From a virus (lineage: Duplodnaviria > Caudoviricetes): DNA of 60,935 nucleotides. Position numbers and translations under genes: made by a program. A model generated the notes under the pieces. It did no database searches and was not told where the DNA came from. It was given only the letters and a program-made list of their open reading frames with translations. Within the stretch, counting starts at the first letter, position 1. The number at the start of each line of letters is the position of its first letter. Location: positions 1 to 60,935 of the IMG/VR virus record IMGVR_UViG_3300018420_000018; one strand, written 5' to 3'. Positions 1 to 60,935 of this stretch are shown here, in pieces.

Positions 1-116
1 AACTTCCGTATGGTCGCTACCTATCGACCTTAATAAAATTGGGGTAAGGCCTCATGTAAAGGACACGGTGTAAAGAATAGGGTATTCCCTAGACATTGAA
101 CGATTAAAGTCAAGAT

Positions 117-145
117 AAAAAAAGGGGTCTAAAAAGACCCCTTTT
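117..145 (-). terminator. Intrinsic terminator after major capsid gene
   Basis: Minus strand AAAAGGGGTCT-TTTT-AGACCCCTTTTTTT: GC stem plus U tract just past the gp23 stop. Confidence 0.85.
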
Positions 146-163
146 AAATGAACTACTAAATTC

Positions 164-1459
164 TTATAGAATGTTAGAAACTGCCATTTTTCTGAAGTAC
201 TGGTTAGTACCTGCAGAAGCAAGACCGTTTGCAGGTGTAGAACCAACAAATGGATTACTTACCATACCATATCTAGTTTTGAAACCGATTTTTGGTTGGA
301 AAGTGTTCTCACCAACTGCACGAACCATTTGTAATGGAACGTATGGGCAATAGAATAAACCAGCGTCATAAGGATTAGAACCTCTATAACCAACAGTCAT
401 ATAGTCTGATGATGCATAAGGGTCGATGTATACCTTAACTCTTCCGTTTAATAAACCAGCAAAAGTATTACCAGTGTCATCAACGTTTAAGTTTGTTGAA
501 AGAGCAGGTGTGTAATCTAATACACCAGCCATTGACAATGCAGAAGCAACGTCTGAAGAACAAAGGATAAAGTTTCCTTTTCCTCTTCTTGTTTCTTTAG
601 CGATTGTGTTTGATTCTCTTTCGATTTGGAATAACAATCCTTTGAACTTTTCAACAGACCATCTACCGTTAGCGTCAACGTCTAAGTTAAATGTACCAGC
701 TGAAGCTGTTGCAGCTGCACCTGTTTTAGCTTGGTTGTTAACACCTCTGATTACTTCCCTGTTGATTTCAGCAAGGATTTCTGATGATAGAATGTTTGCA
801 AGTTCTGACTCAGCGTCAAGACCGTGAATTGCTTTAAGGTCTTGTGCAAGTTCTAATGTGTATTCTGCTTTTAATGCTCTTGAAACTGCTGTCACGGTAG
901 CTTTCTCAATTGTGAAACTCATTTCTGCGAAATGATTACCAGCTGCATCACCTAAAGCTTCTGCTTCAGCTGTTGTCATACCTGTTTCTGTTTGAGATGC
1001 ATATGAACCGTTAAATGGGTCACCTGAATGGTCTGAACCTACAGAAGTAGAAGTTGTCTGAGGGTTTGCAGAATAACCAGTTCTAGCTTCATTAAATAAA
1101 GCTTCTGATTCTGCAGTCCTAGCAGCGTCTACATCGTCATGATATCTTGATTTCATGGCGAATATAAGTCCTGTTGGGCCAGTCATAGGTTGAACACCAC
1201 AAATGTCGTAAGCAACGAGATTTGGCATTGCACGTCTAACGAGACTGATTAAAATCGGGTCCCAGTTAGATATCGCACTTCCAGTAGCATTTAAAGGTGC
1301 AGCTTCTTCAAGAGTTGCTCTATCTTCTTTAAGAGCTCTTTCTTGGTTTTCTAGGATTACTGCTGTGACAGCCTTCTTGTAGTTATCCTCGATTTTTGGT
1401 AAATCGGAATGTTCTAGAATTGGACTCCACTTTTCCTGTAAGTTTTCTGATAAAAACAT
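164..1459 (-). CDS. gp23: Major capsid protein, T4 gp23 family
   Basis: Motifs LVRRAMPNLVAYDICGVQPMTGPTGLIFAM, ELAQDLKAIHGLDAESEL, FQPKIGFKTRYG. Confidence 0.98.
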   Translation of the reverse strand: MFLSENLQEKWSPILEHSDLPKIEDNYKKAVTAVILENQERALKEDRATLEEAAPLNATGSAISNWDPILISLVRRAMPNLVAYDICGVQPMTGPTGLIFAMKSRYHDDVDAARTAESEALFNEARTGYSANPQTTSTSVGSDHSGDPFNGSYASQTETGMTTAEAEALGDAAGNHFAEMSFTIEKATVTAVSRALKAEYTLELAQDLKAIHGLDAESELANILSSEILAEINREVIRGVNNQAKTGAAATASAGTFNLDVDANGRWSVEKFKGLLFQIERESNTIAKETRRGKGNFILCSSDVASALSMAGVLDYTPALSTNLNVDDTGNTFAGLLNGRVKVYIDPYASSDYMTVGYRGSNPYDAGLFYCPYVPLQMVRAVGENTFQPKIGFKTRYGMVSNPFVGSTPANGLASAGTNQYFRKMAVSNIL

Positions 1460-1476
1460 TTTTTATTTCCTTTAAA

Positions 1477-2829
1477 TTAACCTAATGGTTTTAGTTTTGA
1501 TAATGCGTTAGCATATGTTGCGATTTCAGGTGCAAGAATTGGTTCGTCTGATTCCTCAGAGATAACTCCTGTTCCTTCTTCAACAACTGTATCTTCCACT
1601 AGTTTTTCACCTTCTACAGGGAAGTATGCATTTTTAACTTCAGAAATCTTCTCAGCGAAGTCTTCTTCTGATTTATAATCCACACCTTCTGCAAGTGAAA
1701 CTAGTTTTTCTCTCTGTGATTCAGTTAGGTCTTCACCTGCTTGTCTCACAATGTTGCCTCTTTTGAGAGTTTCCAACTCTTCAGTGATGTCAATATTCTT
1801 AGTGACTTCACCGTCAAGTTTTTGTTCCATCTCATCGAGACGATTTGCAAGTTCGTCTATGACATTATACTTGTCTTCAGGAACATCAACGTAGTGTTCT
1901 ACGAATAATGTTTTTAACCCTTCGATAAAGTTTTCAGTCATTTCCGACCTTAAACCTCTTTCTATAGCAAGTTCGTTTTCTTTCGACCACTCTTCTGCAC
2001 AATATGTTAGATACTTGTCAACTGCTTCCGATAGGTCACCTTTAACTTTCTCTACTGAGGTTTTTAATTCTTCTGAGTACTGAGACTCAAGTTGTTCTTT
2101 GATTTCTGCAACTTTAGAAGTCACAGCAGCTTTAAATATAGTTTTTGCTTTTTCAGCATTTTCTTCTGAAAGTTCTAAAGATTCTGAAATTTTAGATAGG
2201 TCGTCATCTATTTCGATTTCAACTAATGAAGATTCTAATTCAGCAGTAGTTTCTTCGTCTACTTCAACTTCTGTTTCAGCAACTTCTTCTTCTACTTTAT
2301 CATCTTTTTTCTTCATTTTCCCATAAACTTCAGCAACTGCTTCTTCGTCCATAGACTTTAAAGACTCAACTACTTTTCTAGCGATTTCTGCTTTTGTCAA
2401 ACTCTCGTCAACCTCTTTTTCAGAAATTGTTCCCAATACTGATGAGATTTCTTCCTTAGTCATTTCCTTCATGTTGTTGACGATAGCTTTGATTGATTCC
2501 ATTTTTGAAGATTTTACTTCGTCTTTCTTAGACTCAGCTTCATCCTCTGAAACTTTTTTCAATTTTGGTTGTGCTTCTGCTTTATCTGCGTTTTTTTGTT
2601 GTGCATCACCTGAAACAGGTTTTACATTTTCAGCAGACTTAACTGATGCAACAGCTTTGTCAACAGGATTTTCTTCAGGTTTAACGACTTCAACTTTTCC
2701 TGACTCTATTGACTCAGCATCAGATGAACCTTGTTTGACTGGTTTTGAATCACCTTTTTCAGCACCATCGTGAGGTTGCTTTACAGCCTTCTCCTCGATA
2801 GTTTCTAGGTTATTTTCTAACTCTGCCAT
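1477..2829 (-). CDS. gp22: Prohead core scaffolding protein with long acidic N-terminal region
   Basis: VDKYLTY..EEW..EN.LAIERGLRSEMTENFI.GLK.LF.EHYVDVPE motif; lies between gp21 and gp23. Confidence 0.93.
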   Translation of the reverse strand: MAELENNLETIEEKAVKQPHDGAEKGDSKPVKQGSSDAESIESGKVEVVKPEENPVDKAVASVKSAENVKPVSGDAQQKNADKAEAQPKLKKVSEDEAESKKDEVKSSKMESIKAIVNNMKEMTKEEISSVLGTISEKEVDESLTKAEIARKVVESLKSMDEEAVAEVYGKMKKKDDKVEEEVAETEVEVDEETTAELESSLVEIEIDDDLSKISESLELSEENAEKAKTIFKAAVTSKVAEIKEQLESQYSEELKTSVEKVKGDLSEAVDKYLTYCAEEWSKENELAIERGLRSEMTENFIEGLKTLFVEHYVDVPEDKYNVIDELANRLDEMEQKLDGEVTKNIDITEELETLKRGNIVRQAGEDLTESQREKLVSLAEGVDYKSEEDFAEKISEVKNAYFPVEGEKLVEDTVVEEGTGVISEESDEPILAPEIATYANALSKLKPLG

Positions 2830-2868
2830 TTTTTTCTCCTGTTTAGTTTCTAATTGAACTACTTAATT

Positions 2869-2876
2869 TATTTATA
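2869..2876 (-). promoter_or_regulatory. T4-type late promoter TATAAATA upstream of gp22
   Basis: Exact TATAAATA about 40 nt upstream of start; AGGA SD present. Confidence 0.75.
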
Positions 2877-2878
2877 TA

Positions 2879-3532
2879 TTATAGGTTCTCAACGAACTTT
2901 TTCCAAAGGTTTAATTTGGTTTCTTCTAGTTGTGAAGACCTTGCAGAACGTAATTCTTTCTGCATTTGTTCTACTTGAATTGCCTTTAATATACCATTCT
3001 CCATAACCCATTCAACACCTTCCATGATTCCTTCTACGAAGGCCTCAGGTGCAGACGGGTCTGCAACGATATCACCTGCAGTTGCAAGTTGAAAATCGCC
3101 TTTCACATATTGAGCACCACCTTTTTCTTCTAGTGAACCTAGACCTCTTGATGATACTCCTAATTTTGCACCGTCATCAATCAAATTTCTCACAATTTGA
3201 CCATTTGGTGTACTTAAAATCTTTGCACGTCCCACGTAATTGTTTCCATCTTCTTCTAATGTCGTGATTAAGTGCGAAACTTTGTCTAAATTGATAGTTG
3301 GCCCTTCAGGGTGTCCTAACTCTCCGAATGCACGTTTCTTATCAACAAATTCTTTTCTATATCTGTTGACTTCTTTCTGCATTACTTCTTTAGGATACAC
3401 TCTACCGTTTCTGTTTTTAATTTCAGATTGCATAAAGATACCTTCGATGAAGTATTCTTTTTCACCCTTCTCGTTTTCTTCAACTATTACGGGTTGAACT
3501 TCGTAATCGTTAAACTCTGATATTAATTTCAT
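2879..3532 (-). CDS. gp21: Prohead protease
   Basis: IEGIFMQ, NRNGRVYP, GELGHP, GVSSRGLGS, DIVADPSAPEAFV. Confidence 0.97.
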   Translation of the reverse strand: MKLISEFNDYEVQPVIVEENEKGEKEYFIEGIFMQSEIKNRNGRVYPKEVMQKEVNRYRKEFVDKKRAFGELGHPEGPTINLDKVSHLITTLEEDGNNYVGRAKILSTPNGQIVRNLIDDGAKLGVSSRGLGSLEEKGGAQYVKGDFQLATAGDIVADPSAPEAFVEGIMEGVEWVMENGILKAIQVEQMQKELRSARSSQLEETKLNLWKKFVENL

Positions 3533-3809
3533 TGATAATTTCCTCTATATTTGTATCCTTTTCAATCAAATCTTTCATTACATAACGGATATTATTAAAC
3601 TCTTGTTCTGCATCCTTTAAACTCTTAAAGGATTCGTTTAACTTATTACCATCAATATTGATGTTGTACTCACCATTTTTTAAGGTGTATACTACGTTAA
3701 ATCTTTGTTCTCCTATTTCAATGAACTTTCTTTTTACTTCAAATGAACCTGTAGGAATATCTTTCCTTGATTCATTTAGTTCATTTAAAACAGAAGAGAA
3801 ACTTTTCAT
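3510..3809 (-). CDS. Small prohead-region protein (gp68 position)
   Basis: 99-aa ORF overlapping both neighbours; synteny only. Confidence 0.55.
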   Translation of the reverse strand: MKSFSSVLNELNESRKDIPTGSFEVKRKFIEIGEQRFNVVYTLKNGEYNINIDGNKLNESFKSLKDAEQEFNNIRYVMKDLIEKDTNIEEIINEINIRV

Positions 3810-3988
3810 TACTCACCTGTTGGTTCGTTTGGTTCGTTATCGACCCAATCAACCTGCATTTCGACTCTTTTCATGTCTACTACTTCTGCAGCTTTCTGTT
3901 TGATACCTTGAGATATACTATCTTTTGCATCATTCAATTGACCTTGTTCTATTTGGTCTACTATTTGTTTTGCTATTTCACTACTCAT
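3809..3988 (-). CDS. Small acidic prohead core protein (gp67 position), 59 aa, absent from ORF track
   Basis: Hand translation MSSEIAKQIVDQIEQGQLNDAKDSISQGIKQKAAEVVDMKRVEMQVDWVDNEPNEPTGE*; fills the gap after gp20 with TAATG stop/start overlap. Confidence 0.75.
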   Translation of the reverse strand: MSSEIAKQIVDQIEQGQLNDAKDSISQGIKQKAAEVVDMKRVEMQVDWVDNEPNEPTGE

Positions 3989-3991
3989 TTA

Positions 3992-5521
3992 TTAAAATCT
4001 CCCAAAATCGTCTTCACTTTCTTCAGCGTCACCCTTTTCATCTTCAATTTGTTTGTCGATTATTTTGATATCTTCTTCAGATTGCATTAGAACATATTTT
4101 CTAACCCAGTCTTTTGAGTAATATCTACCAACATACTCTGATACTTGTCCGAGAGTATCTATTCTCTCTCTTAGTATCTCTGCATCCTTCAACTCTGTAA
4201 AGTGGTTGTCGGTTGCATAATTAAACTGCATGAATTCTTTGATTTTATCAAATTCTTCTACAGAGACAATTTCTTTAAGAACTAATTGAGTTCTAAGAAT
4301 GTCTATGAAAACTCTTGCAAACTTCTTCTGAAGTCTGTTTGTGAACTTATTAAACTTAAGTTCATCTCTATTAATTTCGGATGCACGACCCATGTTAAAA
4401 CCATTGTCTGCTTCCATTCTAGAAGATGGGACATTAAGAGATTGATATAACTTCTTCTTGAAGTATTCGATATCATCTATATCTGCAAGGTTTTGTCCAC
4501 CAGGCAGGGTAGTAATCTCTGTTCCTCTACCACCTTCTCTTCTAGGCAACCAAAAATCTTCCAACATACTCATATGTTTTCTATCATCTTTGATTTCACC
4601 TGTATCTGCATTGTAAACAAGTTTATTTCTATACTTGTTCATAACGTCTGCAAGATACTGTTCTGCTTTTGCTTTTGGAAGGTTTCCTACGTCAATGTAG
4701 AATATCCTTCTTTCAGGAGCACGTGAAATCCTATAGATTACAAGTGCATCTTCCATCATTGATAACTGATTTGCAGTCTTCAATGCTTTATGCAGATATC
4801 CGATTACAACATTCTTAGTGTAATCTAGTAAACCTGAAGTTGTATATGATACTGCTTCAGGTGCAATTTTAACTGTTGTTCCTTCCGATGCAGAAGATTT
4901 ATCAAATCCTCTGTCGTTGAACATGTAGAACTCTTCGACCTTTTTAATTCTTTCTATCTTTGTTTTAGGGTCTTTTTCTTTCTCTACGTTTCTAACTTTT
5001 TTAATCTTTAATGGGTCGATATTTCTTAAATCAACAATACCTAATTTAGGTCTTTTTGAGTCAACGACCTTATGGAAGTATATCCTTCCATCTACGTACC
5101 ATTTTCTGAATATTTCGTGAGAGTTCTGATTGAACTTCATCATTGATAAGATTAGATTAAACTCGTCTTGTATCTTGTTTTTGATACTATCAGAGAGTTT
5201 AACATCTCTGAGGTCGAGTGTCACAATCTTATCTGAAACATCAGATGTGATACACTCATTAACAATATCTTCAATTGCAGAGTCACACTCTGGCACTAAA
5301 GATGTTTCACGGTATCTACGAATGAGTTCTGCCTCATTTTTGATACCACCTTCCATATCAACAAAGGCACCATAGGCACCTCCTGCGATATATCCAGCCT
5401 GTTGCTGAATAACGGGAGTACCGTCATCATCAACTGGTGGCACGAATGACTTTGCATTCGGTGCCTCCAAATTTCTTAACTCGTCTTTTTTACGAGTGAT
5501 TTCAAACCCAAATAATTCCAT
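3992..5521 (-). CDS. gp20: Portal vertex protein
   Basis: YRISRAPERRIFYIDVGNLPK.KAEQY, EDFWLPRREGGRGTEITTLPGG. Confidence 0.98.
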   Translation of the reverse strand: MELFGFEITRKKDELRNLEAPNAKSFVPPVDDDGTPVIQQQAGYIAGGAYGAFVDMEGGIKNEAELIRRYRETSLVPECDSAIEDIVNECITSDVSDKIVTLDLRDVKLSDSIKNKIQDEFNLILSMMKFNQNSHEIFRKWYVDGRIYFHKVVDSKRPKLGIVDLRNIDPLKIKKVRNVEKEKDPKTKIERIKKVEEFYMFNDRGFDKSSASEGTTVKIAPEAVSYTTSGLLDYTKNVVIGYLHKALKTANQLSMMEDALVIYRISRAPERRIFYIDVGNLPKAKAEQYLADVMNKYRNKLVYNADTGEIKDDRKHMSMLEDFWLPRREGGRGTEITTLPGGQNLADIDDIEYFKKKLYQSLNVPSSRMEADNGFNMGRASEINRDELKFNKFTNRLQKKFARVFIDILRTQLVLKEIVSVEEFDKIKEFMQFNYATDNHFTELKDAEILRERIDTLGQVSEYVGRYYSKDWVRKYVLMQSEEDIKIIDKQIEDEKGDAEESEDDFGRF

Positions 5522-5526
5522 ACTAA

Positions 5527-5534
5527 TATTTATA
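5527..5534 (-). promoter_or_regulatory. Late promoter 5 nt before gp20 ATG
   Basis: TATAAATA-TTAGT-ATG. Confidence 0.75.
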
Positions 5535-5564
5535 CCACCAATTTGTGGTAGTATTCACAACTAA

Positions 5565-6062
5565 TTACTTAACTCTATCCCAGTGAGAGTATGAGAAAGT
5601 CACATCAAATGTTTCTAAAGCAGCAGCTTCGTCACTTGATAATGCGATATTTCCTATTACATTAGGGAATATATTAAAGAACTCATATCTCGCAAGAACA
5701 GAATCATCTTTATGCAATTGTTCTACAAATGCACGTGATAGTAGATAATCAGTGTTAAGAGCTGCATCTGTTGTTGTCAATGATGCAATATCTTCCTGCC
5801 ATGCTTCTAAAGCAGTTCTAGAAGAAAACTCTATGTCGTTTATCACTGTAATAGTCCAGTCATCAAAAGTTCTATCTCCTGCGAGTTTTAAATTTTGACC
5901 TCTGAAAGGTACAGAGATAACGTTGACATTAGCAGCAGGAATCTGAGCAGCAGTACATAGAAACTCTATCTTTTCACCACTTCTAGGTATAAAGACTCTG
6001 TATCTGTTTGCACGTGGGCCACCACCGATTAATTGTGCTTTAAATTGGTCTATTGTTGCCAT
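5565..6062 (-). CDS. gp19: Tail tube protein
   Basis: GGGPRANRY, LKLAGDRTFDDWTITVIND; follows sheath gene. Confidence 0.95.
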   Translation of the reverse strand: MATIDQFKAQLIGGGPRANRYRVFIPRSGEKIEFLCTAAQIPAANVNVISVPFRGQNLKLAGDRTFDDWTITVINDIEFSSRTALEAWQEDIASLTTTDAALNTDYLLSRAFVEQLHKDDSVLARYEFFNIFPNVIGNIALSSDEAAALETFDVTFSYSHWDRVK

Positions 6063-6075
6063 TTATATACTCCTG

Positions 6076-8094
6076 TTATACTGCACTATAAATTTCTTCA
6101 AACTCAACTCCTGACCTTGCGGCAACGAAGTTAAGAGTGATAAAGTTAATTGATTTAGCAGGTTTCACAAAGATTGAACATACAAACTCGTTTCTGTCTA
6201 TGACTGAATCAGTGTTGTTTGTTTCGTCACAAACTACTGAGAAGTCTACTAAACCTCTTCTGTTCTTCACATCTCTTAGGAAAGGTTCTACTGCACTTCT
6301 AAATTGAGCACGTGTAAATGCATCATTGAACTCAAATAATTGAGACTTAGCTGCAGTTGCGATTGCTTTCTCTAATACGATGAATAATCTTCTTACATTC
6401 ACTCTATCGAATGCAGAAGGACTTGTTAATGCAGTTTTATCTCCGAACAATACTGTTCCTTGACCTGCAAACGTCACTATTGGGTTGATTCTTGCACGGT
6501 ATAAGTCGTCTCTTGAAGACTTCTTAGGGTTAAATGCAAGTTTAGTGATTCCTAAATACTGACCTCTTGTGAAACCAGCAGGTGAGAACCATGCATCACT
6601 CAATAAGTCTGACCTCGCCATTATACCTGCAGTGTGTCCATTTCCTGGCACCCAACAATACTTATCGTTAAATCTATCGTATTGATATACCCAACCACTG
6701 TCTAATACTGCGTATGATGATGATGATACTGATGTGTAATCTGTTAAAATGTTAGAAACTTGAGTAGATTCTAATGAAACGTTTACTATTGATGATTTTC
6801 TAGGTGATGCAACAACCATACAGTCTTTTCTGTTTTCACAAAGTAATATTAACTCGTTTAATATTGTGTTGTGGTCTGCGACTATATCTTGTTCTGTTCC
6901 ACTACCATTATCAGTTCTTGCAGAACCCATGATGATTAATGAAACGTCTATTGTTTCTGCATCTCCGAAGTGTGTGTTATATGCATCTGTAATTTGACCT
7001 GCAGTTCCTATTCTTCCGTTTGCACCACCAGTTAATGATGTTGCTAAAGGTAAGTTAGGTAAACCGAATGCAGTTCCACCTGCTACTGTTGCAAGTGTTC
7101 TTGATTCTGTTGCAGATGCGTGAGTAGATGTTGAGTGTCCACTCCAATACACATAGTTTGAACTTCTTTGAATTACGTCTCTGTAGTAGTTTGAACGTCC
7201 TTGTTCATCTTTAGCGTCTGATGCAAGTGAAACGAAACCATATGTTTCTAACACTTCACCTGGCACACCTGAGATTGCACCATCTTCGTCAACAACGACT
7301 ATGTGTGCTTCGTCATTTGATGCATTAACTTTGACTGCGTTTGCAGATGACCCTGGCGCTTTATCGAATAAAGCGTAGTGTTTCCAATATCTATCGATAT
7401 TTACACCGTCACCAACTACTTGTACTAAACCTGTTTTTGTAGGTGTTCCTATAGTTTCTATAGTAATGTTCGCACCATCAGGTAAAGTTAAAACTTTATA
7501 CTCCTGACTATGTCCTGCGAATTTAATGATATCTCCAACTTGGAATACTGAAGAATCGTCAACTGGAATTGTAGATGTTCCTACTGCAAGGTCTACTGGG
7601 TTTGAATCACCGTCAACACTATTAGTTGCAGTGACAACGTCATTGAAATATGCGTTTGAAGAACCACAAAGTTCCACTCTTAGTGAATTACCTAATTCAC
7701 CACCATATTTTGATACCCATACACCTACTGTTGCAGCTTGTGAACCATCTCTATAGTCCTCTATATACTGTTCATTATTTTTTAATAATGTTGTAGATGA
7801 ACCAAGTGCATTAGCGGAATACAATCCTGTTGAATTTAATCTGACCACTCTCAATGAAGAACCATATTTTAAGAAAGATTCTGCAGTATAATAATCTTCT
7901 GAACCTGCATCTGTATTTGCAGGATTACCGAATACACTATTCAATCCTTTTGAATCTGAAACTGTTATTACTTCATCAACAGGGCCCCATTGAAATGAAC
8001 CAGCGAATGCACCTGTTGTCGATGAAACGGCTGGAACAACATTTGTAAGGTCAACCTCTTTGACCTGTACGCCTGGTGATACTTGAAATGCCAT
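6076..8094 (-). CDS. gp18: Contractile tail sheath protein
   Basis: SPGVQVKEVDLT, FQWGP, WFSPAG..RG, FDRVNVRRLF, FEFND. Confidence 0.97.
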   Translation of the reverse strand: MAFQVSPGVQVKEVDLTNVVPAVSSTTGAFAGSFQWGPVDEVITVSDSKGLNSVFGNPANTDAGSEDYYTAESFLKYGSSLRVVRLNSTGLYSANALGSSTTLLKNNEQYIEDYRDGSQAATVGVWVSKYGGELGNSLRVELCGSSNAYFNDVVTATNSVDGDSNPVDLAVGTSTIPVDDSSVFQVGDIIKFAGHSQEYKVLTLPDGANITIETIGTPTKTGLVQVVGDGVNIDRYWKHYALFDKAPGSSANAVKVNASNDEAHIVVVDEDGAISGVPGEVLETYGFVSLASDAKDEQGRSNYYRDVIQRSSNYVYWSGHSTSTHASATESRTLATVAGGTAFGLPNLPLATSLTGGANGRIGTAGQITDAYNTHFGDAETIDVSLIIMGSARTDNGSGTEQDIVADHNTILNELILLCENRKDCMVVASPRKSSIVNVSLESTQVSNILTDYTSVSSSSYAVLDSGWVYQYDRFNDKYCWVPGNGHTAGIMARSDLLSDAWFSPAGFTRGQYLGITKLAFNPKKSSRDDLYRARINPIVTFAGQGTVLFGDKTALTSPSAFDRVNVRRLFIVLEKAIATAAKSQLFEFNDAFTRAQFRSAVEPFLRDVKNRRGLVDFSVVCDETNNTDSVIDRNEFVCSIFVKPAKSINFITLNFVAARSGVEFEEIYSAV

Positions 8095-8136
8095 ACTTTT
8101 ACTCCTGTTAATGTAAAAAGTTAGTTTTACTTGATA

Positions 8137-8144
8137 TATTTATA
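8137..8144 (-). promoter_or_regulatory. Late promoter upstream of gp18
   Basis: Exact TATAAATA about 42 nt upstream; AGGAG SD present. Confidence 0.75.
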
Positions 8145-8170
8145 ACTTTAATAACTCTAACGAATATATT

Positions 8171-9757
8171 TTAAACAACTGTAAACCACCTATCCCCTGT
8201 AGAATCTACAAAAGTTTCTTGTTCTTCTTGTTGTTGAGACCCAAAAACCCCTGCAGGAAGAATATCATCCTCAATCAACTTCTGTTGTTCTGAGTATAAT
8301 AAGTCTTTTACTTTCTTATCAGTTAGATGGACAAAATAATCAGTAGTGATAAACCATGAAAATAATACACAATTCATAACCAAATCATCATTATAACCCC
8401 TATCTGCTTCATATGAGTTCCCTTTTATCACAAAGGTCATCATTTCAGTAATGGTTGCACGGTCTACAATCGTTAGTCTATTTTCTTCCGTAATTTCTTT
8501 TAATGTTGAACAACCTACTCTTTTAATTCGTTTGTTCATAGTCACACCAATATCTTCTGCCTTTGTTTGTCCTTGTGTAAAGACATTAGGGTACTCTATA
8601 TCATAGTGCAACTGTTGTGCGACCATAGCACCTTCTGCATTATTCTCTATTATTACAAGTGCTTCATTATATGGTCTTACATATTTATTAATTATGTCTG
8701 CCAACAACATAGGTGAAGTAGTGTTATCTCTATACACCAACACTTGTTCAAAAGGTTGATTTGTGACATCAAAAACTGTAAACGTAGAATAGTCTAGTCC
8801 TTTACCTTGTGATACGTCAACAGTACATATGTAAATATGATTATCTACTGGTCTCTTATATAGACTAATACCGTCTTTGACCCAATCGGATTCTATTGCT
8901 CTCATACCTAATAGTGTATTACTATTAATAAGTGTAGAACCCGTTCCTAAGAAAGAGTTTCCATACTCTTGTTCAAATTGTGCTTCTGAGGTATTTGCAA
9001 TGGTCTCTTTCTTCCATTCTTCGTCTCTGCCTGGCACATCATACCAGTTGATTGTGAATGATTTATACTCAGATTGTTCATGTATTGCAGATTCGTATAT
9101 CTTGTGAAACATATTACCTACACCGTTTGCAGTTGAGGTAATGATTACCTTCGAGTCTTTACCTGACGTGACCACGGGATATGTTGCAGTATAGAATGTC
9201 TCTGCATCGTCTACGAATGCGAACTCATCGAGATATAGTAAATTGATTGACATACCACGAATTGAACTTGAAGAAGTTGCGGCTGCAACAACTTTACTAT
9301 CATTTGCAAACTCAATCGAACCTTTGTTAAGAATCTTAACACCAGGCTGTAAAAAAAATGGTACACTTTCTAACATAGTGACAAGACGTGCAATCATTTC
9401 CCTTGCAATTGCACCTTTGTTTGCAAGTATAGCAACAGTCACTTCGGGGTGAAATAGTAGAAACCATAATAGGTATGCACAAGATGTAATTGATTTACCA
9501 CTCTGACGTGATGCAAGAACAACACTAAAACGAGATTGGTCATAGTGTTTTATTAGTTTATCTTGATAACCACGAAGTTTAAAAGGAACCATACCTTCGT
9601 CCAATGATATAATTTGCGTATAGTTTTCAATAAAATGACAGGGGTCATTAGAACACTTCATGTATTCATCTAACTGTTTCTTATCATATTGAACATCTAT
9701 TCCCGCTCTTTTTATGAGTGGATTACCTAGATATCCTTCGTTTTTATTTAGAGTCAT
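8171..9757 (-). CDS. gp17: Terminase large subunit
   Basis: YLGNP, Walker A SRQSGKS, Walker B LLYLDEFAFV, ITSTANG, nuclease DDLVM. Confidence 0.97.
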   Translation of the reverse strand: MTLNKNEGYLGNPLIKRAGIDVQYDKKQLDEYMKCSNDPCHFIENYTQIISLDEGMVPFKLRGYQDKLIKHYDQSRFSVVLASRQSGKSITSCAYLLWFLLFHPEVTVAILANKGAIAREMIARLVTMLESVPFFLQPGVKILNKGSIEFANDSKVVAAATSSSSIRGMSINLLYLDEFAFVDDAETFYTATYPVVTSGKDSKVIITSTANGVGNMFHKIYESAIHEQSEYKSFTINWYDVPGRDEEWKKETIANTSEAQFEQEYGNSFLGTGSTLINSNTLLGMRAIESDWVKDGISLYKRPVDNHIYICTVDVSQGKGLDYSTFTVFDVTNQPFEQVLVYRDNTTSPMLLADIINKYVRPYNEALVIIENNAEGAMVAQQLHYDIEYPNVFTQGQTKAEDIGVTMNKRIKRVGCSTLKEITEENRLTIVDRATITEMMTFVIKGNSYEADRGYNDDLVMNCVLFSWFITTDYFVHLTDKKVKDLLYSEQQKLIEDDILPAGVFGSQQQEEQETFVDSTGDRWFTVV

Positions 9758-10154
9758 CTTGTTTTGATTTCTTTAGAAACTTTTGCAATTCTGAAGTTGA
9801 ACCAACATATAAGTGATTGTGTTGTGTTTTTACACTTCCGTTTTCGTCTTCTAACTTCTTTAATTTGGTTTGAACGTCTAATAATTTCTCTGCAGTCTCG
9901 CCTACGGTCTTTATTAACTGACCTGCAACTTCGTATGCACGAGGGTTTTCCGTCTCCCTACAAACGTCTAAGATACCGTCAATCGCATCTTGTCCTCTTT
10001 CAACAAGACCGTATAAGTTCTCTCTAGTATATTTGTAATCAGTCTGTATATTATCAGATTGAGGGGGTTTTTTGATTACTTGTGTAGTCTTCTCTTTTAT
10101 TTCAGAGGAGATATCCAAGACATCATTTAATTTTGAATCTATATCTTTTGTCAT
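9744..10154 (-). CDS. gp16: Terminase small subunit
   Basis: DYKYTRENLY, PRAYEVAGQLIK, VGSTSELQKFL. Confidence 0.93.
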   Translation of the reverse strand: MTKDIDSKLNDVLDISSEIKEKTTQVIKKPPQSDNIQTDYKYTRENLYGLVERGQDAIDGILDVCRETENPRAYEVAGQLIKTVGETAEKLLDVQTKLKKLEDENGSVKTQHNHLYVGSTSELQKFLKKSKQDDSK

Positions 10155-10156
10155 AA

Positions 10157-11203
10157 TTAACTTGCATCGGTCACCTTATCTTCACTAAATGTTGAAGGTG
10201 CGCCGTCATCATAAAAAGTCACGGTTTCTGCAACCACGAATGTATCGCCTGGGTCTACAGAACCTACAAATTTCAATACAGTGTCTTCACTTATAGTCAC
10301 TGCATTACTTAAAACTACTGCAAGTCTATCACCTGCAATAGAGGAAACAGTTGGGTTTGTTGATAAGTTTGTTCCAAACACCTCGTCTCCTACACTTATC
10401 TTACTATTTATTGCAGTATCAAAAGTCACTGAAGTAGAACTAGAAACTACGTTTGCAGTTTCACCAAATGCAGGTTCGTAGTGTTTTACTTCTTTCACTA
10501 GACCTGATTCGTCTATCTGACTTGTTGTAAATAATCCAGTTGCACTGTTTATATAATCTCTCTCAATTACATTTTTAATTACACTACCAGTGTAAACAGG
10601 GCCGAAGTAATTGAGTTTCATTGTAAATTCTAATGTATATTCAATCACTCTTCTTTCTTCAAAAGTTCCTTCGTATTGGTCTTCCATATTTACACTATTC
10701 AATATAATTGGAACGTCTCTATAGTCGGTCATAGAATCAATCATTTTCATAGTGACTGTATATTCGGGTTGGAAGTATGGTAAAATCTGTTCTACAATTT
10801 GCAATGCATCAGACATATTCTTTGCAAGAATACTTAAACTAAATGTAATGTTATAAGGTGCAGGTTGATACTGATAAGAACGATTAGTTCCGTCTGATTC
10901 TAATGTAGATTTTTGGTGTCTAATTAATTTATTTTGTTGTCTTGTTGCATCATACTCAAATCCTGAAATTTGAAATGCAATTCTAGGTAATGATATTGCA
11001 GTTCTATTACCATCAGTTAGATTGGGTTCTTCTGCAAGTCTCTGTAAAAACTTCTGTTTAGGGCCGTATGATATAGGAACTTTTTGTTCAGTTAAAATTG
11101 TCCCATCTTCTTTGATTTTCTTTACTGTAATATTATTGAATAGTGTTCCAAAAATGGAGACAGCACGTTTTGTAGTTTCATTATAAAAAAATGTACCAAA
11201 CAT
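10157..11203 (-). CDS. gp15: Tail sheath stabilizer / completion protein
   Basis: FGTLFNNI, VPISYGPKQKFL, LPRIAF, QIVEQILPYFQP. Confidence 0.93.
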   Translation of the reverse strand: MFGTFFYNETTKRAVSIFGTLFNNITVKKIKEDGTILTEQKVPISYGPKQKFLQRLAEEPNLTDGNRTAISLPRIAFQISGFEYDATRQQNKLIRHQKSTLESDGTNRSYQYQPAPYNITFSLSILAKNMSDALQIVEQILPYFQPEYTVTMKMIDSMTDYRDVPIILNSVNMEDQYEGTFEERRVIEYTLEFTMKLNYFGPVYTGSVIKNVIERDYINSATGLFTTSQIDESGLVKEVKHYEPAFGETANVVSSSTSVTFDTAINSKISVGDEVFGTNLSTNPTVSSIAGDRLAVVLSNAVTISEDTVLKFVGSVDPGDTFVVAETVTFYDDGAPSTFSEDKVTDAS

Positions 11204-12060
11204 TATGTGACCTCACCGAAAGGATTTGTCTCCGAGAAGTCTAAGTAGTTATCTGCTTTATCTTCAAATTCTTTATTTTGTGAATTACCATCGTTAGACA
11301 TTGTAAGGATATCTGTAATTGAACCGATTGTATACGATGCACCATCTGTTGCACCAACAAGAGTATCACCGACTTGAAGTGTTGTAGTGTTATCTTTAAT
11401 TGTAAGTTTTCTGTCATCAGGTGACCATGATACAACCTCTCCAACAACTGCACTGTTAAGAGTAAGGTTTTCATTTGCATAGTAAATTCCACTTCCACCC
11501 GAGTTCATTGTCATTTCTATAGTATATGCTTGTTGGTCTTCTACTAGGTCTATGTTTATATTACCAGTATCAAAGTCTTCACCACTGTATTCAAATAATT
11601 CACATTGCAGTTTAAATACAAATAATTTACCAACTTGATAGAAAGGATTTTCATGTTCTACAAATTTAACTTCAAACAAAGAACCACTTAATGGAAAGTG
11701 TATTAAATCACCTTCGTTTGGTCTTAGAGAAGTTGCAAGGTTTGAATCTAACGAAATAAATCTCTCCCAACTTCTAAGTGATATAATAAAGGTTGCAGTA
11801 TCCCTTACTTGTACACCGAACTTACTGAATAGGTCTCCTTCTCCTTCAAACCCGTCTGTATTTTCTATATACATTTCAACACTATATGAATCACCAAATT
11901 TAGATTGTACGTCTTCACCTAAAATAGAATCTTCCTCTACAATCTCTCTTGGTAGATAAAATGTTTCATGTCCATACATTCTAAGAGACTCAACAACTAA
12001 ATCCTCATAAAGGTGTTGTTCAGTATTGACTGCATGGTTGAAAAAAACGTTTGTTGGCAT
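11203..12060 (-). CDS. gp14: Neck protein
   Basis: LVVESLRMYG..YLPR, PNEGDLI.FP, FEVKFVEHE.PFYQ.G, DFSETNPFG. Confidence 0.95.
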   Translation of the reverse strand: MPTNVFFNHAVNTEQHLYEDLVVESLRMYGHETFYLPREIVEEDSILGEDVQSKFGDSYSVEMYIENTDGFEGEGDLFSKFGVQVRDTATFIISLRSWERFISLDSNLATSLRPNEGDLIHFPLSGSLFEVKFVEHENPFYQVGKLFVFKLQCELFEYSGEDFDTGNINIDLVEDQQAYTIEMTMNSGGSGIYYANENLTLNSAVVGEVVSWSPDDRKLTIKDNTTTLQVGDTLVGATDGASYTIGSITDILTMSNDGNSQNKEFEDKADNYLDFSETNPFGEVT

Positions 12061-12064
12061 ATAT

Positions 12065-12880
12065 CTATCCCATTAAATCCATGACTGGCATTTCAAAATT
12101 CAGTCTAGATTCTTCTTCTAATCTTATAATCTCTTCTTGTGCTTCTGTTTTAATTTGTTGTGCATCAAGTGTCACACCACCAGGCAGTGCAATACCTTGG
12201 AACTTAGAGAGGTTTTCCCCCCATTGATATTTTACTTTAGCAGTTGCATATTTCTTTAACCACATATCGTTGTATACATCTGTAAAATCTGTTGGGTCTA
12301 TCTTCCTATAACATTCAACTATAATGTATTCTCCTGCACTTAACTTCGCAGTTGTGTAATCTAAATATAATCTATTTTGATGTGCATTATATCTAATAGG
12401 AACTTGACCAACCAACATATCATTAATTAGTTTTATGTGTTGTTGAACTTGTGAGTAATACAGAATACTGGTTGAAGTTAAATCCCATAGGTCATTTAAT
12501 CTTAATTGATATTGTATATCAAACATACTTGAAGTTTGACCTGAATGAAAAGGAAAAACTCTAAGAACACTTATAACATGTTCAGGTAGTGTAATATAAC
12601 TTTTACTTTCACCATATGATTGTCCTGCAATCGCTTGTGTTCCACTTGTTGAACCTGTAAGGGTATCATTTGTCCCAAAAGATGTAATCTCTTCTGCAGT
12701 TAATTGGTGTTTTAAATATGTCTTAATATTACCATTGTAATGATATTCATGAAAGTATTGTAGTGCTTCATCAATTCTATCATCCAATTGGTCGTCATCT
12801 ACATTAATTTCAAGAACAGGAGCACCAAGAGCCCTCTTAATATACTCTTTTAATGTACTTTTTGAATTTGGTGATGCCAT
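12065..12880 (-). CDS. gp13: Neck protein
   Basis: LGAPVLEINV..DQ, WLKKYATA.VK.QWG.NL.KF, LPGGVTL. Confidence 0.95.
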   Translation of the reverse strand: MASPNSKSTLKEYIKRALGAPVLEINVDDDQLDDRIDEALQYFHEYHYNGNIKTYLKHQLTAEEITSFGTNDTLTGSTSGTQAIAGQSYGESKSYITLPEHVISVLRVFPFHSGQTSSMFDIQYQLRLNDLWDLTSTSILYYSQVQQHIKLINDMLVGQVPIRYNAHQNRLYLDYTTAKLSAGEYIIVECYRKIDPTDFTDVYNDMWLKKYATAKVKYQWGENLSKFQGIALPGGVTLDAQQIKTEAQEEIIRLEEESRLNFEMPVMDLMG

Positions 12881-12911
12881 AATATTCCTGTAGTAAATTT
12901 GTGTCTACTAC

Positions 12912-12919
12912 TATTTATA
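12912..12919 (-). promoter_or_regulatory. Late promoter upstream of gp13
   Basis: Exact TATAAATA about 31 nt upstream; AGGA SD present. Confidence 0.75.
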
Positions 12920-12931
12920 CTAATTGGGAAC

Positions 12932-13192
12932 CTATTCTTGGAAGTAAGTCTTAGATTGGAGTCTATCTATTTTTTCGTCTATTCTAGTCATAGTAGCCAT
13001 TATTCTTTCAAAGTCTGCTTCAATTTGGTCTCTTGTGACATATTCTTTAGCGAGTTCTTCTCTAGTTTTGTTTACAAGGATATCAAGTCTCTTTTGTTCA
13101 GATAAAATACTACGAACTAGAAATCCTAAAGGTGCTAGAACGAATGTTAATAAGAGATTCCAAAGTAGATGTGTATCGATTACTATTTCCAT
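12932..13192 (-). CDS. Small membrane protein (one N-terminal TM plus coiled coil), possibly holin-like
   Basis: Hydrophobic LLWNLLLTFVLAPLGFLV then heptad pattern; preceded by TCTAAATA-N5-ATG. Confidence 0.55.
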   Translation of the reverse strand: MEIVIDTHLLWNLLLTFVLAPLGFLVRSILSEQKRLDILVNKTREELAKEYVTRDQIEADFERIMATMTRIDEKIDRLQSKTYFQE

Positions 13193-13209
13193 ACTACTAT
13201 TTAGAATAG

Positions 13210-13914
13210 TTAATCGGTTATAATGTCTCCATTTGGACGAATGTTATAGACAAATTCATCATCATTATAATTGTTTATATTACCACTATGTCCATCAGGT
13301 GAAGTGTACTTCATTTCGATATTGAAGGAAATACTATATCTATCTTTTTGAGTAGGATTTGGTTCAACCATATGCATGAGACCACTTGGAAATAAAATAA
13401 GTTTACCACTTCTTGGTTCAAATCCTTTACTTGTTGCAGTTCTAGGTGAGTTTGGAAAATCTGCAACTACTTTTGGATGAGTGTCAATCATTTCTATATG
13501 ACCTTCATCACCGTCTGCCTTTATATAAAACACACCACTATACCAACAACCATTGTGTAAGTGTGGTTTGTTCCATGCAAGGTGGTCATTAATATTCGCC
13601 CATGAATTACCGATATGCATTTGTGCTTTGTGTCGGTCTAATCCATGGAAAGGCCATACTTCGTCATAGAATGTAGTTTGTATTCTATTCATTAATTTTT
13701 GAAATGCAGGATTAGACTCACAACCATCATGTGATTGCCATCCAGTATATGCATTTGAAAGTTTTCTACCTTGTGGGTCTTTTCTTCTCATACCATCCAT
13801 AGTATCTACAAGAAGGTCTAAGTAGTTTTGGTCTATTCCACGGTTTTCATCTAGATTGGAGTCTAGTAAATCTCTTTCAAATACGTAAGTTGGAAATAAT
13901 AATCTAACGGACAT
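13210..13914 (-). CDS. 2OG-Fe(II) oxygenase (TIGR02466-like); start reassigned to MSVRLLFPT
   Basis: LFPT start, SWANIN, H-x-H (PHLH), SGVFYIK, LILFPS.L.H.V.PN, RYSISFN. Confidence 0.85.
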   Translation of the reverse strand: MSVRLLFPTYVFERDLLDSNLDENRGIDQNYLDLLVDTMDGMRRKDPQGRKLSNAYTGWQSHDGCESNPAFQKLMNRIQTTFYDEVWPFHGLDRHKAQMHIGNSWANINDHLAWNKPHLHNGCWYSGVFYIKADGDEGHIEMIDTHPKVVADFPNSPRTATSKGFEPRSGKLILFPSGLMHMVEPNPTQKDRYSISFNIEMKYTSPDGHSGNINNYNDDEFVYNIRPNGDIITD

Positions 13915-14794
13915 CGAAATCAAACTCCAATTGTGTCTCTTCTGATTCTTCTTTATTGTGAAAAGGACATTCAGGTGGTGGTGAATCTTCCTTATATAGT
14001 TTACCTTTCGGTTTCCAATATCCTCTTCTACGATATGCACCAAATTCCTTTACACTATTTTCATCAAATTCTGTTAATTGACTCCACTCTTGCATAGATT
14101 TATTAGTTGGAACTGTTCTATCAAACTCTGAAGTTCCAGTTGCACGATTGTCTATCCAAGATTTATGTGTATTTACTATATAGGATGCATTCCATTTTTC
14201 TCTTTTATATGGTATAATTTGACAAAGTGGAGTTCCCTTTGGTATTACAAAAGAGTGGTCTACTTTCGGATAAAATATAATTTGTGCATTATCCATACCA
14301 ACATTAAAAGTGTCGGTATCGATTATACCCTGCCAACATGCAAAGTGATTATTTTGAAATAAAAATGGGTCTAAGTAAAAACAAGAATAACCTTCAGGTG
14401 TTTTGATATTCCATGGGTTTCTCATTTTAAATGCATCTTTAATTGGTTTGTCTTCACCCAAATATTCAAATGCATCTAAAGTTTGGGTAATAGGGTGACT
14501 TGAGGAGTTATAACCACTATCGTGTGGGTCATAAGTTGCAAAGGTTTTTTTACCTTTATCGTCTCCACCTATACCATTTATTACATGTATATCTCTATTT
14601 GATAAAAGTATCCAACCACTCTTTAACCAATCGTCCATTGCAGGACATGAACGTATAGTTTGTTGAACCATACCTCTAGTGAGTTCTCCTGCCTTTGCAC
14701 GTTTCCACCAATCAGGCTGAATAGAACTTGCAAGGACTGGTTTAAAGTCCCTTAATGTTTCTTTATTATATGTGTGAAACTCTATCGTTGGCAT
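13904..14794 (-). CDS. Conserved phage hypothetical protein (DUF6065-like), often found beside 2OG oxygenases
   Basis: P.WWK, RSCPAMDD, FKMRNPW.IKTPEGYS, GIIDTD, IPKGTPL.QIIP motifs. Confidence 0.6.
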   Translation of the reverse strand: MPTIEFHTYNKETLRDFKPVLASSIQPDWWKRAKAGELTRGMVQQTIRSCPAMDDWLKSGWILLSNRDIHVINGIGGDDKGKKTFATYDPHDSGYNSSSHPITQTLDAFEYLGEDKPIKDAFKMRNPWNIKTPEGYSCFYLDPFLFQNNHFACWQGIIDTDTFNVGMDNAQIIFYPKVDHSFVIPKGTPLCQIIPYKREKWNASYIVNTHKSWIDNRATGTSEFDRTVPTNKSMQEWSQLTEFDENSVKEFGAYRRRGYWKPKGKLYKEDSPPPECPFHNKEESEETQLEFDFDVR

Positions 14795-15485
14795 GAAAAA
14801 ATTCTTCCTCGTCTACTAATCTTACTTCGTCTCCTCGTAAAACTAGAGACCTTCTATCAATATATCTTGCAGATGATGTGGGTGCATCTGCACCATGTGG
14901 TATTCTACCATCAAATATAATCAACCTGTTTGGTTTAAATTCTATTTCTGCAATTTGGTGGTTTTCAATATGTTCTTGTCTACCGTCTAAACCTTGTTGC
15001 ATTTCATTATATAGTCTTAATTTACCACCCCAATTTTTATTCCAAAATTTATTAGTGTAATATAAGAATGATAAATTCCACTCATCTTCATCTTGACAAT
15101 CTGCGTGAGTTGTTCCTTGTAAACCTTGAGTTTGAGAATTAAGTCCCATATATTGAAATCTTACCCACTTAAATCCAAACTCAGTTTGCAATCTTCTGTT
15201 TAGATAATATGGAAATATAGTATGGAGTTTATCCATATCTTTTTCTAATTTCATACCATCTCTGAAATAAGTTGCACCCCAAAAACTATGGTGAGGTAAA
15301 CCTGTAGGACTTCCACTACTGACTTGATTAGTCTTAGACCATATATTTTCTCTTACAATGTAATCGTCAAAATGATGATGTAGTTCGGTTGCAAGATAAT
15401 TATCTAAGACATAGACATCTTTAAGAGGTAAGTCTTTTATTTTGAAGGGTTCATCGATATGAACAACTTTTACGTCATCAAACAT
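14766..15485 (-). CDS. 2OG-Fe(II) oxygenase, prolyl-4-hydroxylase-like
   Basis: H-x-D (THAD), LYY...W..NWGG.L, FKPNRLIIFDG.IPH, distal R-x-S. Confidence 0.85.
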   Translation of the reverse strand: MFDDVKVVHIDEPFKIKDLPLKDVYVLDNYLATELHHHFDDYIVRENIWSKTNQVSSGSPTGLPHHSFWGATYFRDGMKLEKDMDKLHTIFPYYLNRRLQTEFGFKWVRFQYMGLNSQTQGLQGTTHADCQDEDEWNLSFLYYTNKFWNKNWGGKLRLYNEMQQGLDGRQEHIENHQIAEIEFKPNRLIIFDGRIPHGADAPTSSARYIDRRSLVLRGDEVRLVDEEEFFHANDRVSHI

Positions 15486-15488
15486 ATA

Positions 15489-16046
15489 CTACCTTTCATG
15501 GTCGGGTAGTAATGATGCCTGAGGTAATTGATTTAGATAATCTTGTATTGGTTTTAAATGGTCTTCTCTAGTTGCAAAAATTTCATTTACTAATTGGTCG
15601 TAGATTACATATTGTGAATCTGCAAACTCTAGTACTCTTCTTGCATTAGACCTATATGGGTGATTTGAACCTTCTCTACCTGCAAACGTGACTTCAGTTA
15701 AATCATCAAATCCATAGTTATCAAGAAAATTTGCAATATTACCTTTTACTTCGTCAACTAAGTCTTGTACATATTGATTGTTTAATGTGACTCCTGCAGG
15801 AGGTTCAGAATTTTCAATATAGTTTTCTATAATTTCTTTTTCAGGATTTGTTAATGGTCTTTTGACTTGGTCATCAAAACATTTATCATCATCCCATTTT
15901 TCAATTACGATTTCTATATCATCGTATACTAATACATCAAAATCAAAACCTAGTTCAGGTTGGTCTGTATTATCAAACTCGTATTGTAAACCATTAGGTT
16001 TTCTAATAATAAGTTTTTGGTCTTCCGTGTAAATTAGTGCGTTCAT
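15489..16046 (-). CDS. Hypothetical acidic protein, possibly fibre-assembly chaperone; start probably MNALIYT
   Basis: ORF with host-type promoter just upstream of ATG 16046; function inferred from context only. Confidence 0.55.
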   Translation of the reverse strand: MNALIYTEDQKLIIRKPNGLQYEFDNTDQPELGFDFDVLVYDDIEIVIEKWDDDKCFDDQVKRPLTNPEKEIIENYIENSEPPAGVTLNNQYVQDLVDEVKGNIANFLDNYGFDDLTEVTFAGREGSNHPYRSNARRVLEFADSQYVIYDQLVNEIFATREDHLKPIQDYLNQLPQASLLPDHER

Positions 16047-16052
16047 ACTGTT

Positions 16053-16081
16053 ATTATACCTCAATATTGATTAAATTACAA
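16053..16081 (-). promoter_or_regulatory. Sigma70-like promoter TTGTAA-N17-TATAAT
   Basis: Perfect -10, near-consensus -35, 17-nt spacer; ATG 6 nt after -10. Confidence 0.65.
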
Positions 16082-17653
16082 GGGTAATTTATCTTTTACT
16101 CTCTTGTAGTATTCTAAATTATTTATGCGACTAGAATCCATCCCATCTATCCAAGGGCCTCCTCTAGTGTAGTGAACTGCAGAGAAATCCCATTTTACTT
16201 CAGGGTCATCATATCCTTCAACAAAAATATACTTTTCAGGTATTGGAGATATCTTATCAGTCCATTCAAACTGATGTAATTGAGCACCAGTCCAAGTGTT
16301 CACAACTTCAGGTGTAAGTTTTCTACAATCCTCATGACCATTGTTAAAGAACATCATAGAAGACCACAACTTACATGGGTAATCTATATTCACTTCACCA
16401 TCAAACTTAGTTTCATCGTGTTTCATTTGTGGATACTTAATACATGCAACTGCATCATCTGTATTTAAATAATAGAACATAGGAAGTAGAGATTTGTTAA
16501 AGATAAAATCATCATCTATAAACATACTAAATCCTTCGTAGTTCTCTAAATATGGAATTAAAAATCTACTGTATGTAAACCATGTTGATTGATTTGCATA
16601 TGGTCTTGTATATTCAGGAATTTTTGATACATCTAAAAATTTAATTTCAGGTACAAACTTATTGTAGTCTACAAATCTACCTCCTCCGATAGATTTTTGT
16701 ATACTATCTAAAATAGATTCTTTACATACTTGTTCTAAACCATTGTGTCTACTATCATATCCGATGTAGATGTTTAGTGGTTTACCTTTAGATAATTTTG
16801 TGACTTTCTCACTATGTTCCCAAACATACTTTCTAAAATCTACATTACTGAAATCGACTTGAAACTCTATGGTACCCATTGTCCATATTGCAGACAATCC
16901 TTTATACTTTGGTTTTCTTTTACCATTTAATACTTTATCTTTCCAGTATTCTAAACATTCCTTGACACCGATTGGTTCTGCAGGTATAATATCATGTGTA
17001 TCCCATAATAGTAATTCATGATTAGGGTCTTCCATTTCCTCAAAACAACCTGACCTTACAGAGCCTGGGTGAATCATTAATTGTATTCTATCACCCGAAC
17101 TTTGTGTAAGACCTTGTATAGGTGCCCATAAACCTTCTTCTTGAATACTCTGTATCAACCAATGTCCTTTTGCACTATGATAATACATAGAGTTCAATGC
17201 AATTGGAAAATCTTCTGCATCAAAATCACCCGACTGCAATTCTTCTCCTGCATAGTCTTTTATATCAACCTCTTTATCTGTTAAAGGTTCTGATACTGCA
17301 AATTTAGTAGAGGGAGCACCATGTTCGTTGATAGAACCTGATGTATAAATTTCGGGTAAGAATCTATGATATGAGTTTGCTTGGAATCTTAAACCTTGCC
17401 ATCCTATTAGTTCACCACTTCTTCTTAAAGGTTCTAAATCAGACCACTTACATAACTTAAGGGGAGGCATGTTTTCAAACATGTATTCTAGAACTTTTAT
17501 AAATTCTGAATCATAATCGATATTTTCTAAATTATCTAATTGACCTAAATGCCACTGGTCTAAGTCTCTTCTTTCCTTATGATTAAGGTCTTTGAATGAC
17601 TCGGGAAATGTTAAAAATTGTTTAGTTTGCTCTAGAGTTTTGAGTTTGTCCAT
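16076..17653 (-). CDS. Two-domain protein: unknown / ParB-like N-terminus plus GT-A (GT8/CDI-like) glycosyltransferase
   Basis: IYIGYDSR, STWFTYSRFLIPYL, DxD (FIDDDFIF), KLWSSMMFFN, HYTRGGPW. Confidence 0.8.
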   Translation of the reverse strand: MDKLKTLEQTKQFLTFPESFKDLNHKERRDLDQWHLGQLDNLENIDYDSEFIKVLEYMFENMPPLKLCKWSDLEPLRRSGELIGWQGLRFQANSYHRFLPEIYTSGSINEHGAPSTKFAVSEPLTDKEVDIKDYAGEELQSGDFDAEDFPIALNSMYYHSAKGHWLIQSIQEEGLWAPIQGLTQSSGDRIQLMIHPGSVRSGCFEEMEDPNHELLLWDTHDIIPAEPIGVKECLEYWKDKVLNGKRKPKYKGLSAIWTMGTIEFQVDFSNVDFRKYVWEHSEKVTKLSKGKPLNIYIGYDSRHNGLEQVCKESILDSIQKSIGGGRFVDYNKFVPEIKFLDVSKIPEYTRPYANQSTWFTYSRFLIPYLENYEGFSMFIDDDFIFNKSLLPMFYYLNTDDAVACIKYPQMKHDETKFDGEVNIDYPCKLWSSMMFFNNGHEDCRKLTPEVVNTWTGAQLHQFEWTDKISPIPEKYIFVEGYDDPEVKWDFSAVHYTRGGPWIDGMDSSRINNLEYYKRVKDKLPL

Positions 17654-17688
17654 AATATAAAATATCCTCTTTACACGTATTTAGTGTG

Positions 17689-18657
17689 TTAAGAAGATAT
17701 AGGTGTTCCTGGCCATGATTGTTGTAATGCACCATCCCATCTAATCACTGGTGTTCTACCTTGTCTAGCATACGTTGCAGGTTGTCTGTTCTGATATGTA
17801 AACGGTGTTTGACCTTGTCTTGCATATGTACCAGGCTGTCTGTTTTGATACGTAAACGGTGTTCTACCTTGTCTTTCATATGTACCAGGCTGTCTGTTCT
17901 GATATGTAAACGGTGTTTGACCTTGTCTTTCATATGTACTAGGTTGTCTGTTCTGATATGTAAACGGTGTTTGTGCATTCACTGGATTCTGATATGTTCC
18001 AGGCTGTCTATTCTGATAAGTGAATGGTGTTTGTGCATTCACTGGATTCTGATATGTTCCAGGCTGTCTATTCTGATATGTGAAAGGAGTTCTACCTTGT
18101 CTTGCATATGTACCAGGCTGTCTGTTTTGATACGTAAACGGTGTTCTACCAGTTCTTTGATATGTACCAGGCTGTCTGTTTTGATACGTAAACGGTGTTC
18201 TACCAGTTCTTTGATATGTACTAGGTTGTCTGTTCTGATACGTAAATGGAACACGATAAGATACTGGATTTCTATAAGTAAATGGTGACCTATTATTATA
18301 TGTAAACGGTATCTGATAGGATACTGGGTTTCTATAAGTGAATGGTGACCTATTCTGATATGTAAAAGGTAATTGGTATCCTACAGGGTTTCTATATGTA
18401 AAAGGAGACCTTGCGTTATATGTGAACGGTAATTGGTATCCTACAGGGTTTCTGTATGTAAATGGTGACCTATTATTATATGTAAAAGGTTGTCTCGCAT
18501 TCGCAATGTAAGGTACACGATATGTAAATGGTACCCTATAAGTGGAAGGTTGTCTTGCGTTGGCAATATATGGTACTCTATAGGTAAAGGGAACCCTATA
18601 CGTAGAAGGTTGTCTCGCATTTCCTATATTTGGTACTTGATAATTTCCTATTGCCAT
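17689..18657 (-). CDS. PFTY-repeat protein, short partner of pair A (putative fibre strand)
   Basis: 322 aa, of which 294 aa are 18/20-aa tandem repeats; starts MAIG. Confidence 0.85.
   Translation of the reverse strand: MAIGNYQVPNIGNARQPSTYRVPFTYRVPYIANARQPSTYRVPFTYRVPYIANARQPFTYNNRSPFTYRNPVGYQLPFTYNARSPFTYRNPVGYQLPFTYQNRSPFTYRNPVSYQIPFTYNNRSPFTYRNPVSYRVPFTYQNRQPSTYQRTGRTPFTYQNRQPGTYQRTGRTPFTYQNRQPGTYARQGRTPFTYQNRQPGTYQNPVNAQTPFTYQNRQPGTYQNPVNAQTPFTYQNRQPSTYERQGQTPFTYQNRQPGTYERQGRTPFTYQNRQPGTYARQGQTPFTYQNRQPATYARQGRTPVIRWDGALQQSWPGTPISS
17752..18633 (-). repeat. Coding tandem repeat array with 54/60-nt units
   Basis: Units such as PFTYQNRQPGTYxRQGxT and PFTYNNRSPFTYRNPVGYQL with synonymous variation. 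Confidence 0.95.
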
Positions 18658-18668
18658 TTAAATTATTC

Positions 18669-18971
18669 CTAGGTTATTTCCTTTAAAATTCCTCTTATGT
18701 CTCTATATTTGTTTTCTATAGTTCTCTGACCTTCAGGCATTTCATCTATAGGATAATAATATGATTCTCTGATAATATCGTTTGCAATCAAAGCTTCATG
18801 AGTTTGTAGTGCTTCTGTTGCAGACTCCATATCGACATCTGAACCCACTGTAAAATTAGTTAAATTTATTTTTAAGTCTAATTCATAATCAACACCATTT
18901 ACAGTAATCTGATTTAAAGGATTACTTTGAAGGTATTGTATTCCGTTTTCTGTAATTATTTCTACTGACAT
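18669..18971 (-). CDS. Hypothetical 100-aa protein between the pair A repeat genes
   Basis: ORF with GAGGA SD, tightly packed between neighbours. Confidence 0.7.
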   Translation of the reverse strand: MSVEIITENGIQYLQSNPLNQITVNGVDYELDLKINLTNFTVGSDVDMESATEALQTHEALIANDIIRESYYYPIDEMPEGQRTIENKYRDIRGILKEIT

Positions 18972-18988
18972 TTAATTCTTCCTCATTA

Positions 18989-20533
18989 TTAATAAAGTGC
19001 TAACGACATTGGTTGATACGAACCTGCAACATAACTTGGGAACGAAGAACTTGGTATAGTCCATGTATAATATTTGGTTCCTGCATATGGGTTTGTACTT
19101 GCAGTTCCTGATGAAAGTGGTAATGTCGTTGTTGTGTTTGGTAAACTCAATACAAAATAAGTTGCACTAGGGAAATCTTGAGCAAAATCATACTGACCAC
19201 TTAAACCAGTTGCCTTATACGTCATTTCTCCAATTGTTAGGGTAGATGTAGATGCACTGCCTGGACTTTGTCTAATAACCCACTCACCAGCACCATATAT
19301 TGATATAGGTGGTGCAGGACTTTGCGGCCATGTTCCTGCGAATCCTAATGGGCCATATCCATAAGGTGCGGCTGGGTATCCTGTTGAAAACCCATACCTT
19401 GCAGTACCAGTATAACTCGAAGGTTCTACATTAGAAGTCACACTATAAGGCCCCCATAGTATTGGGTCGGGATATGGGTAAGTACCAGGCGACCTAAAAC
19501 TATACGTAAATGGTGATTGTGAGTTTGCAGGATATCTTGCATTCGCAGGATACCTTGCGTTATACGTAAATGGTGATTGTGCATTTGCAGGATACCTTGC
19601 ATTTGCAGGATACCTTGCGTTATACGTAAATGGATTCTGACCATTTGCAATGTAAGGTTGTTGTGCAGAAACAGGGTTTCTATACCCTCTTGGTGTTCTT
19701 GCATTCGCAATATAAGGTTGTTGTGCGTTTACTGGATTTCTATACCCTCTTGGTGTTCTAGCGTTTGCAATGTAAGGTTGTTGTGCAGAAACTGGATTTC
19801 TATATCCTGCAGGTTGTCTTGCGTTTGCAATGTAAGGTTGTTGTCCGTTTACTGGATTTCTATATCCTGCAGGTTGTCTTGCGTTTGCAATGTAAGGTGA
19901 TTGTGCATTCGCAATATATGGATACGGTTGCTGTGCATTTGCAATATATGGTGTTTGACTGTTAGCAATATATGGATACGGTTGTTGTGCATTCGCAATA
20001 TATGGGGTCTGACTGTTCGCAATGTATGGATATGGTTGCTGAGCATTAGCGATATATGGCGTTTGACTATTTACTGGATTCCTATATGTACTAGGTTGTC
20101 TTGCTTGTGCAATATAAGGAGTCTGACTATTTACTGGATTCCTATATGTACTTGGTTGTCTTGCATTCGCAATATATGGTGTTTGTGCATTAGCAATATA
20201 AGGGTATGGTTGCTGTGCATTAGCGATATAAGGAGTCTGACTATTCGCAATATAAGGGTACGGTTGTTGAGCGTTTGCGATATAAGGTGTCTGACTATTT
20301 GCGATGTAAGGATATGGTTGTTGAGCGTTTGCAATATATGGGGTCTGACTGTTTGCAATATATGGGTATGGTTGTTGAACAGATTGTTGACCCGATGCAT
20401 TATTCCACCCTGTTGGTGTTTTTACATAAATTTGGTCAACTGCTTTCCATGTTGTAGAACCAGTTTTTACCCACCCACCTTGAGTTGAACTCCAACCCGA
20501 AGGTGTTTTTACTTTTTGTGACCCTGTCGCCAT
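18989..20533 (-). CDS. PYIAN-repeat protein, long partner of pair A: N-terminal adaptor, 294-aa array, C-terminal globular domain
   Basis: Three xVKT..W hairpin motifs at N-terminus, 20 PYIA motifs, C-domain shared with 28435..29715. Confidence 0.85.
   Translation of the reverse strand: MATGSQKVKTPSGWSSTQGGWVKTGSTTWKAVDQIYVKTPTGWNNASGQQSVQQPYPYIANSQTPYIANAQQPYPYIANSQTPYIANAQQPYPYIANSQTPYIANAQQPYPYIANAQTPYIANARQPSTYRNPVNSQTPYIAQARQPSTYRNPVNSQTPYIANAQQPYPYIANSQTPYIANAQQPYPYIANSQTPYIANAQQPYPYIANAQSPYIANARQPAGYRNPVNGQQPYIANARQPAGYRNPVSAQQPYIANARTPRGYRNPVNAQQPYIANARTPRGYRNPVSAQQPYIANGQNPFTYNARYPANARYPANAQSPFTYNARYPANARYPANSQSPFTYSFRSPGTYPYPDPILWGPYSVTSNVEPSSYTGTARYGFSTGYPAAPYGYGPLGFAGTWPQSPAPPISIYGAGEWVIRQSPGSASTSTLTIGEMTYKATGLSGQYDFAQDFPSATYFVLSLPNTTTTLPLSSGTASTNPYAGTKYYTWTIPSSSFPSYVAGSYQPMSLALY
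18990..19474. repeat. Direct repeat copy 1 (about 485 nt) encoding the shared C-terminal domain
   Basis: Aligns with 28436..28923, with identical tracts of about 105, 83 and 61 nt. Confidence 0.95.
19514..20395 (-). repeat. Coding tandem repeat array with 54/60-nt units
   Basis: Units PYIANAQQPYPYIANSQT and PYIANARQPxxYRNPVxxQx. Confidence 0.95.
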
Positions 20534-20569
20534 ATTCTAAATTACCTTAAAAATTTAAGTTATACTCTA

Positions 20570-22741
20570 TTAAGAGTAAAGTACCCATAAATCACCAACT
20601 GCACCATCACCTGCACCAGGCGATGAAGTTGATTGATATATGTTTCTCACATATCCACCTGAGTTCGATGCATTACTTGTTGTAATAGTTCCAAGTGTTG
20701 CGTTTGAACCACTCTCATATTTAGTGTTTAATGCAGTCTGTAATCCATCCACATTTGCAATTGTATGATTATGTGAATCATCTGCAACTGCTGCTGTGAT
20801 TGTAATATTTGATGTACCATTAAATGATGCAGAACCTGAAAGGTCTCCACCCAAACTAATTGTTCTTGCAGTCGTCAACTGAGCAGCACTTGAAGCAGTA
20901 CTTGCATTACCAGTTAATGAACCTTCAAAAGACGATGCTTTTACATTATATGCACCGAATGTCCATTCGTCTTCTGATTCGTCCCATGTTAATGAAACGT
21001 TAGATGATGTTCCTCTTTCTACTTCTATACCTGCATCCTCTGAAGGAGTACCAGTCACATCGTTATTAAGAACAACAATGTTATCAGAAACGTTAAGTGT
21101 TGCAGTGTTTACAGTTGTTGTAGTACCGTTTACAGTCAAGTCACCTGAAAGTGTAAGGTCTCCAAAAGATACATTATCTGATGTACCAACTGACTGACCA
21201 ATACTTACCTGACCTGAACTAATAGAAACACCAGTACCTGCACTAAAATGGGCACGTGTCTCTGATGCACTAGGGCCTGTATATGTGATTACACCAGTAC
21301 CTGAATTATACGCAAGTGAACCATCTCCACCTGCATCCGTGACTGAAACTTTTCCTCTTACTTGTGCATCTGTAATACCTGAGTATGTGATTACACCAGT
21401 TGTAGAGTTATATGAAAGTGTACCGTCTCCTGCAGAATCAGTGACTGAGATAGCACCTCTTGCATCTGAATCTGTATATGTTGTGACTGAGAATGCACCT
21501 GTTGAACTGTTGTATGATAAATCACCACCTGCAGAGAATAAACCTCTTATATCTGAATCAGATAAACCTGCAAGTGTAAGTGTTCCAGCTGCATCGTCAT
21601 ATGTTGATGTAATGTTTGTTCCACCGATAACTAAACCGTTTACGATATCTTCGATTTCTTCTTCTGTTTTACCTGAAGAGTTAATTGTAAGTGTTCCGTT
21701 TGCATCGTCATATGAAGTTGTGATATTTGTACCTGCAGTAATTAATGCATTTACTCTATCGTCAACTCTTTCGTTTGTAAAATATTGATTAGTTGAACCC
21801 TCTCCAACGTCATCTGTATCTAAAACTACTGCACCACCTAGTGATACAGAATTAGAGTTTACAGAGATTGAACTGTTAGAAAGTTTTGCATTTGAAATAG
21901 AACCCGCTAACATAGCGTCTGTAATACCTAATGCTTTTACTTGTAGTGTGTCTGAACTTGTTTCGATTGAACTATCGTCAACATTTACTGCAAGTGATAC
22001 TGCACCTGAAGTTCCACCACCTGATAAACCATCTCCTGCAGTGACACTTTCGATATCACCTGCATCATTAGTGAATGAGATTACACCAGTTGAGGAGTTA
22101 TAGGACAAGTCTCCACTTACTGATATTGCACTTCTTGCTCTTGCAGTTGTATGAAATAAATTTGTTGAACCTTCAGTGATATCATCTGAGTCACCTGAAA
22201 GTTCTGATAATGCATCTTTACTTGCAACTTGTGAATCTACATATGCTTTTACAGATTGTTGTGTTGGAATCTGTGTAGCAGAGTTCGAAGACATATCGTC
22301 TTCGTCTAATACTGCAGTTCCACTTACACCAGTATTTAAAACTGCACTTGTAAGTGTTTTGTTTGTTAATGTTTGTGAACCTGTTAATGTTGCAACAACT
22401 GAAGTATCTACTTCAATATCATCTGCATTTACAGTGATACCTGTACCAGCACCAATATTAAGTGTTGCATCTCCTGAAGTTGCAGTACCTGTTAAACCAT
22501 CACCTGCATTAACACCAGTGATATCACCGACATTACCTGTAATTGTTAATTGGTTGTTTGCATCGTCATATGATAATGAGATACCTGAACCTGCTTGTAA
22601 GAGGTTCGCAACTCTATCGTCTACACTTTCGTCAAGTGCAGAAGCAGATATTGAACCCTGAAATACACCTGCAGAAGTAATGACCTCTGTTCCACCAATG
22701 GAAAGTCCATTCTTAATATTAAAATTCTTTTCTCCTGCCAT
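20570..22741 (-). CDS. Tail-fibre-like virion protein (723 aa)
   Basis: S/T/G/D-rich; repeats D.TEGSTNL.FT, LSYNSSTGVI, YDDA.GTLT; ends with ARTISLGGDLSGS.SF, HNH and GDLWVLYS motifs. Confidence 0.75.
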   Translation of the reverse strand: MAGEKNFNIKNGLSIGGTEVITSAGVFQGSISASALDESVDDRVANLLQAGSGISLSYDDANNQLTITGNVGDITGVNAGDGLTGTATSGDATLNIGAGTGITVNADDIEVDTSVVATLTGSQTLTNKTLTSAVLNTGVSGTAVLDEDDMSSNSATQIPTQQSVKAYVDSQVASKDALSELSGDSDDITEGSTNLFHTTARARSAISVSGDLSYNSSTGVISFTNDAGDIESVTAGDGLSGGGTSGAVSLAVNVDDSSIETSSDTLQVKALGITDAMLAGSISNAKLSNSSISVNSNSVSLGGAVVLDTDDVGEGSTNQYFTNERVDDRVNALITAGTNITTSYDDANGTLTINSSGKTEEEIEDIVNGLVIGGTNITSTYDDAAGTLTLAGLSDSDIRGLFSAGGDLSYNSSTGAFSVTTYTDSDARGAISVTDSAGDGTLSYNSTTGVITYSGITDAQVRGKVSVTDAGGDGSLAYNSGTGVITYTGPSASETRAHFSAGTGVSISSGQVSIGQSVGTSDNVSFGDLTLSGDLTVNGTTTTVNTATLNVSDNIVVLNNDVTGTPSEDAGIEVERGTSSNVSLTWDESEDEWTFGAYNVKASSFEGSLTGNASTASSAAQLTTARTISLGGDLSGSASFNGTSNITITAAVADDSHNHTIANVDGLQTALNTKYESGSNATLGTITTSNASNSGGYVRNIYQSTSSPGAGDGAVGDLWVLYS

Positions 22742-22974
22742 TATAATGTTCCTCCATCAATCTGAACATTATTCAGAGTTTTAGATGATGATGCATCTGC
22801 AAGATGCGTGTCGACTTTTGAAGTCGCAAAATATTGATTAGTTGAACCTTCTGAAATATCATCAGTATCAATCTGCGATAATGCAGAAGCGACAATTTTA
22901 CCTGATGAGTTAATTACTTCGGTGGTTCCTACACTGATTCCATACTCTACTACAAATTTGTTTTGTGTTGCCAT
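22741..22974 (-). CDS. Small fibre-associated protein ending IDGGTL; start probably MATQNKF
   Basis: N-terminus resembles that of 20570..22741 (F.V..G.S.G.TEVI.S.G); AGGA SD upstream. Confidence 0.65.
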   Translation of the reverse strand: MATQNKFVVEYGISVGTTEVINSSGKIVASALSQIDTDDISEGSTNQYFATSKVDTHLADASSSKTLNNVQIDGGTL

Positions 22975-23055
22975 TTTTTCGTGTGTCCTATACTGAAAAA
23001 GTAATTTATACACTACTATTTAGAAGATAGTGTTCTTCAAAATAGTGTTTTTACT

Positions 23056-23802
23056 CTAAACTTTTAATAAATTTCTACTTATTTTAAATACAGTTGAAGA
23101 TGCAGATGCAGGAGTGACTCTCAATCTTACATTTCCTGAGTTTGTGTCAACTGAGAGACTAAAGAGTGACGAATTTGTGTACACATCACCAAATTGTGAG
23201 AAGTATGCATTCGTTGAATTATGTATTAACATCACCTCACATGCATGATAATTACTTCCTTGTGATGCTTGAATCTGATATTTACCACTTCTATAACTTA
23301 AAAGTGGGAATGTATCTAAATCTACTTCAGTCGTTGCAGTTGTTGTTAATGTTTGGTCTGCATCCATTCTTAAATTACTTAAAGATAATGGGCCGACTGC
23401 AGTCAACTGACCTGTTGCTTCTATATCACCAGCTTTAAAGTCTGCATATGCATAACCTGTTCCACTGATATTTACCGTATTGTCTGGCTCGACTTCTAAA
23501 CCGTCAAATAGTTTCCATGTGGAATCTGATGCATCTCTGAATAATCCTGTATATTCACTTGCACCACCATCTGATAAACCGTCATCATAATTTCCATAAA
23601 AACCTATATCTAATAAGTCACTTGAAGTGTTTCCACTTGCAAGTTCCATCATAGAATCAGTGACGGAAACAGTTGTTGAATCAATTGTTAAACTAGTTCC
23701 TTGGACAATTAAGTCCCCAGTCACCGTTAGATTACCATCTACGGTACTCGAAGATAAGGATTGAAACCCTAAATCTGTAAAAAACTTAGTTTTAGTTGCC
23801 AT
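23056..23802 (-). CDS. Virion structural / fibre-associated protein
   Basis: GNLTVTGDLIVQG fibre motif; C-terminal domain paralogous to the next two genes. Confidence 0.7.
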   Translation of the reverse strand: MATKTKFFTDLGFQSLSSSTVDGNLTVTGDLIVQGTSLTIDSTTVSVTDSMMELASGNTSSDLLDIGFYGNYDDGLSDGGASEYTGLFRDASDSTWKLFDGLEVEPDNTVNISGTGYAYADFKAGDIEATGQLTAVGPLSLSNLRMDADQTLTTTATTEVDLDTFPLLSYRSGKYQIQASQGSNYHACEVMLIHNSTNAYFSQFGDVYTNSSLFSLSVDTNSGNVRLRVTPASASSTVFKISRNLLKV

Positions 23803-23807
23803 ATAAC

Positions 23808-23815
23808 TATTTATA
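23808..23815 (-). promoter_or_regulatory. Late promoter 5 nt before ATG 23802
   Basis: TATAAATA-GTTAT-ATG. Confidence 0.75.
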
Positions 23816-23820
23816 CAAAT

Positions 23821-23848
23821 AAAAAAGGGGAGACCGAAGTCTCCCCTT
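23821..23848 (-). terminator. Intrinsic terminator with cUUCGg tetraloop
   Basis: GGGGAGAC-TTCG-GTCTCCCC-TTTTTT on minus strand. Confidence 0.9.
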
Positions 23849-23867
23849 AGTGATTACTTAAAATCGT

Positions 23868-24278
23868 TTAAGCGTCTACTGTTGTTCTATCGAACTTGAT
23901 TACTGTAGATGATGATGAAGCAGGGGTTGCTAATAATCTTAGATTACTCCCACTTATGTCTGCATCAAATGTTGCAAGACTTTTTGATTTTAAAGTACCG
24001 TACTGAGTTAACGTGACTGCAGAACCGTCATGAACAACAACAATTTCTGTAGAGTGGAAATCACTTCCCTCTGACATTGCAACAACATATCTTGCAGCTC
24101 TAAAATCTGCTTTCGCAAATGTATCGAGTGCAAATTCTGTAGTTGAAGTTTTTGTTGCATCACCTGATGTTCTGTCCTTCGATTTGACTTTCTTTGAAGT
24201 CGTAATTTCATCGTTGTCTACATCGAATTGTATTCCACGAATCAACTCAGCGATTTTAAATGCATTAGTTTTCGCCAT
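23868..24278 (-). CDS. Virion structural protein (136 aa)
   Basis: LDTF...RAARYVV....FH..EI.VVHDG....TQYG domain shared with neighbours; GGAG SD. Confidence 0.7.
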   Translation of the reverse strand: MAKTNAFKIAELIRGIQFDVDNDEITTSKKVKSKDRTSGDATKTSTTEFALDTFAKADFRAARYVVAMSEGSDFHSTEIVVVHDGSAVTLTQYGTLKSKSLATFDADISGSNLRLLATPASSSSTVIKFDRTTVDA

Positions 24279-24288
24279 GTTTTACTCC

Positions 24289-25113
24289 TTAAGAAAGTCT
24301 AATTTGGAAGGTTTTAAATGTTGTATTTGTATTCGCAGGTGTAGTTAACAATCTCATGTTTCCACTATCTATATCACTTGAAAGTGAGAATAGAGATGAA
24401 TCTGAGAATGCATCACCGTATTGAACGAAATACGCATTTGAACCGTCATTGATTAATAGTACTTCGGCCGCATGTGTTCCAGCAGTTGCATGAGATGCCA
24501 TTATGACATACTTAATTGCTTTATTACCTGTTGGATTTGAACTTAAGACTTGGTCGGATGTAGTTGCAGTTAATTCACTTGTTGTGAAAAAACCTTGAAC
24601 TAAATTCGATATCGAAGTCTGAGCGACCACCTCTAAAACGTCTCCCGACACTGCATTTGCTTGTAATGTGATTGAACTGGTGGAAGTTCTTGCATAGTCG
24701 TCTCCGACCACAAGTTTAACACCGTTCAAGTAAACCTGTTCTAAACCAAGTGTGTATGATAAGGATGCTCCGTTATCGTCACTACCTGAGAATAGAGTTT
24801 GGTTTCCAGTCACACTGTAAGTAAATGTTGTGACACCAGTTGATGGAGCATCGGTGAAACTTATTGTTCCACTACCATCAGTTGATAACAACTGACCGCT
24901 TGTTCCATCACTAGTTGGGAAAGTAATTGCATCATTAATTGTAAGAGAAGAAGGGTTAGACCCTACTTCTACTACGGCAGCAGACCCATCATTCTTCTCA
25001 GTATAAAACCTACCGTGGTAAGTATTGACCGCTAATTCTCCTAGTGCAAGGTCACCCGTGCCTGGAGCAGCGTTCTGAGTAGAACTTCTTTTAAATTGGA
25101 TTACTGTTGCCAT
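24289..25113 (-). CDS. Fibre-associated protein with Mtd_N-like N-terminus
   Basis: MATVIQFKRS....P..L..GELAVN; FPTSDGTSGQ.L.TDGSG linker; shared C-domain. Confidence 0.7.
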   Translation of the reverse strand: MATVIQFKRSSTQNAAPGTGDLALGELAVNTYHGRFYTEKNDGSAAVVEVGSNPSSLTINDAITFPTSDGTSGQLLSTDGSGTISFTDAPSTGVTTFTYSVTGNQTLFSGSDDNGASLSYTLGLEQVYLNGVKLVVGDDYARTSTSSITLQANAVSGDVLEVVAQTSISNLVQGFFTTSELTATTSDQVLSSNPTGNKAIKYVIMASHATAGTHAAEVLLINDGSNAYFVQYGDAFSDSSLFSLSSDIDSGNMRLLTTPANTNTTFKTFQIRLS

Positions 25114-25152
25114 TTTACTCTCCTATTGAATTGGTTGATTGAACTATTTTAA

Positions 25153-26763
25153 TTAAAATGTTCCACCATCAATAGCTGTGACTGATACAGCACCTGATGT
25201 GACTGTAAAGTTTGAAGAGTCAAATGAAGCAATACCTTTGTTTGATGTTGTTGCATCTTCACCAGCGATTGTCACTGTACCTGAAGAGTATGAAGCGTCC
25301 ATACCTTCACCAGCTGCGACAATAACAGCACCTAAGTTAGCATCTGTACCAACTTCAACTGCGACTGTAATAGCACCATCAGCGTTTGTGATGTCTATTG
25401 CTTCACCAGCAGTTAGAGTTGCAAGTTCCATGTCTCCATTAGAACCATTACCGACTAATAACTCACCAGCAGCAGGAGCAGCACCGTCTACAGAAGTGAT
25501 TGAACCACTTAATGCAAGACCAGTTGCTTCTAATCCACCGAATACAGCACTCATTGCAGTACCAGTAAATGTTGATGAACTATCTGTTGCTGAACTTAAT
25601 GCAACGAACTTACCTGATGAATCATCTAAACCAAAGAAACCAACTTTAGCAGAACCATCGTTATACTTAAATTTAATACCTCTGTCTAAGTTGTCATCTG
25701 AAGCATCATCACCGATTTCAAATACTGGGTCTGCAACTGAAGTAGTTGTAGAGTTTACAGTAGTTGTAGTACCGTTTACAGTTAAGTTTCCTGAAACTGT
25801 TAAGTTTCCTGAAGCAGAAATGTTTGTTGATGTAATATCGTCTGATGTAAGTGTACCGTCAACGTCAACGTTGTTAAATGTCACATTGTCGGATGTTCCA
25901 ACTGACTGACCAATTGCGAAAGTCACAGCTTGGTTAGCTGCAGAAGTTGTCACACCTGTTCCACCAGTGAAAGTGATTGATTGTGAGTCTAAGTCGACTG
26001 CACCTGTTCCACTATCACCTGCGATATCTAAATCTTGAGCAGTGACTTGTGAATCAACATATGCTTTTACAGATTGTTGTGAAGGAACTTTAACTGCAGA
26101 ATCAGAAGTCATATCGTCTTCGTCAACTAAGAAGTCAATTTTTCCTATTGTCACATTACTATCTGCAATCATAGCTGTTTCAACAGCACTGTTTGCGATT
26201 GTGACTGCACCACTTGATGCCATAGTCACGTCACCACTTAATGATACGTTATCAAATGAATCACTTCCATCATGAACAAGTAATTGTCCTGCTGTTGGAG
26301 ATGAAATATCTGAGTCTGTTGCACCTGCAAGTGTTGATGTTGTTGATAAGAAAGATAGGTTTCCTGAACCATCTGTTCCTAATACTTGGTTTGCACTACC
26401 ATCACCTGATGGTAATACGAAGGTCACGTCTGAAGCAAGTGTATCGGGAGCTTTAAGAGCAACGGAGTTTGAACCGTTGTCTGAATCTTCCATTAACTTT
26501 AATGAACCACCTGAAGTTGAACCATTACCGACTTTAAAGTCAGCAGGTGTTGCAGAAGAACCATCTACGATATCCGTGTAATATTTACCACCGACTTCGT
26601 GTATAGCAGCTGCACCTAAAGAGTCAACTGATTCTATATAAAGTTTTGCACTAGCACCATCATTCGACCTATCTTGTACATACGCTAATTCGCCTTCGCT
26701 CAAGTCTGAGACTGTTGGCGCACTCGCTCCTGTACTTCTTTTGATTTGAATTACTGTTGCCAT
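25153..26763 (-). CDS. Fibre-like protein with Mtd_N-like N-terminus, ending IDGGTF
   Basis: [10 protein letters not shown]...P..L.EGELAY; segments homologous to 20570..22741 ([25 protein letters not shown]). Confidence 0.72.
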
Positions 26764-26800
26764 TTTTATTTCCTATAAAAATTAATTAATTAATGTTTAT

Positions 26801-26886
26801 GACCCTACACTATTCGGGTCGTTGATACATAATAAAAAAATTCTATCCTCTCACTATGAGGGTCGATACCTTCACTGGTCGGTATC
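26801..26886 (-). promoter_or_regulatory. Structured 5' leader with three hairpins sharing an AGUG loop motif
   Basis: Stems GATACC/GGTATC, CCTC/GAGG and GACCC/GGGTC between late promoter and SD. Confidence 0.55.
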
Positions 26887-26900
26887 CTTGATATCCTAAT

Positions 26901-26908
26901 TATTTATA
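26901..26908 (-). promoter_or_regulatory. Late promoter about 140 nt upstream of ATG 26763
   Basis: Exact TATAAATA. Confidence 0.7.
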
Positions 26909-26911
26909 AAA

Positions 26912-27160
26912 CTAGAATGTTCCACCATCTATAGAAGTGGTGGTTGTCCATTTGTCTGTTTCTGCATCATAAGATAATAATCCATCGTCTGTTTCAGATG
27001 CATTTACGTCTGCAAGTTCGTTGATAGATTTTGCAGATAAGTTTACACTTGATGAAGTGTTTCCAATTGCAACCTGTTTTGCACGAATATTAGTTGCACC
27101 TGCAATTCTAGCACCTACTGAACCTGTTGCTCTGTTTAATGTTCCTTTAATGTTTGACAT
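26912..27160 (-). CDS. Small fibre-associated protein ending IDGGTF
   Basis: L.DV.....DGLL.YD....KW motif typical of phage fibre repeats. Confidence 0.7.
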   Translation of the reverse strand: MSNIKGTLNRATGSVGARIAGATNIRAKQVAIGNTSSSVNLSAKSINELADVNASETDDGLLSYDAETDKWTTTTSIDGGTF

Positions 27161-27166
27161 AATTCT

Positions 27167-27499
27167 TTACCTCGTCACACCAGGCGTCACTATAGCTTGT
27201 CCTTCTATTACTCTACTAGTGCTTCCACCTGAACTAGTTATATTCAAATCATATACATATCTTCCACCTGATAGACCTGAAGTTTGTGTATCAGTAAGTG
27301 ATAATGTCACTTGACCATTTACCTCTGAAATAGAAGTTGCAAATGTTTCAGATACAGTTGAAGAACTATAAGTTTTTCTAATTTGTGCTGATGCAGTATA
27401 ACCTGATAGGTTTAAAACGTCACCAGCAGAATCAGTCACATCTACTGTAATACTGTAATCTGTTCCTTGGTCTATGTATAAATTTGCAATAATCGCCAT
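27167..27499 (-). CDS. Small virion protein, BppU-like Ig domain
   Basis: NLYIDQGTD, LSGYTASAQIRK, LSLT..QT..L..GRYVYD, RVIEG...V.PGVT. Confidence 0.75.
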   Translation of the reverse strand: MAIIANLYIDQGTDYSITVDVTDSAGDVLNLSGYTASAQIRKTYSSSTVSETFATSISEVNGQVTLSLTDTQTSGLSGGRYVYDLNITSSGGSTSRVIEGQAIVTPGVTR

Positions 27500-27504
27500 A
27501 ATAC

Positions 27505-27512
27505 TATTTATA
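27505..27512 (-). promoter_or_regulatory. Late promoter 5 nt before ATG 27499
   Basis: TATAAATA-GTATT-ATG. Confidence 0.75.
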
Positions 27513-27517
27513 CGGGA

Positions 27518-28426
27518 TTAACCCTTATTAAATTGTGCAGTTGGTACTGATTGGTGAATTTTCTCTAACGTACCACTATCATTTACATAAATTTCTTCCA
27601 CTTTCTCTACTGTTCCATTATTATTTCTAAACACACCTTTTACCTTTGCAATCGGGCCAACTGTTCTAGTTGTTGTGTATGGTTGTTGATACACATAGTT
27701 TTGTTGGAAACTATAAGGTGATTGATAAGGATTCTGATATATACTTGGTTGTCTCGCATTCGCAATATAAGGATTTTGATACGTAAACGGATGTTGATAT
27801 AAACTTGGTGTCCTATTCTGATACGTTTGAGGAGTCCTTAAAGGTGTTGCAAAAGAATATGATGCTTGTCTCTGATAGGTAAAAGGAGTTCGACCTTGTC
27901 TTGAATACGTACTAGGTTGTTGTGCAATAAACGGATACGGTTGTTGTAAATTTGCAATATATGGATATGGTTGTTGTGCATTCGCAATGTATGGATACGG
28001 TGCTTGTGCAATGTATGGATACGGTTGTTGTGCATCAGCAATATACGGATACGGTTGTTGTGCCTGTGCAATAGGTGTAGTTGCAGGTCTCCTTGCAATA
28101 TAAGGATACGGTACTTGTCCTTGATTTATAAACGGATATGGTTGTCTCGCTTGTGCAATATACGGATAACTTGCTTGTGCAGATGCAATGGGTCTTGTTG
28201 CAGGGTTTTGTTTATTTGCTTGATACGAAACTTGTGCAATCGCAGGTTGTCTTGCAGGTTGTTGGAAAGTTGCAATATATGGTTGTTGCGTTGTTGCAGG
28301 GTATTGAACATTAATAGGCTGTCTTCTTATTTCTTGAGTATTGATTGGTTGTTGTGAAGGTTGCCTAAACCCATACGGCACTTGGTAAGTGTATATGTAA
28401 GGTTGTTGTGTTTGTCCTATTGCCAT
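27518..28426 (-). CDS. Pro/Tyr/Gln repeat protein, short partner of pair B
   Basis: Starts MAIG; about 255 aa of degenerate PYPYIA/PFTY repeats; C-terminal VFRNNNGT..IYVNDSGT hairpins. Confidence 0.85.
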   Translation of the reverse strand: MAIGQTQQPYIYTYQVPYGFRQPSQQPINTQEIRRQPINVQYPATTQQPYIATFQQPARQPAIAQVSYQANKQNPATRPIASAQASYPYIAQARQPYPFINQGQVPYPYIARRPATTPIAQAQQPYPYIADAQQPYPYIAQAPYPYIANAQQPYPYIANLQQPYPFIAQQPSTYSRQGRTPFTYQRQASYSFATPLRTPQTYQNRTPSLYQHPFTYQNPYIANARQPSIYQNPYQSPYSFQQNYVYQQPYTTTRTVGPIAKVKGVFRNNNGTVEKVEEIYVNDSGTLEKIHQSVPTAQFNKG

Positions 28427-28434
28427 ATCTTATC

Positions 28435-29715
28435 CTAATAAAGTGTTAACGACATTGGTTGATACGAACCTGCAACATAACTTGGGAACGAAGAACTTGG
28501 TATAGTCCATGTATAATATTTGGTTCCTGCATATGGGTTTGTACTTGCAGTACCACTCGCTAAAGGTAAAGTTGTTGTTGTGTTGTTAGGTAAACTCAAT
28601 ACAAAATAAGTTGCACTAGGGAAATCTTGAGCAAAATCATACTGACCACTTAAACCAGTTGCCTTATACGTAAGTTCTCCAATTGTTAAAGTCGAGGTAG
28701 CGGAGGAGCCTGGACTTTGTCTAATAACCCACTCACCAGCACCATATATTGATATAGGTGGTGCAGGAGATTGTGGCCATGTTCCTGCGAATCCTAATGG
28801 GCCATATCCATAAGGTGCGCCTGGGTATCCTGTACTAAATCCGTATCTTGCAGTACCAGTATAACTTGAAGGTTCTACATTAGAAGTCACACTATAAGGC
28901 CCCCATAGTATTGGGTCGGGATACGTATATGGTGTAGGTTGTCTTCCAACTATAGATGCAGGCTGTTGTGCAATCACTGGGTGTTGATAACTTGTTTGTG
29001 CAATTACAGGGTGTCTATAGGTTGTTTGTGCAATCGATGGGTGTCTATAACTTACACTTACCTGATGAGTATATTCTGCAGGATGTCTATATGATGCTTG
29101 ATAATCAGTACTTACCTGATGAGTGTATATTGTAGGGTGTTGGTAAGACTGTTGAAAACTATAAGGTTCACGTCCTTGTCTTGCATATGTAAAAGGTTGT
29201 TGACCTGTATCGTTAAAGTTGTAAGGTTGTGTTCCTTGTGTTGCATATGGTTGTTGAAAACTTTGTTGAAAACTATAAGGTGAACGTCCTTGGTGTGCAT
29301 ATGTAAAGGGTGTTCTACCTTGTGCAATGTAAGGAGTTTGACCTTGTCTTGCGTATGTGAAAGGTGTTCTTCCAGTTGCATTATAGATTACTGGACTTCT
29401 TCCAGTCACCTGAATTGTAGTTTGTGCATTTGCAATGTATGGGTATGCTTGTTGTGCAGATGCAATATAAGGATAGTTTGCAGTCGCTTGAACTATAGAT
29501 GGTATTTGTCTATTTGCAATATAAGGTGTTTGTGCAGAACTAGGTTGTCTTGCATTTGCAGGTTGTCTCGCTTGATAAGTAAAAGGAGTTTGTGCGTTTG
29601 CAGGTTGCCTTGCAATATATTGTGCAATTACAGGTGAACGACCTTGTGCAAGTCCCTGTCCTTGGTAAGGTTGTTGGAACGAAGTTCCTATATTTACATA
29701 AATTTCATCAGACAT
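28435..29715 (-). CDS. Pro/Tyr/Gln repeat protein, long partner of pair B, with shared C-terminal domain
   Basis: MSDEIYVNIG start, about 254 aa of repeats, 162-aa C-domain nearly identical to that of 18989..20533. Confidence 0.85.
   Translation of the reverse strand: MSDEIYVNIGTSFQQPYQGQGLAQGRSPVIAQYIARQPANAQTPFTYQARQPANARQPSSAQTPYIANRQIPSIVQATANYPYIASAQQAYPYIANAQTTIQVTGRSPVIYNATGRTPFTYARQGQTPYIAQGRTPFTYAHQGRSPYSFQQSFQQPYATQGTQPYNFNDTGQQPFTYARQGREPYSFQQSYQHPTIYTHQVSTDYQASYRHPAEYTHQVSVSYRHPSIAQTTYRHPVIAQTSYQHPVIAQQPASIVGRQPTPYTYPDPILWGPYSVTSNVEPSSYTGTARYGFSTGYPGAPYGYGPLGFAGTWPQSPAPPISIYGAGEWVIRQSPGSSATSTLTIGELTYKATGLSGQYDFAQDFPSATYFVLSLPNNTTTTLPLASGTASTNPYAGTKYYTWTIPSSSFPSYVAGSYQPMSLTLY
28436..28923. 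repeat. Direct repeat copy 2 of the shared C-terminal domain
   Basis: Aligns with 18990..19474, one extra codon. Confidence 0.95.
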
Positions 29716-29716
29716 A

Positions 29717-31528
29717 TCATATCACAAACCATAAGTGTCCAGTCGATGTACTACCTACTTGAGTAGGTGCAGTACTTGTTGTCTCGTAATCTAACTGAAC
29801 GGTATTACTGGAAACTGTTAATCCATCACCAGTATTTAGGTCGATTGTGATTGTCCCATCTAATGGGTCGTCATTTCCACCATCTGCATTGTCCACGTAT
29901 GTTTTTACAAGACCCTTATTTGATGCAACACTTAAAATTGCATTCATTCTATCGTCTGAGAAATACTTATTGTTTGAACCCTCTGAAACGTTATCTGTTG
30001 TATTACTTGGGTTAACAGGTTCCCAATATCCTGCACTATCGTCCCATGCAAGTATTTGACCTGCTTGGGGAGATGTGGTATAATTTACATCACTTAAATC
30101 ATCTAAAGTATTGTTTGCAAGGTTGTCTTCTGTTGCAGATAATCTTAATTCATCACCAACTTTACTTACTGTAATATTAGTGTGGTTAGAGTGATTTAAT
30201 ATAGTGTCTGTTCTTGTTGATACCCTTGCATCAGTATAATACAAACTAGACCCTTCTGTCAAGTCTCCCGTATCTTTAGTTGCAAGTCTTGTATCAAAAT
30301 CTGAGTTTGCACGTGTAGAGGTATAATACAAATTAGACCCTTCAGTCAAGTCTCCAGTATCATGGTTGGATATATCTGAAACTGTTCCAGTGACATCACC
30401 AGTTAAGTCTCCGATAAAATTTGTATTTGCAGTAATTGTAGTACCAGTAATTGCGGCTGCAGTTGTACCTCCGATTGTTGTACCATCGATATTACCACCG
30501 TTAATGTCCACTGTAGTCAACGTAGAGGTTCCTGATGCGTTTATGTCAACTGCATATAGGTCTGACCACCTGTTTCCACTAGAACCTAATGCACGGGTGT
30601 TATTTGCATCTGATATTATATCAGAATCTACTGAACCAGTCAAGGTAATCGTATCTGAACTTGCGTTTCCTAAATCTATATTACCGTTTAAAGTAGTATT
30701 TCCAGTGACTGTTAAATTTTGTGTAGTCGATAAACTTCCTGTAAATGTACCTGAAGTTGCAGATATACTTGAAGAGAATGTACCAGTTGTTCCTGCAACA
30801 TCTCCTGAAGAAGTAAGTGAACCAACCCCAACATTACCACTGAATGAACCAGTAGTTGCACTTGTGATTGCACCACTATTAATAGACATAGTTCCGTCTG
30901 TAAGTGTTGGTGCAGTAAGTGTTTTACTACTTGCAAGTGTGACATTGTCTTGGTGATATACATCTCCATCAAACTCAATCTTTGCACTTGTAGATAATGT
31001 TGTAGTTGCATTTATAGACGATTCGTTGAATATTATTCCACTATCGTTGTTGTTGTAGATTACGTTTTCTGCAGTTTGGTTAAAGAAACCTGTTGCTTGA
31101 CCTGAGTCTGCAACTCCTAAATATGAACCAGTGTATGAATATACAGTAATCTTATCACCTGTAGTTGCACCACTTGTAAGTGTAATCTGACTATAGGTAT
31201 TTCCACTTAATACACCAAATCCACCGATTGAATAATCGTCATCCTTTATTTGGTGGTCTCTTTCTACATAAACTTGAAGTCTATCTTTTTTAAACTCTAA
31301 TGTATTTCCAAAACTATCTGCACCTGAGAACACTTGTTGACCTGAAGTTGCAATAAACACAAATTCTTGGAAGAAGAATGATTTATCTTCAATACTATTG
31401 ACTGCATCTACAAGTGTATTTGTGCTTGTAGTTCTTAAACCACCTACATCACCAACATCTGTAGAAACCTCGTTAAAGGTTGTTCTAAAGTCTTCTAAAG
31501 TACTGAATTGGTCTACTAGTTTAGCCAT
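29717..31528 (-). CDS. Tail-fibre-like virion protein (603 aa)
   Basis: N-terminal T.E.FR..FN anchor-like motif; DTGDLTEGSNLYYT repeats; ends AP......GHLWFVI. Confidence 0.72.
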   Translation of the reverse strand: MAKLVDQFSTLEDFRTTFNEVSTDVGDVGGLRTTSTNTLVDAVNSIEDKSFFFQEFVFIATSGQQVFSGADSFGNTLEFKKDRLQVYVERDHQIKDDDYSIGGFGVLSGNTYSQITLTSGATTGDKITVYSYTGSYLGVADSGQATGFFNQTAENVIYNNNDSGIIFNESSINATTTLSTSAKIEFDGDVYHQDNVTLASSKTLTAPTLTDGTMSINSGAITSATTGSFSGNVGVGSLTSSGDVAGTTGTFSSSISATSGTFTGSLSTTQNLTVTGNTTLNGNIDLGNASSDTITLTGSVDSDIISDANNTRALGSSGNRWSDLYAVDINASGTSTLTTVDINGGNIDGTTIGGTTAAAITGTTITANTNFIGDLTGDVTGTVSDISNHDTGDLTEGSNLYYTSTRANSDFDTRLATKDTGDLTEGSSLYYTDARVSTRTDTILNHSNHTNITVSKVGDELRLSATEDNLANNTLDDLSDVNYTTSPQAGQILAWDDSAGYWEPVNPSNTTDNVSEGSNNKYFSDDRMNAILSVASNKGLVKTYVDNADGGNDDPLDGTITIDLNTGDGLTVSSNTVQLDYETTSTAPTQVGSTSTGHLWFVI

Positions 31529-31733
31529 TTATCTTTTCCACTAATTGATTAAGAATATTTTTGATATCATTCATATCGTTCTTAATATTATTTATTTCCT
31601 CTACCTGTTTTTTATAGTTTTCTTTTCTAAGTTTATATAATGACCATGCATTTGTGTCTGTTGATACTATTGCAGAGGACTCTGAATCTCTTACTAAAGA
31701 TGTATGTCCTTCTACTTTAATATACTCAGTCAT
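31521..31733 (-). CDS. Small coiled-coil protein following the VrlC-like gene; start probably MTEYIKVEG
   Basis: KVEGH..LVRD..S.AIV motif; TAATG overlap with upstream stop. Confidence 0.75.
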   Translation of the reverse strand: MTEYIKVEGHTSLVRDSESSAIVSTDTNAWSLYKLRKENYKKQVEEINNIKNDMNDIKNILNQLVEKING

Positions 31734-34700
31734 TACGCAAGTCCTAAACACCTCAATGCAGATACCATAGGAACTACTGAAGTGTTTGTTCCTTTACCTA
31801 CAATTTTAACTGCGAATGCACTAAACTCAGGTAAGTCATCTACAGTCCATTCGTATTCTTTAAAGTTTCTTGCATCTGCTTCTACTGTTGTATCAGGATT
31901 TCCATCTGAGTTAAAGTATTCCCAATTTAAATCATCAAAAGGTGTAGACTCATCATTTTTCAGAACTTTATATAACACTTCAATTTCTGTTGTTGGTGGT
32001 CTGAATACATCTGCAATCACTTTAAGTGTTGATGCAGGAGTCTTTAAGTTTACCTTTCTAGTACAGTAGATGAAGGTATTATTATCTCCATCAGGTTCTG
32101 TTGATGCAGTATAAACTGTACCACTTTGAACATCTGATGCACTATCTATTTTATTAATTCTGTTTGATATACCAATCGCACCTATTGTACCAATGTCAAT
32201 TACAGGTGAAACGTTTCCGTTTAGAGATTGTAATTGAAGTGTACATGTGAACGATTTCTCTGAAGACATTTCATTAGTTTCGTTTAATGGTGATGCAACT
32301 ACACTTGGTGAATCAAAGAATACGTTATCATTTAGTGTGATAAATTTACTTGTATTATTTTTATTGTATGCAGTTCCACTACTATATCCTTCAGGTGAGT
32401 TCATAGGTGTTGTTAATACACTTGCACTGATTCTAGTCATGTTATAATTTAGACTTGGTATCAATGTATGTAATGTATCAAAGTAATAGTTTCTTGTTGA
32501 TGTTGCATTTTCTCCACCACCAACTGTTGAATCGTTAGATGCATATGTTGTTTTTACATCAAAACTTGAAATATCAGGAAGCACTGTAAATGAATCCATT
32601 TCAATATTTCCAATTGCAGTAAATGTTTGATTGATTGCAGATACTGGAACACCACCTAGTGTATCACCAACTGCATCTACACCTACTGTAAGGTCTGCAG
32701 TTCCACCATCAAAGTTAACAGCACTCAATGTATCTGTTGTTGCGTATCCAGTGCCTGGGTCTGTAATATATGAAGTAGTGATTACATTACTTGCAACTGT
32801 AAATTCTGCAGTTGCACCAGTACCACTTCCTCCAGTTAAGGATACATTATATGTACCATCTGAAGGTGTTCCACTTACTGAAGGTGTTGCAATATTTAAT
32901 ACACCATTTTCTTTATCACCAGTAATACCTGCAATGGTCACATTTGAATTTGTTGTGTACATACCATGCATATAGTTGTAAACTTTCACATACTGTTGAC
33001 CACTAATTGTTTCAACAGGACTTGTTTGTAAAGTAGAAACTGGTAATGCTTTGTTCTCAAATTTCAATACTGGTGTTTTAGAAACATCAAAGGATGCATT
33101 TCTCATATGGAATTTAAGGTCATCCTCTTGTGTTGCAGTCCATGTTGATGCGTTTTGTGATACAAACAATGAACCTGCGTATGGTTGTCCTGAAATTGTC
33201 TGACTTGTTTTAAGGTCTTTCTCACCCATTCTTGAAATGAATGCAGTGTATTCGTTTGAGTTTGAGTACACAACGAATGCATATTCAAAATCTTGTTCTA
33301 AGTAAACTGGGGAATCAAATGTAAATGTAGTTGCACTTGAACCATCTGTAGAAGTATTTACATCTGCAGGATTCTTTGTGACTGTTGAGAAAGGCATTAC
33401 AGTCTGGCCTGGATAACCGTTTATCATATTTCTTATTTCGACTGAAACTGGTAATGTTGTGTCTTTCGTCTCAAAGAATAAATCTATAGATGTGACAAAT
33501 ATACCACCTGATTTTTCAACTAAGAATGATTGTGCAAGTGGGTCACCCCAACCTCTTTCTAATCGGAAGTCACGGAAGTTTCTATCAGGCACTTCTAATA
33601 TTCTTCTTGTTGCAGGAATAACTACTGGTTCTGCAACAAAAGGTGGCGGTTCAGGTAATGGTGGTATTATAGGTTCAACAATCTGTTCAATCCATGGTGG
33701 TGGGTCGGGAATTACAACTGGGTCTTGAATTATATCAACAATTGGTGGTAATTCAGGTGTTGGTACTTCAGGTGCATCTGCATCAAATACTTGTGCATTA
33801 ATCCTTTCTCCTTGTCTAGTGATTTGTCTAGTACTATTATTTCTTTCTAATATCACCCTACCATTTCTTGTAGATGTAATCTCTGTTTGGTTAGATTGTA
33901 ATAAACCTTGTGCTTGATACATTCCACTTGCTTGTGAGCCTGGGTTTTGTAAGTCGTAATAACTAGAAGTTAATCTTAATTCTCTTTGACCTGTTGGGAA
34001 TCTTTGTTTACTATCATTTGGTAATTCAAAGTATGCACGTAATCTACCATTACCATCTGCTTTACAATTTGAGGAAACAGTTGTTCCTCCATCTTGTGAG
34101 TAAGTTGCACTAAACGGTCTTATGTATTGGTCAACTCTGATACCATCAAAGAAGAAATAATGGTTTGCATTTGGTTTTAAATTAGTTGCATCAACTTCAA
34201 TAGTTCTCGCTCTCATGAAAGGTACTATTGAAATACTTACAACTCTATCGTTTCTTGTTTCTACAAAGTCTTCAACAACACTTGTTGTCACACCTGTTCT
34301 TGTTTGTGTTTCTACAGTCTCGGTTATTTCTCTTGTGACTTGTAAACCTGCAACCCATTCACCACCTTGTGTTGGGTCTCCACTCCATGAACCGTTAGAA
34401 GTTGCTTGAACTTCTGTTGATACAACATTAGGTTCTCCTACCCATGTTGTCTGCCATGAGTTCCATACAGTACCCAAAGAGTTTTGATTTTCTGCAAGAA
34501 CAGCGTCAAAGTTTCCTTCTCTGTTTATTCTGACTTCAGGTAATTGTTCTGTATCGTTCCATATATCAGTTTCAGGTGTAAGTTTTACTGTACCAAAGAA
34601 GTTGAATACGTGATATGGGTTTACGTTAATTGTTCTCGATGCTTTATCTTGATTTACGTATGTGACTTGGTTGTATGGTAATGTAATTAAATCACCAGTT

Positions 34701-37700
34701 TTTTGATAATTAGAAGACAATGATTGATTAAATTCGATATCAAAAAATTGTGAATAGGATTTAGGTCTCATTGCACCAAGTTTAGTATCAATACTTATTT
34801 CATAGTCGGGGTGATTTACGTCACCAACTCTATGACCTCTAAAATTGTCTACTAAGAAACCTGATTTAAATCTATCAAAACCGTCTGCATCTAAAATCTG
34901 TTTTGTTTGTGTATCTCTTTCTAATAAAGATAATGCAGTAATTCTTTCCAAGTTTGTGACACGGTTATTAATTTTACCAATGTCTTTCATAGTGAATCTT
35001 CTATGGTCTTGTGTTCTAACTCTTATATTTTTTAGATTCTTTGTATACGCAGGAATCTGAAGTTCAAATAATTCTATTGCATCATCTATCGCTTTTGGTT
35101 TTGTAGGTGATAATGCAGGAATACCTGCAGAAGTTTGGAATGAACCTGACTTATGTAAGAATACTTTATCGATTCTTCCAACATAAAAAGAAATATCACC
35201 AACAACACTTGAACCAGTCACTGGTGTATCGTTTGCACTTGCACCAGTAGATGTGATACCAACTCTAGAAGAACTAAAGTCTCTACCTGTATCATATCCA
35301 AACGGTGCATAAACAGCACCCTCTGTACCATCTGATAGGTTTACTGGGTTAGTTGGGTCTTGTGTATTTGTTGTACCGAATGTTGAAGTACCTATAATTT
35401 GTCCTGCAACTGGTCTAAAGTCAATTGCATCTGAAAGTTCAAATGTTCCATCGGGTTCTAGACCACCTAAGTCAACTCTACTTGGAGAGTATACAGGAAT
35501 ATCTTGATATGGAATCGAAGTATATGATTCAACATCAAAGAAGTCTCCACTATCTGAAGTGAAGTAATCGAATACAATTAATATTTTTCCTGAAGGAACT
35601 GGTTCTCCAACCTTTCTTGTAATTTTTGCAAGGTCATAAAAACCATCTCTTTGTCCGTTGTCAAAGAAGAATCTAGACTTGATATCGGGTGAACCTTGTG
35701 ATACACTAGTAATTGTTGCAACTGCCTTTGAAGTTTGTCCAACAACACTTTCACCTTCTGTAAAACTTCCTGATACTATTCTATAGTATGAAGTTGCAAG
35801 TGAACCATTATATGTAATTAAAACTGCACGTGCATCTGATGTTTGACCAACAATTGTTTCGTAAATTTGGAATGTTCCACTATCGACTGAAAAATATGAT
35901 GAAGGTGGTAGAGGTGTTGTTCCTCCTACTCCTTCATATATTGCATGAATTTTATGAACGTCTGCAACACCTAGTGTAATTTCTTTATCATCATATGCAG
36001 TTCCATAGAAACCACCAGCACTTCTTGCACTTTCAACACCAAGTAATCTTGATTGTCTTAGTGTCTTATTTCTAGAATTAGGATTTGTTCTATTTACTGT
36101 AAATGTGACTTTAAGTTTTGCACCATCATTATTTGCAATACTCTTAGTAAGTGTTTGTCCTGTTCCACCATCTGATGTAGGGTCACCTGTAAAATCTTCT
36201 ATGTTTAATAGGTCACCTAAATCGTATGCACTTGAGTCTGAAGATTCATCAACAACTGCAATTGTAAAGTTATCTGTATTAATTGCACCGAATGTTGCAT
36301 TTGAACCAGTAGTGATTGTAAATGAACCACCTGATACGTCAACTACTTGTTGTCTTCTTACTTGGATAGAATCACATGAGTGTGTTTTTACCCAGTCTCT
36401 TGGCCATGCGAATATAGATGCAGTTTGGTCTTGGTCATAAATCTTTGCACGTTTTCTTGTGACATTACCATTATATGAAGCACCTGCATTTCCTGTAAGT
36501 GTAAGTGTAGTATCATCAGTGACACTTGAAACTATTAATTCTTCATTAGAGTTTGCAGGGTTTACAATTATATCACCTTCTTTTAACTCTGTTGTAAACG
36601 ATGTTGCAAAACCAGTGACACTAGATGAACTGTTCGTAAATGTGACTGTTCCCAATAAAGTTTTTGAACCATCTACTACAACATTTGCAGTAAATATTGT
36701 GGAACCTGCATCTGCAGGGTCTTGTGATACACCTCTTGCACGGTCAATGTTGTAGTTTCTTACTGCAGTGACTGTTGTTGTTCCACTAGTTGTACCATTA
36801 GTTGTAATTGCATCACCAACTACGAATGTACCTACTACGTCATGAACATATAACTGACCACTTGCAGTATATGAAACAATACCAGTTGCACCTGAAGTAC
36901 CACCAACAACTTGGTCTCCTTCTGTAAATGTTCCACTAAGTGTACCACTTAGTTTTGTTAACATCTTGATGTCAAACAGATATAAGTTCCATGTGGAACT
37001 TGCATCATATTCTTGTGAAGATGCAGAACCACTTTGTAAATCTATATTTCTTAATCTTGCAAAACCAATCTTTCCACTTGTTGGTTCTGTTCCGTCACTT
37101 GAAATTGTTGAATCCCATAGTGTGACTTCTTTGAAAGGTGTAATACTTGCATCACCAGTTTCATTACCAAACTCGGGTAATGAGTGTACGTTTGTAATTC
37201 TTAATTTGTTTCCTATTCTAACTGGTGTGTTTGTGTTGTCTAATGATACTGTTGACCTTGCCTTACTGATAGATATTGGTGTTGTTCCAATCTTATCTAT
37301 CTCGTATCCTTTTACATATGCTTTACCAGGCGATATTTGCATGACAAACTTATCTACATTTCCACCGTTTGTTGCAGTGTAGTATCCTCTGTTTGTAGTA
37401 TCGTCTAAGTGTTCTCTTAAACTATGTGTAAATTGTCTTACAACAAAATCACCGTTTGCATCGAATGTTCTCCTTGCAAGTGTGTTTTCTATTTCATTGT
37501 ATATCGGTCTTGTAATTTTTAATTCGATAATACCCTGATTTACTCTGACAAGTTCTATGAAATCTGTATCGTTTGTAGTGTCAAGTGTAAATTTAGATAA
37601 TGTAAAATCTAATTTAAGTCTATCTGCACCTGCAGCGTTTTCGTTTGTAGTACCTGAAGAGTTGTCTAGTAAAGATGTATCATCTGCAGAAGATAAAAGA

Positions 37701-38389
37701 CTTTCTGTAATGTTAAGACCTACTCTATAAGTTGGTTTACCTGAATACTTTTCTAAAATTAATGTTTGTGCATCAACCTTACAAAAGAATCCTCTTGCAA
37801 ACACTACACCTTCTGATATACTTGCAATAGAAGAACGACCAATTGGACTATCTGTTTTTGGTTTTACTGTAAATTCATTTGCATTTGCAGAGTTTACAGT
37901 CACTGTACCATCTTCACCTAGTGTACATTCTTGTAATTCTTCACCTGAATAGAATACTATTGAGTTAAACTCATCTGTACCTTGTGAGTGGAATTTTACA
38001 AATAAAGTGATAGGGTCATCTGATGTTTCTGCACTTGACTCAAAAACTTTACCTACAACACCTGAAGACTTACCTCTTAAGAATTTACCATGAAAAGAAG
38101 TTCGGTAATCTTCAACACTTGCATCACCACCTGAATTAGGGTTTGCAGAATCTACCTTTACATAGAATATATCTAAATCTACATCTGACTCTGCACCAGT
38201 GACTAAAGAACCTTCTTCAAACATATGTGAACCAAATCTTTCGATTTGATTCTGTAGTATAGTTTGAGATTGAGTTAATTCTCTAGACTGTAAAGGACGA
38301 CCTGCTCTAAAAAGAACTTTTTGGAACTTCTTATCTTCGGAGAAGTCATCGTAATATGGTGCTATATTTAAATCAGTTTTTTCTGGCAT
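31733..38389 (-). CDS. Large virion structural protein, VrlC / DUF4815-like
   Basis: PYYDDF....F.KVLFR.G..LQ.RELTQ.Q, LARRT.D..G, TMKDIG....R...LE, RFKSGF.VDNF, DPLAQSF. Confidence 0.88.
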   Translation of the reverse strand: MPEKTDLNIAPYYDDFSEDKKFQKVLFRAGRPLQSRELTQSQTILQNQIERFGSHMFEEGSLVTGAESDVDLDIFYVKVDSANPNSGGDASVEDYRTSFHGKFLRGKSSGVVGKVFESSAETSDDPITLFVKFHSQGTDEFNSIVFYSGEELQECTLGEDGTVTVNSANANEFTVKPKTDSPIGRSSIASISEGVVFARGFFCKVDAQTLILEKYSGKPTYRVGLNITESLLSSADDTSLLDNSSGTTNENAAGADRLKLDFTLSKFTLDTTNDTDFIELVRVNQGIIELKITRPIYNEIENTLARRTFDANGDFVVRQFTHSLREHLDDTTNRGYYTATNGGNVDKFVMQISPGKAYVKGYEIDKIGTTPISISKARSTVSLDNTNTPVRIGNKLRITNVHSLPEFGNETGDASITPFKEVTLWDSTISSDGTEPTSGKIGFARLRNIDLQSGSASSQEYDASSTWNLYLFDIKMLTKLSGTLSGTFTEGDQVVGGTSGATGIVSYTASGQLYVHDVVGTFVVGDAITTNGTTSGTTTVTAVRNYNIDRARGVSQDPADAGSTIFTANVVVDGSKTLLGTVTFTNSSSSVTGFATSFTTELKEGDIIVNPANSNEELIVSSVTDDTTLTLTGNAGASYNGNVTRKRAKIYDQDQTASIFAWPRDWVKTHSCDSIQVRRQQVVDVSGGSFTITTGSNATFGAINTDNFTIAVVDESSDSSAYDLGDLLNIEDFTGDPTSDGGTGQTLTKSIANNDGAKLKVTFTVNRTNPNSRNKTLRQSRLLGVESARSAGGFYGTAYDDKEITLGVADVHKIHAIYEGVGGTTPLPPSSYFSVDSGTFQIYETIVGQTSDARAVLITYNGSLATSYYRIVSGSFTEGESVVGQTSKAVATITSVSQGSPDIKSRFFFDNGQRDGFYDLAKITRKVGEPVPSGKILIVFDYFTSDSGDFFDVESYTSIPYQDIPVYSPSRVDLGGLEPDGTFELSDAIDFRPVAGQIIGTSTFGTTNTQDPTNPVNLSDGTEGAVYAPFGYDTGRDFSSSRVGITSTGASANDTPVTGSSVVGDISFYVGRIDKVFLHKSGSFQTSAGIPALSPTKPKAIDDAIELFELQIPAYTKNLKNIRVRTQDHRRFTMKDIGKINNRVTNLERITALSLLERDTQTKQILDADGFDRFKSGFLVDNFRGHRVGDVNHPDYEISIDTKLGAMRPKSYSQFFDIEFNQSLSSNYQKTGDLITLPYNQVTYVNQDKASRTINVNPYHVFNFFGTVKLTPETDIWNDTEQLPEVRINREGNFDAVLAENQNSLGTVWNSWQTTWVGEPNVVSTEVQATSNGSWSGDPTQGGEWVAGLQVTREITETVETQTRTGVTTSVVEDFVETRNDRVVSISIVPFMRARTIEVDATNLKPNANHYFFFDGIRVDQYIRPFSATYSQDGGTTVSSNCKADGNGRLRAYFELPNDSKQRFPTGQRELRLTSSYYDLQNPGSQASGMYQAQGLLQSNQTEITSTRNGRVILERNNSTRQITRQGERINAQVFDADAPEVPTPELPPIVDIIQDPVVIPDPPPWIEQIVEPIIPPLPEPPPFVAEPVVIPATRRILEVPDRNFRDFRLERGWGDPLAQSFLVEKSGGIFVTSIDLFFETKDTTLPVSVEIRNMINGYPGQTVMPFSTVTKNPADVNTSTDGSSATTFTFDSPVYLEQDFEYAFVVYSNSNEYTAFISRMGEKDLKTSQTISGQPYAGSLFVSQNASTWTATQEDDLKFHMRNASFDVSKTPVLKFENKALPVSTLQTSPVETISGQQYVKVYNYMHGMYTTNSNVTIAGITGDKENGVLNIATPSVSGTPSDGTYNVSLTGGSGTGATAEFTVASNVITTSYITDPGTGYATTDTLSAVNFDGGTADLTVGVDAVGDTLGGVPVSAINQTFTAIGNIEMDSFTVLPDISSFDVKTTYASNDSTVGGGENATSTRNYYFDTLHTLIPSLNYNMTRISASVLTTPMNSPEGYSSGTAYNKNNTSKFITLNDNVFFDSPSVVASPLNETNEMSSEKSFTCTLQLQSLNGNVSPVIDIGTIGAIGISNRINKIDSASDVQSGTVYTASTEPDGDNNTFIYCTRKVNLKTPASTLKVIADVFRPPTTEIEVLYKVLKNDESTPFDDLNWEYFNSDGNPDTTVEADARNFKEYEWTVDDLPEFSAFAVKIVGKGTNTSVVPMVSALRCLGLA

Positions 38390-38403
38390 ATTCCTTAACC
38401 TGT

Positions 38404-38425
38404 TGTGGGGACACTAAGTCCCCAT
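38404..38425 (-). promoter_or_regulatory. Hairpin between gp8 and the VrlC-like gene
   Basis: TGGGGAC-TTAGT-GTCCCCA; no U tract on the coding strand. Confidence 0.5.
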
Positions 38426-38428
38426 AAA

Positions 38429-39892
38429 TTACATTTCAATAATTAATTTGATGTCTTCTATTTGGTCTGCAGCTCTAGTCACAGCACCTCTGTTTTCAAT
38501 GTAGAGGATATTACCTGTAAATCTTTCAACTTCAGGGAATGCAGAATCCAATGAATCTGCATTACCAATTACTGCACCATTCTTATAAACAGTATCATCT
38601 TGTGCAAAGTTTACATATCCACCTTCACTATTTGCGATTGGTTGGTGTGATACAACTGAACCGTTGATAGATACTATTCTTGATACTGCAACTCCACTAC
38701 CGTCTGAAGATGCATTTAGAATGATATCGTCTACTGATAAACCTGATACACTTGATAAAGTCATTTTATAGTATGCACCAAGTGTAGTTGCAGTTGCAAC
38801 TGTTGTTGTTCCTGCAGTGAAAGGGTCTTGTAATAGACCGATTCTTCTGAAATCGTTATCTGTTGGGAAGTCACCTGAACCTTCGTTGAACTCAAATCTT
38901 GAGTTTACGATGATATAGTTTCCACCTAGTTCTTCAACTGGGTCTGCACCATGTCCGTTCATAGGTGAAATGATTGGTGTTAATACTGCACTTGAACCAC
39001 TTCCAATTCCTGATATACTTGCAACGTCAATAGATGCACGGTTATAACCTGAACCATATGCACTTGTAGTCACTGCAACAGAAGTAATTGCACCACCAGC
39101 ACCAACAGTCACTGAACAAGTTGCACTTGAACCGTCACCATCGATAGGTACTGCAGTATATGTTCCAGGCGTATAACCTGAACCACCGTTATCTACTCTT
39201 ACGTGGTAGATTGCACCTGCAGTTGCAGAGTTTTCTACATCCCACAATGAAGATGAATCGTTATCTGCACTTGAACCTAACTGACCGTTAGTTCCAGTAC
39301 CTGCAACAGCAGTTTTTGCACCCAATGTTTTAACTGGGATAAAGTCTGAGGTGACGTATTTAATAGTATCTGCAGCTGATACAGTGTACATGTATTTCCA
39401 AATATATCCTTGAGCAGCACCAGTGTCTGAGGTATACACTAGGTCTGTTGCACTTGTTCCTGTTGGTTTAACAGTTGAAGCAACTGTTGCACCTGAAGAA
39501 TTTCTTCCAGTTCTGATACATTTATAAACATTATAGTCGTCTGTTAAGACAAAAAACTTTGAATCAAAAAGATTGTTTGCAGAAGTGCCTGGACTTGTAT
39601 TTGATGAACTATAATCATGTGCATATTCGTCATATGTAGTTCCTGTTGTCCAGTCATATCTTGTTAATGCATGAGAAACGTCTGCAGTAGACACTTTCTT
39701 CATAGAAAGCATGTCTGAAAATGCATCCATTTCCTCACTTGTTCCGTTTACAGGAACAGGTGGAGACGTATCATCCGTCCAAGGATGTGAACGTCCTATA
39801 AAAATATATGTTGATGAAGCGGATTCACCAAAGTCCTCTTTAAATTGTTTCGCATTGTGTGTTCGAAACTTTTCCGTTATAATTGCTGCCAT
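38429..39892 (-). CDS. gp8: Baseplate wedge protein
   Basis: MAAIIT.KFR, FIGR..PW, VYKCI, GYIWKYMY, GHG.D...ELG, NDFRRIGL, EDIKLIIE. Confidence 0.92.
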   Translation of the reverse strand: MAAIITEKFRTHNAKQFKEDFGESASSTYIFIGRSHPWTDDTSPPVPVNGTSEEMDAFSDMLSMKKVSTADVSHALTRYDWTTGTTYDEYAHDYSSSNTSPGTSANNLFDSKFFVLTDDYNVYKCIRTGRNSSGATVASTVKPTGTSATDLVYTSDTGAAQGYIWKYMYTVSAADTIKYVTSDFIPVKTLGAKTAVAGTGTNGQLGSSADNDSSSLWDVENSATAGAIYHVRVDNGGSGYTPGTYTAVPIDGDGSSATCSVTVGAGGAITSVAVTTSAYGSGYNRASIDVASISGIGSGSSAVLTPIISPMNGHGADPVEELGGNYIIVNSRFEFNEGSGDFPTDNDFRRIGLLQDPFTAGTTTVATATTLGAYYKMTLSSVSGLSVDDIILNASSDGSGVAVSRIVSINGSVVSHQPIANSEGGYVNFAQDDTVYKNGAVIGNADSLDSAFPEVERFTGNILYIENRGAVTRAADQIEDIKLIIEM

Positions 39893-39910
39893 TTTAAGTA
39901 TCTCCTCAGA

Positions 39911-39929
39911 TATTTATATACTATTTATA
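39911..39929 (-). promoter_or_regulatory. Tandem late promoters upstream of gp8
   Basis: Two TATAAATA boxes at 39911-39918 and 39922-39929; GGAG SD follows. Confidence 0.7.
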
Positions 39930-39932
39930 ACA

Positions 39933-42900
39933 TTATGCAGACTTTACGTATGCACTATATGTAATATTTGTTCTTTTTAACTCTCTTTTTTCAAATTCAG
40001 GAATGAATAGGTTAGGATAGTAATCATTTAAGTCACTGACTCGTAAACCTTCGGGTTCGGATTCCTCACTTAAGATATTTCCATAACCATCTTCCATTAA
40101 AATATCGTCCTCATCAGTCTCGTCTTTGAGATAATATGATATTTTATAGGTTCTTTGACCTGTAATTGTATTTAGGGATTTGAAATTTGTTCCAAAAGAT
40201 GCAAAAGTTGTTGGAGGAACAGAAGAATCAGAAGATTGTTCGTCAATCATTGCACTATTATCTTCAAATACAATTCTATTCCCATCTTCAAACAATGTAT
40301 ACTTGTCATTTAAGTCGGGATTTCTCTCTGATACAAAGTATTGCACTTCTTCTGTAGTTGTTGCAGTCTCTAATCTTATCAAAGTCTCTCCGTCTTCAGA
40401 TATTATTCTATCTCCTACTTCACCTTTTACTTCTGCATGTACTCTTTCTTCAAATCTCATGATACATGCTTCTTCTTCAAGTTCTATTCGACTTCCGTCT
40501 TCCATAATTAGAATTTCTTCAGTTGGTTGATACAAATCTTGTATCTTTCCTTGGTCTGCTGCCACAAACTTTCTATTTTGGTAGTCTAATGTAATCTGAT
40601 TATCCATTAAATTAATTGAACCTACAGAACGAATAACACCTCTTACATTGTCCGTCCTTACTGAAGGAATTGATTTGTTGACAATTTTCAGAATGTTCAT
40701 GTGTCGGTTTCTCATTTTTGAGTCACCGTATTCTGTATCGGGTTCTGTAATTGAACCACCAGTTCTAGGGTCTGTATTATATGTTGGTTGACCCGCTTCA
40801 TCCAATGTTAATAGACCAATACCACCTTCAGGCCCCGTTGCAGTCATATCTGCATGGAGTAAGTATGTTCTTAATGAGTTTGCGAATGCATTCGATACAG
40901 AAAGAACAGGTTCCATTACCATAATAATTGTTGGTTGGAATTTTGAAGTTCTTGTTTGACCACTAATTGAATTTTCTAGTGCAACCTCACCAAAGAATAT
41001 GTGTCCTGCAGGGTGCAATAAGTCCTTGACAACTGACCTATATTTGTTTATACTTTCACCAACTTTAATTACGTATGAGTGTGTTTGGTAATATCTACTA
41101 TCTTGTAAATTAGATGCAGCTGCGTTTACGTGTCCTTTGTCGGTCACAAATTGTTCTTGTATAATACCTTCACCACCAAACTTACCTCTTGCGTTATAAG
41201 GATTAGACCTTAATATAGTAAACTGGTCGGTGTTTTGGTAAGTGACAACTTCGTCTATTAAGAAGTGTCCATCTAAATTTGTATATTTTAATATGTGTCT
41301 ATCTGCATCATAGTCAACTACTTCTGCAGTTGTTCCTGATGCTTGACCTGTAATTACAACACCTTTGTTTAATGTATTTGTTGGTGTGGTAATTAACATA
41401 GGGAATACAGAAGAGTTTGATACAACTGAATCTGAAGTGTAGTCCCTACCTTGTTCTATAATGTTAATTGATTTTACACCACCTATCTCGTCTGAGAAAC
41501 AGAATATTTTACCACCTGTTCCACTCGATACACTTACTTGTGTGTTTGCACGTGCAGTAAGAGATGTACCACCATTAATTGTTTCACCGTTTTGGAATGC
41601 ACCTGTATCGGTTGATAGTCTTTTAACAACTAGTCTTTTCTTGTCTTTTTCTATACGTACAATAGTTGCAGTTGCATTTGATATACCACCAGTCACAACT
41701 TCATCTTCTACGAAACCAGTAAGGTCATTAAAATAGATATATCCGCCTGGGAATGCAGTTGGTACTGATTGATAACCTGCACCACCACTTAATATCTTTA
41801 TACTTCTAATATTACCAACGGTAGTCTCTAAGTTTATCTCTTCTCCACTTTCATATAACAACTGATTAAACTCAGTATACATGTCAACTCTCTGACCAGC
41901 AGTAAGTGGAGTTGAAAATGTGACTCTATCGTTTTTATGTGAATAGTCGTGTGTAGTGTAAGAAGTATTTGGTGTTTGTAATACGTCATCAACAAATACT
42001 TTAAGTGTGTTATCATTAAATATAATTAGATTGCCATTATCATCTCTAACACCTGGCCCACCTACTAAAGTTTGACCTGCAGTTGCAGTGACTTCATAGT
42101 GTCCAAATGTAGAACCACCTTCGAGTAATACTTCATCTCCTACTGAACCGATTACGGCTTCTGCACCACCACCTTGTGTACCTGCATTTTCAAATACAAT
42201 TAGGTCTCCACCTTCATAGTCTTGACCACCTTCTTCAATGTAGATATGTGTAATACCACCCTTAGATAAACCGTCAACTCTTGCTTGACATTCTGATGCA
42301 TCCGTGTTATTCTTACTACCTGAGAATAGAATCTTATCGTTAAAAGAGTATAATGAACCTAGTGAAGATTCTTCTAACAATAAACCACCATCAAAAGTAG
42401 ATTCTGTATTTGATTGAGTTCCATCATAGGTACCATCATATACTGCTGGTTGACCTGATTCTAAAAGAATGTCTCCACTATCATCATGCGATATATAAGT
42501 TGATGATGATTCGTCTGATACATTATTCACCACACCTATAACGGTTCCTGTATATTCTGTTAAACCATCACGGTCTATAAATGTGACCGTAGAACCTTGT
42601 GTAAATTCACCTATGTGATTGTCTGTAATCTCGATTGAATACTTTCTATCTTCAACAGAATCTACGAATACATTTTCTATTACTGATTCTGCTTCTACTA
42701 TTTTGGTTCCACTTGTATATTGTATTATTCTATCTGTTGCTTGTGGAGGTGCAGAGTTCACTTGAACTCTCATTCTTCTTACTTGACTATAATCAGATTC
42801 GTTAAGATAGATTGTTTCGTTATCGGGATATCTAATTGTTGCATCTTGACCGTACAACAATCTCATTAAGAACTGAACAGACTCTGCAGTTCCTTTTGTT

Positions 42901-43523
42901 TGATATAAATCTTTAATGTGTTTTATTGTTAACCTACGGTCAACAGTAGAACCTATGTCTAATGATGGTATAAAATCATTTTGGAAGTATTGTAAAAATT
43001 CTTCTGAGGTTCTATCGATATCAGAGTAGTCTAATAGTTTATTACTTGCAAGAACAGAGTTCTGTTTAAAGTTTCCGACTACACCTGATTGTTTTGATTC
43101 TCTACCAGTAATAGTTTCACCTTTTAAGAAACCATTCCCTGATATAGTATCGACATAAATTTTATCACCAACTACAATGTCTATTCTTGCAACTGATTTA
43201 GATTTACTACCAACAACAAATTCACCCTTTGTAAAAGGTGATGCATTCAGTGTTGGATTTAAAACTGATTGTTCTGTAATAATTTTAGATGATTCTGCAT
43301 TTGGAGAGAAGTCTGTCTCGGTTTCCAATAGTAGGTCACCGAGACCGTCTTCCAAACTTAAATTATCAAGAACTGATTGTGAAGATAATGTAATTATCTC
43401 CGACTCTAAGTATTCAAAATATGACTTAATGAATGCCTCAAGTGCAGGACTCTCCTCTCTTACAAATTCAGGTAAGAGATTTGGAAGTCTTGAACTTAGA
43501 CTATCAGTTGCATATTCCTTCAT
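39933..43523 (-). CDS. Baseplate wedge initiator, gp7-like
   Basis: LPEFVREE...F...YFEYLE, IK.LYQTKGT..S..FL.RLLY, LQDS.YYQ.HSYV, HPAG; lies between gp6 and gp8. Confidence 0.8.
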   Translation of the reverse strand: MKEYATDSLSSRLPNLLPEFVREESPALEAFIKSYFEYLESEIITLSSQSVLDNLSLEDGLGDLLLETETDFSPNAESSKIITEQSVLNPTLNASPFTKGEFVVGSKSKSVARIDIVVGDKIYVDTISGNGFLKGETITGRESKQSGVVGNFKQNSVLASNKLLDYSDIDRTSEEFLQYFQNDFIPSLDIGSTVDRRLTIKHIKDLYQTKGTAESVQFLMRLLYGQDATIRYPDNETIYLNESDYSQVRRMRVQVNSAPPQATDRIIQYTSGTKIVEAESVIENVFVDSVEDRKYSIEITDNHIGEFTQGSTVTFIDRDGLTEYTGTVIGVVNNVSDESSSTYISHDDSGDILLESGQPAVYDGTYDGTQSNTESTFDGGLLLEESSLGSLYSFNDKILFSGSKNNTDASECQARVDGLSKGGITHIYIEEGGQDYEGGDLIVFENAGTQGGGAEAVIGSVGDEVLLEGGSTFGHYEVTATAGQTLVGGPGVRDDNGNLIIFNDNTLKVFVDDVLQTPNTSYTTHDYSHKNDRVTFSTPLTAGQRVDMYTEFNQLLYESGEEINLETTVGNIRSIKILSGGAGYQSVPTAFPGGYIYFNDLTGFVEDEVVTGGISNATATIVRIEKDKKRLVVKRLSTDTGAFQNGETINGGTSLTARANTQVSVSSGTGGKIFCFSDEIGGVKSINIIEQGRDYTSDSVVSNSSVFPMLITTPTNTLNKGVVITGQASGTTAEVVDYDADRHILKYTNLDGHFLIDEVVTYQNTDQFTILRSNPYNARGKFGGEGIIQEQFVTDKGHVNAAASNLQDSRYYQTHSYVIKVGESINKYRSVVKDLLHPAGHIFFGEVALENSISGQTRTSKFQPTIIMVMEPVLSVSNAFANSLRTYLLHADMTATGPEGGIGLLTLDEAGQPTYNTDPRTGGSITEPDTEYGDSKMRNRHMNILKIVNKSIPSVRTDNVRGVIRSVGSINLMDNQITLDYQNRKFVAADQGKIQDLYQPTEEILIMEDGSRIELEEEACIMRFEERVHAEVKGEVGDRIISEDGETLIRLETATTTEEVQYFVSERNPDLNDKYTLFEDGNRIVFEDNSAMIDEQSSDSSVPPTTFASFGTNFKSLNTITGQRTYKISYYLKDETDEDDILMEDGYGNILSEESEPEGLRVSDLNDYYPNLFIPEFEKRELKRTNITYSAYVKSA

Positions 43524-43531
43524 CTTCTATC

Positions 43532-44005
43532 TTACTGTACTGTTGCACCGAAAACAGAAATTGGGTACCAGTTTGAACCGTCCCAAATACAAATCACAGC
43601 TTCACCTTGTGCATCTAGTACAATCTCAGTACCTGAAGTTGAAGAATAACCCCAACTTGTCACTTCGATATTTGCACTGTATGAACTTGCAGGTTCAGTT
43701 TTTGCATAAATGATTTTAATTTGACCAACATCTGTTCCGTCATCCAATGTAAATGAAACTGACCCAGTCCATGCAGAACCGTCAATCGCAGAAACGAATG
43801 ATGATGCAAGGTTTGATGCAGTTGCAGTTAATGTAGTAATATCGTTTACTGCTAAATGAGTAGGGATATTTTCAAACAACTGACCAATGGTCATTTTTTT
43901 ATTTACTGGTGTACCGCCAGGATTGTCAACGATATGCAATAAATCATCAGCACCGATTTCTGAATCTGATACTGCTGTTAAAGCACTAATTTTTTTATCT
44001 GCCAT
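43532..44005 (-). CDS. Small virion protein with MADKKISAL-type N-terminus
   Basis: KIS.L....D.L.IVD motif; C-terminal L.DGT..GQIK.I and WDGSNW; GGAG SD. Confidence 0.7.
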   Translation of the reverse strand: MADKKISALTAVSDSEIGADDLLHIVDNPGGTPVNKKMTIGQLFENIPTHLAVNDITTLTATASNLASSFVSAIDGSAWTGSVSFTLDDGTDVGQIKIIYAKTEPASSYSANIEVTSWGYSSTSGTEIVLDAQGEAVICIWDGSNWYPISVFGATVQ

Positions 44006-44076
44006 TTTTTTCTCCTATAAAATCCAAATAAATGGGAAACTACTCGGGGGACTCCCGACCACTTTCTTCATAACGA

Positions 44077-45948
44077 TTAATAACTACTGGAGGAGGTTGA
44101 TGTATAACCAACTCCAGCACTCGATTCACCACTTGCGATGGTGTCTATTTCACCTTTCACCGTAATAGATTGTTGGTCGATATCAACTAGATTACCTCTA
44201 GTTGCAACCACATCCAAACTATTAGGGATAACGGTAAAGTCAATCGTACTATCTACATTCACCACTGAGGTGAAGAAGATAGAGTTGATTGATATTTTTC
44301 CAGTTGCATAATCTACAGTACCTGCAGAATTATCCTGATAGATTCTTGTTGACCCTGAAAGGTAATATCTTCTTAGATTTCCTTCACCGTCATCATCGAA
44401 ATACTGAGTATTTACTGAATCTCCTGAAACTTTGAAACCAGTGGTGACTATAATACCACCACCCATTTTATTATGACCTACGTGAGGGTTGAAGAGTCCG
44501 TTTCCAAACTCAACAGTCACACCTCTTGCAGTGTCTGTAAAAACTTTTTGTGATTTTTTCAATCTTATGTTTGTTGTGTTAGATAAGATTGCATCGTTTG
44601 ATTCATCTATAGTCTTAATTAGATTTGAATGTCTAAAGATAGAATCAAAATTACTTAAATTCTGATTATCAAAAGTATTAATTGCATTAATTACAACTGT
44701 TTCTAATTCACCTTGTGATAAAGTTGTTGCGTTTGCATTGTATTTAAATGTTGAAGATATAAGTATCTTAATAATTTCGGGGTCGACAATAGTTGGTCTT
44801 ACTGTTAACATGTTCAATGCATTTAGTTTTCTGACCACTTCTTTCTTTTCTGTATCGGATAAGTAATCAGAGTTTTTAGGTTTAAGTGCAACAAAGATTT
44901 TACCATACTCAGGTGGGTTGTTATCTTCACCACCCCACACTGCAACTGCATCTGCATTTGGATAATATTCTGATACTTTTGCTTTATAGTCGTTGAGTGT
45001 CACAAGTCTGTTTTGTGAAGTATAGAATTTGTTTGCTTTAAATTTGATAGACTCTATCGATTCTTTTTCTGCACCACCTTGTGCAATTGAGGTTGCAACT
45101 GTTTGAACATTTGAAAAACCATTAATTGCATTAATCATTGCAAAGGTTCTAGCACCATTTGCATGAGTTGGGTCTACTACGATATATGTGACTGTAATAA
45201 TATCACCGTCTAATAATTGTTGACCTAATACACCATCACCAAAATAGATTTCTCTAAACCCGTCTTCGTTCTCTTGTTCATAAAACACTTTAGATGTTGT
45301 TGTGATATTAGATATGTTAGTGGACAATGCATAAGTTGAAGTCACCCCATTTGAATTTACAGAGACTTGTATTCTAGATTTGTCTACTCTTTTGTTAGTG
45401 AGTACAAACTTCGGATTAGGAAGTTGTGTATCATAAACAAAAGTATCTGATGCATAAGTACCTTGTACTAATTGTACGTTGTTATAAATGTATGTGTCTC
45501 CACTTTGTGTTGGTTTGATTGTTGTTGGAACTATGAAATCGTATGTAGTCCCATCAAAAGTAGATTGAAATAGTGAACCTCTGTTTAATGACATTTCAAC
45601 TGTTGTTGGATAAGTGTCATCAGGATTTTTTACACCACTAAGTGTAATATCTACAATTGCAGTTGCACCTGTTTCTGATTGAGGAACAAACCCTAAATCT
45701 TTTGCACGGGAAACAACGTTCTTTCTAATTTGTGCAGAGTCTAAGAATAACTCTGAAGCTGCAATGTTTGTGTTCACTGCACCTATGTGTGATGCATATG
45801 CAAGTAAGTCTACCAATATGGACATAGAAGAACCATCAAAGTCATAGTCCTTAAATTGGTCTTGTCCTTTTAGATAATTTCTAAGATTTAAAGAAATATC
45901 CTCAAAATCTAAATCTGTAATATTTAATTGTGAACTTTTAACTGCCAT
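44077..45948 (-). CDS. gp6: Baseplate wedge protein
   Basis: LDFE.I..NL..YL..Q..F.DYDF.GS, FLDSAQIR, QNRLVT..DY, WGGE...PP.YGK.F. Confidence 0.95.
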   Translation of the reverse strand: MAVKSSQLNITDLDFEDISLNLRNYLKGQDQFKDYDFDGSSMSILVDLLAYASHIGAVNTNIAASELFLDSAQIRKNVVSRAKDLGFVPQSETGATAIVDITLSGVKNPDDTYPTTVEMSLNRGSLFQSTFDGTTYDFIVPTTIKPTQSGDTYIYNNVQLVQGTYASDTFVYDTQLPNPKFVLTNKRVDKSRIQVSVNSNGVTSTYALSTNISNITTTSKVFYEQENEDGFREIYFGDGVLGQQLLDGDIITVTYIVVDPTHANGARTFAMINAINGFSNVQTVATSIAQGGAEKESIESIKFKANKFYTSQNRLVTLNDYKAKVSEYYPNADAVAVWGGEDNNPPEYGKIFVALKPKNSDYLSDTEKKEVVRKLNALNMLTVRPTIVDPEIIKILISSTFKYNANATTLSQGELETVVINAINTFDNQNLSNFDSIFRHSNLIKTIDESNDAILSNTTNIRLKKSQKVFTDTARGVTVEFGNGLFNPHVGHNKMGGGIIVTTGFKVSGDSVNTQYFDDDGEGNLRRYYLSGSTRIYQDNSAGTVDYATGKISINSIFFTSVVNVDSTIDFTVIPNSLDVVATRGNLVDIDQQSITVKGEIDTIASGESSAGVGYTSTSSSSY

Positions 45949-46367
45949 TATCGTGTCCTTGTAAGTACATATTCTAATTCTTCTGTTTCTAAACTGTTTA
46001 TAACTTTAAAACTTATCTGCATACTCAGTTCATTACGATTCACTTCGTTTAATACTACCTTTACATTTCTTACTCTAGGTTCGTGAATTTCTATCTGACG
46101 TGCAATATCATTTGCAACACGTCCTTTTCCGAATACAGATGTATCCAATTCAAACAATTTATTTCTTAAATTTACACCAAAATTGGGTTTAAATGGTCTC
46201 TCGTATGAATTAGTAGAGACTATATTTCTTACTGACCTTTTTACTGCATCTACATCAGTCTTTCTTGTAATATCACCCGTGATTGGATGTGGTGTAAATG
46301 AAAGATTCAAATCTGAATAGATATTTTCAGAGGAAACTGTTTTTCCGTTGTTTACATATTCGGTCAT
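45948..46367 (-). CDS. gp25: Baseplate wedge subunit
   Basis: YSDLNL.F..HP.TGD, AVKRSVRN.V.T..YERPF.P.FG, EPRV. Confidence 0.93.
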   Translation of the reverse strand: MTEYVNNGKTVSSENIYSDLNLSFTPHPITGDITRKTDVDAVKRSVRNIVSTNSYERPFKPNFGVNLRNKLFELDTSVFGKGRVANDIARQIEIHEPRVRNVKVVLNEVNRNELSMQISFKVINSLETEELEYVLTRTR

Positions 46368-46372
46368 AATAC

Positions 46373-46380
46373 TATTTATA
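46373..46380 (-). promoter_or_regulatory. Late promoter 5 nt before gp25 ATG
   Basis: TATAAATA-GTATT-ATG. Confidence 0.75.
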
Positions 46381-46398
46381 CAGTTGTAAGAACTGTAA

Positions 46399-47865
46399 TT
46401 ACCTAATTACTGAAATTAATGCACCTTGTTCAGGAGTGTTTCTAAATCTTACCTGTCCGTCCATAAAAAATACTTGTCCAAACCCTGCAAAGACTGTTTG
46501 TCTGACTCCGTCTTTAAATACATACACATCTCCACTACCACTTGGGAGATTGAATCTATCTGTATTACCGTCTGCAGTGTAAACTGCAAGTCCGTCATCG
46601 TTTCCTTCGTCTGTTGCACTGATATAATTTGACTGACCACCCTCTCTAAGTGTTGCAGAGTCTATTTCCTGTAATCTATTTGATATATCGTTATTGGGTA
46701 ATACACTTTCAACAGTCATGACACCTGCAATTGTTGGTATCGCAGGAATAGAAGGAGGGAATCCTAATAGTTTTAAGAAATCGCAAAATGTAAAGAACAA
46801 CCATTTGAATATACTACCTAAACCAATTGCACTAAAGAACTTCTTCACAATCTTTACCCAATCAAAGAGTAATTTCTTCTGCCAGTTTTGCATGAAGTCT
46901 TCAAATGCAAGTTTGATTTCTGCAATTTTTTGTTCTAACATTTCAACAGTAGTATCAATTTTACCACCAATGATTGAAACTATATTAAATCCAAATACTG
47001 ATATCTTATCTAATGCTTCACCAATTTTTTCACTAATTTTTTCGTACTCTTCTATTAGTTTTTCTCTTGCAAGTTGTGTGAGACTTGTATCTTTTAATTT
47101 TTCTAAGATTTCACGTCTCTTTTCCATAAAACCCTGTATTGCATTGTTGATAAGTGTTGCAATATCAGGCATAGTTAATAAACCCACAAGACTTGGTAAA
47201 CCCAATAAGTCCCATATCTCGTCAAAAATATCAATCAGTTTTCCAAACACTGCATGAAGTGTATTGTTTAGATACTTAGATATTTCTGTTTTGATATATG
47301 ACCAAGTTAATTTTGCTTTCCACTCATTACATAATATACCAAACTCTTCATTCCAACCTTTAATTTTATTTGGAACAAGATTAAAAAAGTAATCAATCCT
47401 TTCTGCAATTTGAGCTCTTATTTCTGATTGATATGTTGGGTCAAAGATTCTAATAATGTTAATTGCAAGACCACCAAACTTAAATATCAAATCTATTGGA
47501 ACTAATTTCATTATGAGTTCTGCAATCTTTGTTGGTATGTAAGTGTGAAACTCTTTTATGATTTCATCGAATGCATCTGCGGCTTCTTTTTGCCATTCTC
47601 GTATTTTTCCTGCACTCCAATAAGGACTGAGAAGTTTTTGAACTTTGTCTATAAAGTCTTCGACCTTTTCTATGACTGCATTTATTTCATCAATTACATC
47701 TTGTGCAAGTTCTTTTCCATGTTGCACTAGATACACTCTAAGTTTACTTGGAATTTGTGCAATCTTATTAAATGCATTTACCAATTCTTCTTTTGTTGGT
47801 AAAGAAAAGATAGTATCAGGTGGACACCCGAATGCAGTTGGAGTTTGTACTGTAAATCCTGCCAT
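46399..47865 (-). CDS. Hypothetical amphipathic-helical protein downstream of gp5
   Basis: 488-aa ORF coupled to the gp5 stop; Trp/Phe/Ile-rich helices; small C-terminal beta domain. Confidence 0.7.
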   Translation of the reverse strand: MAGFTVQTPTAFGCPPDTIFSLPTKEELVNAFNKIAQIPSKLRVYLVQHGKELAQDVIDEINAVIEKVEDFIDKVQKLLSPYWSAGKIREWQKEAADAFDEIIKEFHTYIPTKIAELIMKLVPIDLIFKFGGLAINIIRIFDPTYQSEIRAQIAERIDYFFNLVPNKIKGWNEEFGILCNEWKAKLTWSYIKTEISKYLNNTLHAVFGKLIDIFDEIWDLLGLPSLVGLLTMPDIATLINNAIQGFMEKRREILEKLKDTSLTQLAREKLIEEYEKISEKIGEALDKISVFGFNIVSIIGGKIDTTVEMLEQKIAEIKLAFEDFMQNWQKKLLFDWVKIVKKFFSAIGLGSIFKWLFFTFCDFLKLLGFPPSIPAIPTIAGVMTVESVLPNNDISNRLQEIDSATLREGGQSNYISATDEGNDDGLAVYTADGNTDRFNLPSGSGDVYVFKDGVRQTVFAGFGQVFFMDGQVRFRNTPEQGALISVIR

Positions 47866-48878
47866 TATGAATTAAGTTTTATTACATTACCATATAATTT
47901 GATATTGGGTGCAGTAAATGTCATATCTTCTATAGATGTGACATTTGTTTTACCAGTCACATCCATTGTTGCATCTCCACCAACATCTATTTTTGCATCT
48001 CCAAGTATTTTTACATTGACCTTTCCACCAATGTAAACTTCATCATCTTTGCACACTATAGTATATCTATCGTTTACAATTCTACTTACTTGAGAACCAT
48101 CAGGATGAATTTCTGTAAATGTTCCTGACCTATGTTCAACTGCAATTCTTTCTGCATCTCTAGTATCATCAATTTCTATTACGTGACCTGATTCAGATTC
48201 TAAAACTTTGTTGTATGGATAAACTGGTTTTGCGTTTGACTTGATACCGTTTGCACTACTAGTGTCTCTCGAAGTGTAATCCTCTTCACCTCTTGCATAC
48301 TTTGATATATCTGATTCATCAACATAGAGAGGATAATGGGGTAAGTCTTTTTCAGTAAGTGTTGGGTTTGTGATAGTAGAACCTTTACCGTCATATTTTA
48401 TTTCTACTTTTTCAGGTTTAATAGGTGCAGTGTCTAAACCATGTTCCAATCCAAAAGGTCTTTTACCACCTGACTCGTCTGAGTTTTTACCATCGGGTGT
48501 TGAATTATATGCACCTGAAGATAATCGTCTAGGGTCATTAAAACCATCATCAGGCTTTCTATCTTTCAATTCATCTTTTTCATCCTCTAAATATCCCTTT
48601 GCAGGAATACCTGCAACTGACCCTAAGACAATAAAGTCTTGCATATCAGTTTCATCTCTAAAGAAACCTACGACTGTAGACCCCTCAACTAAACCGTGTT
48701 GTGTTCCAAATCCTGAAAGTCCTGCAGAGGTTGTAGGAAGAATCACTTGAGACCATGGAAGGTCGGGTGTTGCAATTAGTGATTTATTTTCTGTATGTAA
48801 ACCATGAATACGAACTCTTACTCTTCCTATTTCAAGAGGGTCATTTCTATCTTCAACTATTCCGTAATAATGTATCAT
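47865..48878 (-). CDS. gp5: Baseplate central spike, lysozyme-less
   Basis: GIVEDRNDPL..GRVRVRI.G.H, LPWS (OB fold); YPYNKV.ESESGH..EIDDT...ERI...HRSGT; short beta-helix. Confidence 0.9.
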   Translation of the reverse strand: MIHYYGIVEDRNDPLEIGRVRVRIHGLHTENKSLIATPDLPWSQVILPTTSAGLSGFGTQHGLVEGSTVVGFFRDETDMQDFIVLGSVAGIPAKGYLEDEKDELKDRKPDDGFNDPRRLSSGAYNSTPDGKNSDESGGKRPFGLEHGLDTAPIKPEKVEIKYDGKGSTITNPTLTEKDLPHYPLYVDESDISKYARGEEDYTSRDTSSANGIKSNAKPVYPYNKVLESESGHVIEIDDTRDAERIAVEHRSGTFTEIHPDGSQVSRIVNDRYTIVCKDDEVYIGGKVNVKILGDAKIDVGGDATMDVTGKTNVTSIEDMTFTAPNIKLYGNVIKLNS

Positions 48879-50278
48879 GTTTGTCCTGCTATTGTTATTT
48901 CTTTCACTAATTCGGTAGTGTCAATATCTCCCTTAATTACTCTACTTTCTTTTGAACATTCTAGATTTGTAGTCCCTGATTTTGTAATTGCATTTATATG
49001 TGTTGCAAGAGACATAATTAAATAAGTTGAATCTTCAACTAGTTTTGACTTTGATTCACCAACAGACACTTGTCCTAATGGTAATGCAAATTGTATTTTT
49101 TGTCCTACCTGAATTTCTGTTTGTAAAGGAACTATTACTTCTATAAGATTTTGTTGTAATACACCCATTAATGAATGTCTTTCTAAACGACTGTTATCTT
49201 TATTTTTAACACCTTCGATTGATTCGTTATCTGTTAATTTCTTAGAATTACTAAATGCGTGAGTTGTTGTGTAATCATTTAAAATAGTTGTATTAAATTT
49301 TCTCTTTGTAAAAGGTTTTTCTCCATAACGACCTGTATCTTCATCTGAAGAAACAAGAGGTTTAATTACAGAACCCTTAGTTTCTGAGTCTGCAGTACTT
49401 TCACTCACTTCATTTCTTCTATTTGCAGTATCTTTAATATCATAAACATTTATCTCTTCTATCTTTCTTATAGGGTCGTAGACTTTTAACATAGAAGAAT
49501 ACGTACCAGTGGAGACACCATGTAATGTGTCAAACTCTTGTGGTTTTGTAATTTGTAAAATTGTACGATTTTTTTCTTCTTCAGATAAATTAGTGTTATT
49601 AATTTTTGGTGTGTGACTGAACACATGTGGATATGTTTCTCTTATCATAGTATTGATAGATTTAAAATGATACCCTCCATCTAAAGTTTGATATAAAAAC
49701 ATAGAATTTTTATAACTATCTTTATTTACAGGACTTGCATTATTTACTATCCAATCAAGTGTTTTATTGATAGACCAATTTGGAACTATAAACTGATTTT
49801 TATCACCTTCAGTTTCCTCTATGTTTTGTACTTCTTCAGATATTTCTAAATCTGTAAATAGAGATTCAATCATATCTTTATGTGAACCTCTAAGAGTTTT
49901 ACTTATTCTTTCTTCTTTACTTCTAAATGCATTTGAATCGCAGAAGTGTATATTATATAGCTGTAGTATTTCGTCTGCCTTTACTATTTCTGAAATTTTA
50001 TAAATTCTAAACTTTCTATCTATTACTTCTGAATTATAAGGTAATTTGTATCTTACTTTAATAATTTCTTGACCAATTAAAGAAAGGTTCTTAATTAAAT
50101 TTCTTCCGTCAATCACTGATATATATCCAGTAGTATATTTACTGTATATACTTTCATACAAAGATAGACTATTTGCAAGAGGTAAAATATCTATTTTATC
50201 TTCTTCTTGATTTTGATACTGTATCGAAATCTCTTCTAAAACGACTTTACCATATTCTTGATGGTTTACTGTTTCCAT
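48875..50278 (-). CDS. Baseplate hub protein, gp27-like
   Basis: Position between gp53 and gp5; YESI....TG.I...D, LIGQE, FLYQT..GYHFKSI. Confidence 0.65.
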   Translation of the reverse strand: METVNHQEYGKVVLEEISIQYQNQEEDKIDILPLANSLSLYESIYSKYTTGYISVIDGRNLIKNLSLIGQEIIKVRYKLPYNSEVIDRKFRIYKISEIVKADEILQLYNIHFCDSNAFRSKEERISKTLRGSHKDMIESLFTDLEISEEVQNIEETEGDKNQFIVPNWSINKTLDWIVNNASPVNKDSYKNSMFLYQTLDGGYHFKSINTMIRETYPHVFSHTPKINNTNLSEEEKNRTILQITKPQEFDTLHGVSTGTYSSMLKVYDPIRKIEEINVYDIKDTANRRNEVSESTADSETKGSVIKPLVSSDEDTGRYGEKPFTKRKFNTTILNDYTTTHAFSNSKKLTDNESIEGVKNKDNSRLERHSLMGVLQQNLIEVIVPLQTEIQVGQKIQFALPLGQVSVGESKSKLVEDSTYLIMSLATHINAITKSGTTNLECSKESRVIKGDIDTTELVKEITIAGQT

Positions 50279-50279
50279 A

Positions 50280-51017
50280 TTAAATTGACATTAATTTTTC
50301 AAATTCTGTAATGACTCTTGATATTGAACTTGGTTTTATAATTTTTATTTTTCGTTTTTCTTCGTTTAGGTCAAACTCTCTTTGCCACAACGATACACTT
50401 GAATATCCACTAGTTGGTACATTAGTTTTCATACCCTCTGAGTTTTCATAATGTGATATAACGTCTCTAGGTTCTATAACACTTACGATTTGAGAAGATT
50501 TATTTTTACCCACTAATGTCTCACCACTTTCCCATAGACTACTTTCAACTCTTACTCTTTTATTTAAAGGGTCAACCTCTAAGATATGTCCAGTCCCTTT
50601 TAGTGTTGTGACTTTTTCACCTAATAGGTATTTTCGTGTGTTGAGTAGATTCCCTTGATTATCAAAGTTTGGATATTGAACAACATCTTCTCTGTTTGCA
50701 AAGGTTAAGTATTGACCTTTGTAAAACGAATCAATATGATTTTCAAATTCTTCTGAACTTAGATACCAATCATAATAATTTTCCATATCATTTACTAAGA
50801 AAAGAACCCAGTGTAAATCACCGTCACCATATAATTTAGTTGCAACTACATCAGGTCTATCACCTTCAGATAATTCATAATATTCATAATCTACAACACT
50901 AGACATACTAAATGAGGATATCTTTGCTTTTCTAAAAAAGTCCTTTATAGTGACTAACTTACCATTAGATAATCTATATGGAATAGTAGGAAAATTTTCA
51001 TATAACTTATTTGACAT
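50280..51017 (-). CDS. gp53: Baseplate wedge protein
   Basis: EGDRPD.VA..LYGD..LHWV...N, E..LNEEKRKIKIIKP. Confidence 0.9.
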   Translation of the reverse strand: MSNKLYENFPTIPYRLSNGKLVTIKDFFRKAKISSFSMSSVVDYEYYELSEGDRPDVVATKLYGDGDLHWVLFLVNDMENYYDWYLSSEEFENHIDSFYKGQYLTFANREDVVQYPNFDNQGNLLNTRKYLLGEKVTTLKGTGHILEVDPLNKRVRVESSLWESGETLVGKNKSSQIVSVIEPRDVISHYENSEGMKTNVPTSGYSSVSLWQREFDLNEEKRKIKIIKPSSISRVITEFEKLMSI

Positions 51018-52168
51018 TAGTCACCTCCTCCCTCAAAATCTAAACTCCCATCTTCACTGACTGGTGTACCTTCTGTAAAATAATCTGCTTCTCTACCGTC
51101 TGTTATCGCACCACCCTGTTTTATAGTTTTCTTTGCATTCAAGTCAACACCAAATTCTTTATTGGTAAGTTGATATTGTTCTTGAGTCATAACTACATTT
51201 TCTTGGAAACTTAAAGTCATGTCTATAATTAAAGGAGTTCCATCATCAAATGTTTCTATTTTACTACCACCGTTATATGTGACATTACATGCAGTTAAAA
51301 AAGAAGGTAAAAATCCGTCTATCTTGTCACTTATAGGCCCGACATATTCAATCTCAAATAAATTCGGAGTGTTAAAATAGTTTTCTGAAAATTCTTCCGA
51401 AGCAGCACCTAACCCTCCTGATTCTTTTGAAATGTTAAATGTGTCTGGCAACATTGCAGTTTTAAGTGTGTATATTATTTCTCTTACAACATTTGACTCC
51501 TCTACACTATTTGGTCTAAACTGGAACTGCATATCAAAAGTTCTGAATGTCATACCATCAAACATTATTTCTAATTGAGGGTTAAATGCTCTTGCATTCG
51601 CAAAATCTCTAGTTTGAAATTGTAGTGCATTAGAAGCTCTAACAAATGCTTCGTTTATTTCAGCACCTAGACCAGCTGCCATATCTCTACTAATGAATTT
51701 TTCAGAATTTAATAGTGCCCTTGAAAAATTACCAAATTCTACATTTTTATAATTAACGTTTGGTGCATTATTTTGAACGTTAGGTGCATACATGTAGATA
51801 TGAGTATCAGAACCACTTAATGCATTTTTACCAGTGTCACCATTTCTTGTTTGTCTCTTTTTTATTATAAAATGAATATAATTATCGACCTTATAGTCTC
51901 TTGGATAAACTAATTCCTTCCCAACAACATCTTCGGGTGGTTTTCTTTTTGATTCTTTTCTAGATAATGCAGTAATGTTTGAACTACCCTCTTTAAGTGC
52001 TTTAGCTCTTGTTGCAAGATTAGTTTGGTATTCTAATGAATCTTGTTCAAACTTACTAACGTCTGACTGATATCCTGTTCCAAAAATCTTACTTGAGATT
52101 CCTTTTACAGATTTGATTGCAGTTGTTGCTTGATTGATTTTTGATAATAATTTGTTTACAGATGACAT
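51017..52168 (-). CDS. gp48: Baseplate tail-tube cap
   Basis: NPQLEIMF.G..FRTF...F.F.P....ES, P..F.I.Y, V.Y, P....MTLSFQE. Confidence 0.85.
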   Translation of the reverse strand: MSSVNKLLSKINQATTAIKSVKGISSKIFGTGYQSDVSKFEQDSLEYQTNLATRAKALKEGSSNITALSRKESKRKPPEDVVGKELVYPRDYKVDNYIHFIIKKRQTRNGDTGKNALSGSDTHIYMYAPNVQNNAPNVNYKNVEFGNFSRALLNSEKFISRDMAAGLGAEINEAFVRASNALQFQTRDFANARAFNPQLEIMFDGMTFRTFDMQFQFRPNSVEESNVVREIIYTLKTAMLPDTFNISKESGGLGAASEEFSENYFNTPNLFEIEYVGPISDKIDGFLPSFLTACNVTYNGGSKIETFDDGTPLIIDMTLSFQENVVMTQEQYQLTNKEFGVDLNAKKTIKQGGAITDGREADYFTEGTPVSEDGSLDFEGGGD

Positions 52169-52169
52169 G

Positions 52170-52177
52170 TATAAATA
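52170..52177 (+). promoter_or_regulatory. Late promoter for the divergent gp4 block
   Basis: Exact TATAAATA about 29 nt before ATG 52207. Confidence 0.7.
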
Positions 52178-52206
52178 CCTTTAAATTACTTATTTATTAT
52201 CTATTT

Positions 52207-52638
52207 ATGTCATACAGTGGTAAGTTCAAACCGAAGAACTATAAAAAATATAAAGGTGACCCAACTAAAATCTTTTACCGTTCATTATGGGAAAGAAGGT
52301 TTATGGTTTATTGTGATAATAATCCCAACATTATTGAATGGGGTTCTGAAGAACTTATCATACCTTACATATCTCCACTCGATAAAAAACCACATAGATA
52401 CTTCCCTGACTTCTATATCAAGTATGTCAATGGTAAAGGACAAACGGTAAGAGAAGTAATTGAAGTCAAACCAAAGAAACAACTCAAACCCCCCAAAGAA
52501 CCCAAAAGAAGAACTAAACGATATCTCGGTGAAGTGCAAACATACATGATAAACCAAGCAAAGTTCAGAGCCGCAGAAGAGTTCTGTAAAGATAGGAGAT
52601 TAAAATTCAGAATATTGACTGAAGACCACCTAACATAA
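52207..52638 (+). CDS. gp4: Head completion nuclease; start MSYSGKF
   Basis: KYKGDPT.I.YRSLWE..FM..CD, W.SEE..IPY, HRYFPDF, IEVKP. Confidence 0.93.
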   Translation: MSYSGKFKPKNYKKYKGDPTKIFYRSLWERRFMVYCDNNPNIIEWGSEELIIPYISPLDKKPHRYFPDFYIKYVNGKGQTVREVIEVKPKKQLKPPKEPKRRTKRYLGEVQTYMINQAKFRAAEEFCKDRRLKFRILTEDHLT

Positions 52639-52646
52639 TATAAATA
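52639..52646 (+). promoter_or_regulatory. Late promoter 5 nt before gp2 ATG
   Basis: TATAAATA-GTATT-ATG. Confidence 0.75.
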
Positions 52647-52651
52647 GTATT

Positions 52652-53251
52652 ATGGTTAATCTAGTCACACGTTTTTCTAAAATGTCTCCTGAAGAGATTG
52701 AAAGAAATACAAAGGAGTCATTTAATTGGTTTAGACGTGCAATAGGTTCCATGACGGTTTCTGATAGACAAAGAGGACTCATAGAAGACACTTACGCAAA
52801 CAAACCAAAACCACTTATAGGTGGTATGTTTATGTTTCAGTATGTTGCAAAATGGAAAAATATTTTACCATACTACGATAGGTTTCCATTAGTAATTCCA
52901 TTTCAATTTACAAGAGATGGATTCTATGGTTTGAATTTACACTATATTCACCCTATGAGAAGAGTTGAATTATTGTCTGAGTTGTTGAGATACGCAAGAG
53001 ACTATGATGGACAAGATGATGTTGATACTAGAATACAAATGAGTTATCAACTGATTAAGAAATCGTCTAGATTAAAATGGGCTAGACCATGTATCAAAAG
53101 ATACTTAACTACTGAAATACAAAGTAGTATAAAAGAAGTTCCATATGATGATTGGGATGTAATAAGTTTACTTCCAACATATAATTTTACAAATAAAACA
53201 AATGCAAATACCGTCTACAGAGATAGTAGACTAAAAGTAGAGAGTTATTAA
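52652..53251 (+). CDS. gp2: DNA end protector protein
   Basis: LPYYDRFPLV, GFYGLNLHY....R, PCIKRYL. Confidence 0.92.
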   Translation: MVNLVTRFSKMSPEEIERNTKESFNWFRRAIGSMTVSDRQRGLIEDTYANKPKPLIGGMFMFQYVAKWKNILPYYDRFPLVIPFQFTRDGFYGLNLHYIHPMRRVELLSELLRYARDYDGQDDVDTRIQMSYQLIKKSSRLKWARPCIKRYLTTEIQSSIKEVPYDDWDVISLLPTYNFTNKTNANTVYRDSRLKVESY

Positions 53252-53252
53252 T

Positions 53253-54263
53253 ATGTCCTTTAAAAAATACGATTTCTCACTTCCGAAACAAACTCAAGCC
53301 TTTCTTGATACATTAAATGTAGGAAAAGATATAAAAGTTCCAACTGTTGATAATTATCTAGAAAATTCTAAGGACACTGGAAGTGAACCTTGGAATGATG
53401 AGGAGTGGAGAAAGGAACTTGCAGATACTGTTGCTGAAGGACGTAGAGAAAATTTTTCTGTAGATAAACTGATTGCAAATCTCAGTGCTCCTGCAATGTC
53501 TAATCAGTTTGAGGTGGATTTCTTCCACCCCCTATCATTAGTTAAATTGGAAGGTGTAAGATGTAGAAATGCATCACTACCATCTAGAACAATTGACGTT
53601 GATGGATATTCTCCAATGGGTAAAACTAGAATGATGCCGACTGGTTCTGTAAATGACTTACACCAAATGGAGATATCATTCTACTGTGATACAGATTTTT
53701 TAGATAGACGAATATTACAATTTTGGATGGACGATATTACAAATACCGATACTACTCTTAAACAGTCAACAGATTCTGTAGAAACAAGTTCTAAACCATT
53801 ATTTAAATATCCTGACCAATATGCAGGAACTGTACTCATAAGACATTTAAGAAGAGATGCAAAAAGAAGTGGTGGTAAGGCAAGTATTACAGTAGAAAAT
53901 ACATTACATAATGCATTCCCAGTTTCAATTAATCAACAATCTCTGTCTATGGATAGTTCTGACATGTTATTGTTTACAGTCACAATTGCATATCAACATT
54001 TTACAACAAAGTATAGTCAAGGAAATGCAGTAGGAAGTTTATCACAATTACATAACGTATACAATGGTAAAAATAAAGTATCTCCTGCAGGACTAAATAG
54101 TGGGAGAAGATTTTTTGATGGTATTCAAGATGCACTTGGACTCGCAGCTAGATTTGGTGACGATGGTGCAGAAAAATATCTTAAGAAATTCAATAAATAT
54201 GATACACAAGTAAGTAGACTAAAAAACTCTTTGAGAGATTTTAGTAGTTTATTTGGTGGTTAA
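53253..54263 (+). CDS. Tail tube initiator, gp54/gp19-like
   Basis: N.FEV, C.NASLP.R.I, I.FYCD, W...I, Y.GTV.I, AFP.SI, F.VT.AY tube-fold motifs. Confidence 0.7.
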   Translation: MSFKKYDFSLPKQTQAFLDTLNVGKDIKVPTVDNYLENSKDTGSEPWNDEEWRKELADTVAEGRRENFSVDKLIANLSAPAMSNQFEVDFFHPLSLVKLEGVRCRNASLPSRTIDVDGYSPMGKTRMMPTGSVNDLHQMEISFYCDTDFLDRRILQFWMDDITNTDTTLKQSTDSVETSSKPLFKYPDQYAGTVLIRHLRRDAKRSGGKASITVENTLHNAFPVSINQQSLSMDSSDMLLFTVTIAYQHFTTKYSQGNAVGSLSQLHNVYNGKNKVSPAGLNSGRRFFDGIQDALGLAARFGDDGAEKYLKKFNKYDTQVSRLKNSLRDFSSLFGG

Positions 54264-54281
54264 TAAAATATGGAGTAAATT

Positions 54282-54983
54282 ATGGGATTACCAATCCAAA
54301 CTGCACCAACATATGTGTGCAATTTAAGTGATGGGAGAGAGGTAAAATATAGACCTTTCTTAGTTAAAGAACAAAAGTATCTTTTAATTGCAAAAGAAAG
54401 TGAGAGTTCAGTAGATATTGCAAATGCACTTATCCAACTGATAGATAGCACAACTTTCGGTAAAGTTGATGCAAAAAAACTTCCTTTATTTGATATAGAA
54501 TATTTGTTTTTACAAATAAGAACTAAATCAGTTGGAGAAACTACAAAGGTTAGATACTTATGTGAAGTGACTGATTGTGAAGGTAGTGGAGAAGCAACTA
54601 TAGATTTAAATAGTGTTGAACTCACAAAAAATGATAGTGACAATAAGTTAATGTTAACTGATACATTAGGTGTAATATTAGATTACCCAAGTATAAGTGA
54701 ATTATCTAAAATCGAAGAGATTGAAGATGCACAAGACCGTTTAATTGCAACTATAATGTATGGATTAAATACAATTTTCGATGAAAACGAAGTGTATGAA
54801 TCTAAAGATATCAAAGATTCTGATTTAAAAGAGTTTGTTGAAAGTCTAACACTAGAACAATTAGATAAAATAGAAAGATATTACATTAACACACCGTCAT
54901 TAGAAAAAACGATAGAGTATTCATGCGAAGTGTGTGGAACTCAACAAGAAAGAATTTTAAGGGGTCTAAACTCTTTTTTTTAG
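54282..54983 (+). CDS. gp26: Baseplate hub assembly chaperone
   Basis: LP....PTY, YRPFLVKEQK.LL.A.E, FDIEYLFLQIR.KSVGE, Cys pairs, ends GL.SFF. Confidence 0.9.
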   Translation: MGLPIQTAPTYVCNLSDGREVKYRPFLVKEQKYLLIAKESESSVDIANALIQLIDSTTFGKVDAKKLPLFDIEYLFLQIRTKSVGETTKVRYLCEVTDCEGSGEATIDLNSVELTKNDSDNKLMLTDTLGVILDYPSISELSKIEEIEDAQDRLIATIMYGLNTIFDENEVYESKDIKDSDLKEFVESLTLEQLDKIERYYINTPSLEKTIEYSCEVCGTQQERILRGLNSFF

Positions 54984-55165
54984 TAGCTCTTTCTCATGAA
55001 AGTTTAGTTGGTTATTATCAATCTAACTTTCAGTTAATGCAGGAACACAAGTACTCATTAACAGAATTGGAAGATATGATGCCATGGGAGAGAGAGATAT
55101 ATGTTCAACTCTTAGTACAACACTTAGAGGAAGAAAGAGAAAGGATTAGACAACAGAATAGTTAA
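54974..55165 (+). CDS. gp51: gp51-like hub assembly protein, probably entered by -1 frameshift from gp26
   Basis: YY..NF.LMQ.HKYSL.ELE.M.PWEREIY..LL motif; conserved part starts right after a T8 run. Confidence 0.75.
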   Translation, partial: FFLVALSHESLVGYYQSNFQLMQEHKYSLTELEDMMPWEREIYVQLLVQHLEEERERIRQQNS

Positions 55166-55209
55166 CTTTCGTTATGTTTACGTGATTCATAATATAGAGG
55201 ACACAAATT

Positions 55210-55599
55210 ATGAGTGATGAAAAGAAAGTAAGTACTGGTAATGTCGAGATAGACGTTGCAAAGTATACAGAAATGGTCTTGAAGTTAGACGAAGCTCAAG
55301 ACAAAATTAAAGAGATGGAGAAGTTATCTAAGGAATTGCAGATTGCAACTGCAGCTGCAAAACCTAAAGAGAAGTTTTCTATAGGTTCGTTGTTTAGAGA
55401 TGAAAATGATATCAATGAGAAATCAATTATCGGTTTTATTTCATTCTTTTTAATGGTAGTGTTCGGAGTGTGTGATTTAATCACTGCATTTTGGGGACAA
55501 GACCTACTAATATCTGATACAATTTACACTTCATTTGTCGTAGTGACACTTGGTGCATTCGGTATATCAGAAGCTGGTAAAGCATTCGGTAAACAATAA
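55210..55599 (+). CDS. Membrane protein: N-terminal coiled coil plus two TM helices
   Basis: IIGFISFFLMVVFGV and IYTSFVVVTLGAFGI segments; GAGGA SD. Confidence 0.7.
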   Translation: MSDEKKVSTGNVEIDVAKYTEMVLKLDEAQDKIKEMEKLSKELQIATAAAKPKEKFSIGSLFRDENDINEKSIIGFISFFLMVVFGVCDLITAFWGQDLLISDTIYTSFVVVTLGAFGISEAGKAFGKQ

Positions 55600-55607
55600 G
55601 GTAAAAT

Positions 55608-58007
55608 ATGGCAGACGATAGCATATATCTTCAACAAAGACAAAAAGAACAAGAGATTCTTAAGACAACTGAACAATTCAGTAAGAAATTTAAGAATGTC
55701 ATAGGTAATTTACAAGAAGTAAACACCCCTCTTGCAAAAACTATTGCAGATTTGAGGGAAACTACCAAAGGTTCTTTTAAAGCAGCTGCGAATGCCAAAG
55801 AATTACAACAATTTACCACAAAAATTGCAAAAGCAACTTCCGATAGTGCAGATACAACCACTAAATCATATCAAAAACTATCAGAAGGGTTAGATAGACT
55901 CAGTGGAACTAGTGGTTTTCTCGACCAACTCAAGCTTGCACAAGATAATTACAGTCTTAATCAATCAAAAGTGATGCAACTTGAACAAGATATCGCAGAT
56001 ACAGAGTTTAAAAACCGTAAATCAATTCAAGACTTCAGAGATAAGATTGCAAAATTAGAATTAGACCGTATTCGTGCAGAAGGTTTAGGTCAAGAAGAGA
56101 ATCTTAAAAAGATTACTACAGAAAAAGAGAAACAAGAGAAAGCACTTACCAAATTTGAAACTCAAATCTTTGATACAAAGAGAGAAGAACTTGAAATTCA
56201 AAAAAATCTTTTAGATACTTCTAAATCTAACCTAGAAAAACTCAACGAAACAGTAGACAAACAAGCAAAAGAGATAGCAGACCAAGATACTAAGTTCACT
56301 ATGTTCGGTCAAGGACTAAAAGAACTTACTGGTTTTGATTTGTTAGGAACACTTGACACTGTAGTTGATAAAGTAGATGCAGTTGGTAAGATATTTGGTA
56401 ATAAAGATTTATCGGGAACGATTGCAAGTGCATTTTCTTTTGGTGGAAATGACGATGTCATACCTTCAATCGCAGGTGAATCTCAAGAAATAGACCCTGC
56501 AATTAAAATTGCAAAGAAAGAACTAAAAGAAACTGAAGAGATGGGTGATGATGTCGGTGATATAAAAAGATTATTACAGGCGGGTTTTGCAAAAGATAGA
56601 GTAGTTCCTAATAATGAAGGAGGTGGGTTTGGTTTTAACTTTATTGGAGGAGACATATTAAAGAAAATAGGTGGACTCACAATTGGTGGTTATACCTTAA
56701 AACAAATTTTTAGTAAAGATAGTGCTAAAAAAGGTGGTAAAGGACTTTTAGGTGCTGTTATTGCAACTGCAGTTATTTCTGCATTGAACGATAGTTTTAA
56801 AGACCTTGGTGATATGGGTAATAGAGGAACAGACGACCCAGCAGTCGACCCTGATTCAACTGGTGCAAATACAACAACAAATGTAGGTTCATATTTAGGT
56901 GCTCAAGAAAAGACCACTTCTAAATTTAATAAAATTGATGCTTTAGCGAAAGTTGAAGAATTAAGATTTAAGGATGATGGAACACTTGATAGAAGAACTG
57001 GAGGATATAAGGACTTAGTAAAAGGACTAAAAACTGCAGAAAATCCACCAAAATATATGAGGAATAAACAAGTACCAAATAAAAGATTATTACAAGAACT
57101 CTATAAAATCACTGGAACAAAAAATTTAGATGATTTACTAGATAGTCCAAAACTTAATGCTACTAATATAGAAAAAGCATTTGCAAGAGCTCCAAGAAGT
57201 GCATTAGCACTTTCATTAAAACTAGATAAAGCTTTAAAAGCAGCTCCTGCAATAACTGGTGTTGTAGATGGAGTCTTAGACTTAAATGCCCAAAAAGACC
57301 AACAATCTTTTATCAGTAGTGTATTCGATATTGATACTATGGATGGTGAAACAACATTTGATGAAGAGACAACTAAATTAATAAACGATGTTTTTACAAA
57401 AAATCAACAAGGTTCAGTTGGAAGAGGTATTGGTTCTACAGTAGGTGCATCTACAGGTATCTATTTAACTGGTAAAGGTATCGAAAAATCAGCAAGCTTC
57501 ATTCCAGCTGGAACTATACCATCTGCAATAGCTAAGGGTGCTACACTGATAGCTGGTATAGGAATATCATCTATAGGTGCAGCTCTTGGTGGTAATGTTG
57601 GAGATGAACTTGCAACATTTGATAAAAATGCACAAAAACTTCAAACCGAATTAGCAAATATTGCTTATCATTACCAACAAAATCCTCTTTCTGACATATA
57701 TCAAAATGATAAATTAATGCAGAAAGCAGTCGATGCTGCAGTAATGAGATATAGAAATAATGTTCCAGTTGATAATGGTCAAGGTAGTGATATTGGTGGA
57801 AAGTTGCAAGAAAATAAGAATAATGAATTAGAACAGAAACATTCAAATGATAAGTACTTAAGAAATAAAAATGGTATTATAGATAAAGAAGTTTCTTCAT
57901 TGAATAACTTTAAAAGTAATATTACAACCAATCATAATCATTACGGTAGGTCATCATTTCAAAATCCCGATGCATCTGCAAGGATTTTAGACGTTAAATA
58001 TTCTTAA
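55608..58007 (+). CDS. Probable tape measure / gp29-like protein
   Basis: 799 aa; long coiled coil then Gly/Ala-rich hydrophobic helices; follows gp26/gp51. Confidence 0.6.
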   Translation: MADDSIYLQQRQKEQEILKTTEQFSKKFKNVIGNLQEVNTPLAKTIADLRETTKGSFKAAANAKELQQFTTKIAKATSDSADTTTKSYQKLSEGLDRLSGTSGFLDQLKLAQDNYSLNQSKVMQLEQDIADTEFKNRKSIQDFRDKIAKLELDRIRAEGLGQEENLKKITTEKEKQEKALTKFETQIFDTKREELEIQKNLLDTSKSNLEKLNETVDKQAKEIADQDTKFTMFGQGLKELTGFDLLGTLDTVVDKVDAVGKIFGNKDLSGTIASAFSFGGNDDVIPSIAGESQEIDPAIKIAKKELKETEEMGDDVGDIKRLLQAGFAKDRVVPNNEGGGFGFNFIGGDILKKIGGLTIGGYTLKQIFSKDSAKKGGKGLLGAVIATAVISALNDSFKDLGDMGNRGTDDPAVDPDSTGANTTTNVGSYLGAQEKTTSKFNKIDALAKVEELRFKDDGTLDRRTGGYKDLVKGLKTAENPPKYMRNKQVPNKRLLQELYKITGTKNLDDLLDSPKLNATNIEKAFARAPRSALALSLKLDKALKAAPAITGVVDGVLDLNAQKDQQSFISSVFDIDTMDGETTFDEETTKLINDVFTKNQQGSVGRGIGSTVGASTGIYLTGKGIEKSASFIPAGTIPSAIAKGATLIAGIGISSIGAALGGNVGDELATFDKNAQKLQTELANIAYHYQQNPLSDIYQNDKLMQKAVDAAVMRYRNNVPVDNGQGSDIGGKLQENKNNELEQKHSNDKYLRNKNGIIDKEVSSLNNFKSNITTNHNHYGRSSFQNPDASARILDVKYS

Positions 58008-58188
58008 GTTTCTTACGATTGTATTTTGTTTTGTCCGAGTGGACTTGAGTTGCACCTTGACTAGGTGTCTTTTTTCTTACCTTTAATTCGGGTTCTTTCT
58101 TACCAAAGATTTTTTCCCAGTTATCTGCATAGAGTTTTTCATCAGAGTTCCTTCTCTTAGAACCCTTACCACCGTGCCAATTACTCAT
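57994..58188 (-). CDS. Small basic hypothetical protein
   Basis: HGGKGS.RR.....Y..NW.KIF motif; ATGA overlap with rpsU. Confidence 0.7.
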   Translation of the reverse strand: MSNWHGGKGSKRRNSDEKLYADNWEKIFGKKEPELKVRKKTPSQGATQVHSDKTKYNRKKLKNI

Positions 58189-58421
58189 CTTACTTTTCTA
58201 TAAGATGCAGACTGAGACCTTTTTAAATTGAGTTTCTTTCTACGTTTCAAATCTTGATTTTTTTGATTACGTGTATCGTTAGGTTTCTCATGATACTTTC
58301 TATCCCTGCACTCTTGCACGATACCTGCACGGTCACATTCCTTTTTAAAACGTCTTAACATTCTATCGAATGGTTCTTCGTTTCTAGTTTTTCTATCAAT
58401 TCTTGGTTTTACTTCTGGCAT
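58185..58421 (-). CDS. rpsU: Ribosomal protein bS21, phage encoded
   Basis: E.FDRMLRRFKK....AG...E.R.R.YHEKP followed by a basic tail. Confidence 0.9.
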   Translation of the reverse strand: MPEVKPRIDRKTRNEEPFDRMLRRFKKECDRAGIVQECRDRKYHEKPNDTRNQKNQDLKRRKKLNLKRSQSASYRKVR

Positions 58422-58439
58422 AATATTCTCTTAATAATA

Positions 58440-58592
58440 AGTGTTAAGTCGCCCCGTCACTTTACAGCATTCCCGCTCTTAACCGATACTTCCGCTTTGA
58501 CCCCAAGTACCTTTCCCTTACTGATTGACCCCATTCCTACGTCACCAGTTTGATATTGACTACACGGACACATAATGTAATATCAATATCCC
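58440..58592 (-). ncRNA. Candidate structured RNA / rpsU leader
   Basis: GC-enriched non-coding gap with four hand-folded stems and repeated GGA and TGGGGTCAA motifs. Confidence 0.4.
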
Positions 58593-58603
58593 CTCAAAAG
58601 AAA

Positions 58604-59494
58604 CTAGTCTTGTGCTAGTTTCTTAAAGTAATCCATCGCATCCTCATCCTCAGATGGTGAGGTTGATTCTGCTGATGAGATTACAGGTTCGTCTGCAACA
58701 GACTCAGTGTTGACATTAGACCATGGCACTTCTTCCAAGTCTTCTGCAACAGATTCTGCTGTAGATGTACTTACTGAACCAGTTAATCCAAGTACTCTAT
58801 CGAGTTTCTCTTTGAGTTCCTCGTAAGTTTTGAATTCACTTGGTGCAATAATGTCTGTTAAAGAATAAGCAGAACTAAATGTTTCGTTCAACTTATCTTC
58901 GTCTTCAAACAACGGTGCGACACTATCGAACTCTGACTTGTCATAGTTCCAGTATCCATCAACCTTTCTGATTTTGATTTTGAAGTTTGCACCTTCTCTC
59001 AAATCGAAAGGATTGATTGCAGCTTCATCTTCAAATGCAGGTGAGATTGCTTCTTTGAGTTGTTCAAAGATTTTCTTACCATATTTATAAAGGAAGACCT
59101 TTCCTTCATTATCAGGATTTTTAGGGTCTGAAACAACGTAGACGTTAGAAACATAGTGGAGTCTTCTCTTCTGTTTTCTAGCAATCTCTTTGTTTGCTTC
59201 TATACCAGTATTCCATAACTGAGTATTATATTCAGACACTGGGTCTTTCTTGTTAAGAGTAGTCAAAGACTTCTCTATATACCATCCACCTGGCCCTTGG
59301 AACCCGTGGTCAAAATAACTGACCCAAGGCATTTCTTCGTTTTGTGGGGTTGGTAGAAAACGAACAACTGCAAATCCATTCCCAGTTTTATCTAGTTCAG
59401 GTTTCCAGTATCTATCGTCACTGTAGGACTTTTTTGCACCTTCTGTAGGTGATGCAGATTCCATAGCTGCACGTAATTTATCTAATGATGACAT
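58604..59494 (-). CDS. gp32: Single-stranded DNA-binding protein
   Basis: D.R.WKP..DK.GNG.AV.RFLP, HGFQGPGGWYIE.SLTT, GANFK.KI, NYDKSEF; acidic tail. Confidence 0.97.
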   Translation of the reverse strand: MSSLDKLRAAMESASPTEGAKKSYSDDRYWKPELDKTGNGFAVVRFLPTPQNEEMPWVSYFDHGFQGPGGWYIEKSLTTLNKKDPVSEYNTQLWNTGIEANKEIARKQKRRLHYVSNVYVVSDPKNPDNEGKVFLYKYGKKIFEQLKEAISPAFEDEAAINPFDLREGANFKIKIRKVDGYWNYDKSEFDSVAPLFEDEDKLNETFSSAYSLTDIIAPSEFKTYEELKEKLDRVLGLTGSVSTSTAESVAEDLEEVPWSNVNTESVADEPVISSAESTSPSEDEDAMDYFKKLAQD

Positions 59495-59581
59495 TGTATT
59501 CTCCTATTGTATTACATTGTATCGCATTATATCAAGACTCCGAAGAGTCCACCACTCACTATTTTCATAATAAGAACATTC

Positions 59582-59611
59582 ATTATACTCTATTTTTACT
59601 CTCTATGTCTA
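59582..59611 (-). promoter_or_regulatory. Sigma70-like promoter upstream of gp32
   Basis: TAGACA-N18-TATAAT; a cUUCGg hairpin (59537-59550) and AGGAG SD lie downstream. Confidence 0.55.
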
Positions 59612-59656
59612 GAGGGTTTTTTAAAATAAATGAATATTTTGTAATAGTATTTATGT

Positions 59657-60247
59657 CTACTGACATAACTCTATTGTTTTATTTTTATACTTTTTAAAAT
59701 CAAAATCTATAAATGATTTATACTTTTGAATCTTAATATGTATATCGGGATACACTATCTTTTCAGATATAAGTCTCTCCCAATCGGAACTGAATCCGAT
59801 AATGGAATCCATGATACATAGTGTTTCAAGTGAAACATTTTTTGCCATGTATTCCTTCAAGAGTATTGGATGTTGTCCATTTTTTACTTCCAATACTTTT
59901 TGAATATTTCTTTTAAGTAGGATATCAGAGACTTCTGTTTCATACAGATATGACAATTTTTGTTGTCTCTTCTTCCAGTCTTTATAAACTCGTTCACATT
60001 CATTGTCTAACAAGTCTCCTGCCCAACTATCTTTAAGACTTAGATTTGCAATGTAGAAATCTTGTAAGTCTTGTTTGTATATTTTAAATAATTTACCGAA
60101 ATGAAATTTATCTTTTCTTTTTAAGAAAGAGTTGATGTCACTCTTCACCTTACCATTGTATTTTATAAAGTCGTAATCCTTTGTATAGAAGTGCAACTTT
60201 ATTCCAAGATAAAGAGTGTATGCATCATATCCTTCTCTACTCGTCAT
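59657..60247 (-). CDS. gp59: Helicase loader
   Basis: Y..YL.IKLHF....YDF.KY.GK, F.KRKDK..F.KL, SLET..I. Confidence 0.9.
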   Translation of the reverse strand: MTSREGYDAYTLYLGIKLHFYTKDYDFIKYNGKVKSDINSFLKRKDKFHFGKLFKIYKQDLQDFYIANLSLKDSWAGDLLDNECERVYKDWKKRQQKLSYLYETEVSDILLKRNIQKVLEVKNGQHPILLKEYMAKNVSLETLCIMDSIIGFSSDWERLISEKIVYPDIHIKIQKYKSFIDFDFKKYKNKTIELCQ

Positions 60248-60543
60248 TAAGTTGTGACGATAGTAGGTGTTTTGGATGGAGTGACAATTGAACCAGTTGC
60301 TTCTTGGTAGTGACCTGCAATTTTTTCATTTGTTGGTACCACAAAAATATAATTACTGAATGTGACTGAAGTAGGATTCTCTTCTCCAGTGACTGCAATA
60401 CCTCTTGCAAATCCCATACCACCATCGTCTGCTCTTAGAATCATTCTAGGGTCTTCTAGTGTAAGACCACCCTCTGATGATTTGAACTTACCAACGTATT
60501 CACCACTTTGTGCAATGACCGTGACTATATCATTTACTTCCAT
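60247..60543 (-). CDS. Hypothetical Sm-like fold protein
   Basis: V......GE.VG, L..P, Y...TG.IV.P pattern. Confidence 0.6.
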   Translation of the reverse strand: MEVNDIVTVIAQSGEYVGKFKSSEGGLTLEDPRMILRADDGGMGFARGIAVTGEENPTSVTFSNYIFVVPTNEKIAGHYQEATGSIVTPSKTPTIVTT

Positions 60544-60545
60544 AA

Positions 60546-60785
60546 TTAATCCTCATAAAATCGTGTGATTGTCCCTTGACTAGTCCTACCACGATTGATT
60601 AGGTTTAGTCCTTGTGCTTCTGCTTCTAACTTTTCCTTTAGAGGTGGTGTTAAAAGTCTCTTTGCACTTTCGGGTTCTAAATTGTTATTCTCACATACTT
60701 TAATAATTGCAGACATTACATCTACACCTTTACCACGTGATAGAATTTTTTCAACTTGTTCAGTAAATTCTTTTCTACTTATCAT
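60546..60785 (-). CDS. gp33: Late transcription coactivator
   Basis: F...VE, AI..CE.N.LEPE....L...LKEKL..EA..LNL. Confidence 0.88.
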   Translation of the reverse strand: MISRKEFTEQVEKILSRGKGVDVMSAIIKVCENNNLEPESAKRLLTPPLKEKLEAEAQGLNLINRGRTSQGTITRFYED

Positions 60786-60934
60786 TATATTAAATTTATT
60801 GGAGCGTGTTCTACTTCCTCACCATCATCAAAGTTTTCAATCCAATCCATCATGACTCTATAGTATGCATAGTATGTTGGACTATGTCCATTCATATCCA
60901 TACCTTGTCCATCTTCTGAATAAGGTGTTTCTAA
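60785..60934 (-). CDS. 3' end of a hypothetical gene truncated by the window edge
   Basis: Open frame ...LETPYSEDGQGMDMNGHSPTYYAYYRVMMDWIENFDDGEEVEHAPINLI*; TAATG overlap with gp33. Confidence 0.6.
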   Translation of the reverse strand, partial: LETPYSEDGQGMDMNGHSPTYYAYYRVMMDWIENFDDGEEVEHAPINLI

Positions 60935-60935
60935 G

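Follow-up and report, generated by a model that had tools for sequence, protein, structure and literature searches.

Two neighbouring genes, L and S, encode repeat arrays that read in opposite order along their proteins, which raises the question of what a phage could build from such a pair. The genes lie in a 60.9-kb linear virus record, the whole of which was analysed and is called the window below. Its estimated completeness is 34%. The major capsid protein of the window shows 65% identity to the capsid proteins of Methylophilales phage Melnitz and Pelagibacter phage Mosig, making the window part of a T4-like phage. At least half of the words of the stretch were present in 14 of the 24 listed runs, and all 14 are salt-marsh, marsh or seawater metagenomes. 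Pieces of the stretch are matched by contigs from three DNA runs; one contig joint falls in X14, and no single contig covers the stretch from end to end. A fibre-like structural gene precedes L and S, and a glycosyltransferase-like gene and 2OG-Fe(II) oxygenases come after them. Both open reading frames were found on the minus strand where an earlier sequence-only reading had placed them (Table 1). As judged from their sequences, L and S together probably form an antiparallel beta-ribbon stalk that carries a tip beyond the tail fibre.

Table 1. Positions of the features of the two array gene pairs and their neighbours in the window
Feature	Position	Strand	Basis
Gene L, 514 aa: head, putative outgoing repeat strand, variable tip	18989..20533	-	ORF
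L head, aa 1-48: three VKT...W repeats	20390..20533	-	Sequence; kept in 58/58 pairs
L array, aa 55-348, 294 aa, putative outgoing strand	19490..20371	-	Proline segmentation, register, facing rules
L tip domain, ~160 aa, differs between phages	18989..19474	-	454/482 DNA identity (94%) to gene A tip
Middle gene, 100 aa	18669..18971	-	Accompanies large non-Hint tip
Gene S, 322 aa: putative returning repeat strand, conserved C-terminal RWDG hairpin-like tail	17689..18657	-	ORF
S array, aa 9-302, 294 aa, exact mirror of L array	17752..18633	-	Proline segmentation, register
Upstream fibre-like structural protein, 723 aa, C-terminal GD(L/M)WxxY	20570..22741	-	phrog_697 E 2e-30; weak Pfam PTR
Gene A (second, circularly permuted pair), 426 aa: one head hairpin, putative outgoing array, L-like tip	28435..29715	-	
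Gene B (second pair), 302 aa: putative returning array, then head hairpins 2 and 3	27518..28426	-	phrog_13729 N-terminus, E 3e-4
Fibre-like protein upstream of A, 603 aa, C-terminal GHLWFVI	29717..31528	-	

Mirror order of the L and S arrays

When cut at prolines, residues 55–348 of L fall into segments of 10, 8, 10, 8, 10, 8, 10, 8, 12, 8, 12, 8, 10, 8, 10, 8, 10, 8, 12, 8, 12, 8, 12, 8, 12, 8, 8, 12, 8, 12 and 8 residues. The segments of residues 9–302 of S are the exact reverse, and each array has 294 residues, which bears out the equal length and opposite order claimed in the sequence-only reading. The block order given there also stands, while its boundaries on L do not, the array being moved by one 8-mer to residues 55–348; with this shift, the degenerate first unit that had been assigned to L is not required. 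At the register i + j = 358, all 40 of the 40 S prolines lie opposite L prolines. By comparison, the best parallel offset of L against S gave a proline match of 0.62, and 100 shuffles of the S segments gave a mean of 0.49 and a maximum of 0.60. Under a conservative null that considers order only, the probability of the mirror is 1 in 102,960. The motif-facing rules proposed earlier, by which NPV-containing units face each other and a switch to PFTY on the long chain meets a switch to PYIA on the short one, hold at this register.

The arrays are not an inverted repeat in the DNA, as had been stated: they show 26% identity to each other's reverse complement at the register, and at most 35% over 121 offsets, so the symmetry sits in the proteins. 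At the register, the arrays resemble each other at the DNA level in none of the reverse-complement, reverse and direct orientations, and the inverted DNA arms that are present are short and scattered only. We also compared the four arrays of the window, those of L and S and those of the second pair, A and B, under the residue-pair code described below. L with S scored 327 over 295 pairs, as against 61 for L with L, 56 for S with S and 30–43 for the combinations with A or B, and end-to-end pairing was seen for L with S only.

Co-variation of length and register in related pairs

Relatives were taken from two IMG/VR scans (the best 80 of 215 and the best 80 of 209), which gave 157 loci, many of them the same contig twice. 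Both genes were complete in 137 of the 157, yielding 57 distinct pairs and, with the window, a set of 58 pairs of this kind (type I). In 53 of the 58, the best mirror offset by prolines alone keeps one constant distance from the two conserved ends, the L head and the S tail. The proline match averaged 0.91 for cognate and 0.42 for non-cognate partners, and the cognate partner ranked first in 32 of 36 architecture groups; the mirror itself is present across all 36, which differ in their orders. A residue-pair table was then trained from which the tested clade and six irregular pairs had been left out; it picked the anchored antiparallel register in 55 of the 58 pairs (56 with prolines ignored), and off-register pairings scored negative under it. 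A code trained on antiparallel pairs gives no fair test of parallel pairing; the fair parallel control is the set of proline-only offsets.

Array length was measured on each chain separately by parity runs, a motif-based measure (r = 0.87) having failed on degenerate units. The lengths range from 170 to 532 residues and co-vary closely across the 58 pairs (r = 0.98), so that neither length nor order, in view of the register found in 55 pairs, is uncorrelated among homologues. Sister pairs were drawn from a tree of the downstream gene. Length differed in 20 of the 29 disjoint pairs, with 13 changes in the same direction and 11 within 8 residues. The co-variation of repeat gain and loss that had been predicted is seen between these sisters (r = 0.84, a value reached by 0 of 20,000 permutations), and in diverged sisters an indel in one gene is matched by one of equal size in the other (2/2, 16/16, 18/18 and 46/46). 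With its symmetry outside the DNA and its conservation in 55 of the 58 pairs, the register is apparently kept by selection on the proteins, as had been suggested.

There are exceptions that count against this reading. The register is lost in three of the 58 pairs (L072, L147 and L148), L147 matching near the base only, and five loci (L053, L072, L148, L073 and L017) carry a one-sided indel of 20–88 residues relative to nearly identical sisters. These one-sided variants may have arisen by collapse during assembly, or they may be real intermediates. The start of S in L122 is probably miscalled. L035 seemed out of register by prolines and is in register by the residue-pair code.

Residue pairs across the two chains

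Parity was counted in 51 pairs, seven irregular pairs being left out. The array prolines, which recur every 6–10 residues on both chains, share a single parity without exception (4,598 of 4,598), and 5,191 of 5,196 Tyr and Phe residues occupy the opposite one, an alternation of the kind seen in a two-stranded beta-ribbon. Even spacing inside one chain alone needs no partner; a phase shared by two chains together with pair preferences does. The residues found across from an aromatic are mainly Ala (1,351), Gln (1,283), Gly (650), Thr (483) and Ser (476), and an aromatic faces another aromatic in only 273 of about 4,900 cases. A two-class rule, setting PxTY-type segments against PYIA/PNIR/PYPY-type or PVN/PAN-type segments, is followed in 1,280 of 1,377 segments from 37 non-redundant pairs, and either class can sit on either chain.

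By the stereochemistry of beta-sheets, proline should fit a two-stranded ribbon only where the pairs are not hydrogen-bonded, and aromatic–glycine pairs should favour the hydrogen-bonded sites. Against the reading as a ribbon, one face would be about one-third aromatic, and a lone ribbon must therefore coil to bury it.

Permuted pairs, single chains and threonine-rich forms

Longer relatives of S led to a second arrangement (type II), in which gene A opens with a single hairpin motif and continues with an array and a tip, and gene B has the mirror array followed by two C-terminal hairpin motifs. The window holds one such pair. A survey of 175 further loci, 63 of them incomplete or unparsed, yielded 55 distinct pairs (56 with the window) and 19 distinct single chains with both ends in one open reading frame; a separate search for proteins with both ends gave 41, a set that overlaps the 19 chains and in which one is probably collapsed. 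On 38 type II representatives, the type I code scored 76 for cognate and 16 for non-cognate partners. The signal is nevertheless weaker than in type I, as the cognate ranked first in just 25 of the 38, and the A–B pair of the window scored 29 against 31 for a non-cognate. Similarly, 18 of the 19 single chains score best at the expected anchor among nine offsets, although the score is above zero in seven only. P0015-type proteins were considered as self-hairpins and rejected, with self scores at background and two-gene pairs at related loci.

The three complete long proteins with a three-hairpin head (L346, L392 and L420; 662–849 residues) are all threonine-rich and almost free of proline. L392 has an internal mirror peak of 0.80 bits against 0.44 ± 0.07, L346 and L420 show an internal mirror with two close peaks each, and L392 and L420 end in an S-like WDG tail, the layout of a fused L and S. 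No match to a T4-like capsid protein was found in the L392 genome, which is rated complete, and the threonine-rich vocabulary is evidently that of another phage group. The natural single-chain fusions, together with a head that is split over two chains in type II, support the view that the two chains form one structural unit.

Heads, upstream fibres and tips

The type II head family has three tandem xVNDxGTxR repeats and matches the N-terminus of phrog_13729, gene B doing so at positions 14–47 (E 3e-4). This three-repeat head also occurs joined directly to small domains. The L head has three VKT..W repeats, no match in PHROG and a weak hhalign probability of 8–39% against the xVNDxGTxR family; it would form three beta-hairpins capping the upstream fibre. 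The division of the type II repeats, one on A and two on B, suggests a head that is completed only when the chains assemble. By analogy with S16 gp38, a head with a three-fold repeat suggests one copy per trimeric fibre. The upstream gene ends in a G(D/H)xWxxY-like motif at 57 of 57 type I and 53 of 55 type II loci, and, of the 36 distinct rows in which the head is N-terminal and an upstream gene is visible, 34 show the same motif in that gene. The head gene of the cultured phage ZF40 likewise comes after a gene annotated as a tail fibre, with the motif conserved. The 723-residue protein upstream of L is a candidate docking partner of the L head.

At its C-terminus, L carries a short aromatic or glycine-rich tail in 27 of the 58 pairs (L072 and L122 being assigned to this class), a Hint-like domain in 14 (with Pfam matches below cut-off) and a variable domain of 150–200 residues in 17. 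The 100-residue middle gene accompanies 16 of these 17 large non-Hint tips and 0 of the 41 others. It had no Pfam or PHROG match and may encode a tip chaperone or tip partner. The L and A tips of the window share 94% DNA identity; among 24 other contigs with both pairs, tip likeness is at least 86% in seven and weak or none in the rest. Tips that are variable, swapped and homogenised in this way behave as host-contact domains would.

Structure prediction and database searches

AlphaFold2 was run on the single-chain form with a 40-row alignment of single chains. The model has a mean pLDDT of 40 and most of its arms are without structure, with beta hairpins in the head (pLDDT about 70 at 450–477) and two 24-residue strands, 16–39 and 415–438, at the expected ends, for which strand partners are not given. 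The strand boundaries sum to 454, against 456 predicted (predicted proline pair 16:440), and the model is weakly compatible with antiparallel pairing. The single chain P0010, predicted without an alignment, gave a pLDDT of 35 and was uninformative. A complex prediction of L 1–360 with S from single sequences scored 0.00, with an uncertain partner fold and controls that did not fold, and speaks neither for nor against pairing.

A fold search with the pLDDT-40 model found none with Z>=2 among PDB representatives and none with E<=0.001 in BFVD; the model is poor, and no claim of novelty is built on it. Searching PDB sequences with the head alignments gave nothing significant, and the ESM Atlas gave unnamed clusters or sub-threshold leads only. 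There was no match to gp37 or its Pfam and PHROG families, a single Atlas row (gp37_trimer, 0.81) lying under the lead threshold. The tblastn matches of S in Pseudomonas phages, which lie among early regulatory genes, were rejected as composition matches. Pfam matches to Cementoin and PEGA fell below cut-off. L and the L head had no tblastn match, and no orthologue was found in cultured phages. A scan for promoters and terminators gave chance-level results. In searches of the accessible full-text literature, no two-gene mirror-coded fibre was found.

Proposed structure and alternatives

The earlier proposal that the two chains zip together antiparallel gains support from the co-variation, the register and the code, and binding between them is predicted; antiparallel pairing of L with S is very likely. 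The mirror arrangement is real and conserved under selection, and it is apparently undescribed. L would be the outgoing and S the returning strand of one long antiparallel ribbon, a hairpin divided into two genes, and at the level of sequence this is supported by an antiparallel register that stays fixed to the L head and the S tail. Prolines would occupy non-hydrogen-bonded pairs, with the backbone there turned outward; on both edges, such prolines would block edge growth and so limit the sheet to two strands. On the other face, aromatics would cross over small or polar partners. The block order would act as an address, only the full-length cognate register being stable. The chains most likely nucleate at the base, where the L head meets the S tail, and then zip outward. 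One copy of the three-hairpin head would cap the probably trimeric tail fibre, and the ribbon would hold the variable host-contact tip far from the virion; there is a good probability that it serves as a host-capture stalk of the virion. The ribbon would measure at most 294 x 0.33 = 97 nm, or less if coiled, and roughly 60–175 nm in relatives. A repeat gained on one side could leave a bulge or an overhang until the partner gene matches it.

That the ribbon is a lone 1:1 structure is fairly probable. Alternatively, the mirror pairing could be kept and the ribbons bundle, with three L–S pairs in a six-stranded gp37-like needle or two ribbons face to face through their aromatics. The aromatic-rich face would suit a bundle, as would an upstream fibre that is probably trimeric, and the chains of the interwoven gp37 trimer are described as running out and back (PMC9603124). 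On the other hand, the regular one-parity prolines would remove the outward NH groups that are needed to close a barrel, the head is internally three-fold, as would be expected of a monomer on a trimer (compare the account of S16 gp38 in PMC6851490), and aromatics oppose non-aromatics in all but the 273 cross-pair cases given above. We consider bundling unlikely.

Far less likely is a role for S as a chaperone or ruler, present only transiently to shield the L strand during assembly and missing from the virion. Fibre chaperone genes commonly follow fibre genes, as is described for T4 gp38, and S is without a tip of its own; a weak pointer in the same direction is one RNA run with contigs over much of L and a 22-base piece on S, contigs of a kind that cannot rank genes or show expression. 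A chaperone fits poorly with natural single-chain fusions that carry both arms, with a type II second gene that bears two of the three head hairpins and with segment classes that are interchangeable between the chains. Slightly less likely again is antiparallel pairing outside the beta geometry, for instance as a polyproline II double helix, to which the high proline content and the arms left without secondary structure by AlphaFold2 could point; the spacings are all even, none having a three-residue period, and the threonine-rich, almost proline-free versions show the same mirror. An origin of the mirror in DNA or RNA symmetry, chance or mis-assembly is highly improbable, for although repeat arrays are difficult to assemble, no single contig among the matching runs spans the stretch and the five one-sided variants may be collapses, there is no DNA likeness at the register in any orientation, the mirror recurs in 36 architecture groups with different orders, and a collapse would break a mirror rather than create one.

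Having weighed these alternatives, we lean towards the lone ribbon of L and S as a new class of protein filament. Its two chains would hybridise in the manner of a duplex into a two-stranded antiparallel beta-ribbon of 60–175 nm, complementary units in mirror order would set partner, register and length, and the class would include two-gene, permuted, single-chain and threonine-rich forms.

Comparison with known systems and significance

The gp37 protein of T4 has iron-binding HxH motifs, which are not apparent in the arrays here. The arrays differ further in running 170–532 residues each way, in coming from two genes or a circular permutation, and in having repeats with a mirror code; the likeness lies in out-and-back strands with both ends at the base, here by sequence register only. 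In the T4 gp37 needle (D11 stem), as described in PMC9603124, the extended chain runs out to the receptor-binding tip and back, with both ends at the base, and one gene makes an interwoven homotrimer of about 50 residues each way and 20 nm. Known T4-like fibres had been called parallel homotrimers in the sequence-only reading; not all of them are purely parallel, as the gp37 needle chain runs out and turns back inside a trimer (PMC9603124).

S16 gp38 is described as a single chain that caps a trimeric fibre through a pseudo-three-fold with three tryptophans and carries a variable host-binding part (PMC6851490). As in T-even gp38, the gene here lies directly after the fibre gene and its C-terminal part is variable. 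The gp38 cap is a three-helix bundle with a beta-helix and a polyglycine sandwich, in contrast to the three short beta-type repeats and ribbon here, and Pfam, PHROG and PDB searches gave no sequence match to gp38 families or PDB chains. The phrog_13729-type proteins (for example Pectobacterium phage ZF40 gp68) have three tandem xVNDxGTxR repeats in common with the type II head, the likeness of the L head to these being weak, and their gene likewise comes directly behind that of a fibre with a terminal G(D/H)xWxxY, but their head is joined directly to a small domain, without a stalk, and they have no known function or solved structure.

The periscope proteins (SasG, Aap, Rib and Sgo_0707) also present a binding domain on a repeat stalk of variable length; as described in PMC8201768 and PMC4458895, they are bacterial single chains of tandem, independently defined domains with a wall anchor, in which a repeat gain needs no match. 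The stalk proposed here likewise varies in length among relatives, but it comes from phage genes with units of 6–10 residues on two chains, and every length change would have to be matched at the mirror position of a second gene or arm. In the tandem beta-zipper of fibronectin-binding repeats, an extended chain binds its partner antiparallel, the motifs matching one by one in reverse order. That partner belongs to another organism and consists of folded modules in a row, whereas both partners here are apparently single co-evolving strands.

The means by which two genes gain and lose repeats at matching mirror positions is a puzzle. If the proposed structure is correct, the L–S pair would represent a natural, readable code for the pairing of protein strands over hundreds of residues, and would show that a two-stranded beta-ribbon can do without a core of packed sheets and still be stable at about 100 nm. 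Beta-register rules could also be tested on thousands of cross-strand pairs from nature. For the uncultured coastal T4-like phages themselves, it would be a new type of appendage, one that might extend their capture radius where the water is dilute.

A second mirror pair and possible exchange between tips and between genes

The window also contains a second mirror pair, genes A and B (type II), in which the mirror arrangement is circularly permuted. Residue-pair scoring in the window indicated that the A/B register is kept over approximately the first 130 residues and is shifted beyond them, and seven prolines of B lie on the opposite parity, that is, the other odd/even position class. In the loci that were inspected, a gene of the 110-aa type lying directly 3' of B also comes after type II genes and after genes for single chains.

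Features discussed, with their positions
Feature	Location	Position	Remark
GT8-like glycosyltransferase gene, then 2OG-Fe(II) oxygenases	Window	13210-17653
Tip DNA, L/S fibre	Window	18990-19474
110-aa gene directly 3' of B	Window	27167-27499	PHROG matches: L-shaped tail fibre assembly
A/B	Window	27518-29715
Tip DNA, A/B fibre	Window	28436-28923
Thr-rich single chain	L392	2495-5044
Hint-like tip	L021	374-2056
Hint-like tip	L143	6001-7266
Hint-like tip	L161	993-2753

The variable C-terminal tips of the window's two fibres are 94% identical in DNA. Of 24 other contigs, 7 likewise share a tip within the genome, a pattern that suggests that tips undergo gene conversion with one another. In loci L015-L022, blocks typical of S occur within L, with the complementary block within S, which suggests that these two genes have exchanged units. 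Many tips terminate in a Hint-like domain, and some of these domains start with Cys after a glycine run and end in HN; self-cleavage of the domain could possibly expose a short tip.

Single chains, neighbouring genes and the cap

Other repeat vocabularies occur where both arms share one ORF. The out-and-back proteins of L392, L420 and L346 are Thr-rich, almost without proline, and carry the same three-hairpin head, with cut-off relatives in about 20 further loci; the genome of L392 gave no T4-like capsid match. A third vocabulary, with YHNRV and RRRPV as its units, is used by the single-chain relatives P0050 and P0070; in P0050 the two arms seem to differ in length.

A GT8-like glycosyltransferase gene lies close to the pair in all 58 of 58 cases, and we speculate that this enzyme and the oxygenases glycosylate or hydroxylate the proline-rich ribbon. 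Some stalk-less three-hairpin proteins (P0084, P0085, P0087, P0090, P0100 and P0102) open with a signal-peptide-like hydrophobic stretch, hinting that the three-hairpin cap may also be in cellular use.

Follow-up and report, generated by a model that had tools for sequence, protein, structure and literature searches.

The window, i.e., the whole stretch of 60,935 nucleotides of viral DNA that was analysed, carries two pairs of neighbouring genes, A and B, each consisting of a long and a short open reading frame on the minus strand (Table 1). Both frames of pair B were present where a first-pass annotation of the same sequence had placed them, and the short B start lies 8 nt past the long B stop. 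Two further observations of that annotation could be reproduced: both short proteins begin with MAIG, and the long proteins have a C-terminal domain in common, which proved to be 94% identical over 169 aa.

Table 1. Features of the two gene pairs and of the small genes next to them in the window.
Feature	Position (nt)	Strand	Length or residues	Description
Long A	18989..20533	-	514 aa	N-domain aa 1-49, N-arm aa 50-355 (306 aa), tip aa 356-514
100-aa acidic ORF	18669..18971	-	100 aa	Between long A and short A
Short A	17689..18657	-	322 aa	C-arm aa 1-305 and C-terminal motif RWDGALQQSWPGTPISS
Long B	28435..29715	-	426 aa	ORF; N-terminal motif, N-arm and tip domain
Long B proximal motif	29656..29715	-	aa 1-20	MSDEIYVNIGTSFQQPYQGQ; from the alignment of relatives
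Long B N-arm	28918..29655	-	aa 21-266 (246 aa)	Pro-delimited units, mostly 6, 8 or 10 aa
Long B tip domain	28438..28917	-	aa 267-426	Begins at the junction motif DPILWGP
Short B	27518..28426	-	302 aa	ORF; C-arm and proximal C-terminal domain
Short B C-arm	27674..28426	-	aa 1-251	From landmarks and unit mirroring
Short B proximal C-terminal domain	27521..27673	-	aa 252-302	TTRTVGPIAKVKGV...EEIYVNDSGTLEKIHQSVPTAQFNKG
LtfC-like protein	27167..27499	-	110 aa	Directly downstream of pair B

The proximal motif of long B is largely invariant, 15 of its 20 residues corresponding to invariant columns in the alignment with 11 relatives. In the N-arm that follows, all 27 prolines fall on one parity of residue positions and all 34 aromatic residues on the other; the N-arm of long A exhibited the same alternation (49/49 prolines and 46/46 aromatics). 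The C-arm of short B includes two units of odd length (13 and 11 aa), each starting at a PATxPIA motif, and the proximal C-terminal domain behind it gave a weak match to phrog_13729 (PHROG, E=2.6e-4). The EIYVN..GT of the long B N-terminal motif reappears at the short B C-terminus. This plain recurrence at both ends of pair B is what was left of the idea, obtained by eye, of a proximal domain with three shared motifs, which was dropped when a BLASTP comparison of the long A N-domain with the short B C-domain found no similarity.

Both gene pairs sit among fibre-like genes, between a DUF4815/VrlC-like gene and the neck genes, and the gene order around them is conserved among relatives (43 loci). 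Neighbouring genes also include those of 2OG-Fe(II) oxygenase and glycosyltransferase-like type, in view of which hydroxylated or glycosylated forms of both chains are conceivable. The 110-aa LtfC-like protein matched phrog_1084 (E=3.7e-29) and phrog_3304, annotated as "L-shaped tail fiber protein assembly" (E=7.3e-23), together with PF23926 at a level below the family cut-off of Pfam (E=1.1e-3), and its gene occupies the same position in 40 of the 43 loci. The 100-aa acidic ORF of pair A was recovered in 6/43 loci (identity 36-42%), in all of which A carries a tip domain, and had no family match in Pfam, PHROG or NCBIfam. The position of the genes points to a receptor-binding fibre of the virion; in pelagimyophages, the corresponding region is termed "host recognition cluster" in an excerpt of PMC7029224.

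We recovered homologues in 43 viral loci or contigs. B-type genes occur either as a long and short pair or as a single ORF with both the long B N-terminal motif and the short B C-terminal motif (for example 488 aa in L028, 484 aa in L034 and 470 aa in L048), and A-type genes can also be fused (L043, L048, and L050). The order in the fused chains is N-arm, centre, C-arm, with a junction motif, [DE]P..W(GP), that is found in the centre of the fused forms and at the start of the tip domains. The long and short proteins are collinear with these fused homologues, in which the same N-terminal, junction and C-terminal motifs are present, and the proximal C-terminal domain of short B is kept in both split and fused relatives. 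Many related phages have one gene, for a single chain, of which long B and short B represent the two halves. The position of MAIG beside the start of the C-terminal domain of the long chain, already pointed out in the first-pass annotation, fits with a gene that is divided at its centre into the two members of a pair. The fused forms gave a self-mirror signal with p<0.05 in 10/17 cases, the central position of the peak being partly forced by the method. Pairs A and B had been regarded as an independent recurrence of one system within a genome; they turned out to be paralogues whose tip domains have been homogenised (94% identity).

To delimit the arms of pair B, we used three landmarks chosen independently of the earlier annotation, namely the point where the N-terminal motif ends, the junction motif DPILWGP, and the point where the C-terminal motif (TTRTVGPIAKVK) begins. 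The arms were split into units at prolines at least 6 residues apart; both the landmarks and the unit definition are heuristic. The arms thus delimited measure 246 and 251 aa. The near-equality described before was retained, while the exact values (about 254 and 255 aa) were not. The positions of the individual motifs agreed with those reported, in long B (PVIYNATGRT at 108, PFTYARQGQT at 118, PYIAQGRT at 128, PFTYAHQGRS at 136, and PYSFQQS at 146 and 184) as well as in short B (PYPYIADAQQ at 125, PYPYIAQA at 135, PYPYIANAQQ at 143, PYPYIANLQQ at 153, PATTPIA at 114, and PATRPIA at 75).

On the basis of these motifs, an antiparallel register had been proposed with residue indices summing to about 272. 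We measured sums of 268-270, counting the first residue of each long unit and the last residue of the short unit facing it: 270 at long units 38-63 and 108-155, 269 at 156-173, and 268 at 194-259. When short B was reversed, 14 of the 27 long-arm units lay opposite a unit of equal length. A scan of all offsets against shuffled controls, as first suggested with the proposal, had its global peak at this register, although the result is parameter-dependent. With a tolerance of 1, 19/26 boundaries coincided, the maximum over all offsets, and 2 out of 2000 unit-order shuffles got there (p=0.001); 16/26 coincided in the parallel orientation (p=0.07). Across 12 settings, the peak stood at the register in 9 and p was below 0.05 in 6, and a tolerance of 0 gave p values of 0.07-0.12. 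The plain cross-correlation of proline indicators was not significant for pair B (z=1.1, reached by 72/500 shuffles). The same correlation for pair A had z=11.3 and was reached by 0/500 shuffles; in this pair, 40/41 boundaries were mirrored and 39/42 units faced each other, and contacting residues would be expected at sums of 356-358.

The pairing of PYIA-type with xxY-type units, which the first-pass annotation had read from the window as PYPYIA versus TYxRQG, holds family-wide (see below), while pair B alone is without statistical power in this respect (1 like-type pair against 1.01 expected). A preference for cognate over swapped partners was not borne out by the boundary count, the B N-arm reaching 21/26 with the A C-arm at an off-register shift of -45; cognate and swapped partners of pair B were told apart by arm length only (246/251 aa in B, 306/305 aa in A). 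Taken alone, pair B of the window makes a moderate case for antiparallel pairing.

An antiparallel, in-register arrangement of the long and short chains, along which the two proteins may bind each other, is supported by the lengths, mirrored units, indels, and unit types of the relatives, the comparisons among these relatives not being phylogenetically independent. In 30 distinct split pairs with arms ranging from 173 to 310 aa, the lengths of the two arms correlated with r=0.987 (slope 0.955, mean difference 4.4 aa), with r=0.988 for the A-type (n=16) and r=0.998 for the B-type (n=14). The shortest natural pairs are of the L044/L041 type, with arms of about 173-178 aa. Two pairs had unequal arms (251/265 aa in L033 and 291/273 aa in L039). 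The antiparallel boundary count had p<=0.05 in 28/29 distinct pairs; it was higher than the parallel count in 26 of the 29, equal to it in 3 and never lower, and all 22 boundaries were mirrored in the B pair of L021.

Insertions and deletions followed the same geometry. Between the A pairs of the window and L009, the N-arms differ by indels of 12, 8, 10, 2, and 2 aa at positions 81, 137, 157, 235, and 244, and the C-arms by indels of 12, 8, 10, 2, and 2 aa at mirror coordinates 82, 141, 156, 234, and 243. All three indels between the A pairs of L021 and L030 were mirrored, and 10- and 4-aa insertions near the junction distinguish both arms of the window's pair B from those of L015. In 22 comparisons, an N-arm indel of at least 4 aa had a partner of the same size at the mirror position in 26/47 cases and at the parallel position in 7/47; the 21/47 without a mirror partner include those of L033 versus L042 (0/4 mirrored) and of L009 versus L021 (0/2).

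The types of the facing units were complementary. Units of like type faced each other 37 times, whereas permuting the unit identities among positions of equal length gave an expectation of 188 (sd 9.6, lowest null value 149). PYIA-type units face xxY-type units throughout the family, both orientations of the unlike pair being found. The spacing from proline to proline was even in 1835 of 1860 cases (58 distinct arms), and the two faces of the arms differ sharply in composition, with Y/F/A/G/V on one and P/Q/N/R/T/I on the other.

The mirror symmetry might in principle belong to the nucleic acid, as an inverted DNA duplication or an RNA hairpin across both genes, with the protein pattern secondary to it. 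Long open frames do run on the opposite strand across the repeats; their translations are, however, unrelated to the repeats of the partner. An inverted-repeat search for a DNA palindrome across the gene pairs, both of which were covered, found only imperfect inverted repeats of 14-32 nt with 72-93% complementarity, and this very improbable explanation is largely refuted. It is also quite unlikely that the proteins are independent, intrinsically disordered and of low complexity, e.g., sticky surface decorations, with a mirroring due to shared repeat ancestry and chance. The strongly biased composition, the arms left unstructured by both structure predictors (pLDDT about 30) and some weak tests in pair B alone would agree with disorder, but shared ancestry predicts collinear rather than mirrored likeness, and the parity maintained over 250-300 residues, the rarity of like-type facing and the mirrored indels of identical size are not accounted for by disorder or chance.

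The two genes could also encode serial segments of one conventional fibre, arranged end to end and each a parallel homotrimer, so that the split would separate collinear pieces. Phage fibres are commonly parallel trimers, and gp36 and gp37 of T4 are the proximal and distal parts of a fibre joined end to end. This arrangement would agree equally well with the order of the genes, with their fibre-rich surroundings and with the existence of fused forms. It gives no reason, however, for the length match (r=0.987), for the mirroring of the units or for the compensation of indels at mirror positions, and we consider it unlikely.

The tip domain evolves differently from the arms. Identity among relatives is about 60-76% in the arms versus 23-36% in the tip, and the tip of long B, which is 94% identical to that of long A, is only 23-36% identical to those of relatives. 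Such variability is typical of receptor binding, a role for which the tip would be a candidate from its sequence. A search of 1.84 billion representative proteins gave 7 matches to the tip domain of long B. In other lineages, the tip cassettes are unrelated (hhalign probability 0.3%), the junction motif being the sole match in the hhalign comparison of window-type and L021-type tips. AlphaFold2 modelled the tip with a mean pLDDT of 46.3 and with beta structure only in the C-terminal ~95 aa (pLDDT 50-76), and a Foldseek search of this model against the PDB retrieved nothing at E<=0.001 (TM<=0.30).

In relatives, the A-type long chain terminates precisely at the centre of the hairpin, with a poly-Gly run and, behind it, a Hint domain. 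Hint domains account for 22 among the 120 matches listed; that of L030 scored 45.1 bits with PF14890 (cut-off 35.8), begins with ...GGGG-C and has HN close to its end. Hint/intein-like domains (PF14890, PF01079, and PF14623) break the chain of these relatives where the window has a stop codon. The window's proteins had no match to Hint or intein profiles in Pfam and carry a different tip domain in place of Hint.

From the observed anatomy, split and fused forms, length matching, mirrored units and indels, and parity, we propose, with a probability of roughly 0.7, that each pair represents the halves of a split hairpin, in which an antiparallel amphipathic beta-ribbon stalk would bear a hypervariable tip and form a host-recognition fibre. 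Physical pairing, beta conformation, location in the virion, and oligomeric state are predictions of this model. The single chain of the related phages consists of a proximal N-terminal motif, the N-arm, a central junction, the C-arm, and a proximal C-terminal domain. In the lineage of the window, the junction motif is succeeded by a globular, fast-evolving tip domain, after which a stop codon and a new start (MAIG) interrupt the chain at the turn. The arms would run alongside each other, antiparallel and in register, with a unit of equal length and complementary type (PYIA-type versus xxY/RQG-type) opposite every Pro-delimited unit of 6, 8, or 10 residues. The tip domain would occupy the distal turn, and the long-chain N-terminus and the short-chain C-terminus would meet at the proximal end.

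Given the strict two-residue alternation in both arms, these are most likely beta-strands in extended conformation, which would make up an amphipathic ribbon of two strands. With the standard rise of 3.3-3.4 Å per residue of a beta-strand, the length of the arms predicts that the stalk of pair B measures roughly 80-85 nm and that of pair A about 100 nm. Oligomerisation would probably bury the aromatic face, and a trimeric state is our guess by likeness to other phage fibres. The prediction of a complex between long B and short B had a score of 0.00, the fold of the partner being uncertain, and counts neither for nor against binding. AlphaFold2 modelled the arms of the fused relative L042 as coil (mean pLDDT 35.9), with strands only at aa 5-9 and, four of them, at aa 448-480 (pLDDT 53-68); these modelled strands would fit with the two chain ends sharing one small sheet, an agreement to which we give no weight.

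The length match and the mirroring constrain the geometry and not the identity of the contact partner, so that the arms might be out of contact with each other and each aligned along a common third component of fixed polarity. This partner would then have to change length in step with the arms in every lineage (173-310 aa), and direct contact is simpler for the fused forms with a short centre and for the complementary unit types; we find a third component distinctly unlikely.

The split hairpin has a counterpart in T4. The needle domain D11 of gp37, as given in an excerpt of PMC6957217, has its stem at residues 882-931 and 960-1009 and its tip at 932-959; the chain runs out and back, equal stem arms flank the receptor-binding tip, and both ends are proximal. 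Its gene, too, lies in the fibre region of a phage of T4-like type. Two equal stem arms around a central tip were likewise found here (246/251 and 306/305 aa; r=0.987 in 30 pairs). The arms are 173-310 aa long in the new family versus 50 aa in the needle as described in that excerpt, the stem is unlike that of gp37 in being made of Pro-delimited 6/8/10-aa units of complementary types, and the chain is often divided at the tip between two genes, which is not the case for gp37. The HxH iron/metal motifs of the gp37-type stem were absent from the sequences of pairs A and B (the two A arms contain 0 His, and those of B contain 8 in the N-arm and 1 in the C-arm), and searches of PDB sequences gave no relevant match to gp37 or solved fibre proteins. 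In three dimensions, the gp37-type stem is trimeric, with six antiparallel strands.

The fibres of T2/S16 type combine gp37 with a separate adhesin, gp38, so that a second protein caps the tip. They resemble the new family in a distal fibre made from the products of adjacent genes and in a hypervariable receptor-binding part; the second protein would here extend along the entire stalk as far as its base instead of capping the tip. A collagen-like triple helix was considered and rejected, glycine making up 3-7% of residues and not every third one, in units of 6/8/10 aa with even periodicity. The adenovirus fibre shaft is a triple beta-spiral. Another viral fibre shaft of repeats is the octapeptide beta-helix of T4 gp5 (excerpt of PMC3004832). 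In both, as in the new family, short beta repeats with regular Pro or Gly build long thin fibres, but these shafts are parallel homotrimers of one chain type and do not have two mirrored, length-matched and complementary chains.

We suggest tentatively, and with less than even confidence, that the family represents a new architecture, defined by a unit-by-unit antiparallel code over 170-310 residues, in two chains or in one hairpin chain, and by a break at the turn through a gene split, a tip cassette plus stop, or Hint. The code would comprise equal unit length, PYIA-type opposite xxY-type units, and all prolines on the outward-facing parity, and it would enforce a ribbon of exactly two strands while leaving the length of the stalk tunable. 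Breaking the chain at the distal turn would then be functionally wanted: Hint would cleave itself off after the poly-Gly run, and the resulting thioester might ligate both chains.

None of the four pair proteins belongs to a named family of Pfam, PHROG, or NCBIfam. A tblastn search with long B, short B, the short B C-terminal domain and the long A N-domain (50,697 GenBank phage records, among which those of the window's own genome may be missing; low-complexity filter on) returned no match, and a search of the literature, covering main texts, found no description of the family and no match to three of its repeat motifs as strings. The window comes from an uncultured marine T4-like phage, and the paired chains most likely zip into the stalk of a host-recognition fibre of a hitherto undescribed kind. 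According to an excerpt of PMC7029224, the tail fibres of pelagimyophage-like marine phages have so far not been identifiable by homology, and the family provides every genome with two candidates for such fibres, in which stalk and tip are clearly laid out, together with a simple prediction of which tip goes with which stalk. The mirrored, length-matched and complementary repeats amount to a natural experiment in the co-evolution of two long beta-strands, with a readable rule of pairing that lends itself to tests on short peptides or mini-hairpins, and the repeated break at the turn, by gene split or Hint, bears on the folding of long hairpins and on swaps of receptor-binding cassettes. In public metagenomes, at least 247 protein clusters belong to the family, those among the 120 clusters listed being all unnamed or "hypothetical protein"; the ESM Atlas cluster nearest to short B is an unnamed viral family of 484 aa (score 0.78).

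The two gene pairs of the window, pair B (long B and short B) and its paralogue pair A, are, judging from their sequences, the halves of a hairpin gene cut at the turn, and their arms co-vary as mirror images in length, unit lengths, unit types and indels; both points are new. Our IMG/VR scan retrieved 43 related loci with a conserved gene order around both pairs, and in many of them each "pair" was a single gene. Like long B, the fused B-type proteins (443-611 aa) started with M[AS]DEIY..., and like short B they ended with ...KIHQSVP.AQF..; the fused A-type proteins (457-469 aa) started as long A and ended as short A. At the centre of these fused forms was a short motif (EPELNSW, EPEIDPYW) that matched the start of the C-terminal (tip) domain of the window long chains (YPDPILWGP), as well as the start of unrelated domains in other lineages (PLDQSWGP...). 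The fused relatives and this shared motif thus argue that the window pairs are genes split at the centre, just past an inserted tip domain.

Some lineages were split without any tip domain, their A-type long chains ending with poly-Gly and a few residues. Others had a Hint/intein-like domain behind the poly-Gly run, exactly at the hairpin centre and chain end (...GGGG-CF..GT...TGGHP...HN plus 4-16 aa); relatives without Hint retained the poly-Gly and a short tail. The Hint domain of locus L030 matched PF14890 at 45.1 bits (cut-off 35.8), those of L029, L034, L041 and L044 being sub-threshold. Self-cleavage seems likely instead of classical splicing, since the residue behind HN was neither Cys, Ser nor Thr. 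Three loci had the short A gene ahead of long A, the reverse of all others, which makes a fused reading impossible there. The family is large and unnamed; relatives of short B amounted to 247 database clusters at E<=1e-5, with Hint-type Pfam domains in 22 of 120 among the matches listed. Pfam, PHROG and NCBIfam searches gave no family above threshold for the four window chains, GenBank phage records no cultured phage match, and a literature search of main article texts no description of the family.

Main features of the window and of related loci (coordinates of relatives are preceded by the locus name)
Feature	Coordinates	Strand	Remarks
Major capsid, portal, sheath, tube, terminase genes	164-10154		T4-like module
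Region directly downstream of pair A	13210-17653	-	525-aa protein, two 2OG-Fe(II) oxygenase genes, 296-aa phrog_7084 protein
Short A, 322 aa	17689-18657	-	ORF; paralogue of short B
Acidic 100-aa ORF	18669-18971	-	Between long A and short A; no family match
Long A, 514 aa	18989-20533	-	ORF; paralogue of long B
Tip domain of long A	18992-19468	-	
82-aa protein	26912-27160	-	After B locus in 41/43 loci
LtfC-like 110-aa protein	27167-27499	-	phrog_3304 (PHROGs: tail fibre assembly); after B locus in 40/43 loci
Short B, 302 aa	27518-28426	-	ORF; 8 nt from long B
EIYVN + G[TS], short B	27521-27682	-	aa 278-286, near C-terminus
Long B, 426 aa	28435-29715	-	ORF
Tip domain of long B	28438-28917	-	
EIYVN + G[TS], long B	29656-29715	-	aa 4-11, N-terminus
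Open frames over repeats	17761-18288, 19901-20488, 27971-28357, 29290-29637	+	115-195 aa
A-type long chains with Hint/intein-like domain	L029:18304-19716, L030:18351-19655, L034:17128-18414, L041:18756-19976, L044:8899-10101		Relatives
Short A ahead of long A	L041:18175-19976, L044:8318-10101, L046:9995-11778		Relatives

In 30 distinct split pairs, the lengths of the N-arm (repeat arm of the long chain) and C-arm (that of the short chain) were tightly correlated (r=0.987, slope 0.955), with a mean difference of 4.4 aa over lengths of 173 to 310 aa; the A and B pairs of one genome differed in arm length. Taking prolines six or more residues apart as the boundaries of units, mostly of 6, 8 or 10 aa, we compared boundary positions in the long arm with those in the short arm read backwards. 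For 28 of 29 distinct pairs the antiparallel match reached p<=0.05, and in none was it below the parallel match. The mirror was near-perfect in A-type pairs (40/41 boundaries in the window, 36/37 in L009, 35/36 in L038), and 39 of the 42 units of window pair A had a facing unit of the same length, with residue indices summing throughout to 357, a register uncertain by one residue.

The N-arms and C-arms of relatives were also aligned separately. Between the A pairs of the window and L009, five indels (12, 8, 10, 2, 2) recurred with the same size in the partner arm, equally far from its opposite end; mirror-matched indels were likewise found between L021 A and L030 A (3/3) and between the B pairs of the window and L015, where the insertions measured 10 and 4 aa. 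When 22 comparisons were pooled (identity at least 55%, N-arm indels of at least 4 aa), a same-size partner indel lay at the mirror position in 26/47 cases versus 7/47 at the parallel position; the mirror partner was absent for 21/47, in part because gaps are hard to place in repeats. Facing 8-mers combined the two unit classes, PYIA-type and xxY-type, in 140 cases (94 and 46 for the two orientations), with one PYIA/PYIA and three xxY/xxY pairs. Like-type facing pairs numbered 37 versus a mean of 188 when unit identities were permuted among equal-length positions. A DNA palindrome, which could also produce a mirror pattern, was rejected by an inverted-repeat search over the gene pairs. Lengths, units, indels, unit types and this lack of a palindrome support arms that run ANTIPARALLEL and in register.

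For pair B, the first-pass annotation had claimed an antiparallel pairing with residue indices summing to about 272. The motifs that it named were all present at their positions in the proteins, and the antiparallel register was recovered, the measured sum of 268-270 being close to that value. In arms of 246 and 251 aa, delimited by landmarks that we chose, 19/26 boundaries coincided within one residue, the best over all offsets and a value matched by 2 of 2000 unit-order shuffles; the parallel orientation gave 16/26 (p=0.07). An equal-length unit faced 14 of the 27 units, including the run 108-145 of long B (10-10-8-10) against 125-162 of short B, and PYSFQQSFQQ (long B 146) was opposite PATTPIAQAQQ (short B 114). 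The boundary result was robust only to some parameter choices (p<0.05 in 6 of 12 settings), the plain proline correlation was z=1.1 versus 11.3 for pair A, and the unit-type test had no power at the size of pair B alone (like-type 1 versus 1.01 expected). The antiparallel reading of pair B is supported less by pair B itself than by the family-wide co-evolution of the arms.

Pro-to-Pro spacing was even in 1835 of 1860 cases (58 distinct arms). In the two arms of window pair A, all prolines (49/49 and 40/40) were on one parity and all aromatics (46/46 and 56/56) on the opposite one; long B was equally strict (27/27 and 34/34), and short B slipped twice, at odd-length units starting with the two PATxPIA motifs. 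The arms displayed Y/F/A/G/V on one side and P/Q/N/R/T/I on the other, with abundant Arg and nearly no acidic residues or Lys. Such an unbroken two-residue alternation over 250-300 residues would fit extended beta-strands. In this geometry, the backbone NH and CO groups of all same-parity residues are directed to one edge. Because the prolines are confined to one parity, a single pairing edge would be left, favouring a ribbon of exactly two strands; because the arms are amphipathic, the ribbons may bury their aromatic face by oligomerising. At 3.3-3.4 A per residue, the modelled stalk would be ~82-85 nm long for pair B and ~100 nm for pair A. We put at roughly 0.7 the probability that antiparallel pairing of the chains builds a fibre stalk bearing a distal tip, and are less confident of the beta-ribbon details and the oligomer state. 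EIYVN, with G[TS] no more than three residues further on, occurred at both outer ends of pair B, which the hairpin model would bring together. The closest known topology to this model is the T4 gp37 needle, described in PMC6957217 as two 50-residue stem segments (882-931, 960-1009) around a 28-residue tip; there is no common sequence, and the HxH iron motifs of gp37 are absent from the present family.

The tips of long A and long B were 94% identical within the window genome and 23-36% identical to those of relatives, and in each relative the C-terminal tails of the A and B tips agreed with each other (e.g., both end in ...SIALF in L012 and in L013). This pattern suggests that the two loci undergo concerted evolution or gene conversion. 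Since the tip is divergent between relatives, rare (7 relatives in a set of 1.84 billion representative proteins) and replaced by unrelated domains elsewhere in the family, its behaviour suggests a receptor-binding cassette. The acidic ORF of pair A was fast-evolving (36-42% identity) and present in only 6/43 loci, in each of which the A-type long chain bears a tip domain; a role as a tip-specific assembly chaperone is conceivable.

The window record, estimated to be 34% complete (60,935 bases), carries a T4-like structural module nearly all on the - strand, with baseplate gp8, gp6, gp25, gp5 and gp53, a 2218-aa DUF4815/VrlC-like protein, gp32 and gp59; its capsid protein shares 64-65% identity with the capsid proteins of Methylophilales phage Melnitz and Pelagibacter phages Mosig and HTVC008M. 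Both pairs are flanked by the VrlC-like gene on one side and the neck genes on the other, in a region named host recognition cluster in pelagimyophages, where tail fibres escaped homology-based identification, according to PMC7029224. A conventional fibre-like gene (phrog_697) precedes each pair (603 aa and 723 aa). The LtfC-like and 82-aa proteins were better conserved than the arms (52-87% identity among loci). Downstream of pair A, the 525-aa protein had a weak GT8-like match and was kept after the A pair in 22/43 loci, and the oxygenases corresponded to PF13640 and PF13759; these proteins, the phrog_7084 protein included, might modify the Pro/Asn/Tyr-rich arms by hydroxylation or glycosylation, or else have the host surface as their target, an activity proposed in pelagimyophages. 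The + strand open frames over the repeats and a locally positive GC skew at 18-20 kb and 28-30 kb look like by-products of repeat codon composition rather than genes.
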